Assembly: GCA_963744145.1 (NCBI GenBank)
Contig: CAVUSO010000001.1
Span: 6,368,001-6,432,000, forward strand
Source: an uncultured cyanobacterium
GTDB lineage: Bacteria; Cyanobacteriota; Cyanobacteriia; Cyanobacteriales; CAWUOF01
Length of the DNA stretch: 64,000 nucleotides
Reading direction: 5' to 3'
How positions within the stretch are numbered: the stretch's first letter is position 1; every line of letters starts with the position of its first letter. Below are positions 1 through 64,000 of the stretch, one piece after another. Position numbers and translations under genes: made by a program. The notes under the pieces are model-generated. The model ran no database searches, had not been told where the DNA came from, and was given only the letters and a program-made list of their open reading frames with translations.

Positions 1-834
1 GATTTTAATTGGAGGAGCATTTATCAGTTTATTTGGTTCGGTTTGAATGTGAAGAAGTGCTTGTAATGCTGCTGATGCTGATTGATAGCGATCGCCAAAA
101 TATGATCTTACCATAGTTGAGATGATATTAGCAAAATCATCACTTACTTGCACTTGGTCGCGCCAAATTATTTCTCCATCAGAGTTTTTGGGGAAATTAG
201 AACAAATTCCAGTTAAAGCAGCGATCGCGGTGATTCCAGTCGCATAAATATCACTACAAAACCTAGCTTTACCATCGGTTTGTTCCATGGGTCGATATCC
301 ATCTGTACCAACTGTAATTTTTCGCTCAGGATGATTGATTCTTTGGACTAAACCAAAGTCAATTAAAACGATTTTCTGATCAGTAGAGCGTCTAATTAAA
401 TTTTTGGGGTTAATATCACGATGAATCAGACCATGTTGATGTACAAAGATCAGAATTTCGAGTATTTGTTGTAAAATTTGCCTAACTTTAGACTCACTTA
501 AGCGTTGCTCCCGTTTAATTTCATCATTCAGATTATCTCCGGGAATATATTCGTAAACTAGATAAAATTGTTGATTAAACTCAAAGTGATCTAACCAACG
601 AGGAATTTGATCATGTTTGAGTTGAGATAACACCTCGATTTCGGTATCAAACATGATTCGAGCGGTTTTGGTAAAAAAGCGATCGCTAAATTCGGGGTTA
701 AATTTCTTTAGCACACATTGGGGATGCTCAGGTAGATGTAATGCGATCGCTAAATAAGTTTCACCAAAATTACCTTTACCCAAATTGCAAATTAGGTGAT
801 ATTCTCCCCCGTTGGTTGATCTGATCATGGTCAT
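1..834 (-). CDS. Ser/Thr protein kinase (Hanks type), 3' end runs off the window
   Basis: Manual translation from ATG at 834: LGKGNFGETY glycine loop, CVLKK, HRDINPKN catalytic loop, LIDFG, GTDGYRPME, SDIYATG. Missing from the ORF track because it has no stop inside the window. Confidence 0.9.
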   Translation of the reverse strand, partial: MTMIRSTNGGEYHLICNLGKGNFGETYLAIALHLPEHPQCVLKKFNPEFSDRFFTKTARIMFDTEIEVLSQLKHDQIPRWLDHFEFNQQFYLVYEYIPGDNLNDEIKREQRLSESKVRQILQQILEILIFVHQHGLIHRDINPKNLIRRSTDQKIVLIDFGLVQRINHPERKITVGTDGYRPMEQTDGKARFCSDIYATGITAIAALTGICSNFPKNSDGEIIWRDQVQVSDDFANIISTMVRSYFGDRYQSASAALQALLHIQTEPNKLINAPPIKI

Positions 835-837
835 CTT

Positions 838-2151
838 TTAGTGTTCTATTTCTGGGATTAATTTCGGGACCGAAGCTGTTAATACTTCACATCCTGCTGC
901 TGTAACTAAAACATCATCTTCAATCCGAACTCCAATTCCCTTCCAGCGATCGGGAATTTCTGGTTGTCCTTCTACTGGAGTAATATTCGGTCCAATATAA
1001 ATTCCTGGTTCCACCGTTAACACTTGATTTGGTTGAAACAGTTCCGGACTTTCTCCATGTTGATAAACTCCAGCATCATGTACATCTAATCCTAACCAAT
1101 GACCAGTCCGGTGCATATAAAAAGGTTTGTATTTTTCCTCTTTAATCAATTCCTCTAGGTCACCTTGCAATAATTTTAACTCAACTAAACCTTCTGTCAA
1201 TACTCTGACTGCTGTTTCGTGAATTTTGCTATAGGGATTACCAGGTTTAACTTCTGCGATCGCTTGTAGTTGTGCAGATAAAACCAGCTCATAAATTATT
1301 TTCTGTTCGGGAGTAAATTTCCCATTGATCGGGAAAGTCCGAGTAATATCTGCATTATAATAATCGTAGGAACAACCAGCATCAATCAGTAGTAAATCTC
1401 CAGCTTCTAATTGTCGATTATTCTCAATATAGTGAAGAATACAGCTATTAGCACCGGATGCAACTATAGAAGGATAAGCTGGACCTAAAGCACCATGACG
1501 ACGAAAGATATACTCCATTTCTGCTTGAATTTCATACTCATAGCGTTGGGGTTTAGCGATTTCCCTAGCATAGTTATGTGCTTGGATCGAAATTGCTCCA
1601 GCTTGTCGCATTAATTCTAATTCTAATGGAGTTTTAACTTGACGCATTGCATGGAGAATTGGACCCGGATCAGCGATCGCGATCGGTCCGATTCCTCTTT
1701 TCGGATAGATTCGCATAAAATTTTGCCACTCTTTACAAACAAACTCATTAAATTGGCGATCGCGTCCGAAATGATAATAAATCTGATCCGCATTTTCTAA
1801 ATATTGGGGTAATTTGGCTTCTAACTCAGTAATCGGATAAGCTTCATCAGCAGCAAAAATTTCCTTAGCACCTTCTACCCCCCAACGACGACCAGACCAA
1901 GTTTCTTGGAGGGGATCTTTAGGTTGGACAAATAAAATAAACCGATGTTCTTGATGATGAGGTGCTAAAACTGCGACTGCTCGGGACTGATTAAAACCAG
2001 TCAAATAGTAAAAATCACTATCTTGACGATAATTATATTCAACATCATTGTGCATCACGGCTGTTGGGGCACTCCGGAAGATCGCTGTCCCACTACCAAT
2101 TTTAGACATTAACTGTTCACGACGTTGCACATATTCTGCTAAGGGAATCAT
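838..2151 (-). CDS. pepP: Xaa-Pro aminopeptidase (aminopeptidase P)
   Basis: N-terminal YRQDSDFYYLTG; M24 motifs LIDAG, ADITRT, GHWLGLDVHD, TVEPGIY, GVRIEDD. Confidence 0.95.
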   Translation of the reverse strand: MIPLAEYVQRREQLMSKIGSGTAIFRSAPTAVMHNDVEYNYRQDSDFYYLTGFNQSRAVAVLAPHHQEHRFILFVQPKDPLQETWSGRRWGVEGAKEIFAADEAYPITELEAKLPQYLENADQIYYHFGRDRQFNEFVCKEWQNFMRIYPKRGIGPIAIADPGPILHAMRQVKTPLELELMRQAGAISIQAHNYAREIAKPQRYEYEIQAEMEYIFRRHGALGPAYPSIVASGANSCILHYIENNRQLEAGDLLLIDAGCSYDYYNADITRTFPINGKFTPEQKIIYELVLSAQLQAIAEVKPGNPYSKIHETAVRVLTEGLVELKLLQGDLEELIKEEKYKPFYMHRTGHWLGLDVHDAGVYQHGESPELFQPNQVLTVEPGIYIGPNITPVEGQPEIPDRWKGIGVRIEDDVLVTAAGCEVLTASVPKLIPEIEH

Positions 2152-2268
2152 ATTTGCCCAAACCGAAGGATAATGGCCGAATTGTAAATTGATTAAATTG
2201 TATATTAGGCTGAAATTGACAGCAGCGATCGCCAGATATTTAATTTTGCCGGTGACAGCTTAAAAAAA

Positions 2269-3327
2269 ATGCGATCAATCTATATAATGCAAGCAAGGAT
2301 TGATACTTTTAAGATGGAGAACACCATGATTCAAGCTTATGCAGCACAGACACCAGGTGGAAAGTTAGAGCCTTTTGAGTATAAGCCAGGTTCTCTTAGA
2401 GATGAAGAAGTTGAGATTAATGTGGAGTATTGTGGGATTTGCCATAGTGATGTAAGTATGTGGCAAAATGACTTTGGAACTACTCAATATCCCTTTGTTC
2501 CGGGTCACGAAGTTGTGGGAATTGTTAGTGGTATTGGCGATCGCGTCACTGCGGTAAAAGTAGGACAGAGGGTAGGTTTAGGATGGTTTTCCCATTCTTG
2601 TATGCACTGTGAATGGTGTATGTCAGGGAATCATAATCTGTGTTTGACAGTAGAATCAACTATTGTCAAACGTCATGGTGGTTTTGCTAACCAGGTACGT
2701 GCTAATCAAGAATGGGTAATCCCTTTACCAGAGGGAATTGATCCAGCAAAAGCAGGTCCGTTATTTTGTGGTGGACTTACCGTATTTAATCCAATTATGG
2801 AATTTAACATTAAACCCACTGATCGGGTTGGTGTGATTGGAATTGGTGGACTTGGACATTTAGCATTACAATTTCTCCATGCTTGGGGATGTGATGTTAG
2901 CGCTTTTTCTACCAATCCTAATAAAGAAGATGAAATCCGCAGTTTAGGTGCGAATCATTTTGTTAATTCTCGTGATCCTGAAGCAATGAAAGCTGTTGCT
3001 AATTCCTTTGACTTTATTATTTCAACAGTTAATGCTGATCTAGATTGGGGAATATATATTAACGCTCTACGTCAGAAAGGAAGGTTACATTTTGTCGGAA
3101 TTGTACCAAACGCAATTCAGATCTACGCATTTCCGATTATTGGTGGGCAAAAATCTGTTTCTGGTAGTCCACTTGGTAGTCCAGCAACAACTGTGAAAAT
3201 GCTTGATTTTGCTAGTCGTCATGGAATTGCACCGGTCACAGAATTCTTTCCTTTTAATCAAGTTAATGAAGCTTTTAGTCATCTTGAGGAAGGTAAAGCA
3301 CGCTATCGGATTGTGTTAACCCATTAG
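2269..3327 (+). CDS. Zn-dependent NAD(P)H alcohol/aldehyde reductase (Ahr/YjgB-like); start more likely 2314 or 2326
   Basis: CGICHSD, PGHEVVG, structural Zn CxxCxxCx7C, PLFCGG, GIGGLG. Confidence 0.9.
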   Translation: MRSIYIMQARIDTFKMENTMIQAYAAQTPGGKLEPFEYKPGSLRDEEVEINVEYCGICHSDVSMWQNDFGTTQYPFVPGHEVVGIVSGIGDRVTAVKVGQRVGLGWFSHSCMHCEWCMSGNHNLCLTVESTIVKRHGGFANQVRANQEWVIPLPEGIDPAKAGPLFCGGLTVFNPIMEFNIKPTDRVGVIGIGGLGHLALQFLHAWGCDVSAFSTNPNKEDEIRSLGANHFVNSRDPEAMKAVANSFDFIISTVNADLDWGIYINALRQKGRLHFVGIVPNAIQIYAFPIIGGQKSVSGSPLGSPATTVKMLDFASRHGIAPVTEFFPFNQVNEAFSHLEEGKARYRIVLTH

Positions 3328-3406
3328 AAAAAATTAGACTAATACTTGCGATCGCTGGTATTAGTCTAGGATGAGATAATTTCAACCGATTAGCAACTAC
3401 TAAGTT

Positions 3407-4369
3407 ATGAATAATACAGCTCCAGAAAATAATAGTCTTTCCGGGAAAGAAATTTATGAAAAAATATGTAACAATATTCAAAAGGTAATGAAAGGACAAT
3501 CTGTCGCATTGCGAAAATTGTTGTCAGCTTTTGCTAGTGGTGGACATGTTCTCTTGGAAGATTATCCAGGAACTGGTAAGACTACCTTAGCAAAAGCGTT
3601 AGCATTTTCCATCGATGTCAGTTTTAAGCGAATTCAATTTACCCCTGATCTATTACCATCAGATATCTTGGGTGTATCGATGCTCGATCCAAATGAGCGG
3701 ACTTTTCAGTTCCATGAAGGACCGATTTTTGCCCAAATTGTCTTAGCTGATGAAATTAATCGTGCTTCACCACGGACTCAATCTGCATTATTAGAAGCAA
3801 TGGCAGAATTTCAAGTTAGTATTGATGGAAATTTAAGAAAACTGAAAGAACCTTTTTTTGTAATTGCGACTCAGAACCCAATTGAATCTAGGGGAACTTA
3901 TCCACTTCCTGAAGCACAAATGGATCGGTTTGCACTCCAATTTAGTCTCGGATATATTTCCCCAGAAGATGAAGTTGAACTACTTTCAGACCAAATTCAA
4001 CAACATCCAATTGATACAATTCAATCTTGCATTTCTTGGGAGGATGTCATTCGGTTAAAACAACAGGTAAAGCAGGTTAGAGTTAGTACAGAGATGAAAC
4101 GATATGTAGTAGATATAGTGAATGCTACTCGGACAGCAGCAGGTGTGCAATTGGGTGCTAGTCCAAGAGCTTCTTTAGCTTTAATGAAGATTGCTCAAGC
4201 ATTAGCTTTATTTGATGGTTATGAATTTGTCACACCAGAATATATTCAAGAATTAGCAGGAGCAGTTATTGCTCATCGTTTAGTCATGGAACCTCAAGCA
4301 CGTTTTTCTGGTAAAACAGCAGCAGGTGTTGTCGCTGAAATTATCCAATCTATTCCAGTTCCTACTTAA
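3407..4369 (+). CDS. MoxR-family AAA+ ATPase
   Basis: PGTGKT Walker A, RIQFTPDLLPSD, LADEINRASPRTQSALLEAM, ATQNP, LPEAQMDRF. Confidence 0.95.
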   Translation: MNNTAPENNSLSGKEIYEKICNNIQKVMKGQSVALRKLLSAFASGGHVLLEDYPGTGKTTLAKALAFSIDVSFKRIQFTPDLLPSDILGVSMLDPNERTFQFHEGPIFAQIVLADEINRASPRTQSALLEAMAEFQVSIDGNLRKLKEPFFVIATQNPIESRGTYPLPEAQMDRFALQFSLGYISPEDEVELLSDQIQQHPIDTIQSCISWEDVIRLKQQVKQVRVSTEMKRYVVDIVNATRTAAGVQLGASPRASLALMKIAQALALFDGYEFVTPEYIQELAGAVIAHRLVMEPQARFSGKTAAGVVAEIIQSIPVPT

Positions 4370-4372
4370 ACA

Positions 4373-5722
4373 ATGAAACGTTTTTTATATAATCTCTTCC
4401 CGTTCTTTTATACTCTGGAAAAAAAGCGCAAGAAACTCTTTACTCCGAATGGATTAGTGGTATTTTTACTGATGATTATTTGCATCTCAGTGCTTAATCC
4501 GAATGAAAGTGTCACTTATCAGGTATTTAGTTTGCTTTTTTCCATGTTTATCGTCGCGATCGCATCGAGTTTAATTTTTCGATTCCGCTTTAGTGCTACT
4601 CGAATACTCCCTCGATTTACGACCGTAGGTATAAAAACAAACTATCGGATTATTATTCATAACAAAACTAACCAAATTCAATCAGAACTCAAACTATTAG
4701 AAAACCTTCCTGATCCATCTTTTAGTTTTGAAGAATTTCTGCAAGCATCAGAACCCAATGAAAAGCAACGTAATGCTTTTGATCAATATGTCGGATATTA
4801 TCGCTGGTTGTGGTTAATTTCCCAGCACCAGGGAGCTAAAGTAAAAGTCATCAATTTACCACCTCTTTCCCCTCTGAGCAAAACCGAAGTTGTCGGTGAA
4901 ATCACACCTCTTCGTCGAGGAATAGTCCGATTGACTGGTATGACCATTGCTCGACCTGATCCCTTTGGATTTTTGTATGCTTGTAAAAGTATTTTTTTAC
5001 CACAATCTTTATTAGTTTTACCAAAAATCTACAACTTACCACCATTGCAATTACCGGGTTCAAGAAGATATCAATCTGGGGGAGTCGCGTTAGCTTCTTC
5101 GGTGGGAGATTCGGAAGAATTTAGATCTTTACGAGAATATCGTCCGGGGGATTCACTCCGCAAAATTCACTGGAAAAGTTGGGCAAAACTTGGTAAACCG
5201 ATCGTCAAAGAAGAACAGGATGAGTTTTTTGTCCGTCATGCGCTGATTTTAGATACCTTTACTCAGGTAAAATATAGCGAAATTTTAGAAGAAGCGATCG
5301 CGATCGCTGCATCCTTAGCTTGTGAAATTCAAACCCAAGAATCTTTACTTGATCTCATATTTGTGGGTAATGAAGCTTATACCTTTACCTTTGGTAGAGG
5401 GATAAGTCATACAGACAAAATGCTAGAAATTATTGCTTCAGTTGTTGCTTGTCAAGATAAATCCTTCGCTTCTATTACTCCAGTAATCATTAACCAAATT
5501 TCTTTATTAAGTGGGTGTGTTTGCATATTAATAGATTGGGATGAAGATCGAAAAAAAATCATTAATTATCTGAAAAATATGGGTATACATACCTTAGTGC
5601 TAATTATTACTGATGAAAGCAACAATTTGCATCAGCTAAATTTAGAATCTCTTAGTGATGAATTAACCAATTTTCGCGTCTTAAAATTAGGAAAAATACA
5701 AGAAGGATTAATCGCAATATGA
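4373..5722 (+). CDS. DUF58 domain membrane protein (MoxR operon partner)
   Basis: EFRSLREYRPGDSLRKIHWKSWAK DUF58 motif; two N-terminal hydrophobic helices; directly follows MoxR. Confidence 0.9.
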   Translation: MKRFLYNLFPFFYTLEKKRKKLFTPNGLVVFLLMIICISVLNPNESVTYQVFSLLFSMFIVAIASSLIFRFRFSATRILPRFTTVGIKTNYRIIIHNKTNQIQSELKLLENLPDPSFSFEEFLQASEPNEKQRNAFDQYVGYYRWLWLISQHQGAKVKVINLPPLSPLSKTEVVGEITPLRRGIVRLTGMTIARPDPFGFLYACKSIFLPQSLLVLPKIYNLPPLQLPGSRRYQSGGVALASSVGDSEEFRSLREYRPGDSLRKIHWKSWAKLGKPIVKEEQDEFFVRHALILDTFTQVKYSEILEEAIAIAASLACEIQTQESLLDLIFVGNEAYTFTFGRGISHTDKMLEIIASVVACQDKSFASITPVIINQISLLSGCVCILIDWDEDRKKIINYLKNMGIHTLVLIITDESNNLHQLNLESLSDELTNFRVLKLGKIQEGLIAI

Positions 5723-7701
5723 AAACCCCAATACTTCTGATTGGTGCGGCTTTAATATTTTGGGGATGGCAAACAGGTTGGTGGTTTTTAGCATTACCAA
5801 TGGCAATCCTATTTGAAATTTCTCCCCTCATTAATTGGCGTTTGGATTTATCTGACAAAAATTTTAAAAGTATCGGCAATTTCTGTGGGATTTTATTGCT
5901 ATTAAGTTTTATTTACTTTTTGCTAGTTAAGCCTTCATTATTTTTCATTTATACTCTAGTCCAGTGGTTACCTTGGCTCTTATTTCCGCTCCTATTAGCT
6001 CAAACCTATTCTACCAGTGACTACCTTGATTTGAAGCTTTTCTTTTTATTCCCTAATTTACTTAAAAATGCCGAAAATACTGACATAACTAAAATTAATT
6101 TAACTTATCCATATTTTGCTATTTGCATTTTCTCAACAAGTGCTGTTCATGCTAAAAATCTATCTTTTTATGTGGGAATGTATATTTTGGTAGGAATAGC
6201 ATTTTGGTGTTTGAGGTCTAAAAGATTTTCACCTCGCATTTGGATTTCCCTAATTTTGCTCGCGGGGATGACAGGATTTATCATGAATCTGGCAATATCT
6301 CAAAGCTTCCAGCTCTTAGAAATAAGCGTTGTGCAATTCTTAAGTAAGAATAATGGACAATTAATAGATCCATTGAAGAAAAATACAAGTATCGGAGAAA
6401 TTGGTTTATTAAAACAGTCAAATGACATTATTTTTAGAGTTGCTTCTGAACAGAAAATAACTTCTCCGTTATTACTAAGAGAAGCAACTTATAATAAATA
6501 TTTATTTTCTAATTGGCTAGCATTAAAAGCTAAATTTATTCCCATCCAACCAGATCACGAAACAACTTGGCACTTAGGAGAAAAACCTAGGAATAGTTCT
6601 CAGATTAATATTTCTGCTACCCTGCTAGGTGGAAAAGGATTGTTAAAGTTAGCAGATAGTTCATTTGAAATTAATAATCTAGCAGTTACCAAAATGGAGA
6701 AAAATCAATATGGAACTGTTCAGGTAGAAGGAAAATTTGAGTCGATTTCCTACCAAGTACAATTTAATCATGATCTTTCTTTAGATAGTCCACCCAATAA
6801 CGATGATTTGCAAATACCAGCAGAAGAAAGACCAGCAATTAAGGAAATTATCAAACAACTACATATTCAAGATCAATCATCTCAAAAAATCTTACCACAG
6901 TTACAAAGCTTTTTTGAAAAAAATTTCACTTATTCCCTAAATTTGTCAGTTGACAAAAGTAATTTAACACCTTTATCAGGATTTTTACTCAAAACTCGTT
7001 CCGGACACTGTGAATATTTTGCTACTGCAACTGCTCTTTTGTTACGTGCTTTAGGTATACCCACTCGTTATGCGATCGGATATTCAGTTCACGAATTTAG
7101 TCCTTTAGAAAATCAATATATTGTGCGAAGTCGTCATGCTCATGCTTGGACAATGGTATATCTAGATGGTAAATGGACAGCTTTTGATACAACTCCTGGG
7201 GATTGGACAAGAATTGAGGATGAAAGTGCTAGTAAATTAGCATTTATCTCTGATTTATGGTCACTGATAACTTTCAAATTTTCCGGATGGTGGCGAGATA
7301 ATGATAAATTAATATATCTAGTATTGTTACTACCATTGGGTTTGATCATAGTGCGAAGTTTAGGTTTAGGAAAACCAGGAAATCCGTTGAAGCGGATCTC
7401 TCGTAAACCGATCGCGAAAATAGAGCAAAATCCACCTAAATCTGAGTTCTATTTAATTGAGCTAGAGTTAAGTAAATTAGGATTAAATCGTCACTCCTCC
7501 GAATCATTAAGGAATTGGGTGCAACGGTTAAAAACTGAATTACCCGTTTCTGACTTTCTCGATGATTTGACATCAATCATTGAACTTTATTATCGCGATC
7601 GCTTTGATCCAAAAGGGATTATAGATCCTGAAAAAGTAAGATTAAAATCTGCCATCAAATCATGGATAGATAAATATAAGCTAGACTTACATAATAAATA
7701 G
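5719..7701 (+). CDS. Transglutaminase-like membrane protein (TgpA/DUF3488 type)
   Basis: Multi-TM N-terminus; GHCEYFATA, HAHAW and FDTTP catalytic triad motifs; classic MoxR-DUF58-TGase operon with 4-nt overlap. Confidence 0.9.
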   Translation: MKTPILLIGAALIFWGWQTGWWFLALPMAILFEISPLINWRLDLSDKNFKSIGNFCGILLLLSFIYFLLVKPSLFFIYTLVQWLPWLLFPLLLAQTYSTSDYLDLKLFFLFPNLLKNAENTDITKINLTYPYFAICIFSTSAVHAKNLSFYVGMYILVGIAFWCLRSKRFSPRIWISLILLAGMTGFIMNLAISQSFQLLEISVVQFLSKNNGQLIDPLKKNTSIGEIGLLKQSNDIIFRVASEQKITSPLLLREATYNKYLFSNWLALKAKFIPIQPDHETTWHLGEKPRNSSQINISATLLGGKGLLKLADSSFEINNLAVTKMEKNQYGTVQVEGKFESISYQVQFNHDLSLDSPPNNDDLQIPAEERPAIKEIIKQLHIQDQSSQKILPQLQSFFEKNFTYSLNLSVDKSNLTPLSGFLLKTRSGHCEYFATATALLLRALGIPTRYAIGYSVHEFSPLENQYIVRSRHAHAWTMVYLDGKWTAFDTTPGDWTRIEDESASKLAFISDLWSLITFKFSGWWRDNDKLIYLVLLLPLGLIIVRSLGLGKPGNPLKRISRKPIAKIEQNPPKSEFYLIELELSKLGLNRHSSESLRNWVQRLKTELPVSDFLDDLTSIIELYYRDRFDPKGIIDPEKVRLKSAIKSWIDKYKLDLHNK

Positions 7702-7847
7702 ACCCAGATGAATTTCTTCAACCTTTAGCAATAATAGTAACTGCATTTACTGAGGTTTTTTTGGGTTAAATCTGATCTTAATTGATTCAACCCAAATTCA
7801 ACTAACTGCAAACTCAGGATATTCCCTAACCAAATTACAAGCAAAAG

Positions 7848-8117
7848 CTACCAGTAATATAATGGTTTTCCTGCCTTTTCAATTAAAATAGTCTGGATCG
7901 AAGATTTTATTTTAGCGATCGCCGCTTGTAATTTATATTGTTCCTCATCAAACTGCCAAGTAGTGGCATAATCCTTACAATTGATCACTAATGTATCAGC
8001 AGTAGCAAAAGCATAAATTATCCCGTCCGAATTTAAGCCACTGGTTGACAGGATTTGTTTACCTACTTCTTGGGCAGATAAGACTTGCTCTAGTAATATT
8101 TCTGCAATTGGATTCAT
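7848..8117 (-). CDS. Hypothetical protein, 89 aa
   Basis: ORF with GAGGAG RBS just upstream on the minus strand; no recognisable motif. Confidence 0.6.
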   Translation of the reverse strand: MNPIAEILLEQVLSAQEVGKQILSTSGLNSDGIIYAFATADTLVINCKDYATTWQFDEEQYKLQAAIAKIKSSIQTILIEKAGKPLYYW

Positions 8118-8450
8118 CCTAGTCTCCTCAATAATTTGCCGATGAAAAACTCTCCCTCTGCCAGTAGGCTGAAGGTCAAATTATGAATCACCTAAAAACC
8201 AGCTTGAATAGACTGCCCCAGTCAATCGACTTAGAGGAGATCGAAAATTAGCCCCAGGCAAAGGCTTTAGACCATCCTCAAAAACCCCAAGTTTATGTCT
8301 GCTGACAGGATCTCGTTATGATTTAAGGCATTTCTTCATAATTTCTTTAAAATCGAAAGAAAAACTTTTGGTATTTCTGTATTCTATTTTACTAAATGGC
8401 AGTATTTTATTTATCTTTGTAAAACTTTACATCAGATTTTTGCCCCGAAA

Positions 8451-8786
8451 ATGTTAACCCCGTGGCAATTGGACATCATTGTAGTAACTGACTACGGGCA
8501 ATGGAAAACAACCCAGAAGGAAACAGTCCTGAGTCCAGATTTTGTGATCGAATTGCGATCGCCAACCGATTCCCTCGAAAAATTGCGCTTAAAAATGCTG
8601 GATTACCAAACTAATGGCTGTCGTTTGGGATGGTTCATTGCTCCGCTAACACCTTTAGTAGAAATTTATCGACTTGCTCAGAATATAGAAACTATTAATT
8701 TCTCTTTTGAAGAACTGCCAACGCTTTCTGGCGAAGATGTACTCCCCAGATTTAGTCTCGATCTTATACCTATTCTTCATCCTTGA
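8451..8786 (+). pseudogene. C-terminal fragment of a Uma2-family endonuclease
   Basis: SPDFVIELRSPTDSL...Y..NGCRLGW...VEIYR...LSGEDVLP is the C-terminal half of Uma2/DUF820; the N-terminal half is absent. Confidence 0.75.
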
Positions 8787-8851
8787 ATCAGGCTGCTGAA
8801 TTGGATTTCAATAATTCTTCTATTTATTGCTCCTCTTCACGTAATGAGCAA

Positions 8852-9628
8852 TCATGCTATAAGTTCCAATGGAACATGGTTTTCCACATACAAAATACCT
8901 TTAGGTAATAGAGTACAAAACCCCGCTTCATAATGGATAAGAGCATCACTATCTAATTTGGCTAGAATATCTCTCTTAAATTTTGATGGGTTAGAGTATT
9001 TTGTCCACTTTATTAAAGCAGAATCTTTTACTTTGGCAGGGCTTTTATAGTAGAGAATAACTAAAGTTTTGCATCTGAAGTCTAATGAAGTATTTTGCAC
9101 CCGAATAAACCCATCAACATCAGCGATAACTGGTAAAATGATTTCGTTAAGGCTGCTAGCAATTTTTTTGGCATTGTCAATCGAGCAATTGTAGTAGATG
9201 CGAAGAATTTCAATTAGAATCCAGTCAGCACTGTGAGCTATAAAAAGAGAGTCTGAGTAGTTTGGACTAACATCTCCACCTATATGAGCAACATCTCTGC
9301 GATTCCTTACATCAAGAAGTATTCGTGTAAGACGAGGGATGAAAAATCGGATGGATTCGTGTAATGTTGTATTCATTTCTGCGTGTTTTATAATAACATC
9401 GCTGTTTCCCAAAGATGTACCAAAAGGGGTATAAGGTGGGTTATCTAAATATTGGATGAGACGCAAGACGCATTCAGCAAATCGACCACCATTTAGTTCA
9501 CTTGGTCGGAATTTACCCAATGCTAAATGTCTCTTGATATCTAAATACTCATCGAGCAAGTGTGTCACAATTTCATTTGGCAACGGCGGTGATAAAGCAG
9601 CAGTAATTTGAGATTTTACTATTCCCAT
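8852..9628 (-). CDS. Putative HEPN-domain RNase (Abi_C-like) with C-terminal winged helix
   Basis: Helical N-domain with E (RFAE) and RNRRDVAH (Rx6H) motif; C-terminal wHTH-like wing CTLLPKG. Confidence 0.6.
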   Translation of the reverse strand: MGIVKSQITAALSPPLPNEIVTHLLDEYLDIKRHLALGKFRPSELNGGRFAECVLRLIQYLDNPPYTPFGTSLGNSDVIIKHAEMNTTLHESIRFFIPRLTRILLDVRNRRDVAHIGGDVSPNYSDSLFIAHSADWILIEILRIYYNCSIDNAKKIASSLNEIILPVIADVDGFIRVQNTSLDFRCKTLVILYYKSPAKVKDSALIKWTKYSNPSKFKRDILAKLDSDALIHYEAGFCTLLPKGILYVENHVPLELIA

Positions 9629-9630
9629 CG

Positions 9631-10860
9631 TTAGTCATCCATATTATTTTCTACATCAATTAAGGAATCAAGAGGCTTTCCACTAATCCAAGCCTCAACA
9701 ATTTGCTGCCCTTCTGAAGTAAGATAATATAATTCCCCACTTTTACGAAAATACTTTTCGTTACTTAGCTTTGATATAGCAGATTTGAATGATTGTGCGC
9801 TTACTGAGATTGTTTCAAATTTTTCTTTCAGATAATAATAGGCATCATTCCAACGAATAGCTTTCTCTTTTTTTAGATAAACAATGATAATATATAAAGC
9901 GACTAAAACATAATCAGTAGGCTTTTTAATATCCCGAATTTCTAATTTTCCAAGTTCAACATCGTCTTGGGTCCATTCTTTAAGTTGATCTTTATCATCT
10001 TTACTGAGACGAACTCTTTTAGTTGTTACATTCACATTTCTTTGCCAGTATTGATTACCTACCTCAACGTTCTCGTCTTGTATTTGAGCAATGATGTTGC
10101 TTACCTCTTTTTCTCCGTCGTGGTTAAGTTTGTAGCCACCACTAATTTTACTGAGGTATTGGCGAGTAAGCCCAGCTAAATATTTAGTAAAATTAATTGG
10201 ATCTAGAATACTAGCCTTTTTAGCAGCCACCTTAAAATGATCTTCAGATGGAACTGGTTGCTCAAAAATTTGGTAGTATTCTCTGGTATAAAGCAAAATA
10301 AATCGTCGTTGCTGCTCTGCCCAAGTTTTCCCCTTGAAGTCTTTAATATTTGGGATAAGCATTTCATCATCACGCTCAAAGTAGATAGCGCCTCCAGTGC
10401 CATTTGTTTCAGCATGATGATTTTGAGAAGTATCAGCAGGTAATTGCGGAGCTTCTTCAACTATAGGCAGCAAGTTGCTAGAAGGTACTGTTTTCTTTAA
10501 TGATGGATTAGAGTTACTTTGATTTGGCGTATAGTATGCTCTTTGTGGTGGTGAGGTTATCTGGGTCCCAATAAATGGAGCTAACTCACTAACTGCATGA
10601 TCAGAGACACTAAATTCAATATGTTCCTCGTAGTTCTTGCCATCCTGCTTTATGCTTCTGACATACTTGTTTGATGGTAATGTAGCTATAGTTTTTTTAT
10701 AAATTAGCTGACCACAGCCAAAGCAAAGTTCTTTGCCAGGAAGTAAAACTTTATTACAATTTTTATTAAGACATCTTGTTTGTTCGTTACAGGCAATGCA
10801 GAAGTTGTATTCAGAATTTGTATCACAACCGCACGAAGGGCAGATAAGCATAAGCGACAT
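9631..10860 (-). CDS. Double zinc-ribbon protein with two winged-helix-like domains
   Basis: N-terminal CPSC/CIAC/CLNKNC/CFGC, low-complexity linker, wing motifs YKLNHDG and YYLTSEG; 2 nt upstream of the HEPN gene. Confidence 0.65.
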   Translation of the reverse strand: MSLMLICPSCGCDTNSEYNFCIACNEQTRCLNKNCNKVLLPGKELCFGCGQLIYKKTIATLPSNKYVRSIKQDGKNYEEHIEFSVSDHAVSELAPFIGTQITSPPQRAYYTPNQSNSNPSLKKTVPSSNLLPIVEEAPQLPADTSQNHHAETNGTGGAIYFERDDEMLIPNIKDFKGKTWAEQQRRFILLYTREYYQIFEQPVPSEDHFKVAAKKASILDPINFTKYLAGLTRQYLSKISGGYKLNHDGEKEVSNIIAQIQDENVEVGNQYWQRNVNVTTKRVRLSKDDKDQLKEWTQDDVELGKLEIRDIKKPTDYVLVALYIIIVYLKKEKAIRWNDAYYYLKEKFETISVSAQSFKSAISKLSNEKYFRKSGELYYLTSEGQQIVEAWISGKPLDSLIDVENNMDD

Positions 10861-11199
10861 GAGAGTTTAAATGAAAAGTTTGACAGCCGGATGCTGTTTG
10901 GATCGTTTATAGCATTATTACATATAATACTACAAATAACTACAGATCCGATAGTTTATAAATCAGCGCTTCTGAATTAGTGTATTATATTATTCTCGCT
11001 GATCGCAATGGGTCGTGATAAAATCCCTGAATCGTCAGTAGACTTCTACGATAGCTGGGCACATTTAGTCTCTCTGGGACAAAGTAGAGGAGAAATTGTA
11101 ATCTTTAACTGCACTCCACCTAACCAAAGCAGCAATATTGACATAGCAACCAAAGAAATAGCCATCTGTTCATCTACCAAAGCAAAGGTAATCATACCA

Positions 11200-11383
11200 C
11201 AATACGGTTCATTTAAGTGTAGGGGCGAACGCGAGAGCGTGCCATAGGGATCAGCATTCAGACGACAATTGACCATTCAAGTTTTACCCTGAGCGTAGTC
11301 GAAGGGCCGCTAATATTAGATCCGAATGCTTCGCCCAGTTCTTCGCCGATATATCCCAAAATATCCTTAACTGAACTATATTG
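11200..11383. mobile_element. MITE (Nezha-like), 184 bp, with internal REP arms and two nested mini-insertions
   Basis: TIRs CAATACGGTTCATTTAAG / CTTAACTGAACTATATTG; perfect 10-bp TSD AATCATACCA at 11190-11199 and 11384-11393. Confidence 0.85.
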
Positions 11384-11435
11384 AATCATACCAATGATTT
11401 GGAACGAAGCAAATCAAAGCCCCATCAGTGCAAGT

Positions 11436-11879
11436 TTAGCTATCATCGGTAACATTGTCATAGATAAAAACGGGTAATGGCTGTCCGAGAGATAACAAGA
11501 TGCTTTGTGGTAACTTCTCTTCAATCTGCTTCAGCATTGCTTCAAGCTCTACTCTTGGACTGGTTTGTAAACCGAGACATTGTGCAATTCCATTCGCATC
11601 TGTACTCCAGCGCTTACTGAGTTGGATGCGATCGCTCCCAGTTTCAGCAACCAATTCGTAAGAGTGAAACTGCATCGGATCTCCAAGACCTGCCTCTTGA
11701 ATGTGTTCAAAGGAAAATTCACGTTGCATATAATTAATGAGACAATCTTGAACTACCAGGACAAGATGTTTGCTAAGATGCTCAAATGTATGAATTTTGT
11801 GGTCGAGTTGCATCAAGATTGTCTTAGCCGTCATCTTCCAGTTCATCCCAAAACCTTTTCCCGATAGGACATTGGTCAT
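11436..11879 (-). pseudogene. NotI-family restriction endonuclease remnant with a large in-frame internal deletion
   Basis: FGMNWKMTAKTILMQLDHKIHTFEHLSKHLVLVVQD resembles the C-terminal half of NotI-family enzymes but begins at residue 9. The Cys-rich N-terminal region and catalytic core appear to be missing. ATGA overlap with the MTase. Confidence 0.65.
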
Positions 11880-12640
11880 AAAAGTAAACTACATCTTTCA
11901 CGAGCAACAGTCAGATATTCACCTGAGATATCAATTCCAATTGATTTGCGTCCTAGTTGAAATGCAACTAGATTTGTTGTACCTGTACCTGCAAACGGAT
12001 CTAGAACAACACCGACTTGTGGACAGGTAGCTAAAATCGGAATTTTACATAAGTCTTCAGGATAAGGTGCAAAGTGAAGAGATCGTTTTTGGGTATCTTC
12101 CGGTAAGATCTCCCAAACATCACTGGGTTTACTACCATTGGGGTGATATTTGAGAAAATAGAAACCACGTTCAGCTAGTTCACGCGATCGCCCAGAAACC
12201 CTTGCTGAGTCAGAGTGTGTTGTTCGTTGCTGACCCCGAATAATCATCCGAAAGTCAGATATTTTACCAATGCGTACTTCCTCCAAAATTTCAAATAGAG
12301 CTTGAAGAGCATTGATCCGTTCAGAATCACTAAGTGCTGTAGATAATTCAATTTGTCGGCGATAACGCACACCAGAAACACCCGTTGCAGAAACTACAGA
12401 ACCATTGACAACTTTAGCTTGTCTTGGTTTTGAGCGGATTGCATCAACATTATAAAAATAGCGATCTGCTTTGACAAAATGAAAGACGTTTTCATATATA
12501 TTACGGAGTTTATCTTTTGTATTGTCAGGGCTACCTTTTACTTTATTCCAAATGACACTATTATGGCAACATTCTGGGAAAGACAAAAATGTTTGAAAAT
12601 AGTCATTACCATCCCATTTAATCATAAATACCATTTTCAT
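11876..12640 (-). pseudogene. Site-specific DNA methyltransferase (N4-C/N6-A, beta class), 5'-truncated
   Basis: VIWNK, PSDVWEI, HFAPYPEDL, VLDPFAGTGTT (motif I), SIGIDIS; no SPPY/DPPY catalytic motif upstream. Confidence 0.75.
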
Positions 12641-12656
12641 CCGATCCGATCAGCTA

Positions 12657-13661
12657 TCAATTATCTGATGCTATACTATTAACAATATTTGGATTTGCCT
12701 TAGACCGAGGAGAAGCGACGGTTTTGATCGCATTATTCCGAGCATCATAAGCGATTTGCGCTGATTGGAATTGTTGACCGACATAACTCAAAGAATCCGC
12801 TAAATGTTGGTGCCAATAATTCCAACCCACGTCAGAACCAATAATTCCATGTCCTCCTGAAAAAGCATGAAAACTATTATCAATTTTTAGTTGATCAAGC
12901 ACCTTATGAAATTGTTTAGTTTGTTGGAGAAACCGCACATCTGATTTACCTGCGTCTAAGTAAATATGAAGTTGTTTTTGCTCAGATACAGGTAAATTTT
13001 TGACATAATAAAGAGGACTATTTTGGCGTCCACTTGCATCAGTAAAATAACCACTATGACTAAACATGATCGAAAAATGCTCAGGATGATGCAATCCAAT
13101 ATTCAACGCACCCCAACCCCCAGAAGATAACCCACCGATCGCCCAAAAATCTGGATCGGGTAGAGTGCGATATCGAGTTTTCACTAAGCTTACCAGTTCT
13201 TCGCCTAAAGCTGTATCCAGTTTACCATTAGGACCATCAATATATTGGGGGTCAAAAAAGGCACTCGAACCTCGCTGATCGTTACCATCAGGAGTAATAA
13301 TAATACTATCTGGCAGTTTACCTGATGCGTATAGCGTTTGAATCATTGGTAAAGCCGCAGCTTTTTTAAACCAGTCTGTGGTCGTTCCATGACCCCCGTG
13401 CAGCAGAAAAATCACTGGGTAACGTCGCTCTGAGGATTGATCGTAACCAGGGGGTAAAGAAACTGCATAAGTACGTTTTTTCTTTAAAGTTGAACTATAG
13501 TAGGTAACGATCTCAAATTTTAAGTTAGTTTTATGGGCGATCGTATCTGGACCATCAAATTGAGGAGCCCCAGCGATCGAGACATACCAATAACCTGACC
13601 CCATTAACCCTAATAATAAACAGCTCAACAATATCCATATTTTTTTTCTGCTCATAACCAT
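12657..13661 (-). CDS. Putative esterase (alpha/beta hydrolase) with N-terminal signal anchor
   Basis: YAVSLPPGY, YPVIFLLHG, GGLSSGG nucleophile elbow, DAGKSD, GGH. Confidence 0.85.
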   Translation of the reverse strand: MVMSRKKIWILLSCLLLGLMGSGYWYVSIAGAPQFDGPDTIAHKTNLKFEIVTYYSSTLKKKRTYAVSLPPGYDQSSERRYPVIFLLHGGHGTTTDWFKKAAALPMIQTLYASGKLPDSIIITPDGNDQRGSSAFFDPQYIDGPNGKLDTALGEELVSLVKTRYRTLPDPDFWAIGGLSSGGWGALNIGLHHPEHFSIMFSHSGYFTDASGRQNSPLYYVKNLPVSEQKQLHIYLDAGKSDVRFLQQTKQFHKVLDQLKIDNSFHAFSGGHGIIGSDVGWNYWHQHLADSLSYVGQQFQSAQIAYDARNNAIKTVASPRSKANPNIVNSIASDN

Positions 13662-13784
13662 GACCTATAATAGCTCAGGGTTTAATTTGAGGCATTTGCC
13701 TGATTAAAACCAACCTAACTTGATTGGTTGATTCAGTCCCCACTAGATTAATCTTAGATTACAATTTCACTATAATCATTTTTT

Positions 13785-14498
13785 ATGGATATTTTAATCG
13801 TCGAAGATGAACCGGAAATAGCCCAGTTAATTGCTATTGCTTTAGGAAATGAAGGATTTACTTGTCAGATCAGCCAAGATGGCATTACTGCCCTCCGGTT
13901 GTTTCCAGCACTTAAACCAGATATTATCATTTTAGACTTAATGTTGCCAGGTTTAGATGGCCTGGAAGTATGTGCCCGGATTCGTCAAAAACCAGGTCCA
14001 AAAGACCCATATATTTTAATGCTAACTGCCAAAGGTGAGGAAATAGATCGGATTATCGGTTTATCTACTGGTGCTGATGATTATTTAGTGAAACCCTTTA
14101 GTCCCAGAGAGCTAGTTGCGAGGGTGCGAGCTTTGTTACGTCGGAGTTTACGACAAGGTGGACAATCTCAAATTTTTCGGACTCAACACTTCGAGGTGGA
14201 TTTAGATCAGCATCAAGCTTCCCGATTATTAGATCCAGAACAACCTGAACCCTTAGAGTTAACTACCCTGGAATTTAATCTTTTAGCTACTTTTGTGAGT
14301 TATCCCGCTAGAGTCTGGAATCGATCGCAGCTAATCGATAAACTTTGGGGTAATGATTTTTTTGGGGATGAGCGAGTAGTTGATACTCATGTCGCTCGGT
14401 TACGGAAAAAAATCGAACCTGACCCAGCTAATCCCACTTTTATTAAAACGGTGATTGGGGTGGGATATAAATTTGAAGATCCAGTGATGCGTAGCTAA
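13785..14498 (+). CDS. OmpR/PhoB-family response regulator
   Basis: IVEDE, LDLMLPGLDG, GADDYLVKPF, VDTHVARLRKKIE, TVIGVGYKF. Confidence 0.95.
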   Translation: MDILIVEDEPEIAQLIAIALGNEGFTCQISQDGITALRLFPALKPDIIILDLMLPGLDGLEVCARIRQKPGPKDPYILMLTAKGEEIDRIIGLSTGADDYLVKPFSPRELVARVRALLRRSLRQGGQSQIFRTQHFEVDLDQHQASRLLDPEQPEPLELTTLEFNLLATFVSYPARVWNRSQLIDKLWGNDFFGDERVVDTHVARLRKKIEPDPANPTFIKTVIGVGYKFEDPVMRS

Positions 14499-14499
14499 A

Positions 14500-15603
14500 G
14501 TGCCTAAAGTAGATTTGCGATCGCGATTATTTTTCTCTCACCTATTAGTTATGATGGTGGGAGTAAGCAGTTTGGTGGTGATCAGTAAAGTCTCTTTTCC
14601 CCAATTTTTTGTGACTCACCTAGAACAATTAGAAGGTCCGGGTTTTAGTTTACGTTACGCTCGGACTCAATTAGTTCAAGGATTTGAAATTGCTTGGAAT
14701 CGGAGTACATTTTGGTCGGTCATGGTCGGGACTACTGCTGCGGGAGTTTTAAGTTATTGGGTATCACGACGAATTGTTCAACCTTTAACCCAAATGGAAC
14801 AAATTACTAAAAACTTTGCTGCTGGTAACCTAGATGAACGGATGCCCACTTTAGAAATTCCTGAACTGAATCGTCTTGGTGCTAGTTTTAACCGCATGGC
14901 AATTAGTTTAGAAGGAGTCGAACAAAGACGAAGGGAATTAATTAGCGATCTTACCCATGAATTGCGTACACCTTTAACTGTAGTGCGGGGTTATTTAGAA
15001 GAATTATCTGATAGTAGAATTGAAGCAACTCCCCAGATTTATCTGCAATTAGCCAAAGAAACTAGACGTTTAGAAAGGTTAGTGAATGATTTACAAGAAT
15101 TATCAAAAGCTGAAGCTGGTTATTTACCAATCAATCTGCAAAAATTGGATTTACGTCCTTTATTAGAATCATTAATCACCAGGTTTTCTGACCAAATTCT
15201 TGAAGATGGACCAGTCCTCCAATTAGATTGTCCCTCCCAATTACCGCTAGTCTTAGCAGATCTCGATCGCACCGAACAAATTTTAGTTAATCTATTAGGT
15301 AATGCCATCCGTTATACAGAAAGTGGTTCAATTATCATGCGAACTTGGGTAGAACTTAATGGGATACCACCTCGACTTTGGATTGCCGTAATTGATACAG
15401 GACCTGGTATAGCTGAGACAGACTTGCCCAATGTATTTGAGCGTTTTTGGAGAGCTGATCAATCGCGATCGCGACATTCAGGAGGTACAGGAATCGGTTT
15501 AGCCATCTCGCGTCGTTTAGTCGAACTTCAAGGTGGAGCGATTAGCGTAGAAAGTCAATTAGGTCAAGGTAGTACCTTTAAGTTTTACTTACCCTTAGCT
15601 TAA
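14500..15603 (+). CDS. Sensor histidine kinase (2 TM, HAMP, HisKA, HATPase)
   Basis: HELRTPL H-box, NLLGNA, DTGPGI, FERFWR, GGTGIGL; cotranscribed with the response regulator. Confidence 0.95.
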   Translation: MPKVDLRSRLFFSHLLVMMVGVSSLVVISKVSFPQFFVTHLEQLEGPGFSLRYARTQLVQGFEIAWNRSTFWSVMVGTTAAGVLSYWVSRRIVQPLTQMEQITKNFAAGNLDERMPTLEIPELNRLGASFNRMAISLEGVEQRRRELISDLTHELRTPLTVVRGYLEELSDSRIEATPQIYLQLAKETRRLERLVNDLQELSKAEAGYLPINLQKLDLRPLLESLITRFSDQILEDGPVLQLDCPSQLPLVLADLDRTEQILVNLLGNAIRYTESGSIIMRTWVELNGIPPRLWIAVIDTGPGIAETDLPNVFERFWRADQSRSRHSGGTGIGLAISRRLVELQGGAISVESQLGQGSTFKFYLPLA

Positions 15604-15607
15604 CAAT

Positions 15608-15648
15608 TTGTCTCAACATCGTCATCAGCTAGTCACAAATTTGTCATC
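15608..15648 (+). promoter_or_regulatory. Four tandem OmpR/PhoB-type boxes with exact 11-bp period
   Basis: GTC cores at 15610, 15621, 15632 and 15643 (TTGTCTCA, TCGTCATC, TAGTCACA, TTGTCATC). Confidence 0.6.
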
Positions 15649-15696
15649 CTAAAAATTTAATCTGAGATTACCAAAAATTTATTCTTTATTTTCCTG

Positions 15697-15798
15697 ATGA
15701 TTACTTATGGAATCGCCCTATTTTTAGTGATTTTCTTGATTGGTTCTGGATTTGCCGCGATCGCCTATCTATTTCCAGATCATCACCATCAAGATTAA
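15697..15798 (+). CDS. Unannotated 33-aa single-pass membrane peptide with His-rich tail
   Basis: MITYGIALFLVIFLIGSGFAAIAYLFPDHHHQD*; below the ORF-track size cutoff; lies downstream of the phased boxes. Confidence 0.6.
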   Translation: MITYGIALFLVIFLIGSGFAAIAYLFPDHHHQD

Positions 15799-15850
15799 CT
15801 GATTTGCTGATCCCCAAGTAGGGGCAATTTTCCCCTACTTGTACTGATCA

Positions 15851-17176
15851 TTATTGTTCTTGACTCGTAGGAAAAGCCCCAGGATGGACAGCCAAACTCA
15901 CACTTTGACCCTTACGACGTAACTCAACTTGCATATTACTACCAACTTGAGTTTGTTCTACTGCTTGCTGGACATTACCCGCATCACTGACACCTTGACC
16001 ATTAATTTTTTGAATCACATCACCCGCACGTACACCAGCTTTGGCTGCGGGAGAATTGGGGATTACTTTCACCACCAAAACCCCTTTCTCCTCATCAACT
16101 GTCAACCCACTATTTGGATTACTATTAATACTTTGTTTCAATTCTGGTGTCAAAGTCACCATCTGAATTCCTAGATAAGGATGATCAACTTTACCAGTTT
16201 TAACTAATTGATCAGCAATCCGTTGAGCAGTATTAATCGGAATCGCAAACCCTAATCCTTGAGCACCTTGAATAATCGCTGTATTCATCCCAATCACTTC
16301 TCCGGAAGCATTTAGGAGAGGTCCGCCAGAATTACCCGGATTAATTGCTGCATCAGTTTGAATAAAGTTGACTCGTTTATCAGGAACACCAACTTGAGAA
16401 CTAGAACGACCAGTGGCGCTAATAATTCCCATTGTCACACTATTATCTAATCCCAAAGGATTACCGATCGCGATCGCCCATTCTCCTGGTTTCAGTTGAT
16501 CTGAATTACCCAAGGTCACAGTGGGCAGATTTCCAGCGTCAATTTTCACCACAGCTACATCGGTAACCGGATCTACCCCTAACACTTTACCTTTAAAAGT
16601 GCGACCATCTTTGAGAATCACACTGACTGTATCTGTGCCATTCACCACATGAGCATTAGTGAGAATATCACCATTAGTATTGAGAATAAAACCAGAGCCA
16701 GTACCTTTTTCTACTCTAGTAGAAGGTCGATCGGGAATTTGCTCCCCAAAAAACCTGCGAAAGAAAGGATCATTAAATACATCAGGTACCTCGCTCGTCA
16801 CAGTGCGAGAAGAGTCAATCCGGACTACCGCAGGTCCAACTTTATCCACTACAGCAGTAACAAAGTTACTATTATCAGCAGTGATTGGTACTTTTGCTTG
16901 TAAAGTTGGAGTGACAGCTTGGCTGAGAACATTTTGGGAATTACGGGCCAAAGTTGACGGGGCATTTTGGGCAAGTAAATATTGTCCCGAAAATGCTGCT
17001 CCAGCACCCAGCAAGATTAAGGTGATTGAGGTCGCGATTTTGGGCCAAGGGGAAAAGCCATTATATCTTGGGGCTGAAGAGTTAGATATGAGGTCTTTTG
17101 GTTCCCTTGGATCATGATTTAAGTCGTTTTCTTGGATTCGCATTTTGATTACCCTTAGCCAGAGTGTTATCACCAA
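15851..17176 (-). CDS. HtrA/Deg serine protease with PDZ domain (HhoA/HhoB/HtrA group); start more likely 17143
   Basis: GTGSGF, LTNAHVV, TDVAV, QTDAAINPGNSGGPL, C-terminal PDZ. Confidence 0.95.
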   Translation of the reverse strand: MVITLWLRVIKMRIQENDLNHDPREPKDLISNSSAPRYNGFSPWPKIATSITLILLGAGAAFSGQYLLAQNAPSTLARNSQNVLSQAVTPTLQAKVPITADNSNFVTAVVDKVGPAVVRIDSSRTVTSEVPDVFNDPFFRRFFGEQIPDRPSTRVEKGTGSGFILNTNGDILTNAHVVNGTDTVSVILKDGRTFKGKVLGVDPVTDVAVVKIDAGNLPTVTLGNSDQLKPGEWAIAIGNPLGLDNSVTMGIISATGRSSSQVGVPDKRVNFIQTDAAINPGNSGGPLLNASGEVIGMNTAIIQGAQGLGFAIPINTAQRIADQLVKTGKVDHPYLGIQMVTLTPELKQSINSNPNSGLTVDEEKGVLVVKVIPNSPAAKAGVRAGDVIQKINGQGVSDAGNVQQAVEQTQVGSNMQVELRRKGQSVSLAVHPGAFPTSQEQ

Positions 17177-17225
17177 GCATTAGCTTGATGATTACTAGTG
17201 TATATCTTTCAATTTAGACTTTATA

Positions 17226-17253
17226 TATGAAGCTTGTGTGGCAGGATTGTCAC
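17226..17253 (-). promoter_or_regulatory. Possible 11-bp-phased OmpR-type boxes upstream of htrA
   Basis: Minus-strand GTGACA, GCCACA, TTCATA spaced 11 bp apart; degenerate. Confidence 0.35.
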
Positions 17254-17413
17254 GGTTAAATGAAAATATTTAATTGGCAAATTCAGAGATTTTCAGCTAA
17301 ATCTTATAATTTGATCAGGACTAATTCAGGATCATCGCTGAGGATGATGGTGTAGCTGGATATTCTTTTCAGACTTTGATGAGCTGGTAAATCAAGACTG
17401 GATCGCGCATATT

Positions 17414-17908
17414 ATGAAAAAAAGACATTTTTTACAAACTGGCACCGCCATGGTTGGTACAGTCTGGCTATCATCTTCTTTACCTTGGAGATCAATACTG
17501 ATGGCAAGTTCAAGTAATGAGTTTGAGTATACTAAATCTGAAGCAGAGTGGCGTCAAATTTTGACCCCAGAACAATTTGCTGTGTTACGTAAACATGGTA
17601 CTGAACGGGCTCATACCAGTCCCCTTGATCAAGAGGATGATCCGGGTACTTATGTATGTGCTGGTTGTGGTTTACCTTTATTTACATCCACAACTAAATA
17701 TCACAGTGGCACGGGATGGCCTAGCTTTTTTACGACCATTCCTGGTAATGTAGATGAATCGATCGATACATCTTTCTTTATGAGAAGAGTTGAAGTTCAT
17801 TGTCATCGCTGTGGTGGACATCTAGGTCATGTGTTTGATGATGGTCCAGCTCCCACTGGTAAGCGTTATTGTATTAATGGTGTATCCTTAAAATTTGTCC
17901 CTGCTTGA
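17414..17908 (+). CDS. msrB: Peptide methionine (R)-sulfoxide reductase
   Basis: HGTERA, CAGC, KYHSGTGWPSF, CHRCGGHLGHVFDDGP, RYCING. Confidence 0.95.
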   Translation: MKKRHFLQTGTAMVGTVWLSSSLPWRSILMASSSNEFEYTKSEAEWRQILTPEQFAVLRKHGTERAHTSPLDQEDDPGTYVCAGCGLPLFTSTTKYHSGTGWPSFFTTIPGNVDESIDTSFFMRRVEVHCHRCGGHLGHVFDDGPAPTGKRYCINGVSLKFVPA

Positions 17909-17984
17909 TCAGCATTTGATTAGACCAGAAAGCTAAAATAACTAAAATAGACCAGATGTCTGTCCCCCAAAAGTCTTTTTTGTT

Positions 17985-18007
17985 GTGGGACGGGCATCTT
18001 GCCCGTC
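17985..18007. repeat. REP-like palindrome (GTGGGACGGGCATCTTGCCCGTC family)
   Basis: Hairpin; further copies at 39791-39854 (inverted pair) and about 58941-58960. Confidence 0.7.
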
Positions 18008-18191
18008 GTTGTCCAATAAATTACTCAACCTGACCTTGTGTAAATTAAAATGATGGATTTTAGTTCAGCATTACCTACTTTTGTCATTACCCTACGTGAA
18101 GGTGTCGAAGCTGCGTTAGTGGTAGGAATTGTGTTAGCTTGTTTAAAAAAAGCACAGCAAAGTCACCTCAATTCCTGGGTTTATACTGGGG

Positions 18192-19648
18192 CAGGGTAAG
18201 AGCATCTCAATTAGGCTTGACACAAGGATTAAGAAGGATCTAATGTAGACTCAGAGAAACAAGAAAGGAGGATTTGGAGCATATAATTATTATCCATAGC
18301 AGCGCGTTTACTTTTCTGGCGTAAACTGCGTTTGTAAGTTGACTCGCGATTAAGAGCGTTGAGAGCTAATCGTCTGAGCAGAGAAAAGTTACGAGGACTG
18401 TGAAAAGAACGAATGCGACAGCTATCTTCAAAAAAAGTACAATCTAAAGTCCAGTGTGCAGAATTTTCGATTTCCCAATGTTGACGAATAGCTCGACCTA
18501 TGAATTCAGCATTGTTGTCTAAAGAAGTAAGATAGTATTGAGTCTCGCAAGTAGTTTTGTTCCAAAGATGACGGATACGATGAATGATGACAATACTTTT
18601 TAAACCTGCCCATAATTTGGGTTGGTAAAGGTCAGGAATGGCCGTAATAGGGAGCACCCAAACTTCACGAATTTCCACCCGATGATGCCCTTTCTCAATC
18701 CGTTTGTCATGAGTGAAATCAATTCCTGAAAAATTATTTTTCTGTGCAGTTTGGAAGAATTGTTGTACCTGATTATGTAAAGTTGGATGATTGGCTTTAA
18801 GTGTCAGAATATAATCAGCTTTTTTATCAATAATCTTTTGAGCAATTTCGGTTTGGGTCCCCATCGCATCAATAGTAATAATTGAGCCAGCGATATCAAG
18901 TAACTCTAGTAATGCTGGAATAGCTGTAATTTCATTGGATTTATCTTGGACTTTCATTTGTGCTAAAACTAATCGTTGTTCACTAGCCCACGCACTAATC
19001 AAATGTAATGCTGATTGTCCTTGATTTCGGTCATAGGAACCTCTGACAGTCTTCCCATCTATGGCAATTACTTCTCCTCCCATTTGAGTAACTAAGGTGT
19101 TTACCCAAGCTTGAAAACATTGCTCCAATTGGTTGGGGTTAATACTTTCAAATACTCGACGAAAGGTATCATCTGAGGGAATACCATTGGGTAATTCTAA
19201 AAACTCTTCTAGCCAAATTTGTTTACTAATCCCATAATTCTCAATGTCTTCCCAGCCTTGTGCTCCAGCTATTATGGCCAGAATTGCCATCACTAAAATG
19301 TCTATCAATAAGTGTTTTTTTGTTCGGTTTACTCTCGGGTCTTCAACATCTTCAAAATGCTTGACTAAACTCTGTTGTATTTCCATCAAGTCAGCTACTA
19401 CTTGGTTTTTCCTAGCAGAATGGGAGTTTTGTTTAGCATTAGCTATATTGATATCGAACCCTTGAGACATTTGAATATTCCTGGAGATTATGAGTTGGAC
19501 GGTATAGTTTTTCACCTACCACTCTCTATGCTCTTTTGTCAACTATTTTCTCTACCAGATTTGTGATGTTCTGATCTCGATGGCTATATTTCATATTTGA
19601 TGAAAATATTCTGTATCCTCGGTGACAAAATTAGATGCGCTAACCCTG
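18192..19648 (-). mobile_element. ISAs1-family insertion sequence
   Basis: TIRs CAGGGTAAGAGCATCT / AGATGCGCTAACCCTG; 10-bp TSD TATACTGGGG at 18182-18191 and 19649-19658. Confidence 0.95.
18229..19515 (-). CDS. ISAs1-family transposase (intact ORF)
   Basis: DPR, GIPSDDTFRRVF, AIDGK, KSNEITAIP, TIDAMG, LKANH, HWEIEN, HWTLD. Confidence 0.95.
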   Translation of the reverse strand: MKNYTVQLIISRNIQMSQGFDINIANAKQNSHSARKNQVVADLMEIQQSLVKHFEDVEDPRVNRTKKHLLIDILVMAILAIIAGAQGWEDIENYGISKQIWLEEFLELPNGIPSDDTFRRVFESINPNQLEQCFQAWVNTLVTQMGGEVIAIDGKTVRGSYDRNQGQSALHLISAWASEQRLVLAQMKVQDKSNEITAIPALLELLDIAGSIITIDAMGTQTEIAQKIIDKKADYILTLKANHPTLHNQVQQFFQTAQKNNFSGIDFTHDKRIEKGHHRVEIREVWVLPITAIPDLYQPKLWAGLKSIVIIHRIRHLWNKTTCETQYYLTSLDNNAEFIGRAIRQHWEIENSAHWTLDCTFFEDSCRIRSFHSPRNFSLLRRLALNALNRESTYKRSLRQKSKRAAMDNNYMLQILLSCFSESTLDPS

Positions 19649-20483
19649 TATACTGGGGTGGGTTTGGGAATTTTAATTAGTGCGATCGTCGGGATATTAT
19701 TGACTGGAATAATTCAAGGGTTAAGCATATCAAACCCAGAATATGCATCCATAATTAAACCTTTAATGGAAGCAATGTTTGGAGTAATTGCGATCGCGAT
19801 GTTGAGTTGGATGTTAATTTGGATGACTCAGCAAGCGCAATTCTTAAAACAGGAAGTTGAAGGTGCCGTCACTACTACCCTAAAAACAAATAATAGTGCT
19901 GCTTGGGGAGTATTTATTTTAGTTTTAATTGCGGTATTACGGGAAGGATTTGAAACAGTTTTGTTTATTCTCGCTCAATTTCAGTCAGGGTTAATGCCAG
20001 TTTTTGGCGCTATTGCTGGACTGGTAGTCGCGATCGCGATCGGAATAGCTTTGTTTCAATTAGGTGTAAAAATTAATATCCGTCTCTTTTTCCAAATTAT
20101 GGGGGTTTTACTACTATTAATTGTTTCAGGTTTAGTGATTTCAGCTTTGGGAGATTTTGATGTAGCTGGGAGGAATTTATCGCAAATAAGTCCGGAATTA
20201 AGTATTTGTTTTAAATCTGAACAACTAAGTGCAATTTCTTCCTGTATTTTAGGTCCTTTGGTTTGGAATGTTCACGAGATATTACCAGATAAACAGTTTC
20301 CTGGGATTATTTTGAAAACCCTTTTTGGCTACAAAGATAAGCTCTATTTAGTGCAAGCAGTAAGTTATTTGTTGGTTTTAGTTACTATTGGTACTATTTA
20401 TTTTCAAAGTCTCGGTGGAGGAATATTGACAAAAGCAGAAAACTCGACTATCAATCGCACTTAATTGAGGAAAATATTCAGCA

Positions 20484-21284
20484 ATGTCACTAGCAACAAT
20501 TCAGCAGTTATTTATTTATCCAGTTAAAGGGTTAACACCCCAAGAAATTAGCGATCGCGTCGTTTTAAAAGCTGGATTTGGGATTCCGGGCGATCGCGCT
20601 TTTGCTTTAATGTATCAAGATGCTGATCATCAATCTGAATCCCTAGATTTAACTCCCTGGATGAGTAAAAATAACTTTGCTGTCCAAAATGATTGGCCCG
20701 GTTTAGCCCAGTTAGATTGTCAATATGATGTCGAAAGGAAAACTCTAACCATTAAAAAACAAGGAATAGAGTTATTGGTTGCACCCACAAATACCATAAA
20801 CGGACGCGATTGGATTGGTGCTTTTTTCACTGGTTATTTAGCATCATTAACACCAACAGAAGGAGCAAGACATCCTCACCAAGCAGCTTTACATTTAGTC
20901 GGTACGGATACAGGTGAAACTCGTTATCCCGATCGCGAACCAGTACATATTTCTTTAGTTAGTCAAGCAACTATTGACAAAATTAGCGAAGTATGCTCAA
21001 GCGTGGTTGATGTCCGACGTTTTCGTCCTAATATTATTTTAACTGGGATATCGGCTTGGGAAGAATTTAATTGGATCGGTCAAGAATTGATGATTGGTAA
21101 GGTGAAAATAGCGATCGCCGCACCAATTGGCAGATGTTTAAATATTGAAGTCAATCCGGATACAGGCGATCGAGATTTACCTTTATTTACACTACTGAAA
21201 GAAAAGTTTGGTCATCAAAAAACTGGTATTCTGGCTAAAGTTATTACTGATGGTAGCGTTGGGATTGGCGATCAGTTAACTTGA
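20484..21284 (+). CDS. MOSC domain protein
   Basis: LFIYPVKG, GDRAFAL, RRFRPNI, RC motif. Confidence 0.9.
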   Translation: MSLATIQQLFIYPVKGLTPQEISDRVVLKAGFGIPGDRAFALMYQDADHQSESLDLTPWMSKNNFAVQNDWPGLAQLDCQYDVERKTLTIKKQGIELLVAPTNTINGRDWIGAFFTGYLASLTPTEGARHPHQAALHLVGTDTGETRYPDREPVHISLVSQATIDKISEVCSSVVDVRRFRPNIILTGISAWEEFNWIGQELMIGKVKIAIAAPIGRCLNIEVNPDTGDRDLPLFTLLKEKFGHQKTGILAKVITDGSVGIGDQLT

Positions 21285-21298
21285 GGGATCTCATCAGT

Positions 21299-22222
21299 TC
21301 AAATCAGATCGGGATCAATTCCTTGCGATCGCAAATAAGCTGCTAATCGCTCTTTCTGTTGTTGTTGGGCATTAGCTCGGGCTGTTTCAGCCTCAGCTCG
21401 AGCTGTTTCAGCCTCAGCTCGGGCCGCTTCAGCCTCAGCTCGGGCCGCTTCAGTCTTAGCTCGGGCCGCTTCAGTTTCAGCTCGGGCCGCTTCAGCTTCA
21501 GCCCGTTGACGTTCCTGTTCAGTATACAGACGTTCAAGTTTAGCCTGTTCACTACCAGTGAGTAATAAATTGCCTTGACTATCCCACCAACGTAACCAGT
21601 GAGTAGTCTGATTTTGATAGCTACCTTCCCACACTCCTAATTCGATTCCCATCAGGTCAATTGGGTAATGTCCCCGCTCATTTGGTTGCAAACGGTGATA
21701 ACGAGTATTCACCCAGTTATAAACTTCCAATTCCCTGGTTTTGATGATGTATATGGCATAGTAGGGAATCCGAATAATCTGCTCATATACCCAAAACTTC
21801 CCAGGTTTTTGATTGCTCCGTTCGGGTAAACGAGATAGGGGAGTATTGTCTCGTTCTTCTGCACCATTTCCACTGGCTAATTCGATCGCGATTAAGGGCA
21901 CACTATATTCGCGCCATAATACATAGGAACGGCGAACTTGACCATCTAATAGGGGTGGAACGTTAGGTACATAGAACCAATCCGGTGCTTCCGCTCCCCG
22001 TTCCGGAGGATCTGTTTCTCTCCAATAAATCCCACTATCTTGTCCGATCGCATATTGACCATCTGGATGGAGAGTTTGTAATGTAGTTTCCAGAGAGTCA
22101 GTCAGCAAGATACATTGGGGATGTTCTTGAAAGTTTTTCACGAAAGTGCCGTCAGATTCAGGTAATTGGGTATGATCGGGAAAAGGAGGGGGTAATATAG
22201 TGGGGTCAAGACTTATGCCCAT
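21299..22222 (-). CDS. Uma2-family (DUF820) endonuclease with heptad-repeat tail, copy 1
   Basis: PDHTQLPESDG, APDWFYV, IELAS, KFWVYEQ, WLRWWD; C-terminal AEAEAAR repeats. Confidence 0.9.
   Translation of the reverse strand: MGISLDPTILPPPFPDHTQLPESDGTFVKNFQEHPQCILLTDSLETTLQTLHPDGQYAIGQDSGIYWRETDPPERGAEAPDWFYVPNVPPLLDGQVRRSYVLWREYSVPLIAIELASGNGAEERDNTPLSRLPERSNQKPGKFWVYEQIIRIPYYAIYIIKTRELEVYNWVNTRYHRLQPNERGHYPIDLMGIELGVWEGSYQNQTTHWLRWWDSQGNLLLTGSEQAKLERLYTEQERQRAEAEAARAETEAARAKTEAARAEAEAARAEAETARAEAETARANAQQQQKERLAAYLRSQGIDPDLI
21374..21499. repeat. Six 21-bp tandem repeats encoding AEAE(A/T)AR heptads
   Basis: Consensus AGCTCGGGCCGCTTCAGCCTC. Confidence 0.9.
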
Positions 22223-22359
22223 AGTTCTTAGCTATCCACAACAGGAATGACTAGATGCTTGATTTAAGTATAATAGAAACAATCAAGCTGCGAACGCATA
22301 TTGGGACAGATGGGATCTTTTTAATGCAGCATTTGCAACTACTACTATAGATGACTGTT

Positions 22360-22605
22360 TTAGATAACTTCTGCTAGGGGACGAACGGTGAGAATTTCAT
22401 CATTTCTCAAAGGTTTAATCGCAGAAATAGGAACGATGACAACACCAATCGATTCACCAGTAGCACCGAAGATTTCTAAAACGCTTCCTTGTTCACCGTC
22501 GCTAGGATGAGGGATATAATCAATTAGTGTAGCAACATCACCTTTTTTGAGATGGTGTTCAGGAAAGTCACAATTTAGTGAAACTCGTTGATAGAGGTCA
22601 ATCAT
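22360..22605 (-). CDS. DUF4926 family protein
   Basis: LYQRVSL..D..EH.LKKGDVATLID...LEIF pattern; overlaps the upstream gene. Confidence 0.75.
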   Translation of the reverse strand: MIDLYQRVSLNCDFPEHHLKKGDVATLIDYIPHPSDGEQGSVLEIFGATGESIGVVIVPISAIKPLRNDEILTVRPLAEVI

Positions 22606-22984
22606 TTTTTGGTTTCTCCTTTTTTTTGGGTTTAAGTGTTATGAACTGAAATTTGCCATCATTTTTCCGGTTTAGCCAAATTGTAATTACTGATAAGTTT
22701 CTGTTGTTGATACCGATTAATTCTCCTTCCACACGATAAAAAGCTCCATATTCGTTAGTTGTATCTTCGATCGCTTCAACGATATCTGCTAATTGACGGA
22801 CAGCCAATTTTAATTGTTCAGGGTTATCTTGTGTAAATCCAGCTTGCGCGAGAAACTTTGATTTGTCATCTTGTTCTCTGGGAACTAACAAGTAGTGAGT
22901 TACTTTATCATCGGGTATAATAGCATCGATCGGAATTTTCATTGTTAGTTGGCGATTAATGCCGATCATTTCTGATTGTAACAA
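22598..22984 (-). CDS. DUF6883 family protein (start more likely 22942)
   Basis: AIIPDDKVTHYLL...DKSKFLAQAGF...YG..YRVEG.L.G...VITIW...FITL pattern; typical partner of DUF4926. Confidence 0.7.
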   Translation of the reverse strand: MLQSEMIGINRQLTMKIPIDAIIPDDKVTHYLLVPREQDDKSKFLAQAGFTQDNPEQLKLAVRQLADIVEAIEDTTNEYGAFYRVEGELIGINNRNLSVITIWLNRKNDGKFQFITLKPKKKEKPKND

Positions 22985-23000
22985 CTGGGGAGAGGAATCG

Positions 23001-23249
23001 CTAAAGATACCCCCGAAACGCTGGATGAATTGCTTCCATAATAGCTGTTGCCGAACCTACTTTATGAGATAAAATTGCTAGGTCTTCGAGAAGATTAGAA
23101 AATTTTCTGTCTAAATCGCTAAACTCCGTGTCGTCAATAGCTTTTGAAGATATTTCTATTTCATCGCATTTTTCCCGTATTTGACGCACCATCCCCTGAA
23201 ACTCTTCAACCGAACCTTTTAAACCTGATGGTAATGATGAATATGACAT
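23001..23249 (-). CDS. Small all-helical protein, 82 aa
   Basis: GGAG RBS; two amphipathic helices; 30 nt downstream of the FtsK-like gene. Confidence 0.7.
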   Translation of the reverse strand: MSYSSLPSGLKGSVEEFQGMVRQIREKCDEIEISSKAIDDTEFSDLDRKFSNLLEDLAILSHKVGSATAIMEAIHPAFRGYL

Positions 23250-23278
23250 TTGACTAACTCCACAACTTTTGTGACACT

Positions 23279-25327
23279 TTAAATTTTAGCACGAATTTTG
23301 CTCCAGAGAGTTTTATCTACTGGGATGCAAGCATCTGGAATTTCTATCTTAGGGGTATTGACATACATAGTACCTTCGTTTCCTCTCCAAATTGCTCTAC
23401 CGCATCCAGAATTGCCAATGGGAATCTTGGTAGCAGCAGAAAAAAGATTACCTAATACTGAATCTCCAGCATCTTCCGACACTCTAAATATGATTCTTTC
23501 ATCTAATTGGCTAGTAACTTGGGCGCTAATTAAACCAGCTTTTGGTGTCTGCGTACAATACATTAAATGAATTCCAAATGCACGTCCTTTACGAGCATAT
23601 TCTTCTAATTTTCCTTCAATTGCATCTCGCATCTTTGAAGTTTTGGAGTTTATAGGTATGTCAGCAGCTTCATCCACCACAAGTAAGATACGCTGTACAT
23701 TCACACCAGACTTTTGTAATTGTTCTATATTTGAAACGCGCTCTTCATTTAGTAAAGTCTGACGTTTTTGATAATCCTCAGAATAGATTGTCTCTAGTAA
23801 TTTTTGAGCTTCTTCCATATCATTGACTAGCTTGACGTTTTCTTTCAATAATTCTATTTCTTTATAAAAATGAAAGTCTACCTTTTTAAAATCAAAAATA
23901 TACACCTTACGTTCTGGATTTGCATATAAAAACTGAAACATTACCCAGTGAAGAAAATTTGTTTTTCCAGATCCATTAACCCCAGCTACTAAACGATGAG
24001 CTATTGCATTCCACTCAGAGCAGACAATACTCCCATCGTCGTTCATACCAATAATATACTTGTCTTCAGTAATTTCATAGCTGTACTGGCTGAATATTTC
24101 TTCAGCAGTCGGTTTAATAAAACTAGGTTGTTCTTGAGGAATACCAGGTACTGGGTCATCTCCTGAAACTACTATGCGAAAAAGACTGCTAATTTCTTGG
24201 GGAGTTACTAATCGATGTAGCAATTTTAATGCACTTGGATTAGTTGAAACCTTATTGCTATCGGGGGAACTTTCAAAATACTTTCCTAATGACCAGGAAT
24301 CATTACTTTTGACAATTTCACCACTAGATGATAGAAGATTTTCATCACGTAGAGGCTCTGTCTCAGGTAATCTGATAATATCGCGATTTGAGTTCTGAGA
24401 TTGAGATGCTCTTTTAGTTATTTGTTGCTCAAAATCACTTTTCCATTCGCTCCTTTCAATATCGGTGAAAAGCTCTACGTTTTTAGTTGCCATTAAACTT
24501 TTATTAAAATCTTCACTTCCTCGCTTTAGGATAAACCTGTGATACTTTTGTCCATAATTATCATCTTTGAAAGCATTTTGTATTAAAGCTTTAATCACTA
24601 AATCTATATGGTCACTAGACTCAGATAAGATTCTTATACTGTACTTGAATAAATTTCTATCATGGGTAACGTAGGAGTTTAAATACTGGTTATAAATATC
24701 TTTAGCGATATTAAGTTCGTTAGTGATTATATGCGTGTTGTAATATCTGGAAGTGTTTTGTTCTATCTCTCTAAAAGTTTGTTTAATTGTAGTTTTGATT
24801 GATTCTTTATCACAATTGCTGCAAGTTTGTAGGGTGAATTCTATAATTAATTTTTTATCCAATACGTTTAATTGTTTGCACAGGGATAACATATCATGAT
24901 CTAGGTATGGTTGAAATAAGTATGGTATGTAATATCCTTGATTTTTAGGGAATTTTTCATCTTTAATAATTTCGCAGATCACATCCACCCAATCTTCTAG
25001 TTGGTGTATCAAATCAGGTTGATCTTTGACAGATTGAAATTTATATAATTCTCTCAAACTAATATCATTGGTCAGAATATTAAAGGCTGACTTTACCTTT
25101 ACATTATCACCATCAGCATGATTAATACTCAAATAAATTTTGAGTCGCTGTTTAACATCTTTTGTGGGGTTGTAAACGTAGCGAAGAGAAACTACCAAGT
25201 TAGCAAACTGTTTTGGATCGCTGAGGGATTCCAATAAATTTTGCTGCTCTTTTATAACCTTACTACGCTTGGAACCAAGGTTGCGAAGTTCTGGAATTTG
25301 AAGGTGTAAGGGTGCAATATTAGTCAT
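23279..25327 (-). CDS. FtsK/SpoIIIE-like P-loop ATPase with a large unknown N-terminal domain and no TM segment
   Basis: HRLVAGVNGSGKT Walker A, IFDFK, LLVVDEAAD Walker B, RKGRAFGIHLMYCTQ arginine finger and Q motif, GRAI. Confidence 0.85.
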   Translation of the reverse strand: MTNIAPLHLQIPELRNLGSKRSKVIKEQQNLLESLSDPKQFANLVVSLRYVYNPTKDVKQRLKIYLSINHADGDNVKVKSAFNILTNDISLRELYKFQSVKDQPDLIHQLEDWVDVICEIIKDEKFPKNQGYYIPYLFQPYLDHDMLSLCKQLNVLDKKLIIEFTLQTCSNCDKESIKTTIKQTFREIEQNTSRYYNTHIITNELNIAKDIYNQYLNSYVTHDRNLFKYSIRILSESSDHIDLVIKALIQNAFKDDNYGQKYHRFILKRGSEDFNKSLMATKNVELFTDIERSEWKSDFEQQITKRASQSQNSNRDIIRLPETEPLRDENLLSSSGEIVKSNDSWSLGKYFESSPDSNKVSTNPSALKLLHRLVTPQEISSLFRIVVSGDDPVPGIPQEQPSFIKPTAEEIFSQYSYEITEDKYIIGMNDDGSIVCSEWNAIAHRLVAGVNGSGKTNFLHWVMFQFLYANPERKVYIFDFKKVDFHFYKEIELLKENVKLVNDMEEAQKLLETIYSEDYQKRQTLLNEERVSNIEQLQKSGVNVQRILLVVDEAADIPINSKTSKMRDAIEGKLEEYARKGRAFGIHLMYCTQTPKAGLISAQVTSQLDERIIFRVSEDAGDSVLGNLFSAATKIPIGNSGCGRAIWRGNEGTMYVNTPKIEIPDACIPVDKTLWSKIRAKI

Positions 25328-28115
25328 TAATACCTCTTCCAGTAATCTAGAATGCTTACAGCATTTTTTAACCTTTTAGATTTTACTTCTAAATTTCGTG
25401 CTTTAAACTTTTTATATCCATCAGAAATGGCAATCAATATAGGTATATAAAATACAAGTATAAGACCTATTTGAAGCCAGTAAGCTATATTTTTAATATT
25501 AGTAATAGCTATATGAATACACAGAGGCACATATAAAAATATAACCCATATACAAATCATGACATAACGGTTTGCAGATTTTAATACTACTGATAATATT
25601 GTAGCTATTATAAATGATATGCTCGATATTACCGTTGTCTCATTTAGAAATGATATTAAATATATTAAAAATGCTAAAAATGCTAAAAATACCATTATGT
25701 TTAAAAGTCTTGGATCACGCGGCGTTAAATCACAAATTTGAATATCTAAGCTGCTTATAAGGCTATCCACATTGTCCTCTATCACTTCCTTAAAATTAAT
25801 TAATTGCTTATTTAGTTGACTACAATTATTATATGTATTTGGGTTACAGGTTTTAATTATTTTACTGTTATTATTAGCTATTATTTTCCTATAAACTCCT
25901 CTATCAATCTTTTTGATACTATCAATTGTTGTAGATATTAATTTACAATTTTCTGTAATTAAATTTTGATAATTTATTATGGAAGTAATTTTATCATTTA
26001 GAGTATTAATATATTGAGATAAATGTTTTGTATAAGCTGTGAATTTAGATGATAATAAATTGCTTACCTTGCTTGAATGAGCATCACAAGCTGATACAGC
26101 ACTCGAAAAAATATGATTAATTTTTTCGGCATTTTTCTGCTTTCCCTTAATATTTGCATTTCTTATTTTAAGTTCAATGTCTGGAATACTTAAAGAGTTT
26201 AATTCCATTTCTTCTAGAATAAACACCTTCCTACAGATCAGATTCGTAAATTCTATTAATTTCTCATCCAATTGAACATATTTATTATATGTACTTGGTT
26301 CTGAATCTTTAATTAATGTATAATTGCTGTTTGCTTGCAGATCGTTAGAAATCTCACTATTAACCGTCTCTAAATTACTAACTATTGTCAATATTAATTG
26401 ACGATTTTTTTATAAACAACTCTTGAAAATTTTCAAGAGATTTTACTTGATTTTCAAGACGATTGATATATTCATTTAAACTATTAAGGTAATTATCTAG
26501 GTTAGATAAAAATAGGCTTTTAACTTGATTTTTTATTTTATATTTATTAGTATTACAATCTGATAAAGCACTTGAAAAAATACCGTAAATTTCTTCTCTA
26601 CGCTTCTTAATATTTAAGATTTCAGATTCAATTTCCGAAATATTTAAAGAGTTTAATTCCAGTTCTTCCAGAATAAATACCTTTCTATAGATCAGATTCG
26701 TAAATTCTATTAATTCCTCATCCACATCCAATTGAACATACTCATTATATGTACTTGGTTCTGAACCTTCAATCAATCTATAATAGCTGCTCGTTCGCAG
26801 ATTTTTATATACTTCACTATCAAACACCTTTAAATTACTAACTATTGTAAATATCAATTGGCGATTTTTTATAAATAACTCTTGAAGACTTTCTACAGAT
26901 TCTAATTTATTTTCAAGACGATTGATATATTCATCTAGAGTTCTTACGTGATTCTTTAGATTGGATGAAAATATGTTTTTTACCTGATTTTTTTTCTTGA
27001 TTGGTTACCTCATATTCATGAGTATTACAAGCTGATAAAGCACTTGAAAAAATACCGTTAATTTCTTTTCTATATTTATTAATATTTACTATTTCACATT
27101 TAATTTCTAGAATACTTAAAGAATTTAATTCTAGTTCTTCCAGACTAAAATTAAATAACAGTGCTTCAAGAATAGATAATGATTTATCATCGAGTTTTTG
27201 CTTATATGGTGTTAATATATGAATAAGCCTATTTCTAAATTTTTCTTCTGAATATTGGAGAAAATTAGAAATTTCTGTAAAGATTGGGGATAAATTAATC
27301 TGATCAGCAACAATTATAGGAAGTAGTTGAAGTGATTCTTCTATAACTATGTAATTATTTTCACTGTTTAATCCATTCTTAACTCCTCTTAAAAAGAGGG
27401 GTTTTAATACGTCTTGAACCAGAGATTTATAATCTTCTGAGCGTAATTTATAATTTTCTGAGCGTAATGGTAGGCTGAATAATTCCCAAATTGGCCCATA
27501 CATCCAAAAATCAAGGTAGTCTTGATATTGTGTACTGAAAACGCTACCAGTGTAATTAACACGCAAAATTGGTCTATTATTACTATTAAGTGGCTCAACT
27601 TGCTCCTCAATCATTTTTTGGTAAAGCCGAGGTGCATTTATTCCCACAGGAATTGAATAATTCTTACCCTGCTTTTTCCATTCTTCATCGTACCAAATTG
27701 ATCTGATTACAGAAAGAGCTGACAGTCTGATTAGGGGAGTTTCTCCATGTATAGCTTCATGCTTTAGTACAGTCAATAAATTTTGGCTGACATCATTGCT
27801 TAATGCAGCGATCGCGCTCTTTTTGACCAGATCAGGAATTTTACCAAATGCTTGAATCACTAAGGCACGAATGAGATAATTCTCATGTCCTCTTCTATCA
27901 GATTCAGATATATCTTTTCCTAAAATTCCATGATTAGGGATGTCCAACACTTCAAAAAATGGATCTAGTCCACACTTTCTTAATGTTGCATCAATTATGT
28001 CTAGTTTTTTCCAAGGTTCAGATGCTATAGTGAGGGCGAGAATTAGTTCATCGCGATCGCATCTTATGGGCTGAGGAGTGCTGTCCCATTGTGATGTCCG
28101 CTGAAGATTGTCCAT
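25327..28115 (-). pseudogene. Single ~928-aa protein (helical N-domain, three ~153-aa repeats, 3-4 C-terminal TM helices) split into three ORFs by two +1 poly-A frameshifts
   Basis: ORFs 26931-28115, 26378-26857 and 25327-26391 share the repeat (LEELELNSLSI.EI...IFSSALSAC). Removing one T from the runs at 26988-26995 and 26405-26411 gives 2787 nt = 929 codons in a single frame with colinear repeats. Confidence 0.8.
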
Positions 28116-28309
28116 ACTATCTGGTGTTTATAGGGGCATAGCAGCAGGGGTTGTTTCTTTTATTGACCCTGGTTTAATCTAAAATAGATGTGATAAAAGT
28201 ATTGTAGCCAGATTTATTCGTTTTGTCTATCTTGAGCATCCACCCTTGTCCATGCTCATCAACGATTAGAGGTGATGCGATCGCCATGTCTAGCTGGACT
28301 TAAATATAA

Positions 28310-28425
28310 AGTATTTTTGGGGATCTCGGCGTAGAACTGGGCGAAGCATTCGGGGATAAGATTAACCGTTTTATTGTTCAATTGTCGCCCGCTATGCCTC
28401 CGGCACGCTACGCGAACGCCCCTAC
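28310..28425. repeat. MITE/REP remnant with nested mini-element
   Basis: GGGCGAAGCATTCGG arm and inverted arm CGCCCCTAC, as in the MITEs at 11200 and 48774. Confidence 0.65.
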
Positions 28426-28657
28426 AGGTAAAATTGCTCTCATGTGCGATTAGACGTGATGCGATCGCTCCTCCGATCCCAAAAAACTGTTAGGTAACAA
28501 ATCGACTTGCTTACACGACCACTTGATGAATTAATCGCAATGGTAGAAACTGGTTTGCAAGAGCAACGTCTGGCTAGACTTCAAGGTCAAGGTCAAGGTC
28601 AAGCAGCAGAGACTATTAAGCGGTAACAGAAAAAGTGAAACCCATTAGATTAACTAA

Positions 28658-28850
28658 TCATGCGAAATGTTGAAAATTTTTCACAAAGGTGCCGTCGGAT
28701 TCAGGTAATTTGGTATGATCGGGAAAAGAAGGAGGTAATATGGTCGGGTCAAGACTTCTGCCCATAGTTCTTAGCTATCCACAACAGGAATGACTAGATG
28801 CTTGATTTAAGTATAGCAATTTGAGATTGATCAGCTCGATCAGGTTTAAT
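28658..28850 (-). pseudogene. 5' remnant of a Uma2 gene (copy 2) plus conserved leader
   Basis: MGRSLDPTILPPSFPDHTKLPESDGTFVKNFQHFA* at 28658-28765, followed by the same leader as copies 1, 3 and 4. Confidence 0.85.
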
Positions 28851-28965
28851 AGGTTTTGGCAATTCTGGTTTGACAAAGTTTTTTTTCAGATTAGTTTCAG
28901 GAACTGGCTACACCCAATAGTTATTGACGCGATTGGAATTAATGAGATTAAGGAGGAATTTCTAG

Positions 28966-29442
28966 ATGGGAACCTATTATGGATTAGGAGTAGTGAAAAA
29001 TTTTGAAACTAGAACTAGCACTGAATTGACCACCCAAGAATTAGAAACCGCTGTGAACGAAAGGCTTAATCTTGACTTGTTTGATGTAACAATTACCAAT
29101 CATCAGTTGCATGGGACACTGAAAGCAAATTTATTCCAAGATCATGTGGAAGATTTTTTTAGCAAATTGCAAGCAATTGTGACAAGGAGTTCGGTTAAAT
29201 TCTATTGGGAGGAGTTTGGAAATGATATTGACCAATATCCTTATGAGCATTGCACTCTTAAGTTCTCTGATGCTCAGAATCATCAGATTACTATCAACAT
29301 GGGAGTAGTTTTTCTATTTTTTGAAGGTAAAGTTTCTGTGGAGGAATTTGACTTAGAACCATCCCTGATGAATTGGTTATTTCGACACAGTAATTTTGAT
29401 AATATCCTAGCTGGAGCAATTATGAGTGATATTATTGGTTGA
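28966..29442 (+). CDS. Hypothetical acidic protein, 158 aa
   Basis: Strong AAGGAGG RBS; no recognised family. Confidence 0.7.
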   Translation: MGTYYGLGVVKNFETRTSTELTTQELETAVNERLNLDLFDVTITNHQLHGTLKANLFQDHVEDFFSKLQAIVTRSSVKFYWEEFGNDIDQYPYEHCTLKFSDAQNHQITINMGVVFLFFEGKVSVEEFDLEPSLMNWLFRHSNFDNILAGAIMSDIIG

Positions 29443-29551
29443 TGCGGTGAATTGTGGAATATTAGAAGACAATTTGCTTGTTCAGGAGAAACCAATGCAA
29501 TGAACAAGCGATTTCTTCGGAAAGCTTGGCTAGAGTACCCTATTTCAATAC

Positions 29552-30328
29552 TCAAATTAGATCGGGATCGATTCCTTGCGATCGCAAATAAGCAGCCAAT
29601 CGTTCTTTCTGTTGCTGTTCTCGATCAGCCCGTTGACGTTCAAGTTTAGCTTGTTCACTGCCAGTTAGCAACAAATTGCCTTGACTATCCCACCAACGTA
29701 ACCAGCGCTGGGTCTGATTTTGATAGCTACCTTCCCACACTCCTAATTCGATTCCCATCAGGTCAATTGGGTAATGTCCCCGCTCATTCGGCTGTAAACG
29801 GTGATAACGAGTATTCACCCAGTTGTATACTTCCAATTCACTGGTTTTGATGATATATATCGCATAGTAAGGAATCCGAATAATCTGCTCATATACCCAA
29901 AATTTCCCAGGTTTCTGATTGCTCCTTTCCGATGAACGAGATAGGGGAGTATTGTCTCGTTCTTCGGCACCATTTCCACTCGCTAATTCGATCGCGATTA
30001 AGGGTACACTATATTCGCGCCAGATCACATAAGAACGGCGAATTTGACCATCTAATAGAGGTGGAACATTAGGAACATAGAACCAATCCGGTGCTTCCGC
30101 TCCCCGTTCCGGAGGATCTGTTTCTCGACCATAGATACCACTATCTTGTCCGATCGCATATTAACCATCTGGATGGAGAGTTTGTAATGTAGTTTCCAGA
30201 GAGTCAGTCAGCAAGATACATTGGGGATGTTCTTGAAAGTTTTTCACGAAAGTGCCGTCGGATTCAGGTAATTGAGTATGATCGGGAAAAGGAGGGGGTA
30301 AGATGGTAGGATCAAGACTTTGGACCAT
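29552..30328 (-). pseudogene. Uma2-family endonuclease copy 3, nonsense mutation
   Basis: Near-identical to copies 1 and 4; CAA>TAA at 30161-30163; no heptad repeats in the tail. Confidence 0.9.
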
Positions 30329-30451
30329 AGTTCTTAGTTATCCACAACAGGAATGACTAGATGCTTGATTTAAGTATAGCAATTTGAGATTGAGCAGTTT
30401 GCTCAGGTTTAATATCTATAATATATACCTATAACTCAAAATCTACAGTCT

Positions 30452-31534
30452 ATGAAATATCCTGAAGAAAACCTGGCAAAAGATTTATACTATGAGCTAT
30501 CTCAGCATTTTGCTGATCGAACTCCTTTAATAGAATATAAAATTCAGGGATGTGGTGTTCACTGGCTTTGTACTGTTAAGCAAAATGATAACTTTTGTTC
30601 TATAGACTGTTTCCACGAACGGGATGGGATAGAATACTGTATATCTTTTGAGCGGAATGCTGAGAAAATTGCTGAGGGACGGACATCTGCTAAATTTGAA
30701 GCTATTCATGCAGTTGATGACTGGGTTCAAGGAAGTGAACTTTCTATTCTTTATGATAAATTTTTGTTTGTTGATCGAAACAAACGAGATATTTTTGATG
30801 TCCGTGATGATTTGGTAGCCAATTTTCCGGAGTTATCTCCATTAGCAGAGATCGAAGAGAAGTCAAGTCATTTCTGTCAGCTTTGGTTTAAATGGGATGA
30901 TCGACTAGCTCATATTACATTTGGTGATATTAATAAAGAAACGCTCAATATAGATTTCTATTGGGATAAAAGTAGTATCCTATTCAATACCAAAAACTGC
31001 GATCGCAAGCTGTTGGCAAAAATTCTCAAACGATGGGTTTATGATCGCGCTTTACCATCGGTAATCAGAACAGAATTTCCATCTGTCGAGATTAGTAAGC
31101 TTGCTGATTTTTATGAGCAAGGTAATCCAATTGAAGGTGAATTCCTAGAAAGTTGGGACTCAATTGAAAAGTTTTATGAGTCCATGTCTGGATTTTATGG
31201 TGAATTACTCAATCCCATGATTGAATTAGTAAAATCTATCAGAAAAGAAAATTATGATCGGCAGCTTAGAGCTGGACAATCAATGTTATTCTTATGTTTG
31301 AGCCGATCGCAATCTCATGGAGCATTAGGTGTAAATTACTTAGTTTTTGCAGGTGAGAATAACAGTTATGAAATTAATGGAGAAGAGAAAATAAGTCAAA
31401 GTTTGCAAGTTACTTATTATGCTAATGGTGCGATCGCTGAAAAATTGGTAGAAAATGAGATTGCGCTAACTAATCCAATCAGAAAACTGTTACAAAAATT
31501 GTCAGAGCAACTAATTTATATATGTTCGATGTGA
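30452..31534 (+). CDS. Hypothetical protein, 360 aa
   Basis: Long ORF divergent from Uma2 copy 3; its 5' end is duplicated at 40871-40986. Confidence 0.75.
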   Translation: MKYPEENLAKDLYYELSQHFADRTPLIEYKIQGCGVHWLCTVKQNDNFCSIDCFHERDGIEYCISFERNAEKIAEGRTSAKFEAIHAVDDWVQGSELSILYDKFLFVDRNKRDIFDVRDDLVANFPELSPLAEIEEKSSHFCQLWFKWDDRLAHITFGDINKETLNIDFYWDKSSILFNTKNCDRKLLAKILKRWVYDRALPSVIRTEFPSVEISKLADFYEQGNPIEGEFLESWDSIEKFYESMSGFYGELLNPMIELVKSIRKENYDRQLRAGQSMLFLCLSRSQSHGALGVNYLVFAGENNSYEINGEEKISQSLQVTYYANGAIAEKLVENEIALTNPIRKLLQKLSEQLIYICSM

Positions 31535-32129
31535 CAAAAATAGGGGCAAAATTAGCTTGCCCCTAAAAGAATCAGTTTACACACCCTCAGCAATAATTCT
31601 TTGGAATTGATTGACTAAGTGGCTTTGTAATTCGGCAAAATCTTCGATCGCTTTTTCTAATTGAGTTTGACGTACCCGTTTTAAAGTTGGGTTTTGGATT
31701 TTTTCTGCTTCAATCATTAAGACCTCCATCCGGGCAATAAATTCAGAGAATATCTGATCTAAATTGCATTCTAGTTCTAATTTTTTCTCCATTAAGAAAG
31801 CGGCTGTGGAACTGCGGATTGCAGCTTTTTCGCGGACTAAATATTGATTACAGTGTTCGGTTAGGGATTGAATTTGGGTTTCTCGGACTTTTGCTAAAGC
31901 ACGACGACGAAATTCAAATTCATCTTTAATTAAGGCTAATTCTCCTTGAACTGCTGCCCGAGTTCCTGCGTCGGGTAAAAAGCGTTGTAAAAAACCTTGG
32001 CGTTTTTCCATGACATGATCAATTGCTGCTTGAGCATGATCGTTAATCCGACCAATGGGAGCTGCTGTATGTTGGAGTTCGCTACCTTTTGCCATTAAGC
32101 TATTAATCTGATAGGAATTAGGGTTAGAC

Positions 32130-33311
32130 CAGAAATGTTGAATCTTGATACAAAACTTTACATATGTTGACATACGGATGCAAAAATGACAAATTTTTCA
32201 ACAAAGCATCACCTCCTCAAACCAATGGACATAGCTAATTTTTTGACACATACATGCTTGAAGATAGCGAATTTTATCTAATAATTTTTCTCCCCATTCT
32301 GGCGGAATAGATATTAGTTGTAAAATTAGATATGCGATTAAACTAGCATAAATTTGAATGGTAATTCCATTGACATTTTTCGTAATTAATTTATCTAGTT
32401 TTAGGTGCATTTTGAGAAATTTCCATAGCAATTCTATTGACCATCTTAATCGATAGATATCTAACAGCTCTTGCTCTGATATACCTTCTTCGCCTTCTCG
32501 AGGTAAATTAGTGATCAATCTAAATTCTGTTCGCGTTTCTAGATCACAAAAACTTACTACTCTATAAGCTTTAGCTTTTGGCGAAGCTCCCACTTTTATT
32601 AATTCACTGTCTGGACAATATTCTAATTTCCAATTGTTTTTTATTCTCATGACAAAATATTTATTGTTTTGGACTAAATCTTCGATAAATTCTAATCCAG
32701 CAAAACCTCTATCCATTACTCCTACTGCGTTTTCTGGTAAATCAGCTATCATGTCCTTGCCGAATTTATAATCATGATCTTGGCCAAAGTTTATCAGGCT
32801 ACTCTCACAATTTCCCTTACTTAAATTTAAAGAACTAAATAATTTTACTTGATGATATCCTTGTAAATATAAAAGTTTACTTGTTAAAGTAATTATTGTT
32901 GAATCAATGGGACATATTAAATATTTTGCACCAAATTTTTTGGGATTTTTTTGATTGACTAATTGCTTTAAGGTTTCAAAAATTTTTTGAAATGGTTTTT
33001 GACTTCGATGTTTATTTGCCTTAGAAAAAGTGGAAATATCTACCTCAAATCCTGTCAGATTTAAACGCTTAAATAAATCCCGCATACTGGTTAAACTTTT
33101 ATCTAACGTATAACCCAACCATAGCTCCACGAACAAGCGGCTATTTAGAACGGGATAATCAGTTTTAGATAGCCCCTTCAATAAATGCTTGACAATTTTA
33201 GGAAATGAATAGAAAATCATAATCAATTATGTTTTTTTAGATTTTACCACCTAAATTATCACATAATTTGGGTGGTTTTTCTCCCTTATTTTCTAACATT
33301 CAACATTTCTG
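32130..33311 (-). mobile_element. IS4-family insertion sequence
   Basis: Perfect 14-bp TIR CAGAAATGTTGAAT / ATTCAACATTTCTG; 9-bp TSD GGGTTAGAC at 32121-32129 and 33312-33320. Confidence 0.95.
32198..33226 (-). CDS. IS4-family DDE transposase
   Basis: IDST, VMDRGF, YRLRWSIELLWKFLK (YREK signature). Confidence 0.95.
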   Translation of the reverse strand: MIMIFYSFPKIVKHLLKGLSKTDYPVLNSRLFVELWLGYTLDKSLTSMRDLFKRLNLTGFEVDISTFSKANKHRSQKPFQKIFETLKQLVNQKNPKKFGAKYLICPIDSTIITLTSKLLYLQGYHQVKLFSSLNLSKGNCESSLINFGQDHDYKFGKDMIADLPENAVGVMDRGFAGLEFIEDLVQNNKYFVMRIKNNWKLEYCPDSELIKVGASPKAKAYRVVSFCDLETRTEFRLITNLPREGEEGISEQELLDIYRLRWSIELLWKFLKMHLKLDKLITKNVNGITIQIYASLIAYLILQLISIPPEWGEKLLDKIRYLQACMCQKISYVHWFEEVMLC

Positions 33312-33394
33312 GGGTTAGACATATTTGGTTTTCTCCTGGTTGGATGTTGTAGTTTTCTTATTTTCTATGCTAGAAAAACTTTAGCTAAATGTCT

Positions 33395-33410
33395 GTCGAT
33401 AAATATCGAT
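33395..33410. promoter_or_regulatory. Two 10-bp-phased RTCGAT boxes upstream of the helical gene
   Basis: TCGA at 33396 and 33406, about 75-85 nt upstream of the ATG at 33322. Confidence 0.45.
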
Positions 33411-33440
33411 TTTTGTTGTCGTTAGTGATTGAATGTGATT

Positions 33441-33895
33441 GAGCGCAGAAGAAGGGTGAAGCATTCGGATATAATACAGCGGATGACCTGTTGATGAAGT
33501 ACAGTAAGATTTGGCATGAATAGCGATCAGTTAAAGTCGCTGGTGAGTGATCTGTGTTGGTTGGGCAGGTTTATGATCGTGATCTGTTTGGAGCAGAATT
33601 GATTGGTGAACCTGCCCCTACAAATCCCGGTTGATTGTGATCATAAATTCATTCACCTGCCCCTACAAATCCTGTTAATCTTGTAATCCTCTAATCCTGA
33701 TCGATTTTTCGGTGAATCCCTGTAGGGGCGGGTTCACCGTTGAATTTGCCACATACAAATAACCTTAATGAACCCGCCAGGAAACCACAGATCACCTTGA
33801 TGAACTTCATAAACCTGGAATAAGCTGTATTACTGGTTTCAGCGCTCAATTGTCGCTAAACATGCTTCACCCCTACACTTAACTGAACCGTATTG
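33441..33895. repeat. Composite dispersed repeat (REP arms, shared ~150-bp core, one MITE TIR)
   Basis: Core GTTGATGAAGTACAGTAAGATTTGGCATGAAT...GTTGGTTGGGCAGGTTTATGA recurs at ~47470-47620, ~49005-49125 and ~58885-59000; CTTAACTGAACCGTATTG ends at 33895. Confidence 0.8.
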
Positions 33896-33922
33896 ATCTA
33901 AATTAACCGTCTCAGTTCTGGG

Positions 33923-35275
33923 TTAATTGAAAAGATTTCTTAACCTAGTGGTAGCATAATTGATCAAATTATTCACTTTTTCTTTAACCTCCTGTTGTTT
34001 CTGTTGATCGCGATACAAGTTTTGAGCAGCAGCATTTTGTTGTCGTTTGACAGCAGTGCGAATCGATCGAGGAATCCGATATTTACTGACCAGCTTTAAC
34101 AGTTCTTGCTTAGTATGCTTGATGATTTCATCCGCGATCGCTTCCATAACTTCCGGCATCTTATCACTGGTAGAAGCTTGTTCGATCGCTTTTTGATGTT
34201 GGTCTAGTTCAAGTTGTTTTTGACGGGATACTATTTCCCTGGTATTCTTAATGTCTTGTTCGGCATTTTCTATTAATTGATGTTCACGAAGTTCTAACAA
34301 AGCATCATAGGGGCTACGTTTGCTGAGTAATTTGACAAATAGTGGTGCTGTATCGACGACGATAAATAACCAGGAAATCGCATTACTTGCACTTTTAATC
34401 GCAGGATTTTTATGACATAATCGGTCTAAAATGTTGAGTTGAGTTATAATATCATCAGCGTTTTCTTGCGCTGTCTTCATGGTTTGAAGTTGTTGGTCTT
34501 TCTGGTTTTTCAGTTGGTTGATTCGTTCGTGATTTGTTTCTATTTTTGGTTGTGCTGTGGTTTTAAATGATGCTAATTCTTGTTCCTGTTGTTGACAAAG
34601 GGTTTCTTTTTGTTGATAGACTGGTCCAAGTCCGGGTTTACCTGTTCCACTGCTTCCTTCCGCTTCCGCGATCGCTTTACCACAGAGTTGATCGCGTGTT
34701 TTTTCTTTCTGGAGACGTTGTTCTTCTAATTTCTGGTTCTCTAGTTCTAATTGATGAATTTCTGGCATTCCCTGATCTAATTTTTTTTGAACTTCAATCG
34801 TCACTTCGATATTTTTTTGACCTATTTCCGCGAAAATTGGCTTTTCAAATAGCTTTAGTTCTAGTGGTTTTGCTACTACAACTGCAATTAAAAAAGCCAC
34901 AAAAACACGGATAGCTGCTGTAAGAAATTGTCCTAGAGTAGGTTTTTTTTCTTTGCGGGTGGAGATGATAATTGAGCGATCCATATTTAAGATGAACGCA
35001 CCCCAAAAAATTCCTAAACAACAAGAGATTGTTGGGTCTTTGAAAATTGTAGCGAAGGCGTAACCTCCTGATAAGATACCAGCACCTGTAGTTAATAAAA
35101 TTGATATTCCTATGGCTGTATGTTTCTTGCGATCGCTTTCTGTAGATTGTTCTAATAAATCGGGATCACTTCCAGCAATCAGCCAAAGTATTCTTTTCAT
35201 AAATTTTCCTCTTTTTTGAGAGTGATGGGAAAATGTGGGAATATTCCCTATGTTTAAAAGCCTAATGAATATCAA
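33923..35275 (-). CDS. DUF4407 membrane/coiled-coil protein (start more likely 35200)
   Basis: Three N-terminal TM helices with WG..ILNMDR and AKPLELKLF, coiled coil with AEAEGSSGTGKPGLGP, a further TM helix, then a helical tail. Confidence 0.8.
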   Translation of the reverse strand: MIFIRLLNIGNIPTFSHHSQKRGKFMKRILWLIAGSDPDLLEQSTESDRKKHTAIGISILLTTGAGILSGGYAFATIFKDPTISCCLGIFWGAFILNMDRSIIISTRKEKKPTLGQFLTAAIRVFVAFLIAVVVAKPLELKLFEKPIFAEIGQKNIEVTIEVQKKLDQGMPEIHQLELENQKLEEQRLQKEKTRDQLCGKAIAEAEGSSGTGKPGLGPVYQQKETLCQQQEQELASFKTTAQPKIETNHERINQLKNQKDQQLQTMKTAQENADDIITQLNILDRLCHKNPAIKSASNAISWLFIVVDTAPLFVKLLSKRSPYDALLELREHQLIENAEQDIKNTREIVSRQKQLELDQHQKAIEQASTSDKMPEVMEAIADEIIKHTKQELLKLVSKYRIPRSIRTAVKRQQNAAAQNLYRDQQKQQEVKEKVNNLINYATTRLRNLFN

Positions 35276-35296
35276 AGAAAGAGTCTATTTGGTTAT

Positions 35297-35338
35297 GTCG
35301 ATTTTTGGAGGTATCGACTTTTGTCGATTTTTATCGAT
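35297..35338. promoter_or_regulatory. Phased RTCGAY boxes in the divergent DUF4407 / HTH-DUF4384 intergenic region
   Basis: TCGA at 35298, 35314, 35324 and 35334; the last three are exactly 10 bp apart. Confidence 0.55.
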
Positions 35339-35506
35339 TGAGGGGAAACACTATAGACATTTCCAAAAAATTTGTTTAGTATGGCAATGACAAAATAATT
35401 CAGAGCAACTAGATATTGCTAAAACTAATACTATCTAGATTAGGTAAATTTTGTCAATTGGTTGAGAGTTAAGTTCAGATCACTTATCCAAAAAATTTGA
35501 AAGGAA

Positions 35507-36391
35507 TTGAAGAAAATGAAAACATTAATCTCCTATGATAACTATGAATACGATTTTATGGATGCGATGGTTAATCGTTTTAATTTGTCTGGGAAAAAAG
35601 AAATAGTTTTTCGCAGCCGTTTTGTTAAAGATAATGATGGTTGTCTTCATCAAAAATTAGCTGACCAAAACAGTAAATATTTAGCTGATGAATCCCCAAA
35701 TGCTGGTCAAATTTATCGACAAAACTTATCCTCGATTTCCGATAAGCTCGAAGAAATGGGATGTCCTCCCAGTACAGGAGCGGATCGTTGGAAAAATTGC
35801 CGTTTGTGGTTACGGGAGGAAATGTTTAAACAGTGGGCTAAAGAGCAGGGTTTGATCAAACCGTTAACAATTGAGGACTGTTGGAATGAATTAAAAGCAA
35901 AGGGTAAAAGTTCTCAATCGATAACAGGGAAAATAGAATCACAGTTGATCGTGGAAAAATGGGAACCACAATTATCAAAAATGGGAGCAAGACCAAATAT
36001 CAATCGTCAATCATTCCCACTGAATAGCGATTTGATTTATAAGGTGATTTCTCCCCAAGTTGGACATTTATTGCTATTTGAACAGGAACCTAATGGTACT
36101 ATAGTTTGTCTGTGTCCCTCAGAATTTGCCCCATCTACCTCCTATCTAGGGAAAGAAGTCCAGTTACCCCATATTGACTCTGAGTATATGACTTTTGGGT
36201 CTGATGAGATCGGGTCGGAACAATTGATTGCGGTGATTATTCCAGAGTTACCACCGTTTCAGTGGTTGGAAGATAGTCGTCAGGAAGCGTTGGAGTTGAA
36301 TCAAGAGCATTTAGCAGAAGTGTTAGACTATGTGAATAGTCAAACCAAGGTTGAAGTTTTATATACGGAATATTCGATCGCTGCATTTTAA
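35507..36391 (+). CDS. N-terminal LuxR/sigma4-like HTH fused to a C-terminal DUF4384-like beta domain
   Basis: LS..KE.VF..RF......LA.......IYRQNLSSISDKL resembles an HTH; GHLLLFEQEPNGTIVCLCPS...G.EQLIAV resembles DUF4384. Confidence 0.65.
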   Translation: MKKMKTLISYDNYEYDFMDAMVNRFNLSGKKEIVFRSRFVKDNDGCLHQKLADQNSKYLADESPNAGQIYRQNLSSISDKLEEMGCPPSTGADRWKNCRLWLREEMFKQWAKEQGLIKPLTIEDCWNELKAKGKSSQSITGKIESQLIVEKWEPQLSKMGARPNINRQSFPLNSDLIYKVISPQVGHLLLFEQEPNGTIVCLCPSEFAPSTSYLGKEVQLPHIDSEYMTFGSDEIGSEQLIAVIIPELPPFQWLEDSRQEALELNQEHLAEVLDYVNSQTKVEVLYTEYSIAAF

Positions 36392-36439
36392 GAGTAATTT
36401 TTTTATTAAAACAACTAGCTTTATTAGAGAAAAACTCTG

Positions 36440-39400
36440 ATGAAGCAGTTTTTAGATGATTTAAAAATAGTAATGGGAGAAGGAAAAATGAATTTTTTCA
36501 AGAAGTTGTTTAAATGTTTAAGTCAGCGTTTGAAATTTTTATTAATACTTAATCAACAAGTTAATCAGCTTTATAATCAAGGCAAATTTAATGAAGCGAT
36601 CGTTGTTGCTGAACAAGCATTAACGTTAGCTAAAACTCTTCATGCTAATGATCATCTTGATGTGGCTACCAGTCTGAATAACTTGGCATTACTCTACAAC
36701 TCCCAAGGAAGGTTAGAGGACGCAGAACCTCTCTACCTCCAAGCCTTAGACATGAGAAAACGCCTATTTCCCGGCGACCATCCTAATGTGGCTGCCAGTC
36801 TGAATAACTTGGTATCACTCTACAACTCCCAAGGAAGGTTAGAGGAGGCGGAACCTCTCTTGCTCCAAGCCTTAGACATGACAAAACGCCTATTTCCCGG
36901 CGACCATCCTGATGTGGCTATCAGTCTGAATAACTTGGTATCACTCTACAACTCCCAAGGAAGGTTGGGGGAGGCGGAACCTCTCTACCTCCAAGCCTTA
37001 GACATGAGAAAACGCCTATTTCCCGGCAATCATCCTGATGTGGCGAACAGTCTGAATAACTTGGCATCACTCTACCACACCCAAGGACGGTTGGGGGAGG
37101 CGGAACCTCTCTTTCTCCAAGCATTAGACATGAGAAAACGCCTATTTCCTGGCAACCAGCCTGATGTGGCGAACAGTCTGCATGAATTGGCATTGCTCTA
37201 CCACACTCAAGGACGGTTGGGGGAGGCGGAACCTCTCTTTCTCCAAGCTTTAGACATGACAAAACGCCTATTTCCCGGCGACCATTCTTATGTGGCAATA
37301 TGTCTAAATAGCTTGGGACATCTCTACCACACTCAAGGACGGTTGGGGGAGGCGGAACCTCTCTTTCTCCAAGCATTAGACATGAGAAAACGCCTATTTC
37401 CTGGCAACCAGCCTGATGTGGCGAACAGTCTGAATAGCTTGGCATCACTCTACCACACTCAAGGACGGTTGGGGGAGGCGGAACCTCTCTACTTCCAAGC
37501 TTTAGACATGACAAAACGCCTATTTCCCGGCGACCATAATGATGCAGCAAGATGTCTGAATAACTTGGCAATGCTCTACCAAGCCCAAGGACGGTTGAGG
37601 GAGGCGGAACCTCTCTATATCCAAGCCTTAGACATGACAAAACGTCTATTTCCCGGCGACCATTCCTCTGTGGCAATATGTCTAAATAACTTGGGATCAT
37701 TATTACTTGTTACAAACAAGCATCAAGAAGCATTTGAAAAAATGTATGAAAATATCGTAATGGAAACACGTTTAATTCAGCGAAATTTCGCTTTTAGTTC
37801 AGAAAAAGAACGACTAGAGTCAATAAAAAGTAAGAAATATGAATTTGATGCTTTCCTTTCCTTAGTATCTAAATATTTTTCTAACTCTTCTGAACAAGTT
37901 CAACAAACATTAGATGTAGTTCTCAAACGTAAATCTATTACTGCCGCAGCATTAGCACAATTGAATTTTGCGATTCATAGTCAACGTTATTCCCATCTCA
38001 AACCTAAGTTTAATCAACTTCGTTCTCTCCAAGAACAACTATTTTATCGTCAGAAAAACCTTCCTATTTACGATCCAGAAGCCCCCAAAGAAATTTATCA
38101 GATTCGGTTTGAACAGTATCAAAAAGACCTTGCCGAATTAAATCAACAATGTCAACAGTTGGAAAAGGAACTAAGCACCGAAATCCCAGAAATGAACCTC
38201 GAACATCAAACTATTGATCGTCGTGCTATTGCTTTAGAATTACCTGACAATAATGTCTTAGTTGAATATGTGCAATTTAAACGTTATGACTTTACCGCCC
38301 CCAAAGGTCAAGAATGGAAATCACCGGAATATTGGGCGTTTATTTTACCCCCTCAACATCCAGATCAAGTACAGATGATTTCTTTAGGAGCAGCCCAACC
38401 CATTGATGATTTAATTCACAAGGTACGACAAGTCTTAATCATGCCTGAAAATGATGGTTACTCAACCAGTGCTAGGAAAGGTAAAACAAAAGATGAAACC
38501 CTAAAAGTCTCCTTAAAGAAGTATGAATATCAACTCGAATCAGCCCATGATTTACGGAAAAAAATCTTCACCCCCCTGGTTCCTATATTGCAAAATTATC
38601 AAAACATTCTGATCGCACCCGATGGAGAATTAAGCCTAATTCCCTTTGGAGCTTTACCGACAGAACAACCAGATAAACTCCTCAGCGATCGCTATCAAAT
38701 CAGTTATCTCAGTAGTGGTCGTGATCTCTTAAGATGGAAAATAAAAACCGATCGCACCGCTTCAGAATCTTTCATAATTGCTAATCCTAATTTTGACTAT
38801 CCAGCCCCGCCAAAATTGCCCGAATCTGCACCTAAAACCCCGCTCCAAACAGAAGATATTCCTAACCCTAAACCTAAATTCAAAAATCTCTCTAGTGCCC
38901 CCGAATTTCCGCCCCTGCCAGAAACAGAAACTCTCGCCAAAAAATTAGCAACAAAATTAAATATACCCAACCTTTATCTCCAAGATCAAGCCCTAGAAAC
39001 ACTCTTTACAGCAACAACCAATCCCCGGATATTAGTAATCGCTACTCATGGAGATTATGAAGCCAAAGATGAGCAAACCTACCCGCAAGAAAACAGCTTC
39101 GATCGCTTGATAACTCCACCTAAAGACAATCCCATGATCCGGAGTTATTTAGCCCTAGCGGGAGCCAATACCTCGCGCCAAGGACAAACCTTACCCCCAG
39201 AAGCAGGTAAAGGAATATTATCAGCAGAGGATATCGCCGCGATCGATTTATGGGAAAACGAATTAACCATTTTAATTGCTTGTCAGACGGGATTAGGAGA
39301 GGTAGTAATCGGAGAGGGAGTATTTGGGTTACGTCGAGCCTTTGCGATCGCGGGATGTAAAGCATTAATAATGAGTTTATGGTCAGTACCGACCCTAGCT

Positions 39401-39658
39401 TCTCTCTTATTAATGGATGAATTTATCAACCAAATTCAACAGGGAGTAGGGAAACGAGCCGCTTTAGTGACAGCCCAAAATTATCTTCGTACTATTACCA
39501 TCGAAACCTTACAAACCTTGCCCACTGGTGATGATATTCTCAAGGAATTCATTGAGCAAAGGATCATCTCTGAGGAATATATAAAAAATAATCCAAATTA
39601 TCAATTGTTATCCCACCCTTATTTTTGGAGAGCCTGGATCTCTCAGGGAGAATTTTAA
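36440..39658 (+). CDS. TPR-CHAT caspase-like protease
   Basis: Eight 42-aa TPRs, helical linker, IAPDGELSLIPF, catalytic ATHG and IACQTG, SLWSV, HPYFW. Confidence 0.95.
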   Translation: MKQFLDDLKIVMGEGKMNFFKKLFKCLSQRLKFLLILNQQVNQLYNQGKFNEAIVVAEQALTLAKTLHANDHLDVATSLNNLALLYNSQGRLEDAEPLYLQALDMRKRLFPGDHPNVAASLNNLVSLYNSQGRLEEAEPLLLQALDMTKRLFPGDHPDVAISLNNLVSLYNSQGRLGEAEPLYLQALDMRKRLFPGNHPDVANSLNNLASLYHTQGRLGEAEPLFLQALDMRKRLFPGNQPDVANSLHELALLYHTQGRLGEAEPLFLQALDMTKRLFPGDHSYVAICLNSLGHLYHTQGRLGEAEPLFLQALDMRKRLFPGNQPDVANSLNSLASLYHTQGRLGEAEPLYFQALDMTKRLFPGDHNDAARCLNNLAMLYQAQGRLREAEPLYIQALDMTKRLFPGDHSSVAICLNNLGSLLLVTNKHQEAFEKMYENIVMETRLIQRNFAFSSEKERLESIKSKKYEFDAFLSLVSKYFSNSSEQVQQTLDVVLKRKSITAAALAQLNFAIHSQRYSHLKPKFNQLRSLQEQLFYRQKNLPIYDPEAPKEIYQIRFEQYQKDLAELNQQCQQLEKELSTEIPEMNLEHQTIDRRAIALELPDNNVLVEYVQFKRYDFTAPKGQEWKSPEYWAFILPPQHPDQVQMISLGAAQPIDDLIHKVRQVLIMPENDGYSTSARKGKTKDETLKVSLKKYEYQLESAHDLRKKIFTPLVPILQNYQNILIAPDGELSLIPFGALPTEQPDKLLSDRYQISYLSSGRDLLRWKIKTDRTASESFIIANPNFDYPAPPKLPESAPKTPLQTEDIPNPKPKFKNLSSAPEFPPLPETETLAKKLATKLNIPNLYLQDQALETLFTATTNPRILVIATHGDYEAKDEQTYPQENSFDRLITPPKDNPMIRSYLALAGANTSRQGQTLPPEAGKGILSAEDIAAIDLWENELTILIACQTGLGEVVIGEGVFGLRRAFAIAGCKALIMSLWSVPTLASLLLMDEFINQIQQGVGKRAALVTAQNYLRTITIETLQTLPTGDDILKEFIEQRIISEEYIKNNPNYQLLSHPYFWRAWISQGEF
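36659..37699 (+). repeat. Eight full and one partial 126-bp near-identical TPR-coding repeats
   Basis: The unit GAACCTCTC...CAAGCCTTAGACATGA.AAAACGCCTATTTCCCGGC recurs every 126 bp. Confidence 0.95.
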
Positions 39659-39790
39659 TCAATAATATTTTACATCAATAAGAGCAAATAACAAAATATG
39701 AAATTAAATCAAATCACCAGCAACTCTAATGAATGAAAATTAAATAACATGATAATCGCTATGTAGTTTCGCTCTTGGCGATTAATTTAT

Positions 39791-39854
39791 GGACGGGCAA
39801 GATGCCCGTCCCACAAGGGCTATTTTTTTGGTGGGACAGGCATCTTGCCTGTCC
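39791..39854. repeat. Inverted pair of REP-like palindromes
   Basis: GGACGGGCAAGATGCCCGTCCCAC ... GTGGGACAGGCATCTTGCCTGTCC between convergent genes. Confidence 0.75.
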
Positions 39855-39886
39855 TATTTATTTTTGCAAGGGGTCTAATCAAACGC

Positions 39887-40747
39887 TCAAATTAAATCGG
39901 GATCTATTCCTTGCGATCGCAAATAAGCTGCTAATCGCTCTTTCTGTTGCTGTTCTCGATCAGCTCGTAATGTTTCAGCCTCAGCTCGTAATGTTTCAGC
40001 CTCAGCTCGTAATGTTTCAGCCTCAGCTCGTTGACGTTCCTGTTCAGCATGGAGACGTTCAAGTTTAGCTTGTTCACTACCGGTTAGCAACAAATTGCCT
40101 TGACTATCCCACCAACGTAACCAGTGAGTAGTCTGATTTTGATAGCTACCTTCCCACACTCCTAATTCGATTCCCATTAGGTCAATTGGGTAATGTCCCC
40201 GCTCATTTGGTTGCAAACGGTGATAACGAGTATTCACCCAGTTATAAACTTCCAATTCCCTGGTTTTGATGATGTATATGGCATAGTAAGGAATCCGAAT
40301 AATCTGCTCATATACCCAAAACTTCCCAGGTTTTTGATTGCTCCGTTCGGGTAAACGAGATAGGGGAGTATTGTCTCGTTCTTCGGCACCATTTCCACTG
40401 GCTAATTCGATCGCGATTAAGGGCACACTATATTCGCGCCATAATACATAGGAACGGCGAACTTGACCATCTAATAGGGGTGGAACGTTAGGAACATAGA
40501 ACCAATCCGGTGCTTCCGCTCCCCGTTCCGGAGGATCTGTTTCTCTCCAATAAATCCCACTATCTTGTCCGATCGCATATTGACCATCTGGATGGAGATT
40601 TTGCAGTGTAGTTTCCAGAGAGTCGGTTAGCAAGATACACTGGGGATGTTCTTGAAAGTTTTTCACGAAAGTGCCGTCAGATTCAGGTAGTTGAGTATGA
40701 TCGGGAAAAGGAGGGGGTAATATAGTGGGGTCAAGACTTATGCCCAT
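39887..40747 (-). CDS. Uma2-family endonuclease copy 4
   Basis: Nearly identical to copy 1; tail has three AEAETLR heptads. Confidence 0.9.
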   Translation of the reverse strand: MGISLDPTILPPPFPDHTQLPESDGTFVKNFQEHPQCILLTDSLETTLQNLHPDGQYAIGQDSGIYWRETDPPERGAEAPDWFYVPNVPPLLDGQVRRSYVLWREYSVPLIAIELASGNGAEERDNTPLSRLPERSNQKPGKFWVYEQIIRIPYYAIYIIKTRELEVYNWVNTRYHRLQPNERGHYPIDLMGIELGVWEGSYQNQTTHWLRWWDSQGNLLLTGSEQAKLERLHAEQERQRAEAETLRAEAETLRAEAETLRADREQQQKERLAAYLRSQGIDPDLI

Positions 40748-40870
40748 AGTTCTTAGCTATCCACGACAGGAATGACTAGATGCTTGATTTAAGTATAGCA
40801 ATTTGAGATTGAGCAGTTTGCTCAGATTTAATATCTATAATATATATCTATAACTCAAAATCTACAGTCT

Positions 40871-40986
40871 ATGGAATATCCTGAAGAAAACCTGCCAAAA
40901 GATTTATATGGGCTATCTCAGCATTTTGCTGATCGAACTCCTTTAATAGAATATAAAATTCAGGGATGTGGTGTTCACTGGCTTTG
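40871..40986 (+). pseudogene. Truncated duplicate of the 5' end of the 30452-31534 gene
   Basis: Matches 30452-30570 with small indels; homology stops abruptly at 40986. Confidence 0.85.
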
Positions 40987-41097
40987 ACTATCCTATCCCC
41001 AGTTAATCCTAATTTAGGTTTCCTTGAACAAAATTAATCAGTTTTAACTATAATGGAAACGAATTCATATCGAAAATAATCGGAGAAAAATATTATT

Positions 41098-42150
41098 TTG
41101 AAAACAATTAATTTGCAGAAGATTGGTACATACATTGTAGCTGGGCTAATAGCTAGTTTTAGCATGGGCTTTCCTTCAAAAGCCAGTAGTGATATATTGC
41201 CAACTTCAAACTACCACATAGTCAAAAAAATCCCTTTGGGTGGAACCGGAGGATGGGATTATCTAACGTTAGATAGTTTTGCCCATCGGCTATATATTAC
41301 ACGCTCAACCAGGGTAACAGTATTAAATGTTGATACTGGGGTAGTGGTGGGTGAAATACCTAATACTGCTGGAGTACATGGTGTAGCTATTGCGACCGAA
41401 TTGAATCGTGGTTTTACTAGTAATGGGAAAACTGCAACAGCTACTATATTCGATTTAAACACGCTCCAAGTGATCGGACAAGTGCCCACTGGTAATAACC
41501 CAGATGCAATTGTTTATGAACCCGCATCTCATCGAGTTTTTACTTTTAATGGTAGAAGTAATTCAGCCACTGTTTTTGATGCTAAAACTGCTAAAGTTGT
41601 AGGGACAATTGCCTTAGATGGTAAACCAGAATTTGCAGTTGCTGATAGTTTTGGGCAAATTTACGTCAATATAGAAGACAAAAGTGAAGTTGTAGTTTTA
41701 GATGCGACTAATCTCCAAGTAAAAGCAAATTGGTCGCTAAAACCCTGTTTAGAGCCAACTGGAATCGCGATCGATCGACAGCATCAACGGCTATTTGTCG
41801 GTTGTAGAAACAAAATGATGAATGTCCTAGATACAAATACAGGAAATATTAAAGCTACTCTACCCATTGGTAGTGGAACAGATGCGATCGCTTATGATCC
41901 AGAGACTCAACTCGCTTTTAGCTCAAATGGTGAAGGTTCTATCACCGTAGTACATGAGGATTCTCCCGAGCAATTTCGGGTGGTAAATAACGTTGTTACC
42001 CAGCAAGGAGCGCGAACAATGGCGTTAGATTTAAAGACACATAAACTATATTTGGTGACAGCTAAATTTCAACCCCTATCTAACCCTATTCCTGGACAAA
42101 GACCAAATATTATCCCTGGTAGTTTTGTAGTTCTAGTTTTAGAAAATTAA
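41098..42150 (+). CDS. YncE/YVTN-type beta-propeller protein with signal peptide
   Basis: GGWDYL, GVHGVAIA, GNNPDAI, GKPEFAV, PTGIAID, GARTMALD repeats. Confidence 0.85.
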   Translation: MKTINLQKIGTYIVAGLIASFSMGFPSKASSDILPTSNYHIVKKIPLGGTGGWDYLTLDSFAHRLYITRSTRVTVLNVDTGVVVGEIPNTAGVHGVAIATELNRGFTSNGKTATATIFDLNTLQVIGQVPTGNNPDAIVYEPASHRVFTFNGRSNSATVFDAKTAKVVGTIALDGKPEFAVADSFGQIYVNIEDKSEVVVLDATNLQVKANWSLKPCLEPTGIAIDRQHQRLFVGCRNKMMNVLDTNTGNIKATLPIGSGTDAIAYDPETQLAFSSNGEGSITVVHEDSPEQFRVVNNVVTQQGARTMALDLKTHKLYLVTAKFQPLSNPIPGQRPNIIPGSFVVLVLEN

Positions 42151-42169
42151 ATCCGAATTTAATTACTGG

Positions 42170-43228
42170 CTATTTGGAGTTAACCGGAAAAACTTCTGTT
42201 AAAATTTCTTGATGAATTAAAGCTTGGTTAACTAAGGATTGAATTTTTGCTTCTGAAATAGGAGGAGTATAAGTATAATGTTCAATCCAAGTACGACTAA
42301 TGAAATCAGGATCTTCAGGAAGTTGGGATATTTCCCATCCTGGTAACTCTAGTTCATTGAGCAAGTTAGTAACTTTGGGATCGTAACTAATCCCAAAACA
42401 GCGACATTTTTGAGATGCTGCCATAATTAAACTATGCAGACGCATCCCGATCGCCATTTCTACTCCTTGAAATAATCCTTTTAACTCTCTTGGATCTTCG
42501 ATCAAAATCAGATGAGCAACATCACCTAAATGAGATTGCAGAGACTGGGCGATCGCTAAATCGTAACTAGGTTGAAAAGGGATGAGCAGGATACAAGTTT
42601 GGGTCGCTTGCTGAAAATTTACTAAAGCTTGAGTTAAAATAGCTAATCTGGTGGGAGTAAGCTGGGGATGCGATCGCAAGGTAACCGCGACTCTTGGTGT
42701 GGGTAAGTCTTTTAATCGATCAACTGGTTGAGCAGCTAAAGCCCAAACTGGATCAGGAGCTAGAGTAGAGGAAATGTGCCAATCTGTTAATAAATTAGCC
42801 GCTGCGCGATCGCGTACACTTACCGCAGTACAACCAGCAAAAGCTTTACGGGCAATTTTTTGGCTCAAAGGATGGTTCAGTGGACCAATCCCCTGAGCCC
42901 AAGCAATTGTTTTTAAACCGAGTCTTTGGGCCAATCCCATCAGTCCACCATAATACAAGGGACTCATTAGACCGGTGGTATCTTGGAGCAGACTACCACC
43001 ACCCCAAATAAAAACATCAGCATGGCGCATTGCTTGTATAACTGCAAAAAAAGACATCCGATCGCAGCTTTCCACCCCATAACGCTCTTCAGTTTGGACT
43101 GGATTTCCTGATAATACTAACGGTGTTACCTCACGGGGAAGCATTTGCAATAAAGATGCTAGTAATGCTTCATCTCCACCATTTCCTTTTCCATAGTAAC
43201 CACATAATAGTGCCCGCATCGACCCCAT
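42170..43228 (-). CDS. csaB: Polysaccharide pyruvyl transferase
   Basis: GYYGKGNGGDEA, GGGSLLQD, AQGIGPL, SVRD, GMRLHSLI, SYDPKV. Confidence 0.95.
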   Translation of the reverse strand: MGSMRALLCGYYGKGNGGDEALLASLLQMLPREVTPLVLSGNPVQTEERYGVESCDRMSFFAVIQAMRHADVFIWGGGSLLQDTTGLMSPLYYGGLMGLAQRLGLKTIAWAQGIGPLNHPLSQKIARKAFAGCTAVSVRDRAAANLLTDWHISSTLAPDPVWALAAQPVDRLKDLPTPRVAVTLRSHPQLTPTRLAILTQALVNFQQATQTCILLIPFQPSYDLAIAQSLQSHLGDVAHLILIEDPRELKGLFQGVEMAIGMRLHSLIMAASQKCRCFGISYDPKVTNLLNELELPGWEISQLPEDPDFISRTWIEHYTYTPPISEAKIQSLVNQALIHQEILTEVFPVNSK

Positions 43229-43305
43229 TTTTTTCCTAATAATGCTTTAATCATCTGTCTTAGTCTAGAACAGTAACTGATCTGATTGACTAAAGAAAGC
43301 TATGA

Positions 43306-43650
43306 TTGGTTGGCAAATCTCTGTTTAATCTTATGCACGCTCTGTCAATTCCGACTTGGATCATCCATGTTTCCAGTGTGATCGAGTGGATCTTTGCGAT
43401 CTGGTTAATTTGGCGCTATGGTGAAATTAGTGGTAATAAATCGTGGTATGCGCTCTCTCTGGGGATGTTACCTGCGTTAGTGAGTGCTATGTGTGCTTGT
43501 ACTTGGCATTACTTTGATAATCCGAAATCTTTAGACTGGTTGGTAACCTTACAAGCAACTATGACGGTAGTAGGCAATTTTACCATGTGCATCGCCGCTT
43601 GGTGGATTTGGCGTGAGCAAAAAGCTAAATTAGATCATCCCCAAAATTAG
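43306..43650 (+). CDS. DUF2499 / Ycf49-like membrane protein
   Basis: HALSIPTWIIHVSSVIEW, MCACTWH motifs. Confidence 0.85.
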   Translation: MVGKSLFNLMHALSIPTWIIHVSSVIEWIFAIWLIWRYGEISGNKSWYALSLGMLPALVSAMCACTWHYFDNPKSLDWLVTLQATMTVVGNFTMCIAAWWIWREQKAKLDHPQN

Positions 43651-43657
43651 CATAAAT

Positions 43658-43972
43658 TTGATCAAAACAATGATTTCTAAAGATGCCCTGTTCGCGTTAT
43701 CTTTATTTCCTTACTTAGGATTTTTGTGGTTTCTGACTCGTTGTCAGCAAGTGCCACGTTTAGCTTTAATTGGTTTTTATTGTACCTTAGTTTTTGTCGC
43801 TGTTACTATTCCTGCCGGGATTTATGCCAAAATTGCTTATCAGCAATCCTTAGCAAATGTGGATTTTCTTCATGGTGGGGCGGAGTTTTTCTTGACTCTT
43901 GCTAATATTTTAATTGTCCTAGGTTTCCGCGAGGCAATCAATCAGAAATTAAAACAGCATCAACAAGAATAA
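43658..43972 (+). CDS. DUF3593 membrane protein
   Basis: [31 protein letters not shown]; usual neighbour of DUF2499. Confidence 0.85.
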
Positions 43973-43988
43973 TGCAGGAGTTAAGCAA

Positions 43989-45143
43989 TTGCTAGTTATT
44001 GGTTTAATTAGTGGCACTTCGGTCGATGGTATCGATGCAGCTTTAGTGGAGATTGTCGGGACAGAAGCAGATTTAGAAGTTAAACTGTTAGCCGGTGCTA
44101 CTTATCCCTATCCAGTCGAATTGCGATCGAAAATTTTGCAGGTATGTGGTGGGGCACCATTATCAATGGCAGAAGTAGCAGAATTAGATGATGCGATCGC
44201 GACAGTATTTGCCCAAACAGCTCTAAACATTCAAGCTGATTATCCTAAAGCTCAATTAATTGGTTCCCATGGACAAAATATTTACCATCGACCAAGATCG
44301 CAGTCGGCTGAAAAAACGATTAAATTGGGCTATAGTTGGCAACTAGGTCGCGGTGCGGCGATCGCTGCACTAACCGGAATTACGACTATTAGTAATTTTC
44401 GAGTCGCTGATATTGCGGTCGGGGGTGAAGGTGCCCCATTGGTGTCCCGGATCGATGTTTGTCTGTTAAGTCATCCCCAATATCACCGTTGTATTCAAAA
44501 TGTGGGTGGGATTGCGAATGTGACCTATCTACCTCCAGGAGAACGGGGAAATCGAAATCCGCAGATTTTGGGTTGGGATACAGGTCCAGGAAATACTCTA
44601 TTGGATCTAGCGGTGTTAGAGCTATCAGGAGGTACTAAAACCTATGATCAAAATGGTGCTTGGGCAGCAACGGGCACTCCCTGTATGAATTTAGTGAAAC
44701 AATGGCTTAAACATGATTTTTTCCAACAGTCACCACCCAAATCTACTGGTCGAGAGTTATTTGGTCAAGCTTATTGGCAACAGTGTTTAGCTGATGCTCA
44801 GGCTTACAATTTGCATAGTGCAGATCTGTTAGCAACACTGACCGAATTTACAGTAGCAACAATTGAGTATAGCTATCGTCATTTTTTACCCCACCCACCA
44901 GAACAGGTTTTATTGTGTGGTGGTGGTAGTCGTAATCTATATCTCAAACAGCGTCTGAGTCAGATTTTAGCCCCAATCCAGGTATTGACTACGGATGAAG
45001 CGGGTTTAAGTGCAGATTTCAAAGAAGCGATCGCTTTTGCGGTTTTGGCTTATTGGCGTTTTTTGGGAATACCTGGGAATTTACCAGAGGTAACTGGTGC
45101 TAAACATTCAGTGCTTTTAGGTGAAATTTATCCGGTAGCTTAA
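43989..45143 (+). CDS. anmK: Anhydro-N-acetylmuramic acid kinase
   Basis: [52 protein letters not shown]. Confidence 0.95.
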
Positions 45144-45235
45144 TTGTAGTGTGATAGCATAGAACCCATTAGTGGCAACAACAAGTCGTCGCATTCAGCA
45201 TATTGCAGTAAGCAACAAACACAAGGGGTAGCACT

Positions 45236-45685
45236 GTGGCTCACACCTTTTTACTGGAACCGGGCCGATGGACATTGGAAGGAAATTGGCTAGAGCGAGA
45301 TGGGATGCCAATAATTGTGAAAGGGCGAACCTTAGTCGCATGGAATCGAGAAGACTGGTTTACCATGATTACTAAGTTTGTTTTCCCCACCACCGATCGG
45401 CAGGAAATTACTTTCCAATACCGAGGGCATCTTGATGGAGGAGAACGTCAATATACTTTTGTGCTTCAGCACAGTGAATGGGGCAAGGTTGAAGGGGAAG
45501 GTTGGATTTCTCCAGAAACGATCGTGCAGCGCTATTGGGTATTGGCTAACGATCGCCAACGTCGTAGTGGATTTGAAACTCTCCGACGAGTGACTAGCGA
45601 TAAATATTATCTTTCTAGTGCCATTATGTTTGGGAATAAATTAACTAGCACGATGGAGGCAACTCTAGAACGTCAGTCAGAATAA
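45236..45685 (+). CDS. Hypothetical protein, probable beta-barrel
   Basis: Clean ORF with RBS; beta-rich sequence; function unknown. Confidence 0.7.
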   Translation: MAHTFLLEPGRWTLEGNWLERDGMPIIVKGRTLVAWNREDWFTMITKFVFPTTDRQEITFQYRGHLDGGERQYTFVLQHSEWGKVEGEGWISPETIVQRYWVLANDRQRRSGFETLRRVTSDKYYLSSAIMFGNKLTSTMEATLERQSE

Positions 45686-45732
45686 GGATATCCAGAGCCT
45701 ATTTAATCTGTAAGTTTGTTCTAACTGCTAAA

Positions 45733-45763
45733 TTCGGGTTACCCCATCGGTGGGCAACCCGAA
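45733..45763. terminator. Stem-loop after the 45236-45685 gene
   Basis: TTCGGGTTACCC-CATCGGT-GGGCAACCCGAA; no clear U tract. Confidence 0.4.
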
Positions 45764-45914
45764 CTAATCCTCTCACAATTTTATCCTTCGTCTCAATTGA
45801 ATGAGAATATGATCAGATTAACTAGAAATCAACTAGATCCACAGTTAAAATAGTATTTATCTTGAGCGCCATCTACCTAATCAAAACCACGATTCAGCAA
45901 ATGAGGATAAGATC

Positions 45915-47093
45915 GTGCTGGAACCCGGACAGATTTTACATGAACGTTATCAGCTTAAACAACTATTAGGCAAAAATGCTGGCCGCCAAACTTGGCTATC
46001 TGAAGACTTAGCAAGTATATCACAAAAATTAGTTATTGTCAAACTCCTAGCCTTTGGTGGTGAAATCCAGTGGGATGACCTCAAACTTTTTGAAAGAGAA
46101 GCTCAAATTCTCAAACAATTAAGCCATCCTCGGATTCCTAAATATCACGATTATTTTTCGATCGATGATAAAATTCTCTGGTTTGGGTTAGTACATGAAT
46201 ATATTCCAGGAAAATCTCTTAAAGAAAAACTAGAGCAAGGTAAAAGATTTACTGAAACAGAAGTAAGGAAAATTGCCATTGAAGTTTTGCAGATCTTAAT
46301 TTATTTGCACGGACTCAATCCCCAGGTGCTCCATCGTGATATTAAGCCCAGTAATTTAATTTGGAGTGAAGATAATCAAATTTATGTAGTTGATTTTGGT
46401 GCTGTCCAAGATCGAGCTGCGAAAGAAGGAGCTACATTTACCGTTGTTGGTACTTATGGTTATGCACCGATTGAACAATTTGGTGGTCGGGCAGTACCAT
46501 CATCAGATTTGTATGCACTAGGAGCAACTTTAATTCATTTATTAACAGGAACTGCACCAGCTGATTTACCTCAGCTCAATCTGAAAATTCAATTTGCTGA
46601 CCGGATTAATTTGACTGCTAATTTGATTAATTGGCTCGAACAACTCACTGAACCAGCTTTAGAAAAACGATTTAGTAGTGCCAAAATTGCTTTAGAAGAA
46701 TTAGAATCAGGTATATTACATCCGCGAGCAGTGTTACCACCATTAGCATCAATCAAGGCTTCTGGACAAGGATTTAATTCTAAAGTATCAGTACCAGAAG
46801 AAATTTTGGGTTGGAATTGGGGGGCATTTTTATTAGCTCCTCTTTGGCCCTTTTCTAACCGCGTCTGGATTGGACTGTTAACTTGGATACCTCATTTTGG
46901 TTGGGTCATGGCTTGGATGTTGGGGGCTAAGGGGAATGAATGGGCATGGAAAAGCAAAAAATGGCGCAGTATTGAGCAATTTAAAGCCCATCAAAGAGGT
47001 TGGGCGATCGCCGGGATTATGGTAGGTATTCCAGTTTCGTTGGCGATTTGGGCGCTGTTGTTTGGGATCATTACATCTATATTTCACTTTTAA
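45915..47093 (+). CDS. Ser/Thr protein kinase with C-terminal membrane domain (WNWGAF, DUF2628-like)
   Basis: VIVK, HRDIKPSN, VDFG, GTYGYAPIEQF, SDLYALG. Confidence 0.9.
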   Translation: MLEPGQILHERYQLKQLLGKNAGRQTWLSEDLASISQKLVIVKLLAFGGEIQWDDLKLFEREAQILKQLSHPRIPKYHDYFSIDDKILWFGLVHEYIPGKSLKEKLEQGKRFTETEVRKIAIEVLQILIYLHGLNPQVLHRDIKPSNLIWSEDNQIYVVDFGAVQDRAAKEGATFTVVGTYGYAPIEQFGGRAVPSSDLYALGATLIHLLTGTAPADLPQLNLKIQFADRINLTANLINWLEQLTEPALEKRFSSAKIALEELESGILHPRAVLPPLASIKASGQGFNSKVSVPEEILGWNWGAFLLAPLWPFSNRVWIGLLTWIPHFGWVMAWMLGAKGNEWAWKSKKWRSIEQFKAHQRGWAIAGIMVGIPVSLAIWALLFGIITSIFHF

Positions 47094-47098
47094 TTAAA

Positions 47099-47620
47099 GG
47101 CGTTGCTGAATATAATGTAAGATTTGGGATAATGGCAAAATAAAATGTTTTCAATGTAACTCGACTCAAATCACTAAAAATAGGCAGCGTCGAGAGAAAC
47201 AATGCTATAAGACAATACGGTTAATTTAAGAATATTTTGGGGAATATGGGCGAAGAAGAAGGGCATAGTCGAGACATTGTTGTCTGGAATATGAGATGGA
47301 GTGAGTTCATTCAGGTGATCTGTGGGGTTGGGCGGGTTCATCAAGGTTATTTGTGTGTTGCAATTAAATCGGTGAACCCGCCCCTACAGGTGATCTAATT
47401 TCCGATGTTTAAACAGATTTCTGCCCATCAAAATGTCTTGTCGATGAATTAATGCCCACCATCAATCAGGATTTGTAGGGGCAGGTTCACCAATCAATTC
47501 TGCTCCAAGCAGATAACTATCATAAACCTGCCCAACCAACACAGATCACTCACAAGCGACTTTAACCGATGCCATTCATGCCCAATCTTACTGTACTTGA
47601 TCAATGGGTCATCTGCTGTA
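47099..47620. repeat. Cluster of element remnants: solo IS1-type end, MITE left TIR, REP pairs, composite repeat core
   Basis: GGCGTTGCTGAAT at 47099; CAATACGGTTAATTTAAG at 47213; GGCGGGTTCA...TGAACCCGCCCCTAC; inverted copy of the 33470-33625 core. Confidence 0.7.
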
Positions 47621-47786
47621 TAGTAGCGATCGCTCTGAAAACATGGTGATCGCACTCCACCATCCAGAATTAAAACACGATTATCTCTTCCAAAATACTT
47701 AACACTTTTTAACCATAATTTCTGCTGGACACTTTTTCTAACTGTATGCTATTATTTATACAGAACCCTGTAGATTATTGGTGGTT

Positions 47787-47900
47787 ATGACTGAAATTAT
47801 TTTTCAAAGTGAAGTAGGAGTAGATTACCCTCATCTCAGCAACCTATTAACTGATGGTAAATAGAGAGAAGCAAACCGAGCAGAAAAATTACCGAATGGA
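47787..47900 (+). pseudogene. GUN4-like domain remnant
   Basis: MTEIIFQSEVGVDYPHLSNLLTDGK*REAN resembles the GUN4-domain start (SEVGVDY..L..LL..GKW.EA) with W changed to stop. Confidence 0.55.
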
Positions 47901-48011
47901 AAACTACTGAATTTAGAATTAATCCGATATAATTCTGTTGTCTCAATTGCTTATTTAGCTAATTGAAACGAAATTAAAATATCCTATAAACCAACCTACC
48001 AAAATCATAAA

Positions 48012-48647
48012 ATGAACAAGACTAAAGAATCTACTTATCCATTACGTCATATTTCTATTCGTGTTCCCTGGCATGATAATGGTTGGAATGGAACCGTATG
48101 AGACCTATCGGAATTAAAAATATATGCTTCTGATGCGTTTTCAGAGACGGCTAGGCGTTTGACAAATTTATTTGAAACACCTCGTAAAGCAGAAGTATTT
48201 TTTACTAAACCATGCTCAGAAGATAATCTTAGTTATCCAAAACAATGTTTTTTGGACAATCGCCTAATTCATAGGACTAGTAAAGGTGAAGCTGTTCGTT
48301 CTAAGTCAGAGGTGATTATTGCAAATTTATTACATCAGCATAAAATTGATTATGTTTATGAACAAGCATTGACAATTGGGAATATTACTAAATATCCTGA
48401 TTTTACGATTGAAGACCCTGAAAGTGGTATCAAGTATTATTGGGAACATTGTGGTTTACTAAGTAACCCAGTTTATCAGCAGAGATGGAACGCTAAAAAA
48501 CAATGGTATAGAGAAAATAATATTTTACCATACAGTGAAGATGGTGGTACAAAGGGAACTCTTATAGAAACTAGCGATGACGATAATGGTGGTATTTCTT
48601 CACCAGAAATTGAAAAAGTTATCAGAAAAGTAATTTTGCAATATTAG
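48012..48647 (+). pseudogene. Remnant of a large RecD-like helicase-nuclease: N-terminal 29 codons fused to the C-terminal nuclease domain
   Basis: MNKTKESTYPLRHISIRVPWHDNGWNGTV* then, in the same frame, SETARRLTNLF...VRSKSEVIIAN...YPDFTI...YYWEHCG (PD-(D/E)xK-like). Confidence 0.6.
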
Positions 48648-48773
48648 TTACTTATCACATTCCAGTAGAGCTTTAGTTTAAATAAACTATCAGATTTTAA
48701 CTGGATAGGCTCTCCCGTCATCTTGGGTAGACCGTGTATTATGCTACAAAATTTTCAGCAGTTAGTTATGGTG

Positions 48774-48907
48774 CAATACGGTTCAGTTAACCGTAGGGGC
48801 GAAGCATTCGGGCGATAATTAATCACTTAAACCCGTTAATATTATATCCGAATGCTTCGCCCTTCTTCGCCGATATCTCTCAAAATATCCTTAACTGAAC
48901 CGGATTG
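48774..48907. mobile_element. MITE (Nezha-like), 134 bp
   Basis: TIRs CAATACGGTTCAGTTAA / TTAACTGAACCGGATTG; perfect 10-bp TSD AGTTATGGTG at 48764-48773 and 48908-48917; internal REP hairpin. Confidence 0.9.
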
Positions 48908-48989
48908 AGTTATGGTGTGGTAATACAGCGTATGACCGATTTGTGAAGTATATAGCGTGTTGTCGGTGATGTGAGATGATGTGGGTTCA

Positions 48990-49485
48990 TTAAGTGAGCT
49001 GTGGGGCAGGGCGGGTTCACCAATCAATTCTGATCCAAATCGATCACGACCATAAACCCGCCCAACCAAACGAGATAACTGACTGTACTTCATCAACGGG
49101 TCATCCGCTGTGTTATGTCCGAATGCTGATTTCTACGGTACGCTACGCGAATGTCCTTCTTCTACGCCGCGATCCCCCAAAATATCCTTGACTGAACCGG
49201 ATTGACTGAGATCCCCAGATTCTTACCTGAACTATTTGGTTCATCTAGTCAATCGATTTGATTCATAAATGGCCCAGGGCAAAGCATTTCGGTCATAGTT
49301 CTCTGCGTTTGGGCCATATTCGATCTGCCGAAATGCTTTGCCCCTACAAATCCGGACACAATTCTGTTTATCGTCCAATCCGGTTCAGTTAAGGGTAGGG
49401 GCGAAGCATTCGGGCGACAATTTATAGTTCAAACCCAGTAATGTTATATCCGAATGCTTCGCCCTTCTTCTTCTGCGCCGAGATC
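48990..49485. repeat. Cluster of REP hairpins, composite core and partial MITEs
   Basis: Right TIR ending at 49204; GGGCAAAGCATTTCGG...CCGAAATGCTTTGCCCCTAC; left TIR at 49376 with GTAGGGGCGAAGCATTCGG...CCGAATGCTTCGCCC. Confidence 0.75.
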
Positions 49486-49543
49486 CTAACCAACTCTACA
49501 ATAGATGAGATTTTATGATCACCATGAATAGGAGAAAGCCTAA

Positions 49544-51730
49544 TTAAAGAGTTAATTTAGAATTAATTGGCACAGAAGCATTCACCAAAGACAAGAGGGG
49601 ACCTGTTTGTTCTTGACCATTCACGGCTAAATCACTGTGACAAAGATATACTCTTTCTCCGACACGACCGAGTAAATCAAATAAAATTCTTCTTAAACGC
49701 ATCCGATCGGCTTCTAGTATATCCGCAGTAGTCCAAGGTTTTCCTGACCAATCCTTTAAAAATAAAGGGGCACCAAACAAAGTGGCAGCGCCACCAATGG
49801 GCCAAAGTTGAGAACCGGGATCTAACCAAAATTGCCACCGATGCGATCGCCGCTGAGAACGATATTGAAAAATATTAGCTAGAGTGATTGCTTTAGCGGC
49901 TAAACCGAGTGGACGTACTGGATAAGGATTAGCGGTAATAGTTCCCTGACGTAATAATTGAATAAATTGACCAACGGTAGTCTGGACAGGAGGATCATGT
50001 TGGTCACTTTGACGCAATCTGACATCAATTTCCCAATAATGTTGTGCGGTTTCCATTAATTCTCGTAAAGCTGCTAATTGATCGAAAGGGAGATAACTAC
50101 CATTCCATAAAAATCGCTGAATGGTTCGGTCTAAAGCAGAAACTGGACTAGGAAGTAACCGTAGGGCTAATTGCGATCGCTGTTTTTCTAACCACTGTAA
50201 AATTTCCTGATAAGCATGGGTCGCTTGAGATCCTAGTCGATCCCAACGGGGAAAAGATGTGACTGGTAATAAGTCTGGTTTGTCTAAATCTGGTTGATAA
50301 CAATGATCAGCGATTAAACCTGCTCGGACTGGATCAATGAGCGCAGTAGTTTTGATCTGAGCTAAAGGATCTGCGGTGGTGACTTCTGCTCTTTGACTCA
50401 AGACTACTAACATTTGAGCGATCGCTGCCCGATCAACTAAGCGACCTAAACCGGGATAAATTAAAGCTAGTACAGTTAATAAAGCCCGGATGATCGGTGA
50501 ACTCGCTAAGGGTCGTTGATCGTGGAGCAATTCAATTTGGATTCCTTGATGGGTGAAAATTTTGGTGAGAGTATAACGGGCGATCGCATCTAAACCAGGT
50601 GCAATAATCGCAATATCTTGGGGTTGAACTTCCTGAGTCTGGATGGAGCGAATTATGATCTCTGCGATTTCCCGAAGTAACTGAGCCCGAGAAGAGGTTT
50701 GAATGGAGACAATCAGATCGGGTAATGGTGATAAAAACACTGGATCATCAACCAAATCTACTACTTGAGTAGCAATCATGGCAGTGCCAGGATCAGGATC
50801 GGTCAAAGTTTCGACTTGACAACGTTGCTGTAAACCTTCCAAATAAACCGGATCTGCACCTAGTCCTAATCTAATTCCACCATAAGGATTATAAGTAAAT
50901 ACGCTTTTCATCCCCTGATCTAAACAAAAATCAAACAGATCTCGGGCTAAACTAGGATATTCATCCACATCATCAGCGAATAGAGCTTGATATCTGGTCG
51001 CGAAATGATGTTGATAAATGGGATGGGGGAATAGGTGTTGACCATAGAGTTCAGCAATAATCCCATAAGTCAGTAAACCTCTGTCTAAACACCAGTTGCG
51101 CCACTTCACCAATAAATCTGCCACTATAGCTGTGGAGACAAAACTTTTTCCCTGGTTCGGACCCCCATCCTCCCGATCTGATTCAGCCGCAAAACCTTGT
51201 TCTAACATGAGGGGAATATCGGTAATTGGGGTTCTACTAATTCCTGCTAGTTGAAACAAGTCGAGTGTCCGACGAACCAAACGAGCTTTACTCACTCCTT
51301 CCTGACGGAACACCCCTCCTTCTAATTCAGAGTGCCACAAACGGGTCGCTAACTCCTGTTCAGTTTCCGGACGTAACTTTAAGGGAAATTGGACTTTGAG
51401 ATTTAATTGGTGAATTAATAAGGGCCAATAAAGCATCACTTCATCTTGAAAAAATCCTAAAGGTGTGGTTGAATCAAAAGAATAATAACCCTGAGAAACT
51501 TTCTCGATTCGCTCTGCTAGTTCCAGCCGATTATCGCCATTAGCTGCAAATACTAAAATTCCGGTTTGATGATGGAGTTTAGAGGGGTTATGTTGTGGAT
51601 AATTACTTTTCCCGACCAAACTACCTGTTCTCTGGTTTAGCTGACCAACTGTTGTCATCAATTCGGTGATCAAACGAGTTGTTTTACCACTCCGGGTAGG
51701 ACCAGAAATCCAAAATGAATTAAAAATCAC
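49544..51730 (-). CDS. Protein with degenerate UvrD/SF1 helicase-like motifs, probably a conserved cyanobacterial gene
   Basis: GPTRSGKT Walker A, FADDVDEY Walker B-like, DIAIIAP; HIP1-rich, core-like gene. Confidence 0.7.
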   Translation of the reverse strand: MIFNSFWISGPTRSGKTTRLITELMTTVGQLNQRTGSLVGKSNYPQHNPSKLHHQTGILVFAANGDNRLELAERIEKVSQGYYSFDSTTPLGFFQDEVMLYWPLLIHQLNLKVQFPLKLRPETEQELATRLWHSELEGGVFRQEGVSKARLVRRTLDLFQLAGISRTPITDIPLMLEQGFAAESDREDGGPNQGKSFVSTAIVADLLVKWRNWCLDRGLLTYGIIAELYGQHLFPHPIYQHHFATRYQALFADDVDEYPSLARDLFDFCLDQGMKSVFTYNPYGGIRLGLGADPVYLEGLQQRCQVETLTDPDPGTAMIATQVVDLVDDPVFLSPLPDLIVSIQTSSRAQLLREIAEIIIRSIQTQEVQPQDIAIIAPGLDAIARYTLTKIFTHQGIQIELLHDQRPLASSPIIRALLTVLALIYPGLGRLVDRAAIAQMLVVLSQRAEVTTADPLAQIKTTALIDPVRAGLIADHCYQPDLDKPDLLPVTSFPRWDRLGSQATHAYQEILQWLEKQRSQLALRLLPSPVSALDRTIQRFLWNGSYLPFDQLAALRELMETAQHYWEIDVRLRQSDQHDPPVQTTVGQFIQLLRQGTITANPYPVRPLGLAAKAITLANIFQYRSQRRSHRWQFWLDPGSQLWPIGGAATLFGAPLFLKDWSGKPWTTADILEADRMRLRRILFDLLGRVGERVYLCHSDLAVNGQEQTGPLLSLVNASVPINSKLTL

Positions 51731-51786
51731 AGATCCACCTCCAAAAAAATTGTTAAAATCTCCATCATGGTAAGTTACTCTAAAAT

Positions 51787-53169
51787 TTGGTGAAAATTGT
51801 GGCCCAAAATTGGTTAACGAAAAAACATAAATTTACCTACGTCCAAAACTATTTGCAATTTTCCCACCGTTGGTTTTTTGGGACACCAACTAGAGCTTTG
51901 GATGAAGCTTATAATGCAGCTTTAAAAATCAAGAATATCGAAGATCAGCATTTTAACGGTCAAAGGATTGCGCCCGAATCTACTAATTATAATGGTAACG
52001 TTTTGGCTTATTTTCAGGATGATCTGAAAAAATATTTAGCCATCATTAAGATTAAATTAGCTGAATTTAATATTAGTCGTGCGTTGTTCAGCATTACTAA
52101 CCAAATTACTCAAAGTATAAAGATTGATTTTTCTAATAATGGTAATTCCTTAGTTGGAGAAGAATCCACAGATCAAACTGCTTTAGTTTTAGAGAAACTG
52201 AAGTTAATCGATCAAGTATTAACTAACTATCAGTCAGAAAAGGTGATCACCAAAACGGATACTTTAGTATCAATTTCTCCACCTGAAACAATTTCGGTTA
52301 GTCAGATAAAAGAAATTAGTATTGGTTCGACTCCTCCGGTTATTTCTAATTCTTCTCATTATGAAAATTTAGCCGATCAGACTGGGATTTTACCCCGCTC
52401 CTTATTAACAACTATCTCGCGCTTAAAATCAGATATGAATCCGAAAAATGAAGAGCAAATTCTGAAAAATGTTCGTAGTTCTCAAGCAAAAACAACTTTT
52501 TCAATCAGATTCATTTTACTGTTGATCATCATTCCTTTATTAACTCAACAGTTGTCAGCAATTTTTGTCTTTGGACCAATAGTAGACTATTTTAAGAATA
52601 AAAATGAAGCTCAGGTTTTTCTAAATTTTCAATTACAAGAAGAAGCTTTACATGAGTTACAAGTTTTTGAAGAAAAAATCAGATTTGAGCATTTGATTGG
52701 TTTAACTCCCGAAATATCTACCGAAGAAATGGAAGTTAAAGTCAAAGAAAAAGCCACAGAGATTGCGGAAGATTATCGAGACCAAAGTGCTGATGCTTTT
52801 AAAAATATTTTCTCGGATTTATTATCATTTGTAGCGTTTGGAATCATCATCTTTACCAGTAAAAAGGAAATCGCTGTTCTCAAATCTTTTATGGATGAAA
52901 TTGTCTATGGTCTGAGCGATAGTGCTAAAGCGTTTATTATTATTTTGTTTACTGATATGTTTGTGGGATACCATTCCCCTCATGGTTGGGAGGTAATTTT
53001 AGAAGGGATTTCTAGACATTTGGGTCTTCCAGAAAATCACGCATTTAATGGTTTGTTTATTGCTACTTTTCCAGTGATTTTAGATACGGTATTTAAGTAT
53101 TGGATTTTCCGATATCTCAATCGAATTTCTCCTTCTGCTGTTGCTACTTATAAAAATATGAATGAGTAA
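51787..53169 (+). CDS. pcxA: Proton extrusion protein PcxA (CotA/CemA)
   Basis: YGLSDSAKAFIIILFTDMFVGYHSPHGWE, FIATFPVILDTVFKYWIFRYLNRISPS. Confidence 0.95.
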   Translation: MVKIVAQNWLTKKHKFTYVQNYLQFSHRWFFGTPTRALDEAYNAALKIKNIEDQHFNGQRIAPESTNYNGNVLAYFQDDLKKYLAIIKIKLAEFNISRALFSITNQITQSIKIDFSNNGNSLVGEESTDQTALVLEKLKLIDQVLTNYQSEKVITKTDTLVSISPPETISVSQIKEISIGSTPPVISNSSHYENLADQTGILPRSLLTTISRLKSDMNPKNEEQILKNVRSSQAKTTFSIRFILLLIIIPLLTQQLSAIFVFGPIVDYFKNKNEAQVFLNFQLQEEALHELQVFEEKIRFEHLIGLTPEISTEEMEVKVKEKATEIAEDYRDQSADAFKNIFSDLLSFVAFGIIIFTSKKEIAVLKSFMDEIVYGLSDSAKAFIIILFTDMFVGYHSPHGWEVILEGISRHLGLPENHAFNGLFIATFPVILDTVFKYWIFRYLNRISPSAVATYKNMNE

Positions 53170-53181
53170 TTGTTGATAAAC

Positions 53182-53772
53182 CTAAGATTTCATAATCCTG
53201 GGATAACGGGGACGACAGGGTGTACCCCAACAAACTTGACTACTAGGAATGTGGGTAAAGACACTGCTCCTTGTACCAATTACCGCATTAGCACCAATTT
53301 GGACATCTGGACCAATGAAACAATCTGCTGCTACCCAAACACCATTACCAATTAAAATTGGAGCAGTAATTAAACCAAAAGCTGGATCTTGGAGATCATG
53401 ACTACCAGTACATAGATAAGTTTTTTGGGAAATAACACAATGCTTACCGATGTGAATGCGATCGAGACTATAGAAAACCACATCATCTCCAATCCAACTG
53501 TAGTCTCCAATTTCGACTTTCCAGGGATAGGTAAAGCGAGCGGTTGGACGAATAAACACATGACGACCAATCTTTGCTCCAAAGAGACGGAGAATGGTAG
53601 ATCGAATTGCAAATAAAGGTTGGGGAGTGAGGGGAAATGCGATCGCTTGGACTAACCACCAGAGCAAAACGAACCAACCGGGACGACCACGATTAAACCA
53701 AGATTGGTCATATTTGCTTAAATTTACCCAAGATTCTGCATCTAAGTTAATCTGGTAAGAGTCGCTGTCCAA
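53182..53772 (-). CDS. WcaF/HpsU-type hexapeptide-repeat acetyltransferase
   Basis: YDQSWFNRGRP, LRLFGAKIG, YPWKVEIGD, LCTGSHD, left-handed beta-helix repeats. Confidence 0.9.
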   Translation of the reverse strand: MDSDSYQINLDAESWVNLSKYDQSWFNRGRPGWFVLLWWLVQAIAFPLTPQPLFAIRSTILRLFGAKIGRHVFIRPTARFTYPWKVEIGDYSWIGDDVVFYSLDRIHIGKHCVISQKTYLCTGSHDLQDPAFGLITAPILIGNGVWVAADCFIGPDVQIGANAVIGTRSSVFTHIPSSQVCWGTPCRPRYPRIMKS

Positions 53773-53977
53773 GTCAGGAGTCCTCTGAACATATCAACCA
53801 ATCCTATCAGTCGTCGGGTAGCAGGGAGTGGGGATCAAGTTTGAATCTAGATCCCAGACACCTAGCACCAAAAAACTGACACCTATTCCTAAATTTTACT
53901 AAGTCTGGATTAACTTATTGTACTTTTTTAGTCATAAAACGCTAGGATTCATATACATATATTAAAGTAAATCAAAT

Positions 53978-55270
53978 TTGGTTCGAGTTTGCCATTATAA
54001 GGATTTGCCTCTCTTGCCAGTTTCATTAGAATTCCCAGCAAAAATATATAAACTGGAAAATGGATTAACCGTCATTCATCAACATATTCCAGCTACACCT
54101 GTTGCGGTTGTTGATGTTTGGGTCAGAGCTGGAGCGATGCTCGAACCCCCGGAATGGTATGGGATAGCCCATTTTCTTGAACATATGATCTTCAAAGGTA
54201 CGGAAATTTTACCACCTGGTTGCTTTGATCAGGTAATTGAAAATCGTGGAGGAGTGGCTAATGCTGCAACTAGTCATGATTATGCCCATTATTTTCTGAC
54301 CACCGCAGTCAATTATCTACCCGATACCTTACCAGCTCTAGCAGAGCTGCTCTTGCACGCTGCGATCCCCGAAGATGAATTTGTCCTAGAACGAGATGTG
54401 GTAATCGAAGAAATTCACTCCTCTTATGATGATCCAGATTGGTTAGGTTTTACAGCGCTAATGGAAAGTGCTTATCAACATCATCCCTATGGAAGAACAG
54501 TGCTTGGACCAGAAGAGTTACTACTCCAGCATTCTCCAGGAATGATGCGTCGTTTTCACAGAACTTATTACCAACCGGAAAATATCACAGTCGTAATTGT
54601 TGGTGGTGTGGAAGAGGCGATCGCGTTAGATTTAGTGAATGAGTCGTTTACAGATTTTTATCCGCGAGCTGAGTGTCCACTACCCGAAGCAGAAGCAGAA
54701 CCACCAATGACGGAAATCCGTCGTCAACAGCTATGCTTACCTAGACTAGAGCAAGCACGTTTGCTCATGGCTTGGATCGGACCAGGAATTGAACATTTAC
54801 CCAGTGCTTATGGACTAGATTTGATTTCTGTCCTCCTTGCAGAAGGTCGATCTTCTCGCTTAGTTCGTCAATTACGTGAAGAAAAACAGTTAGTCCAAAG
54901 TATTAATAGCAGTTTTTCCCTCCAGCGTGATTCTAGTCTGTTTACGATTAATGTCCGGTTAGATATGCAACATTTAGAGCAGGTGGAAGCATTGATTTGC
55001 GAACATCTCCAAGACTTGCGTACCGAACTGGTCACCGAGTCAGAATTACAAAGATGTAAACACTTACTACGGAATGATTATGCTTTTTCCACCGAGACTC
55101 CCAGTCAACTAGCTGGTCTTTATGGATATTACAATACTATTGCCTCCGTCGAACTGGCGGTGATTTATCCAGAACAAATTCAGCAAATCCAACGGTCTGA
55201 TGTGCAACGGTTAGCTGGTCAGTATCTTGCTCCCGATCGCTATGCTGTCACTGTTCTCAAACCAATGTAG
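53978..55270 (+). CDS. M16 (pitrilysin-family) zinc peptidase, catalytic subunit
   Basis: GIAHFLEHMIFKGT (HxxEH), ERDVVIEE, SSRL. Confidence 0.95.
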   Translation: MVRVCHYKDLPLLPVSLEFPAKIYKLENGLTVIHQHIPATPVAVVDVWVRAGAMLEPPEWYGIAHFLEHMIFKGTEILPPGCFDQVIENRGGVANAATSHDYAHYFLTTAVNYLPDTLPALAELLLHAAIPEDEFVLERDVVIEEIHSSYDDPDWLGFTALMESAYQHHPYGRTVLGPEELLLQHSPGMMRRFHRTYYQPENITVVIVGGVEEAIALDLVNESFTDFYPRAECPLPEAEAEPPMTEIRRQQLCLPRLEQARLLMAWIGPGIEHLPSAYGLDLISVLLAEGRSSRLVRQLREEKQLVQSINSSFSLQRDSSLFTINVRLDMQHLEQVEALICEHLQDLRTELVTESELQRCKHLLRNDYAFSTETPSQLAGLYGYYNTIASVELAVIYPEQIQQIQRSDVQRLAGQYLAPDRYAVTVLKPM

Positions 55271-55332
55271 CTGATGATTCCTAATTTGGAAATTGGCAAA
55301 AGTACCAACAACAAGGATTAAAAGGATAAATT

Positions 55333-56616
55333 GTGAAGCAATCTTGGCTAACTCATGAAATTCATCGTACTGTTTTGTCTAATGGTATGGTCGTATTGAC
55401 AGCAGAAAATCCAGCTGCTGATATTATTGCAGCTCGCATTTTTATTAAAGCAGGTAGTCGCTGCGAACCTCCAGCTCAAGCTGGGATATCACACCTGTTA
55501 TCAGCATTACTGACTAAGGGTACGGACAAACTAACTTCCATGGAAATTGCGGAACAGGTAGAGTCGGTGGGAGCTAGTCTGAGTACAGATACAGCTGCTG
55601 ATTATTTTCTGGTCAGTTTAAAAACTGTTTCCGCAGATTTTCGGGAAATAATAGGGTTAGCGAAGCACTTGTTGAGAGAACCGAGTTTCCCAGAAGCAGA
55701 AATTGAGTTAGAACGTCGTCTCACGATTCAGGGAATTCGTTCGGGACAAGAACAACCTTTTGCGATCGCGTTTGATCAATTACGTTTGGCGATGTATCAA
55801 GATCATCCCTATTCTATGTCTAGTTTAGGCACAGAAACAACAGTGTCTCAAATTAGTCGTGATGATCTCCAAGCATATCATCAAACCTATTTCCGTCCGG
55901 ATAATATGATTATCAGTGTAGTCGGTCGGATTTCCCCGGAAGAAGCGATCGGGGAAATTCAGCGAGTATTTGGTGATTGGTCAGCTCCAGCACATCCTTT
56001 AATTCCTCCTTTATGTCCAGTTATTACTGTTGATCCTTGTCATGTGATTACTCCCCAAGCAACTCAGCAATCCATTGTGATGTTGGGTTATTTAAGTCCA
56101 GGAGTACATCATCCTGATTATTGTGCCCTGAAATTACTGAATACTTATTTGGGTAATGGTCTTTCTAGTCGCTTATTTGTGGAGTTAAGAGAAAAACGCG
56201 GTTTAGCTTATGAAGTTTCAGCTTTATATCCGACTCGGTTAGATCAAGCTCCTTTTATAGTTTATCTAGGTACTGCACCGGAAAATACCATGATTGCTGT
56301 GGAAGGTTTAAAAGCTGAAGTTGAGCGATTGTGTCAAGTCCAGTTGACGGAAGATGAGTTACAATCTTCACAAAATAAGCTTTTGGGACAATATGCTTTG
56401 GGTAAGCAAACTAATGCTCAAATCGCTCAGATTTTAGGTTGGTACGAAACCTTGGGTCTAGGAGTGGAATTTGATCTCAAATTTACTGAAAAAGTCTCAG
56501 CAGTAACTGCAATTGAAGCTCAACAAATCGCTTGTAAGTATTTCATTGAACCTTATATTTCTCTAGTTGGACCAGAAAACGCTGTGAATAAATTTGCAGT
56601 ACCAGTTGTTTGTTAA
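55333..56616 (+). CDS. M16 peptidase, non-catalytic partner subunit
   Basis: HLLSA replaces HxxEH; SSRLFVELREKRGLAY. Confidence 0.9.
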   Translation: MKQSWLTHEIHRTVLSNGMVVLTAENPAADIIAARIFIKAGSRCEPPAQAGISHLLSALLTKGTDKLTSMEIAEQVESVGASLSTDTAADYFLVSLKTVSADFREIIGLAKHLLREPSFPEAEIELERRLTIQGIRSGQEQPFAIAFDQLRLAMYQDHPYSMSSLGTETTVSQISRDDLQAYHQTYFRPDNMIISVVGRISPEEAIGEIQRVFGDWSAPAHPLIPPLCPVITVDPCHVITPQATQQSIVMLGYLSPGVHHPDYCALKLLNTYLGNGLSSRLFVELREKRGLAYEVSALYPTRLDQAPFIVYLGTAPENTMIAVEGLKAEVERLCQVQLTEDELQSSQNKLLGQYALGKQTNAQIAQILGWYETLGLGVEFDLKFTEKVSAVTAIEAQQIACKYFIEPYISLVGPENAVNKFAVPVVC

Positions 56617-56671
56617 GTATGCAAAACTGGGGTGGATGATGATCATGCACCCCTCAACTGGGATCATGACT

Positions 56672-57451
56672 CTAAATAAATCTGGTTAATTGGATGCGGT
56701 AGCGTTCTTTTTTAGTAATTGCCATTTCTCCTACTTCTAATCTTCCTTTCCCACGAATCGCGATTAAGTCTCCGGATTTGACCTGATAACTCGATTGAGT
56801 GATATCTTTCCAGTTGACACGGACATCACCACCAGCAATTAACTCAGACATCTTACTCCGAGACATCCCAAAACCAGCCGACGCGATCGCATCCAATCGC
56901 ATGGATGCTTCAACTGTGGTTAATTCTTTCTTTTTGGGGGGCTGAAATTTCAGTTCTGTGAGCGGAATTGCTTGGGTTTTGACGGGCACAGACCGGACTT
57001 GAGTGAGTTGTAGCTGTAAAAATTCTGCCATTTCCGGAACGACAATTGCTTGAGCTCCACGTTCACCTAAAACAATAATATCACCTGTTTTTTCACGCAC
57101 AATCCCACAACCAAGGATAGCACCCAGAAAATCTCGGTGTGTAGCAGTATCAAAGAGAAAATTTCCAGCTATTTCTAATCCAGTCAGTTCTACTTGGGAC
57201 TGTTCGAGAGGGAGTTCAGCACGAGCGATCGCGAAACGTTGTCTTTCTGCTTGTGGATATCCTCCCCAATGGATCAGTTGGATTTCGGTTAGCTTTGCAA
57301 ATACTTGGGTGACTGCTATTATTTCTATGGGTGAAAAAAAATCTGTTACTACTACCTCCCAGGTTTTGATTGCTTGATCTGCTTGGTCAATTACACGAGC
57401 TACACTGTCCCGATGTTCGATTCCTTTTAATAGTTCTTCCCTTGGTAACAT
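56672..57451 (-). CDS. Photosystem II S4-domain protein (YlmH/Sll1252 family)
   Basis: MLPREELL, GGYPQAER, HRDFLGA, ASMRLDAIASAGF, IRGKGR. Confidence 0.9.
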   Translation of the reverse strand: MLPREELLKGIEHRDSVARVIDQADQAIKTWEVVVTDFFSPIEIIAVTQVFAKLTEIQLIHWGGYPQAERQRFAIARAELPLEQSQVELTGLEIAGNFLFDTATHRDFLGAILGCGIVREKTGDIIVLGERGAQAIVVPEMAEFLQLQLTQVRSVPVKTQAIPLTELKFQPPKKKELTTVEASMRLDAIASAGFGMSRSKMSELIAGGDVRVNWKDITQSSYQVKSGDLIAIRGKGRLEVGEMAITKKERYRIQLTRFI

Positions 57452-57674
57452 GATTTAAATAATTTAAAAATCCACTTATATAATTGTAATTCTAGTGATA
57501 CCAATTTTTGATGAGGTTGCATAGATATAGATATCCCCAACCCCCTGAAAAAGCATTCGAGCAGAAAACCTCTCCCCCAACCCCTCTCCTAAGACCTTAC
57601 CTACAAATAATTATTGGCTCATTTGTTTAGCAAATTTATATTTAAATGTGTCAAGTATTTTAACTTGATTTGCC

Positions 57675-57785
57675 TCAATCATCATCCCACCAACTCGGTA
57701 AACCGTTATTTCTTACATAGTCTCGGTTCAATCCTATTTGGGATAGTTTAGTGTAGAGAGAAGATATGGTAAGCTTTTTTGTCAT
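57675..57785 (-). pseudogene. Truncated duplicate of the ImmA/IrrE gene 5' end
   Basis: 57679-57813 matches 63719-63853 with one mismatch; stop after WWDDD. Confidence 0.9.
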
Positions 57786-57813
57786 TGTCTTATCCTCGTT
57801 TATATGAAAATTG

Positions 57814-58672
57814 GGCGTTGCTGAATTATAGGATGATGAGTAGAAAAAGCTATAACTGACAAAGTACATAATTTCTATGGTTTAAATCAAACTTTGGAAC
57901 ATCTCCAAATTTTAGGTAGTAAATTACTAATCGAATTGAATATCTCAGCATTTGTTCAGATTTAGAATAACATAGTGTTTGGCGGTGCAAACGCGCCAAG
58001 TAATGTCTTAATCTACTATTTTCATTCTCAACTCTGATCATGTAAGTTTTACTAATAATTTGATCGCCATCAGGAATAAAATTAGGGTAGTACGGGCGTA
58101 TTGCTCTTGCGCCCCTACCATCCATCTGTAATATAAAAATAGCATTGCCATTGCTGCACAAATTCCCATAGTGGAGCAAAAGTTTTGGCACTATGATCCC
58201 CGAGAACCCAACCTAAAATACCTGGTTTAAAGTGATTTACTGCCGTCCATAACCAGATTTTGTTTTTTTTTGAGCCGACAAAGGTTTCTAATTCATCTAA
58301 TTCTCCCACCTCTGGAACTGTCTCTTGGTGTTCAAAATCTGATCACTGGTTGCCGATTTGTTTAATCCAATACATAATGGTGGTATGGTGAACATTTTTA
58401 ACTCTTTCAATTGCTCGTAAAGCCATCCCATTTACATACATTTTTAGACATTCATTTTTGACAGTTTCAGAATAGCCTTTATAGGGTTTATAATCCTCGA
58501 TAAATTGTCGGCCACAGGTTTTACAAAAATAGTTCTGTTTGCCTCGTTTATGACCATTTTTATTAATATGAGTTGATTGACAGTTAGGACATGACCTGCT
58601 CTTATAGTGTTGATAAGCGTTCTTTTTTTATTATTCACATTCTATCCTATCATCCCCTAATTCAGCAACGCC
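57814..58672 (-). mobile_element. IS1-family element, decayed
   Basis: TIRs GGCGTTGCTGAATTA..GGATGAT at both ends; InsA zinc finger CPNCQS...CKTCGRQF; InsB ELDELETFVG, TDGW, RLRHYLARL; in-frame stop and REP insertion; no TSD. Confidence 0.9.
58090..58118 (-). repeat. GTAG-type REP hairpin inserted in the IS1 transposase
   Basis: GTAGGGGCGCAAGAGCAATACGCCCGTAC lies between the TDGW and YPNFIPDG codons and breaks the frame. Confidence 0.75.
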
Positions 58673-58999
58673 GAACAACGACTATGTTAAGAAGTGCGAA
58701 AAAATATGGATTTCAAACGTTCTCAAAAACTTACTCATATCATAAATCAAATTTCAGTATATTTACTGAGATAATTATTATAATTATTGGTGATATTTTC
58801 TGTTGACATAAGATAATTTATAAGATATAATCTCTAACCTTTACTTTATGTACTTATTATACCAATTCTTGCCATTCTGACTACATACAGCGGATTCGGT
58901 GGTTGATGAAGTACAGTAAGATTTGGCATGAATGGTGTGGGACAGGCATGTTGCCTGTCAGAGATTGTGAGTGATCTGTGTTGGTTGGGCAGGTTTATG

Positions 59000-60553
59000 A
59001 GTGGGACAGGAATACTTGGACCAGATGATCGGACAGAACTAATTGATGGGGATATTATTTTTATGGCACCAATGGGTACTCGTCATGCAAGTTGCATTGG
59101 TCGCTTGCTAGAAATTTTCTTTCAAGGTTTGGGTAAACTTGTTTCAATCTTGTCACAAACCCCAGTCAGACTAAACGGAGGTTTGGAGCCACAACCAGAT
59201 CTATCAATTCTGAAACGCCGCGAGGTGGTAGGGCTGGGATTATTGAACTTTGGATCGTAGATATCAGGGCTGAATTGGTTGAGGTTGATCGCAACCCATC
59301 TATTAATGGGTATGAAAGTATCCAACAATTCAGACGCGGTGAACGTATCTCACCCCTTGTCTTTCCAGATTTATACCAATTCTTGCAACTTTGACTACAG
59401 ATAGTGTAGAGTATAATTTGAGTAGAGTTGAAGGAAAAATATGGCAGGAGTTTATCACCTAGACATTAAGGAAAGTGAAGCCGAGCTGAAGAAATTGCTC
59501 GCAGTGGAAAAAACTGGTCCAGGAAAAGAACGATTACAAGCATTATATCTACTCAAGATAAACAAAGCTAAAACAGTCACAGAAGTTGCTGAAATCTTGG
59601 GCAGAAATCGAGTTACCGTTCAAGATTGGTTAGCCAAATACCGTCAAGGAGGATTGGCCAAATATCTGGGGAAAAAAGTGGGTACAGGACCGACCGAGAA
59701 AAATTCCTGACTGGGCGGTAAAAAGTTTAGAAAAACGACTAAATGAAGAGGAAGGATTTAATAGTTATGGGGAAATTTGTCAATGGCTATCATCCACCCT
59801 TGGGATAGAAGCTAAATATAAAACCGTTCATCAATTAGTGCATTATAAACTAAAAGCCTCACCAAAAATCGCCAGGCCGAAAAGTACAGAACAGTCAAAA
59901 AAAAAGTTAGATAATTTTAGAAATCACTTGGCGGAGGACTTAGCTATGCTGAGTTGGTTTGCCATAACAGTAATGAGTTTAGGAGATAAAGTCAGATTTT
60001 TATGTCAAGATGAAACACGGATCGGCATGAAAACGATTAGTGGGAGAAAAATTACCATTCGTGGGGTAAAACCAATTGGTAAAGTGCAATGGAAATTTCA
60101 AGCGACTTATATTTATGGCGTAGTAGAGCCAAAGACAGGGGAACATTTCTTTTACGAGTTTACTCATCTCAATAGTCAATGCTTTCAGATATTTTTAGAC
60201 TTAGTAGCCGCGCATTTTTCGGATAGTATTTTGATCATTCAGTTAGACAATGGTGGTTTTCATAAAGCTAAAAAGTTGGTAATTCCTAAAAACGTTATTT
60301 TAATGTTTCAACCATCCCATTGTCCTGAATCAAATCCAATCGAACAGGTATGGCAGTATCTCAAAAAGGGATTGAGATGGGAATTACCAAGAAACTTAGA
60401 TGAATTAAGACTTTTAATTAGTAAAGAACTAGAAAAGATGAATTCAAAAGTAATTGCCTCAATTACGGGACGAGCCTATATATTAGAGGCACTATCTGTA
60501 GTCGGCATTTAGAGAATTGGTATTAGTAATTAGTGTTGATGAGATTTTATAAG
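59000..60553 (+). pseudogene. Decayed Uma2 gene (second subfamily), 3' end interrupted by IS630
   Basis: GILGPDDRTELIDGDIIFMAPMGTRHA...EPQPDLSIL, internal deletion, ...FPDL | VISVDEIL* resumes at 60524; 5' end replaced by the composite repeat. Confidence 0.8.
59374..60523 (+). mobile_element. IS630-family element; transposase 59441-60512 with a +1 frameshift near 59690
   Basis: TIR TACCAATTCT...GACTACAGATAG at both ends, TA target; HTH region, CQDETR, QLDNGGFH, PESNPIEQVW (DDE). A solo TIR-like copy is at about 58860. Confidence 0.9.
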
Positions 60554-60653
60554 TAAATTCTAGATTGCATAAAGAAACTTCAAAGCTTCCTATCGCGCAA
60601 AACCTTACTGAATAAAGCTTCTATATTTAAGATTGCGGAAACTAGCTTGTAAA

Positions 60654-61070
60654 TTAAAAGTTTCTTAACCTAGCCAGTTCTGCTTCAACATCATACATCG
60701 ACAATAGTTTGTCAAAATGTTCGTTTATATCTCTTTTTAGAGTATAAATAGTTTCTACACGATAATGGATACTAGAACAACTATCATAATTTTCTAATAA
60801 ACTGGATTCTTTTACACTTACTAAGTCCCAGTCATCATTATAATATTCATTAAGAATATCAACTATACTTTTCTTTTTCTTAGCATACTCAGTAAATTGC
60901 CAACCTAAATCATGTTTATAATATATTTTTTTTTGGTTGAAATATTTTTCAGGTTTAAAAGAAGTTCTGTTTAAAAAATTATTAAAATTATTTTTATCAC
61001 AGATAATATCATATATGTGTTCAATTTTCATATACTCGATTAGATTAGCCATAGAAGTCATTTTTAACAT
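60654..61070 (-). CDS. Hypothetical protein, very AT-rich
   Basis: 138-aa ORF; ILNEYYNDDWDLVSV weakly resembles a DUF4177-like motif. Confidence 0.5.
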   Translation of the reverse strand: MLKMTSMANLIEYMKIEHIYDIICDKNNFNNFLNRTSFKPEKYFNQKKIYYKHDLGWQFTEYAKKKKSIVDILNEYYNDDWDLVSVKESSLLENYDSCSSIHYRVETIYTLKRDINEHFDKLLSMYDVEAELARLRNF

Positions 61071-61335
61071 TCCAAAATTTTTAAGGATAGAATATCATTA
61101 ACGTAACAAAAATTAATCTTTTTATTTATTCTATAAATAATAGTCAGTCATTCAAGTCCCCCGCAGCGAATTAGACAGGAATATCTAAATTTCTTCACCC
61201 AGCCTAGAAAAAATCTGCATTTCGTCTAGCATACCATTTAAACGACGCAAATACGTTAAATTTTCCGGCTATTCGATCACTAGGTCGTGGGATGTTGTGC
61301 CAGTTTTCCCCTGTTAATTAAATTTTGATGGGATT

Positions 61336-61387
61336 GCGTTCACGTAGTATACCGTAGGTAATCGCGTAGTGTACCGTAGGTAATCGC
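61336..61387. repeat. Small dispersed repeat (SDR5-like) splitting a HIP1-like site, partly duplicated
   Basis: GCG[TTCACGTAGTATACCGTAGGTA]ATCGC; copies at 62205-62234 and 62929-62957. Confidence 0.7.
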
Positions 61388-61579
61388 GTGGTCGTTGTCC
61401 AGTGTTCCGATTTAGCTCGCGATCGCTGTTGGTACTGTGATCTGATATCCGTTCATTCTCTAATGAGAAAATATTCAGTTATTGGATAGTTTACAAGTAT
61501 AAATCAACCGGATGTAAAGCTTGAAAGTGTTATCTATAAATAATTACAGCGATCGAATCCGGTTGATTAATTTTGTTAT

Positions 61580-62165
61580 CTATAAGTCCTCAAAAATTGC
61601 ATCGACACTGATCACTATGTCCGGAAATGAAAGAGGACGAGATACTTTCCCCATGTCCAAATTGTTGGATACTTTCATAACCATTAGCACTAGGAGTGCG
61701 ATAAACCTCAACTAATTGGGCTTCTATATCTACGATCCAAAGTTCAATAACTCCAGCTTTCCCATAACGCACAGACTTAACATTACGATCATCGTCAATC
61801 GTAGTAACTGATACTTCTATTAATAAATATGCGTCTTGGGTTTGGGGATGGGATTTTATATAATCATCACCACGAGGTTTCAAGATTGATATATCTGGTT
61901 GTGGTTCTAATCTTCCGTTTAGTCTAACTGGGGTTTGGGCATTGATAAAAATCCGATCGCCTAAAGCCTTAAAGAACATTTTCAGCAAACGACCAATATA
62001 CCCTGCATGACGACTACCCATTGCTGCCATATAAATTATATCCCCATCGATTAGTTCTGTCTTACCATCCCCTAGCATCCCCAACTCACTCAGCTGGTAA
62101 TATTCCTCTACCGTGAATTGCTTTCTTGTTGGTTTTGTTGCTACTGCGATCATCTTTCTCACCAT
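61580..62165 (-). pseudogene. Uma2-family endonuclease (second subfamily), +1 frameshift near 61638
   Basis: Paralog of 62299-62889; removing one base restores PLSFPDIVISVDAIFEDL*. Confidence 0.8.
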
Positions 62166-62298
62166 CCCATTGACTGAATAGCTCGGATAATTCTCATTCT
62201 AATTGCGTTCACGTAGTGTACCGTAGGTAATCGCGTGGTCGTTGTCCAGTGTCTAGCTTTTGGCCGTGATCGTTGTTGGCGCTGTGATCTGATGTCTG

Positions 62299-62889
62299 TT
62301 ATCTATTAGTCCATAAAATCTCATCAACACTGATTACTAGGTCTGGAAATGAAAGAGGTGAGATAGTTTCACCAGGTCTGAATTGTTGAATACTTTCATA
62401 ACCATTAGCTCCGGGTTGGCGATACACCTCAACTAATTGTGCTTCTATGTCTACGATCCAAAGTTCAATAATCCCAGCTCTCGCATAGAGGACTGACTTA
62501 ACATTACGGTCATATTCAACCGTAGTAACCGCTACTTCAATTAGTAAATATATGTCTTGGGGTTGGGGGAGCAGATCCTCGTAACAATCATCACGCGGTT
62601 TCAAAATTGATAGATCCGGTTCCGGTGCAAATTGTCCATTTAGTCTAACTGGGGTTTGTGATGTGATTAAAGCATGATCGCCTAAAGCTTTAAAGAAAAT
62701 TTTCAGTAAACGCGGAATACAACCCGCATGACGACTACCCATCGGTGCCATATAAATAATATCCCCATCAATTAGTTCCGTTCGTTCATCAGGTCCAATT
62801 ATCCCGATTTCACCCAGCTTGTAATATTCCTCTACAGTAAATTTCTTTCTTGCTGGTTTTGTTGCTACTGCGATCATCTTTCTCACCAT
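62299..62889 (-). CDS. Uma2-family endonuclease (second subfamily)
   Basis: FTVEEYYKL, TELIDG, PEPDL, LLIEVA, YARAGIIELWIVD. Confidence 0.9.
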   Translation of the reverse strand: MVRKMIAVATKPARKKFTVEEYYKLGEIGIIGPDERTELIDGDIIYMAPMGSRHAGCIPRLLKIFFKALGDHALITSQTPVRLNGQFAPEPDLSILKPRDDCYEDLLPQPQDIYLLIEVAVTTVEYDRNVKSVLYARAGIIELWIVDIEAQLVEVYRQPGANGYESIQQFRPGETISPLSFPDLVISVDEILWTNR

Positions 62890-62994
62890 CCCATTAACTG
62901 AATAGCTCGGATAATTCTCATTCTAATTGCGTTCACTAGCGTGTACCGTAGGTAATCATATCATTATCCAAACAGTAAAATGACCCTGACAAGA

Positions 62995-63825
62995 TTAAAC
63001 TCCTAATACTTTTTCTAAATACTCATAGCTTTCATCATTAAATTTATCCCAGTCTAATCGATCGGCTAAATATTGATTAATCATCCGTTGACCATTGGCT
63101 AAGGGATCTATATTACTATCATCTAAAAGCAAATTATTTGCAAATTGATTAGCCTCATTTTCTTCGTTGTCTTGAGCAATAAAATCAATCTTTTCATCAA
63201 TTAAAACACCTTCTTTTAAATGTTGTAATACTAAATGTCCTAACTCATGTGCCAAGTAAAAAGTTAATTTCTCCGCATCTTTATAGGGTGAACTAATTAT
63301 AATTACAGGACGAGAAAATTGCCATTGAATTAACCCTTCAATCTTCTTGATTTTCTGAGGAAAATGATCAAAATAAGCAACAATAATTCCCTGACTCCAA
63401 CAATATTCAAGTAAGGAAGTTAAATTAACTGTTGGATAATTTGTTAAGATTTCTGTTCTAATTTCCTTAACATCAGTAGGTAATGGTGTAAAATTAACCT
63501 CTGTCCCGTAGACAATTAACTCAGATACTCGACTAGCTAAAGCTTGAGCAACATGGGGATAATCTTTATTTTGACTGTCATGCTGCTTAAACTTAGTAGG
63601 AGGGGGAGAATTAAATTTGATTTTTTCTGCTGGTAATAACAAAGATTTTAAGTCAAGATTAAGGCGATCGGCGATATAACTAGCACCTTCTAATACAGCA
63701 GATGGTTTATCATTGAGTTCATCATCCCACCAACTCGGTAAACCGTTATTTCTTACATAGTCTCGGTTCAATCCTATTTGGGATAGTTTAGTGTAGAGAG
63801 AAGATATGGTAAGCTTTTTTGTCAT
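62995..63825 (-). CDS. ImmA/IrrE-family zinc metallopeptidase
   Basis: FYLAHELGHL (HExxH) and ENEANQFA. Confidence 0.85.
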   Translation of the reverse strand: MTKKLTISSLYTKLSQIGLNRDYVRNNGLPSWWDDELNDKPSAVLEGASYIADRLNLDLKSLLLPAEKIKFNSPPPTKFKQHDSQNKDYPHVAQALASRVSELIVYGTEVNFTPLPTDVKEIRTEILTNYPTVNLTSLLEYCWSQGIIVAYFDHFPQKIKKIEGLIQWQFSRPVIIISSPYKDAEKLTFYLAHELGHLVLQHLKEGVLIDEKIDFIAQDNEENEANQFANNLLLDDSNIDPLANGQRMINQYLADRLDWDKFNDESYEYLEKVLGV

Positions 63826-63877
63826 TGTCTTATCCTCATTTATATGAAAATTGAAAGCCTTATCCTATTTTCTATCC

Positions 63878-64000
63878 CTAATTAGGAATATGCTTATTCC
63901 CGCTTCCAAATTTAGCTAACCAAGCTAAAATTATAGGATTGACCACCGTTGGACGTTCATCATGGGGACAGTGACCTGTATTCGGAATGGAGACAAATTC
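63878..64000 (-). CDS. Alpha/beta hydrolase, C-terminal end only
   Basis: EFVSIPNTGHCPHDERPTVVNPIILAWL... contains the catalytic-His motif GHCPHDE. Confidence 0.8.
   Translation of the reverse strand, partial: EFVSIPNTGHCPHDERPTVVNPIILAWLAKFGSGNKHIPN

Follow-up and report, generated by a model that had tools for sequence, protein, structure and literature searches.

A conserved gene pair of filamentous cyanobacteria encodes a TPR-CHAT protease and a DUF4384 partner protein: a candidate cell-death or immunity cassette

In the CRISPR-associated Craspase system, a TPR-CHAT protease, Csx29, is encoded beside Csx30, a protein built of a helical N-domain, a linker and a beta C-domain. Csx29 cleaves Csx30 after M427, and the Craspase cleavage sites (between L and D, M and K, and A and S) carry a hydrophobic residue at P1. 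In one group of Csx30 proteins the C-domain is a DUF4384 domain, according to the available portion of the preprint by Kato et al. The same domain is coupled to caspase-superfamily proteases elsewhere in cyanobacteria, in which 23 of 473 orthocaspases are fused to a C-terminal DUF4384. EACC1-caspase systems and related protease-effector modules place a small protein 5' and a caspase-like protease with a sensor region 3'; in the accessible parts of the sources, EACC1 is defined by a single conserved transmembrane (TM) helix (PMC7159879), and such modules are presented as a general logic of proteolytic licensing (Evans et al. 2025 preprint). A further class of systems couples effector-associated domains (EADs) to STAND and NACHT proteins, which are headed by small, non-enzymatic, all-alpha domains (Kaur et al. 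2020, 2021).

In this work we analyse a locus from an uncultured cyanobacterium that resembles each of these systems in part. The window, by which we mean the whole 64-kb stretch of DNA that was analysed, contains all four genes on which the original prediction was built, as ORFs at 31577-32173 and 33923-35275 on the minus strand and at 35507-36391 and 36440-39658 on the plus strand. The plus-strand ORFs encode a DUF4384 partner protein and, after a gap of 48 bp, a TPR-CHAT caspase-like protease. A DUF4407 gene lies divergent from the partner gene at a distance of about 240-315 bp, the head-to-head arrangement that had been described. We lean towards the view that two genes make up the functional unit, a cassette in which a standalone protease and an adaptor or substrate protein serve cell death or immunity in filamentous cyanobacteria. 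The genes surrounding the pair in the window are ordinary chromosomal genes. The cassette is not linked to CRISPR: a Pfam scan of 53 ORFs in the window found no Cas7-11, Csx31 or RpoE, in contrast to Craspase. Among the PADLOC defence models, a generic TPR model was the sole match in the window, and the region gave no match in scans for Rfam families and tRNAs.

The protease gene (36440..39658, plus strand) encodes 1072 amino acids. Residues 700-1070 match the CHAT profile (PF12770, clan CD) with a score of 170 bits (cut-off 24; E 1e-49), and TPR_10 and TPR_12 profiles match a long array at E ~1e-100. The catalytic dyad foreseen in the original prediction is intact: His870 (39047-39049, in ATHG) and Cys948 (39281-39283, in IACQTG) are invariant in all 24 orthologues aligned. 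The TPR array (36653..37699, plus strand) is a tandem repeat of a 126-bp (42-aa) unit in 8.3 copies, with 87% matches at the DNA level, and the TPR region ranges from 245 to 755 aa across the 23 orthologues in which the start of CHAT could be mapped. Compared with its Craspase counterpart, the protease is longer and its TPR array is repeat-expanded; compared with the orthocaspases, it is a CHAT protein and not a Peptidase_C14, and DUF4384 is carried on a separate polypeptide. When the PDB chains were all searched with profiles and with single sequences, no match to the solved chains of Csx29, Csx30 or separase emerged.

Related loci, 40 in number, were used to ask which of the genes belong together; 36 of them had sufficient DNA downstream of the partner gene and 37 had sufficient DNA upstream. 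TPR and/or CHAT homology lies next to the partner gene on the same strand in every one of the 36 informative loci. Contig ends truncate 6 of these and masked runs of N interrupt 4; 3 are decayed, and the remaining 23 are intact. The partner gene and TPR-CHAT gene are thus solidly established as a real, conserved functional pair. The flanking genes have housekeeping functions and vary by clade (G6PD-like, Ycf48, HisRS, a PALP enzyme, PurU), and therefore the pair moves or persists as a unit. Genes that recur beside the pair across the 40 loci have no relation to Cas7-11, Csx31 or RpoE.

HetF acts in the control of filaments or of cell division. If the pair were likewise a protease and its regulator with a housekeeping or developmental role, and not an immune or death module, this would be consistent with the ordinary chromosomal context, with synteny that is kept around the pair within Microcoleaceae, with the single generic PADLOC match, and with a partner family that is limited, in named records, to filamentous cyanobacteria. 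But the TPR array is built of nearly identical repeats in varying number, three loci have decayed, some genomes carry at least two copies of the cassette (L015/L024, L013/L021, L016/L020), and the N-domain of the partner is common to NACHT NTPases, as described below. These four features are more typical of conflict systems on our reading of PMC7159879, and we consider a housekeeping role distinctly unlikely.

The pair had been predicted to form a four-gene unit with the DUF4407 gene and a small downstream gene. That expectation held for co-occurrence with CHAT and failed for DUF4407, which adjoins the pair in just 6 of the 37 loci with enough upstream DNA and is missing from the other 31. Relatives that share both flanks with the window (L006, L007, L008, L012) have neither DUF4407 nor the small gene, which accompanies DUF4407 in all four cases that could be tested. 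The distant locus L037, whose partner protein is 29% identical, also has DUF4407 placed divergently, as in the window, and an optional link to the pair may therefore exist. The two genes are a separable neighbour module found in one sub-clade and one distant locus, and DUF4407 is an optional neighbour and not part of the core.

The DUF4407 gene (33923..35275, minus strand) is a 450-aa ORF with a probable start at ATG 35200, giving 425 aa. Its product matches PF14362 over the full length of the model (1-297 of 297; 234.6 bits against a cut-off of 31.3, E 2e-69); two of its segments are strongly hydrophobic, and its middle part is charged. The small gene had been described as encoding about 184 aa. 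Its ORF spans 198 aa and runs into the end of an insertion sequence, and because DNA homology to L001, L003 and L005 stops near 32110, the gene likely encodes 172 aa (31577..32095, minus strand, from ATG 32095). Its product matches no Pfam family and lacks TM segments, its look-alikes by features are unnamed hypothetical proteins, and comparison of the small gene and the DUF4407 gene with plasmids gave no match.

Between these two genes stand a complete IS4-family insertion sequence (32129..33312, minus strand; NF033592, E 1.2e-57) and about 610 bp of repeat-rich DNA. The element, whose transposase lies at 32198-33226, has inverted ends of 18 nt and is flanked by the two copies of a 7-bp target duplication, GGTTAGA (32122-32128 and 33313-33319); it is inserted 34 bp upstream of the small-gene start. 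The spacer from the element to the DUF4407 stop (33313..33922) contains inverted repeats and has copies elsewhere in the window, at 47304-47621, 49009-49127 and 58885-59000. In the window the insertion has split what is presumed to be a DUF4407/small-gene operon. The upstream motif that the two minus-strand genes were thought to share did not withstand a comparison with chance: their upstream regions have 12 8-mers in common against 6.7 expected, a count reached by 58 of 500 shuffles, and no 10-mer is common to both in the same orientation. The one 10-mer that the two regions do have in common is in opposite orientation (2 matches in the window, 1.07 expected), and on the side of the small gene it falls within the IS4 element.

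The partner gene most likely starts at ATG 35516, within an ORF that opens at TTG 35507, and thus encodes 291 aa (35516..36391, plus strand); the predicted gene is present, but its length of 294 aa was that of the ORF. The database protein P0001 equals the 291-aa form. The protein belongs to a cyanobacterial family whose sole annotation is "DUF4384 domain-containing protein"; of 73 homologues, 57 have precomputed matches to PF14326. A search of 3238 candidates for longer, fused forms of the partner yielded none, although as evidence this is weak. An AF2 model of the partner (mean pLDDT 85.4) consists of a helical N-domain, a disordered linker and a beta-rich C-domain.

The C-domain (residues ~166-289; 36011..36382, plus strand) is DUF4384 as judged by sequence profiles, with beta strands in the model. 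The window protein itself scores 19.5 bits against PF14326, under the Pfam cut-off of 27 (E 1e-3), and the domain is matched in all 28 aligned family members at E<=0.01, the best at 8.2e-14. DUF4384 is a non-enzymatic domain and no obvious effector. The analogy to Csx29 and Csx30 that was drawn in the original prediction finds backing at this point in the literature, in so far as the accessible part of Kato et al. assigns DUF4384 to some Csx30 C-domains.

The linker (residues ~136-165; 35921..36010, plus strand) coincides with the region that had been singled out, at about residues 135-165: model confidence falls below a pLDDT of 50 at residues 136-139 and 153-162. Within it lies a conserved motif, L-x-x-(M/L)-(G/W), which reads LSKMG at residues 153-157 (35972-35986), and the M/L column is Met or Leu in 41 of 41 aligned sequences. 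The motif is a candidate protease site, and its invariant M/L is reminiscent of the Craspase sites, where P1 is hydrophobic (M, L or A). A complex prediction with the CHAT part of the protease (632 aa) and the partner scored 0.02 against a mark of 0.32, which is evidence neither way.

The N-domain (residues ~1-135; 35516..35920, plus strand) had been predicted to be a helix-turn-helix (HTH) domain: sensing by the TPR region would activate CHAT, CHAT would cut the HTH-DUF4384 protein, and the freed HTH would turn on the membrane effectors, namely DUF4407 and the small-gene product. The conserved pair, the existence of a linker and the divergent DUF4407 gene at six loci, including distant L037, are consistent with this proposal. 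In the models the N-domain is all-alpha, with 7 helices over ~120-135 aa (N-domain model pLDDT 83.5). Pfam-A searches with 35 partner N-domains gave no HTH, EAD or enzyme family at E<=1, and an NCBIfam scan of the partner gave no HTH match. Against PDB folds, the N-domain model had no match at E<=0.001; the best had an E of 1.8 and TM scores of 0.31/0.41, and a few HTH proteins (sigma-70 region 4, TetR, MarR) were among these non-significant matches. A fold search of the whole partner against the PDB gave TM scores below 0.25 throughout, the best match of the N-domain to viral structures had an E of 0.87, and an atlas search with the N-domain retrieved only its own family (score 0.75). The N-domain is an unnamed all-helical domain and not a recognisable HTH. 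Thus, of the HTH-DUF4384 fusion that had been described, the DUF4384 half stands and the HTH half does not.

What the N-domain does resemble was found by a profile search, which gave 134 matches at E<=1e-3, of which 68 were at E<=1e-10. Among 44 of these that were scanned for other domains, 33 carry an NTPase domain (28 NACHT/NB-ARC, 1 nSTAND3 and 4 AAA_35), and in all 33 the N-domain begins within the first 32 residues. Since it is not a detectable HTH and instead heads STAND NTPases, the proposed transcription switch is left without a basis; the optional status of DUF4407 and an upstream motif that is not above chance, with one copy within the insertion sequence, also argue against that circuit, which we consider very improbable. 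In P0080 a response-regulator receiver precedes the N-domain, which had the look of a new architecture; since the partner gene has no receiver gene upstream of it in the closest loci, P0080 is a single case.

As it also heads NACHT, NB-ARC and AAA_35 NTPases, the N-domain appears to behave like an effector-associated adaptor domain, that is, an EAD-like coupling domain, on the pattern of its occurrence in protein sequences. Like the described EADs, it is small, all-alpha and non-enzymatic, it is found on NACHT/STAND proteins and on a separate protein beside a caspase-superfamily peptidase, and its hosts are multicellular cyanobacteria. Pfam has models of named EADs. The likeness has limits: the N-domain matches no family of the Pfam-A copy used at E<=1, so that identity with one of the named EAD1-12 or bDLD families finds no support among the Pfam models; its second copy is fused to DUF4384 and not to an enzyme; and neither the window nor the 40 related loci hold a second N-domain protein or a STAND gene next to the cassette. 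With respect to Craspase, the N-domain appears to be of another family, common to STAND NTPases.

The N-domains of NACHT-type proteins are just ~33-35% identical to those of partners. In EAD systems, copies from one genome are closer to each other than to others (Kaur et al. 2020). Two NACHT proteins, P0114 and P0205, share a genome with cassette loci (Oscillatoria princeps RMCB-10, with L015 and L024, and the genome of L021), and their N-domains are ~34% identical to the partners of the same genome, no closer than to other partners, which speaks against this pattern. The L020 partner may speak for it: its N-domain has 72.5% identity with the start of P0085, an NB-ARC protein, and at most 55% with other partners.

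The occurrence of the N-domain on NACHT proteins could also mean that it is an effector head and not an adaptor. By this alternative, the partner would be a latent death effector comparable to gasdermin, EACC1 or Pepco, with DUF4384 restraining the N-domain until cleavage by CHAT frees it to kill. The position of a small protein 5' of the protease is the same as in EACC1-caspase pairs (PMC7159879, as far as its accessible text goes), partners of this kind are protease-activated effectors in the available portion of Evans et al., and effector domains also sit N-terminally on STAND proteins. A disordered linker with a conserved motif would suit such a release. The partner itself fits less well. 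It contains no hydrophobic or TM segment (no 19-residue window reaches 1.6), which sets it apart from EACC1 as defined in the accessible text, it matches no enzymatic family, and it has no fold relative in the PDB or among viral structures. The first helix of the partner is acidic, which is probably not the case in membrane-inserting heads. The partner family is also absent from the ten module names given in the available part of the Evans et al. 2025 preprint. We regard a latent effector as unlikely.

Returning to the two-gene cassette, the pair is conserved, its domain make-up is evident, the catalytic dyad is intact and the N-domain is shared with NTPases; the steps of its action are proposed on this footing. 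The variable TPR array would sense a protein cue, or would keep the protease inactive. The partner may dock on the protease and then be cut in its linker. Alternatively, the partner may bridge the protease to STAND sensors by like-with-like contacts between N-domains. In either case the output would be a proteolytic cell-death or immunity response. Binding, cleavage, trigger and outcome are what we infer for the cassette. A more elaborate version of the bridging role would be a three-tier, inflammasome-like pathway, in which NACHT/STAND sensors recruit the partner through its N-domain and DUF4384 brings in and activates TPR-CHAT. The 291-aa protein would then be an ASC-type adaptor whose sensors are encoded elsewhere in the genome; we put this forward tentatively, as a doubtful extension.

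As the cassette consists of just two genes, cleavage, binding and toxicity are directly testable in a laboratory host. For DUF4384, the pair provides a testable role as a partner domain of caspase-like proteases both within CRISPR, as in Csx30, and outside it. If the three-tier pathway were true, DUF4384 would be a protease-recruitment domain and a new adaptor family would be defined, and if the partner is an adaptor, the cassette would be a bacterial counterpart to sensor-adaptor-caspase signalling. The unnamed N-terminal domain is added to the set of domains that link NLR-like NTPases with other proteins in multicellular bacteria.

The unit conserved at this locus consists of two plus-strand genes: a partner gene (35516-36391, encoding 291 aa from the ATG at 35516; ORF of 294 aa, 35507-36391), whose product matches DUF4384 weakly (E = 1e-3, 19.5 bits vs a cut-off of 27), and a TPR-CHAT protease gene (36440-39658, 1072 aa; CHAT E = 1e-49). 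The partner has 73 homologues, the named ones all from filamentous cyanobacteria, with PF14326 in 57. One genome per species was scanned with an alignment of 28 partner homologues, which yielded 40 loci. Four of these fall outside the pair count, as the contig ends before the downstream gene could show. In all 36 informative loci a TPR-CHAT gene lies 3' of the partner gene on the same strand, as an intact ORF (23 loci), cut at a contig end (6), broken by masked N runs (4), or decayed (3). Decay has split the CHAT gene or left a remnant of it in L030, L033 and L036, the last of which also has a truncated partner. Some genomes carry two cassettes (L015/L024, L013/L021 and L016/L020). Partner distances correlate with CHAT-part distances (r 0.86), but this is expected from common descent and hence provides no independent evidence for the pair; divergence is generally faster in the partner than in the protease.

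The CHAT catalytic dyad is intact in the window, as had been proposed, and does not vary among the 24 orthologues aligned. The TPR array is built of near-identical repeats, a 126-bp unit in 8.3 copies with 87% matches, and the TPR region varies in length from 245 to 755 aa among orthologues.

The original prediction described a four-gene system in which CHAT cleaves an HTH-DUF4384 protein and the freed HTH switches on two minus-strand genes, a DUF4407 gene (33923-35275; E = 2e-69) and a small gene without a family match (31577-32173, 198 aa). Its protease-partner cassette is real; the four-gene and transcription-switch parts fail. Clustering of all neighbours in the 40 loci gave no further gene recurring across clades, and neighbours recurrent within clades are housekeeping genes or encode DUF4351 proteins. 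DUF4407 lies divergently upstream of the cassette in 6 of the 37 loci that extend 1.5 kb or more upstream, five of them closely related to the window's locus (partner 65-74% identical) and one, L037, distant (29%). The small gene follows DUF4407 in all four loci where the contig is long enough. DUF4407 and the small gene are both missing from L006, L008 and L012, although these have upstream genes in common with L002 and L003, and likewise from L007, although it has PurU in common with L001 and L002; judged by this gene order, the two genes are a ~3-kb insertion or deletion at that site. Because the occurrence at distant L037 speaks against pure chance, we treat them as an optional neighbour module, possibly linked to the cassette. 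The same four loci have, in the divergent position, a 116-aa ORF with a coiled coil, a hydrophobic tail and no Pfam match (L006:4989-5339; at -200 to -310 from the partner gene in the other three). DUF4407-like sequence also occurs in 15 Prevotella Lak megaphage records (e.g. MK250019.1, 485070-486056; 26-27% identity over 79% of the query).

The two minus-strand genes are separated in the window by a complete IS4 element (32129-33312) with 18-nt inverted ends, a 7-bp target duplication (GGTTAGA, 32122-32128 and 33313-33319) and a minus-strand transposase gene (32198-33226; NF033592, E = 1.2e-57). The relatives of the small gene in L001, L003 and L005 align with it at the DNA level only as far as about 32110, and the start of the window's gene is therefore most likely the ATG at 32095, giving 172 aa; the element is inserted 34 bp upstream of this start. 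The spacing between DUF4407 and the small gene is ~1.8 kb here vs 114-193 bp, on one strand, in relatives. The ~610 bp from 33313 to 33922 are rich in repeats, with copies at 47304-47621, 49009-49127 and 58885-59000; the family is short and MITE-like, with pieces 77-93% identical and internal inverted repeats. The upstream motif that the two genes were said to share did not hold up: their upstream regions have 12 8-mers in common vs 6.7 expected, a count reached in 58 of 500 shuffles, and the sole shared 10-mer (two occurrences in the window vs 1.07 expected) is in opposite orientation, its copy near the small gene lying inside the IS4 element.

An HTH assignment for the partner's N-domain was not borne out by family or by fold. 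No HTH family matched at E<=1 in any of 35 N-domains scanned alone. A separate N-domain model (pLDDT 83.5) had no match at E<=0.001 among PDB folds, the best being sigma-70 region 4 (E 1.8; TM 0.31/0.41); viral structures gave no useful match, and an Atlas search returned only the domain's own family. The same domain instead heads STAND NTPases, which also argues against a transcription switch. Among 1.84 billion representative proteins, a profile of the 35 sequences found 134 matches at E<=1e-3, 68 of them at E<=1e-10. Domain content was scanned in 44: most exceed the partner family in length, and P0165, whose match is offset, and five proteins of 220-295 aa were included as well. The other 90 are of partner-like length or short fragments. 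NACHT or NB-ARC was present in 28 of the 44, often also with HEAT repeats, NCC-H, NCAB1, NCH2 or pentapeptide repeats, nSTAND3 in one and AAA_35 in four. The remaining 11 comprise pentapeptide only (1), TPR only (2), HEAT only (1), receiver (1), DUF4384 (1), a spurious match (1) and nothing (4). Each of the 33 NTPases carries the match at its N-terminal end, beginning no later than residue 32, and the alignment shows blocks common to partner and NTPase N-domains (FLxxxA...FxG...VFLxRF; QDxLxxIC...GC; PW...WLW..FPEWQ).

Passages of Kaur et al. (PMC7159879, PMC8195603) describe effector-associated domains (EADs) as small helical domains carried by STAND cores as well as by separate proteins, with like-with-like coupling proposed. 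On sequence grounds, the N-domain architecture is the signature to which those authors give this name; no Pfam family matched any of the 35 N-domains scanned, so it is not shown to be a named EAD. Two of the NACHT proteins derive from genomes with cassettes, and their N-domains are ~34% identical to partner N-domains, same-genome ones being no closer. The L020 partner N-domain (L020:9998-10393) shares 72.5% identity with the N-terminus of the NB-ARC protein P0085 but at most 55% with any other partner, and the L020 and L010 proteases are 92% identical. These identities suggest exchange of the N-domain between partner and NB-ARC architectures. Neither the window nor the 40 loci encode a second N-domain protein. 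P0080 (545 aa) has a response-regulator receiver followed by an N-domain (405-517) 90% identical to that of L026; no receiver gene lies upstream of the partner in the related loci.

An AlphaFold2 model of the partner from the family alignment (mean pLDDT 85.4) has helices at 7-135 and a beta domain at 166-289, with confidence low at 136-139 and 153-162; DUF4384 is matched in 28 of 28 aligned family members. The sole family-wide linker motif, L-x-x-(M/L)-(G/W), lies in the low-confidence stretch (LSKMG, 153-157, in the window), with Met or Leu at the key column in all 41 sequences. Most distant members also have a second motif, PT(D/N)KMGPVL, which the window's clade lacks. The modelled layout resembles that given for Csx30 in passages of the Kato et al. 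preprint, a helical N-domain, linker and beta C-domain, which Csx29 cleaves after M427; cleavage by Craspase orthologues is given at L|D, M|K and A|S in passages of van Beljouw et al. Searches of all PDB chain sequences with profiles of the partner and of CHAT, and with the CHAT part itself, found no Csx29, Csx30 or separase relatives. DUF4384 is given as an orthocaspase accessory domain in two reviews (23/473 in one table). In passages of Evans et al., the licensing of effectors by proteases is presented as a general logic, and the ten module families named there do not include that of the partner. EACC1 is defined by a TM helix, whereas the partner has none. Among the matches listed, the TPR-CHAT literature is by title mostly type III-E or other CRISPR, with no cyanobacterial CHAT cassette, and for CATASP/CATRA the Evans preprint alone is relevant, both terms occurring together only there. 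The cassette is not described in the titles, abstracts and passages found on DUF4384, DUF4407, TPR-CHAT, EADs, EACC1 and CATASP/CATRA; the domain may appear under a different name in the Kaur et al. source data or in bioRxiv supplements.

The window at large is ordinary chromosomal DNA of a cyanobacterium and includes several IS and Uma2 genes. PADLOC matched only its generic TPR model in the region, and no RNA genes were found by Rfam (28000-42000) or tRNA scan (20000-50000). Uma2 nuclease genes flank the region, as does an ORF without a family (30452-31534): a 158-aa Uma2 ORF (29552-30028, minus strand) repeats the C-terminal part of a 286-aa Uma2 gene (39887-40747, minus strand), the two bracketing the region on the same strand, and the rest of the window holds at least six more Uma2 ORFs. 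A minus-strand block at 23279-28115 has a GC content of 0.29-0.31 vs ~0.38-0.40 nearby and holds an FtsK/SpoIIIE-like 682-aa gene and three ORFs (354, 159 and 394 aa) without a Pfam match; it is possibly a foreign or defence island. MoxR-type AAA_3 ATPase, DUF58 and transglutaminase-like genes are consecutive at 3407-7701 (plus strand).

We propose that the TPR array senses a signal or restrains the protease, and that the partner would dock on the protease and then be cut in its linker, or would bridge the protease to STAND sensors. The outcome may be proteolytic death or immunity.
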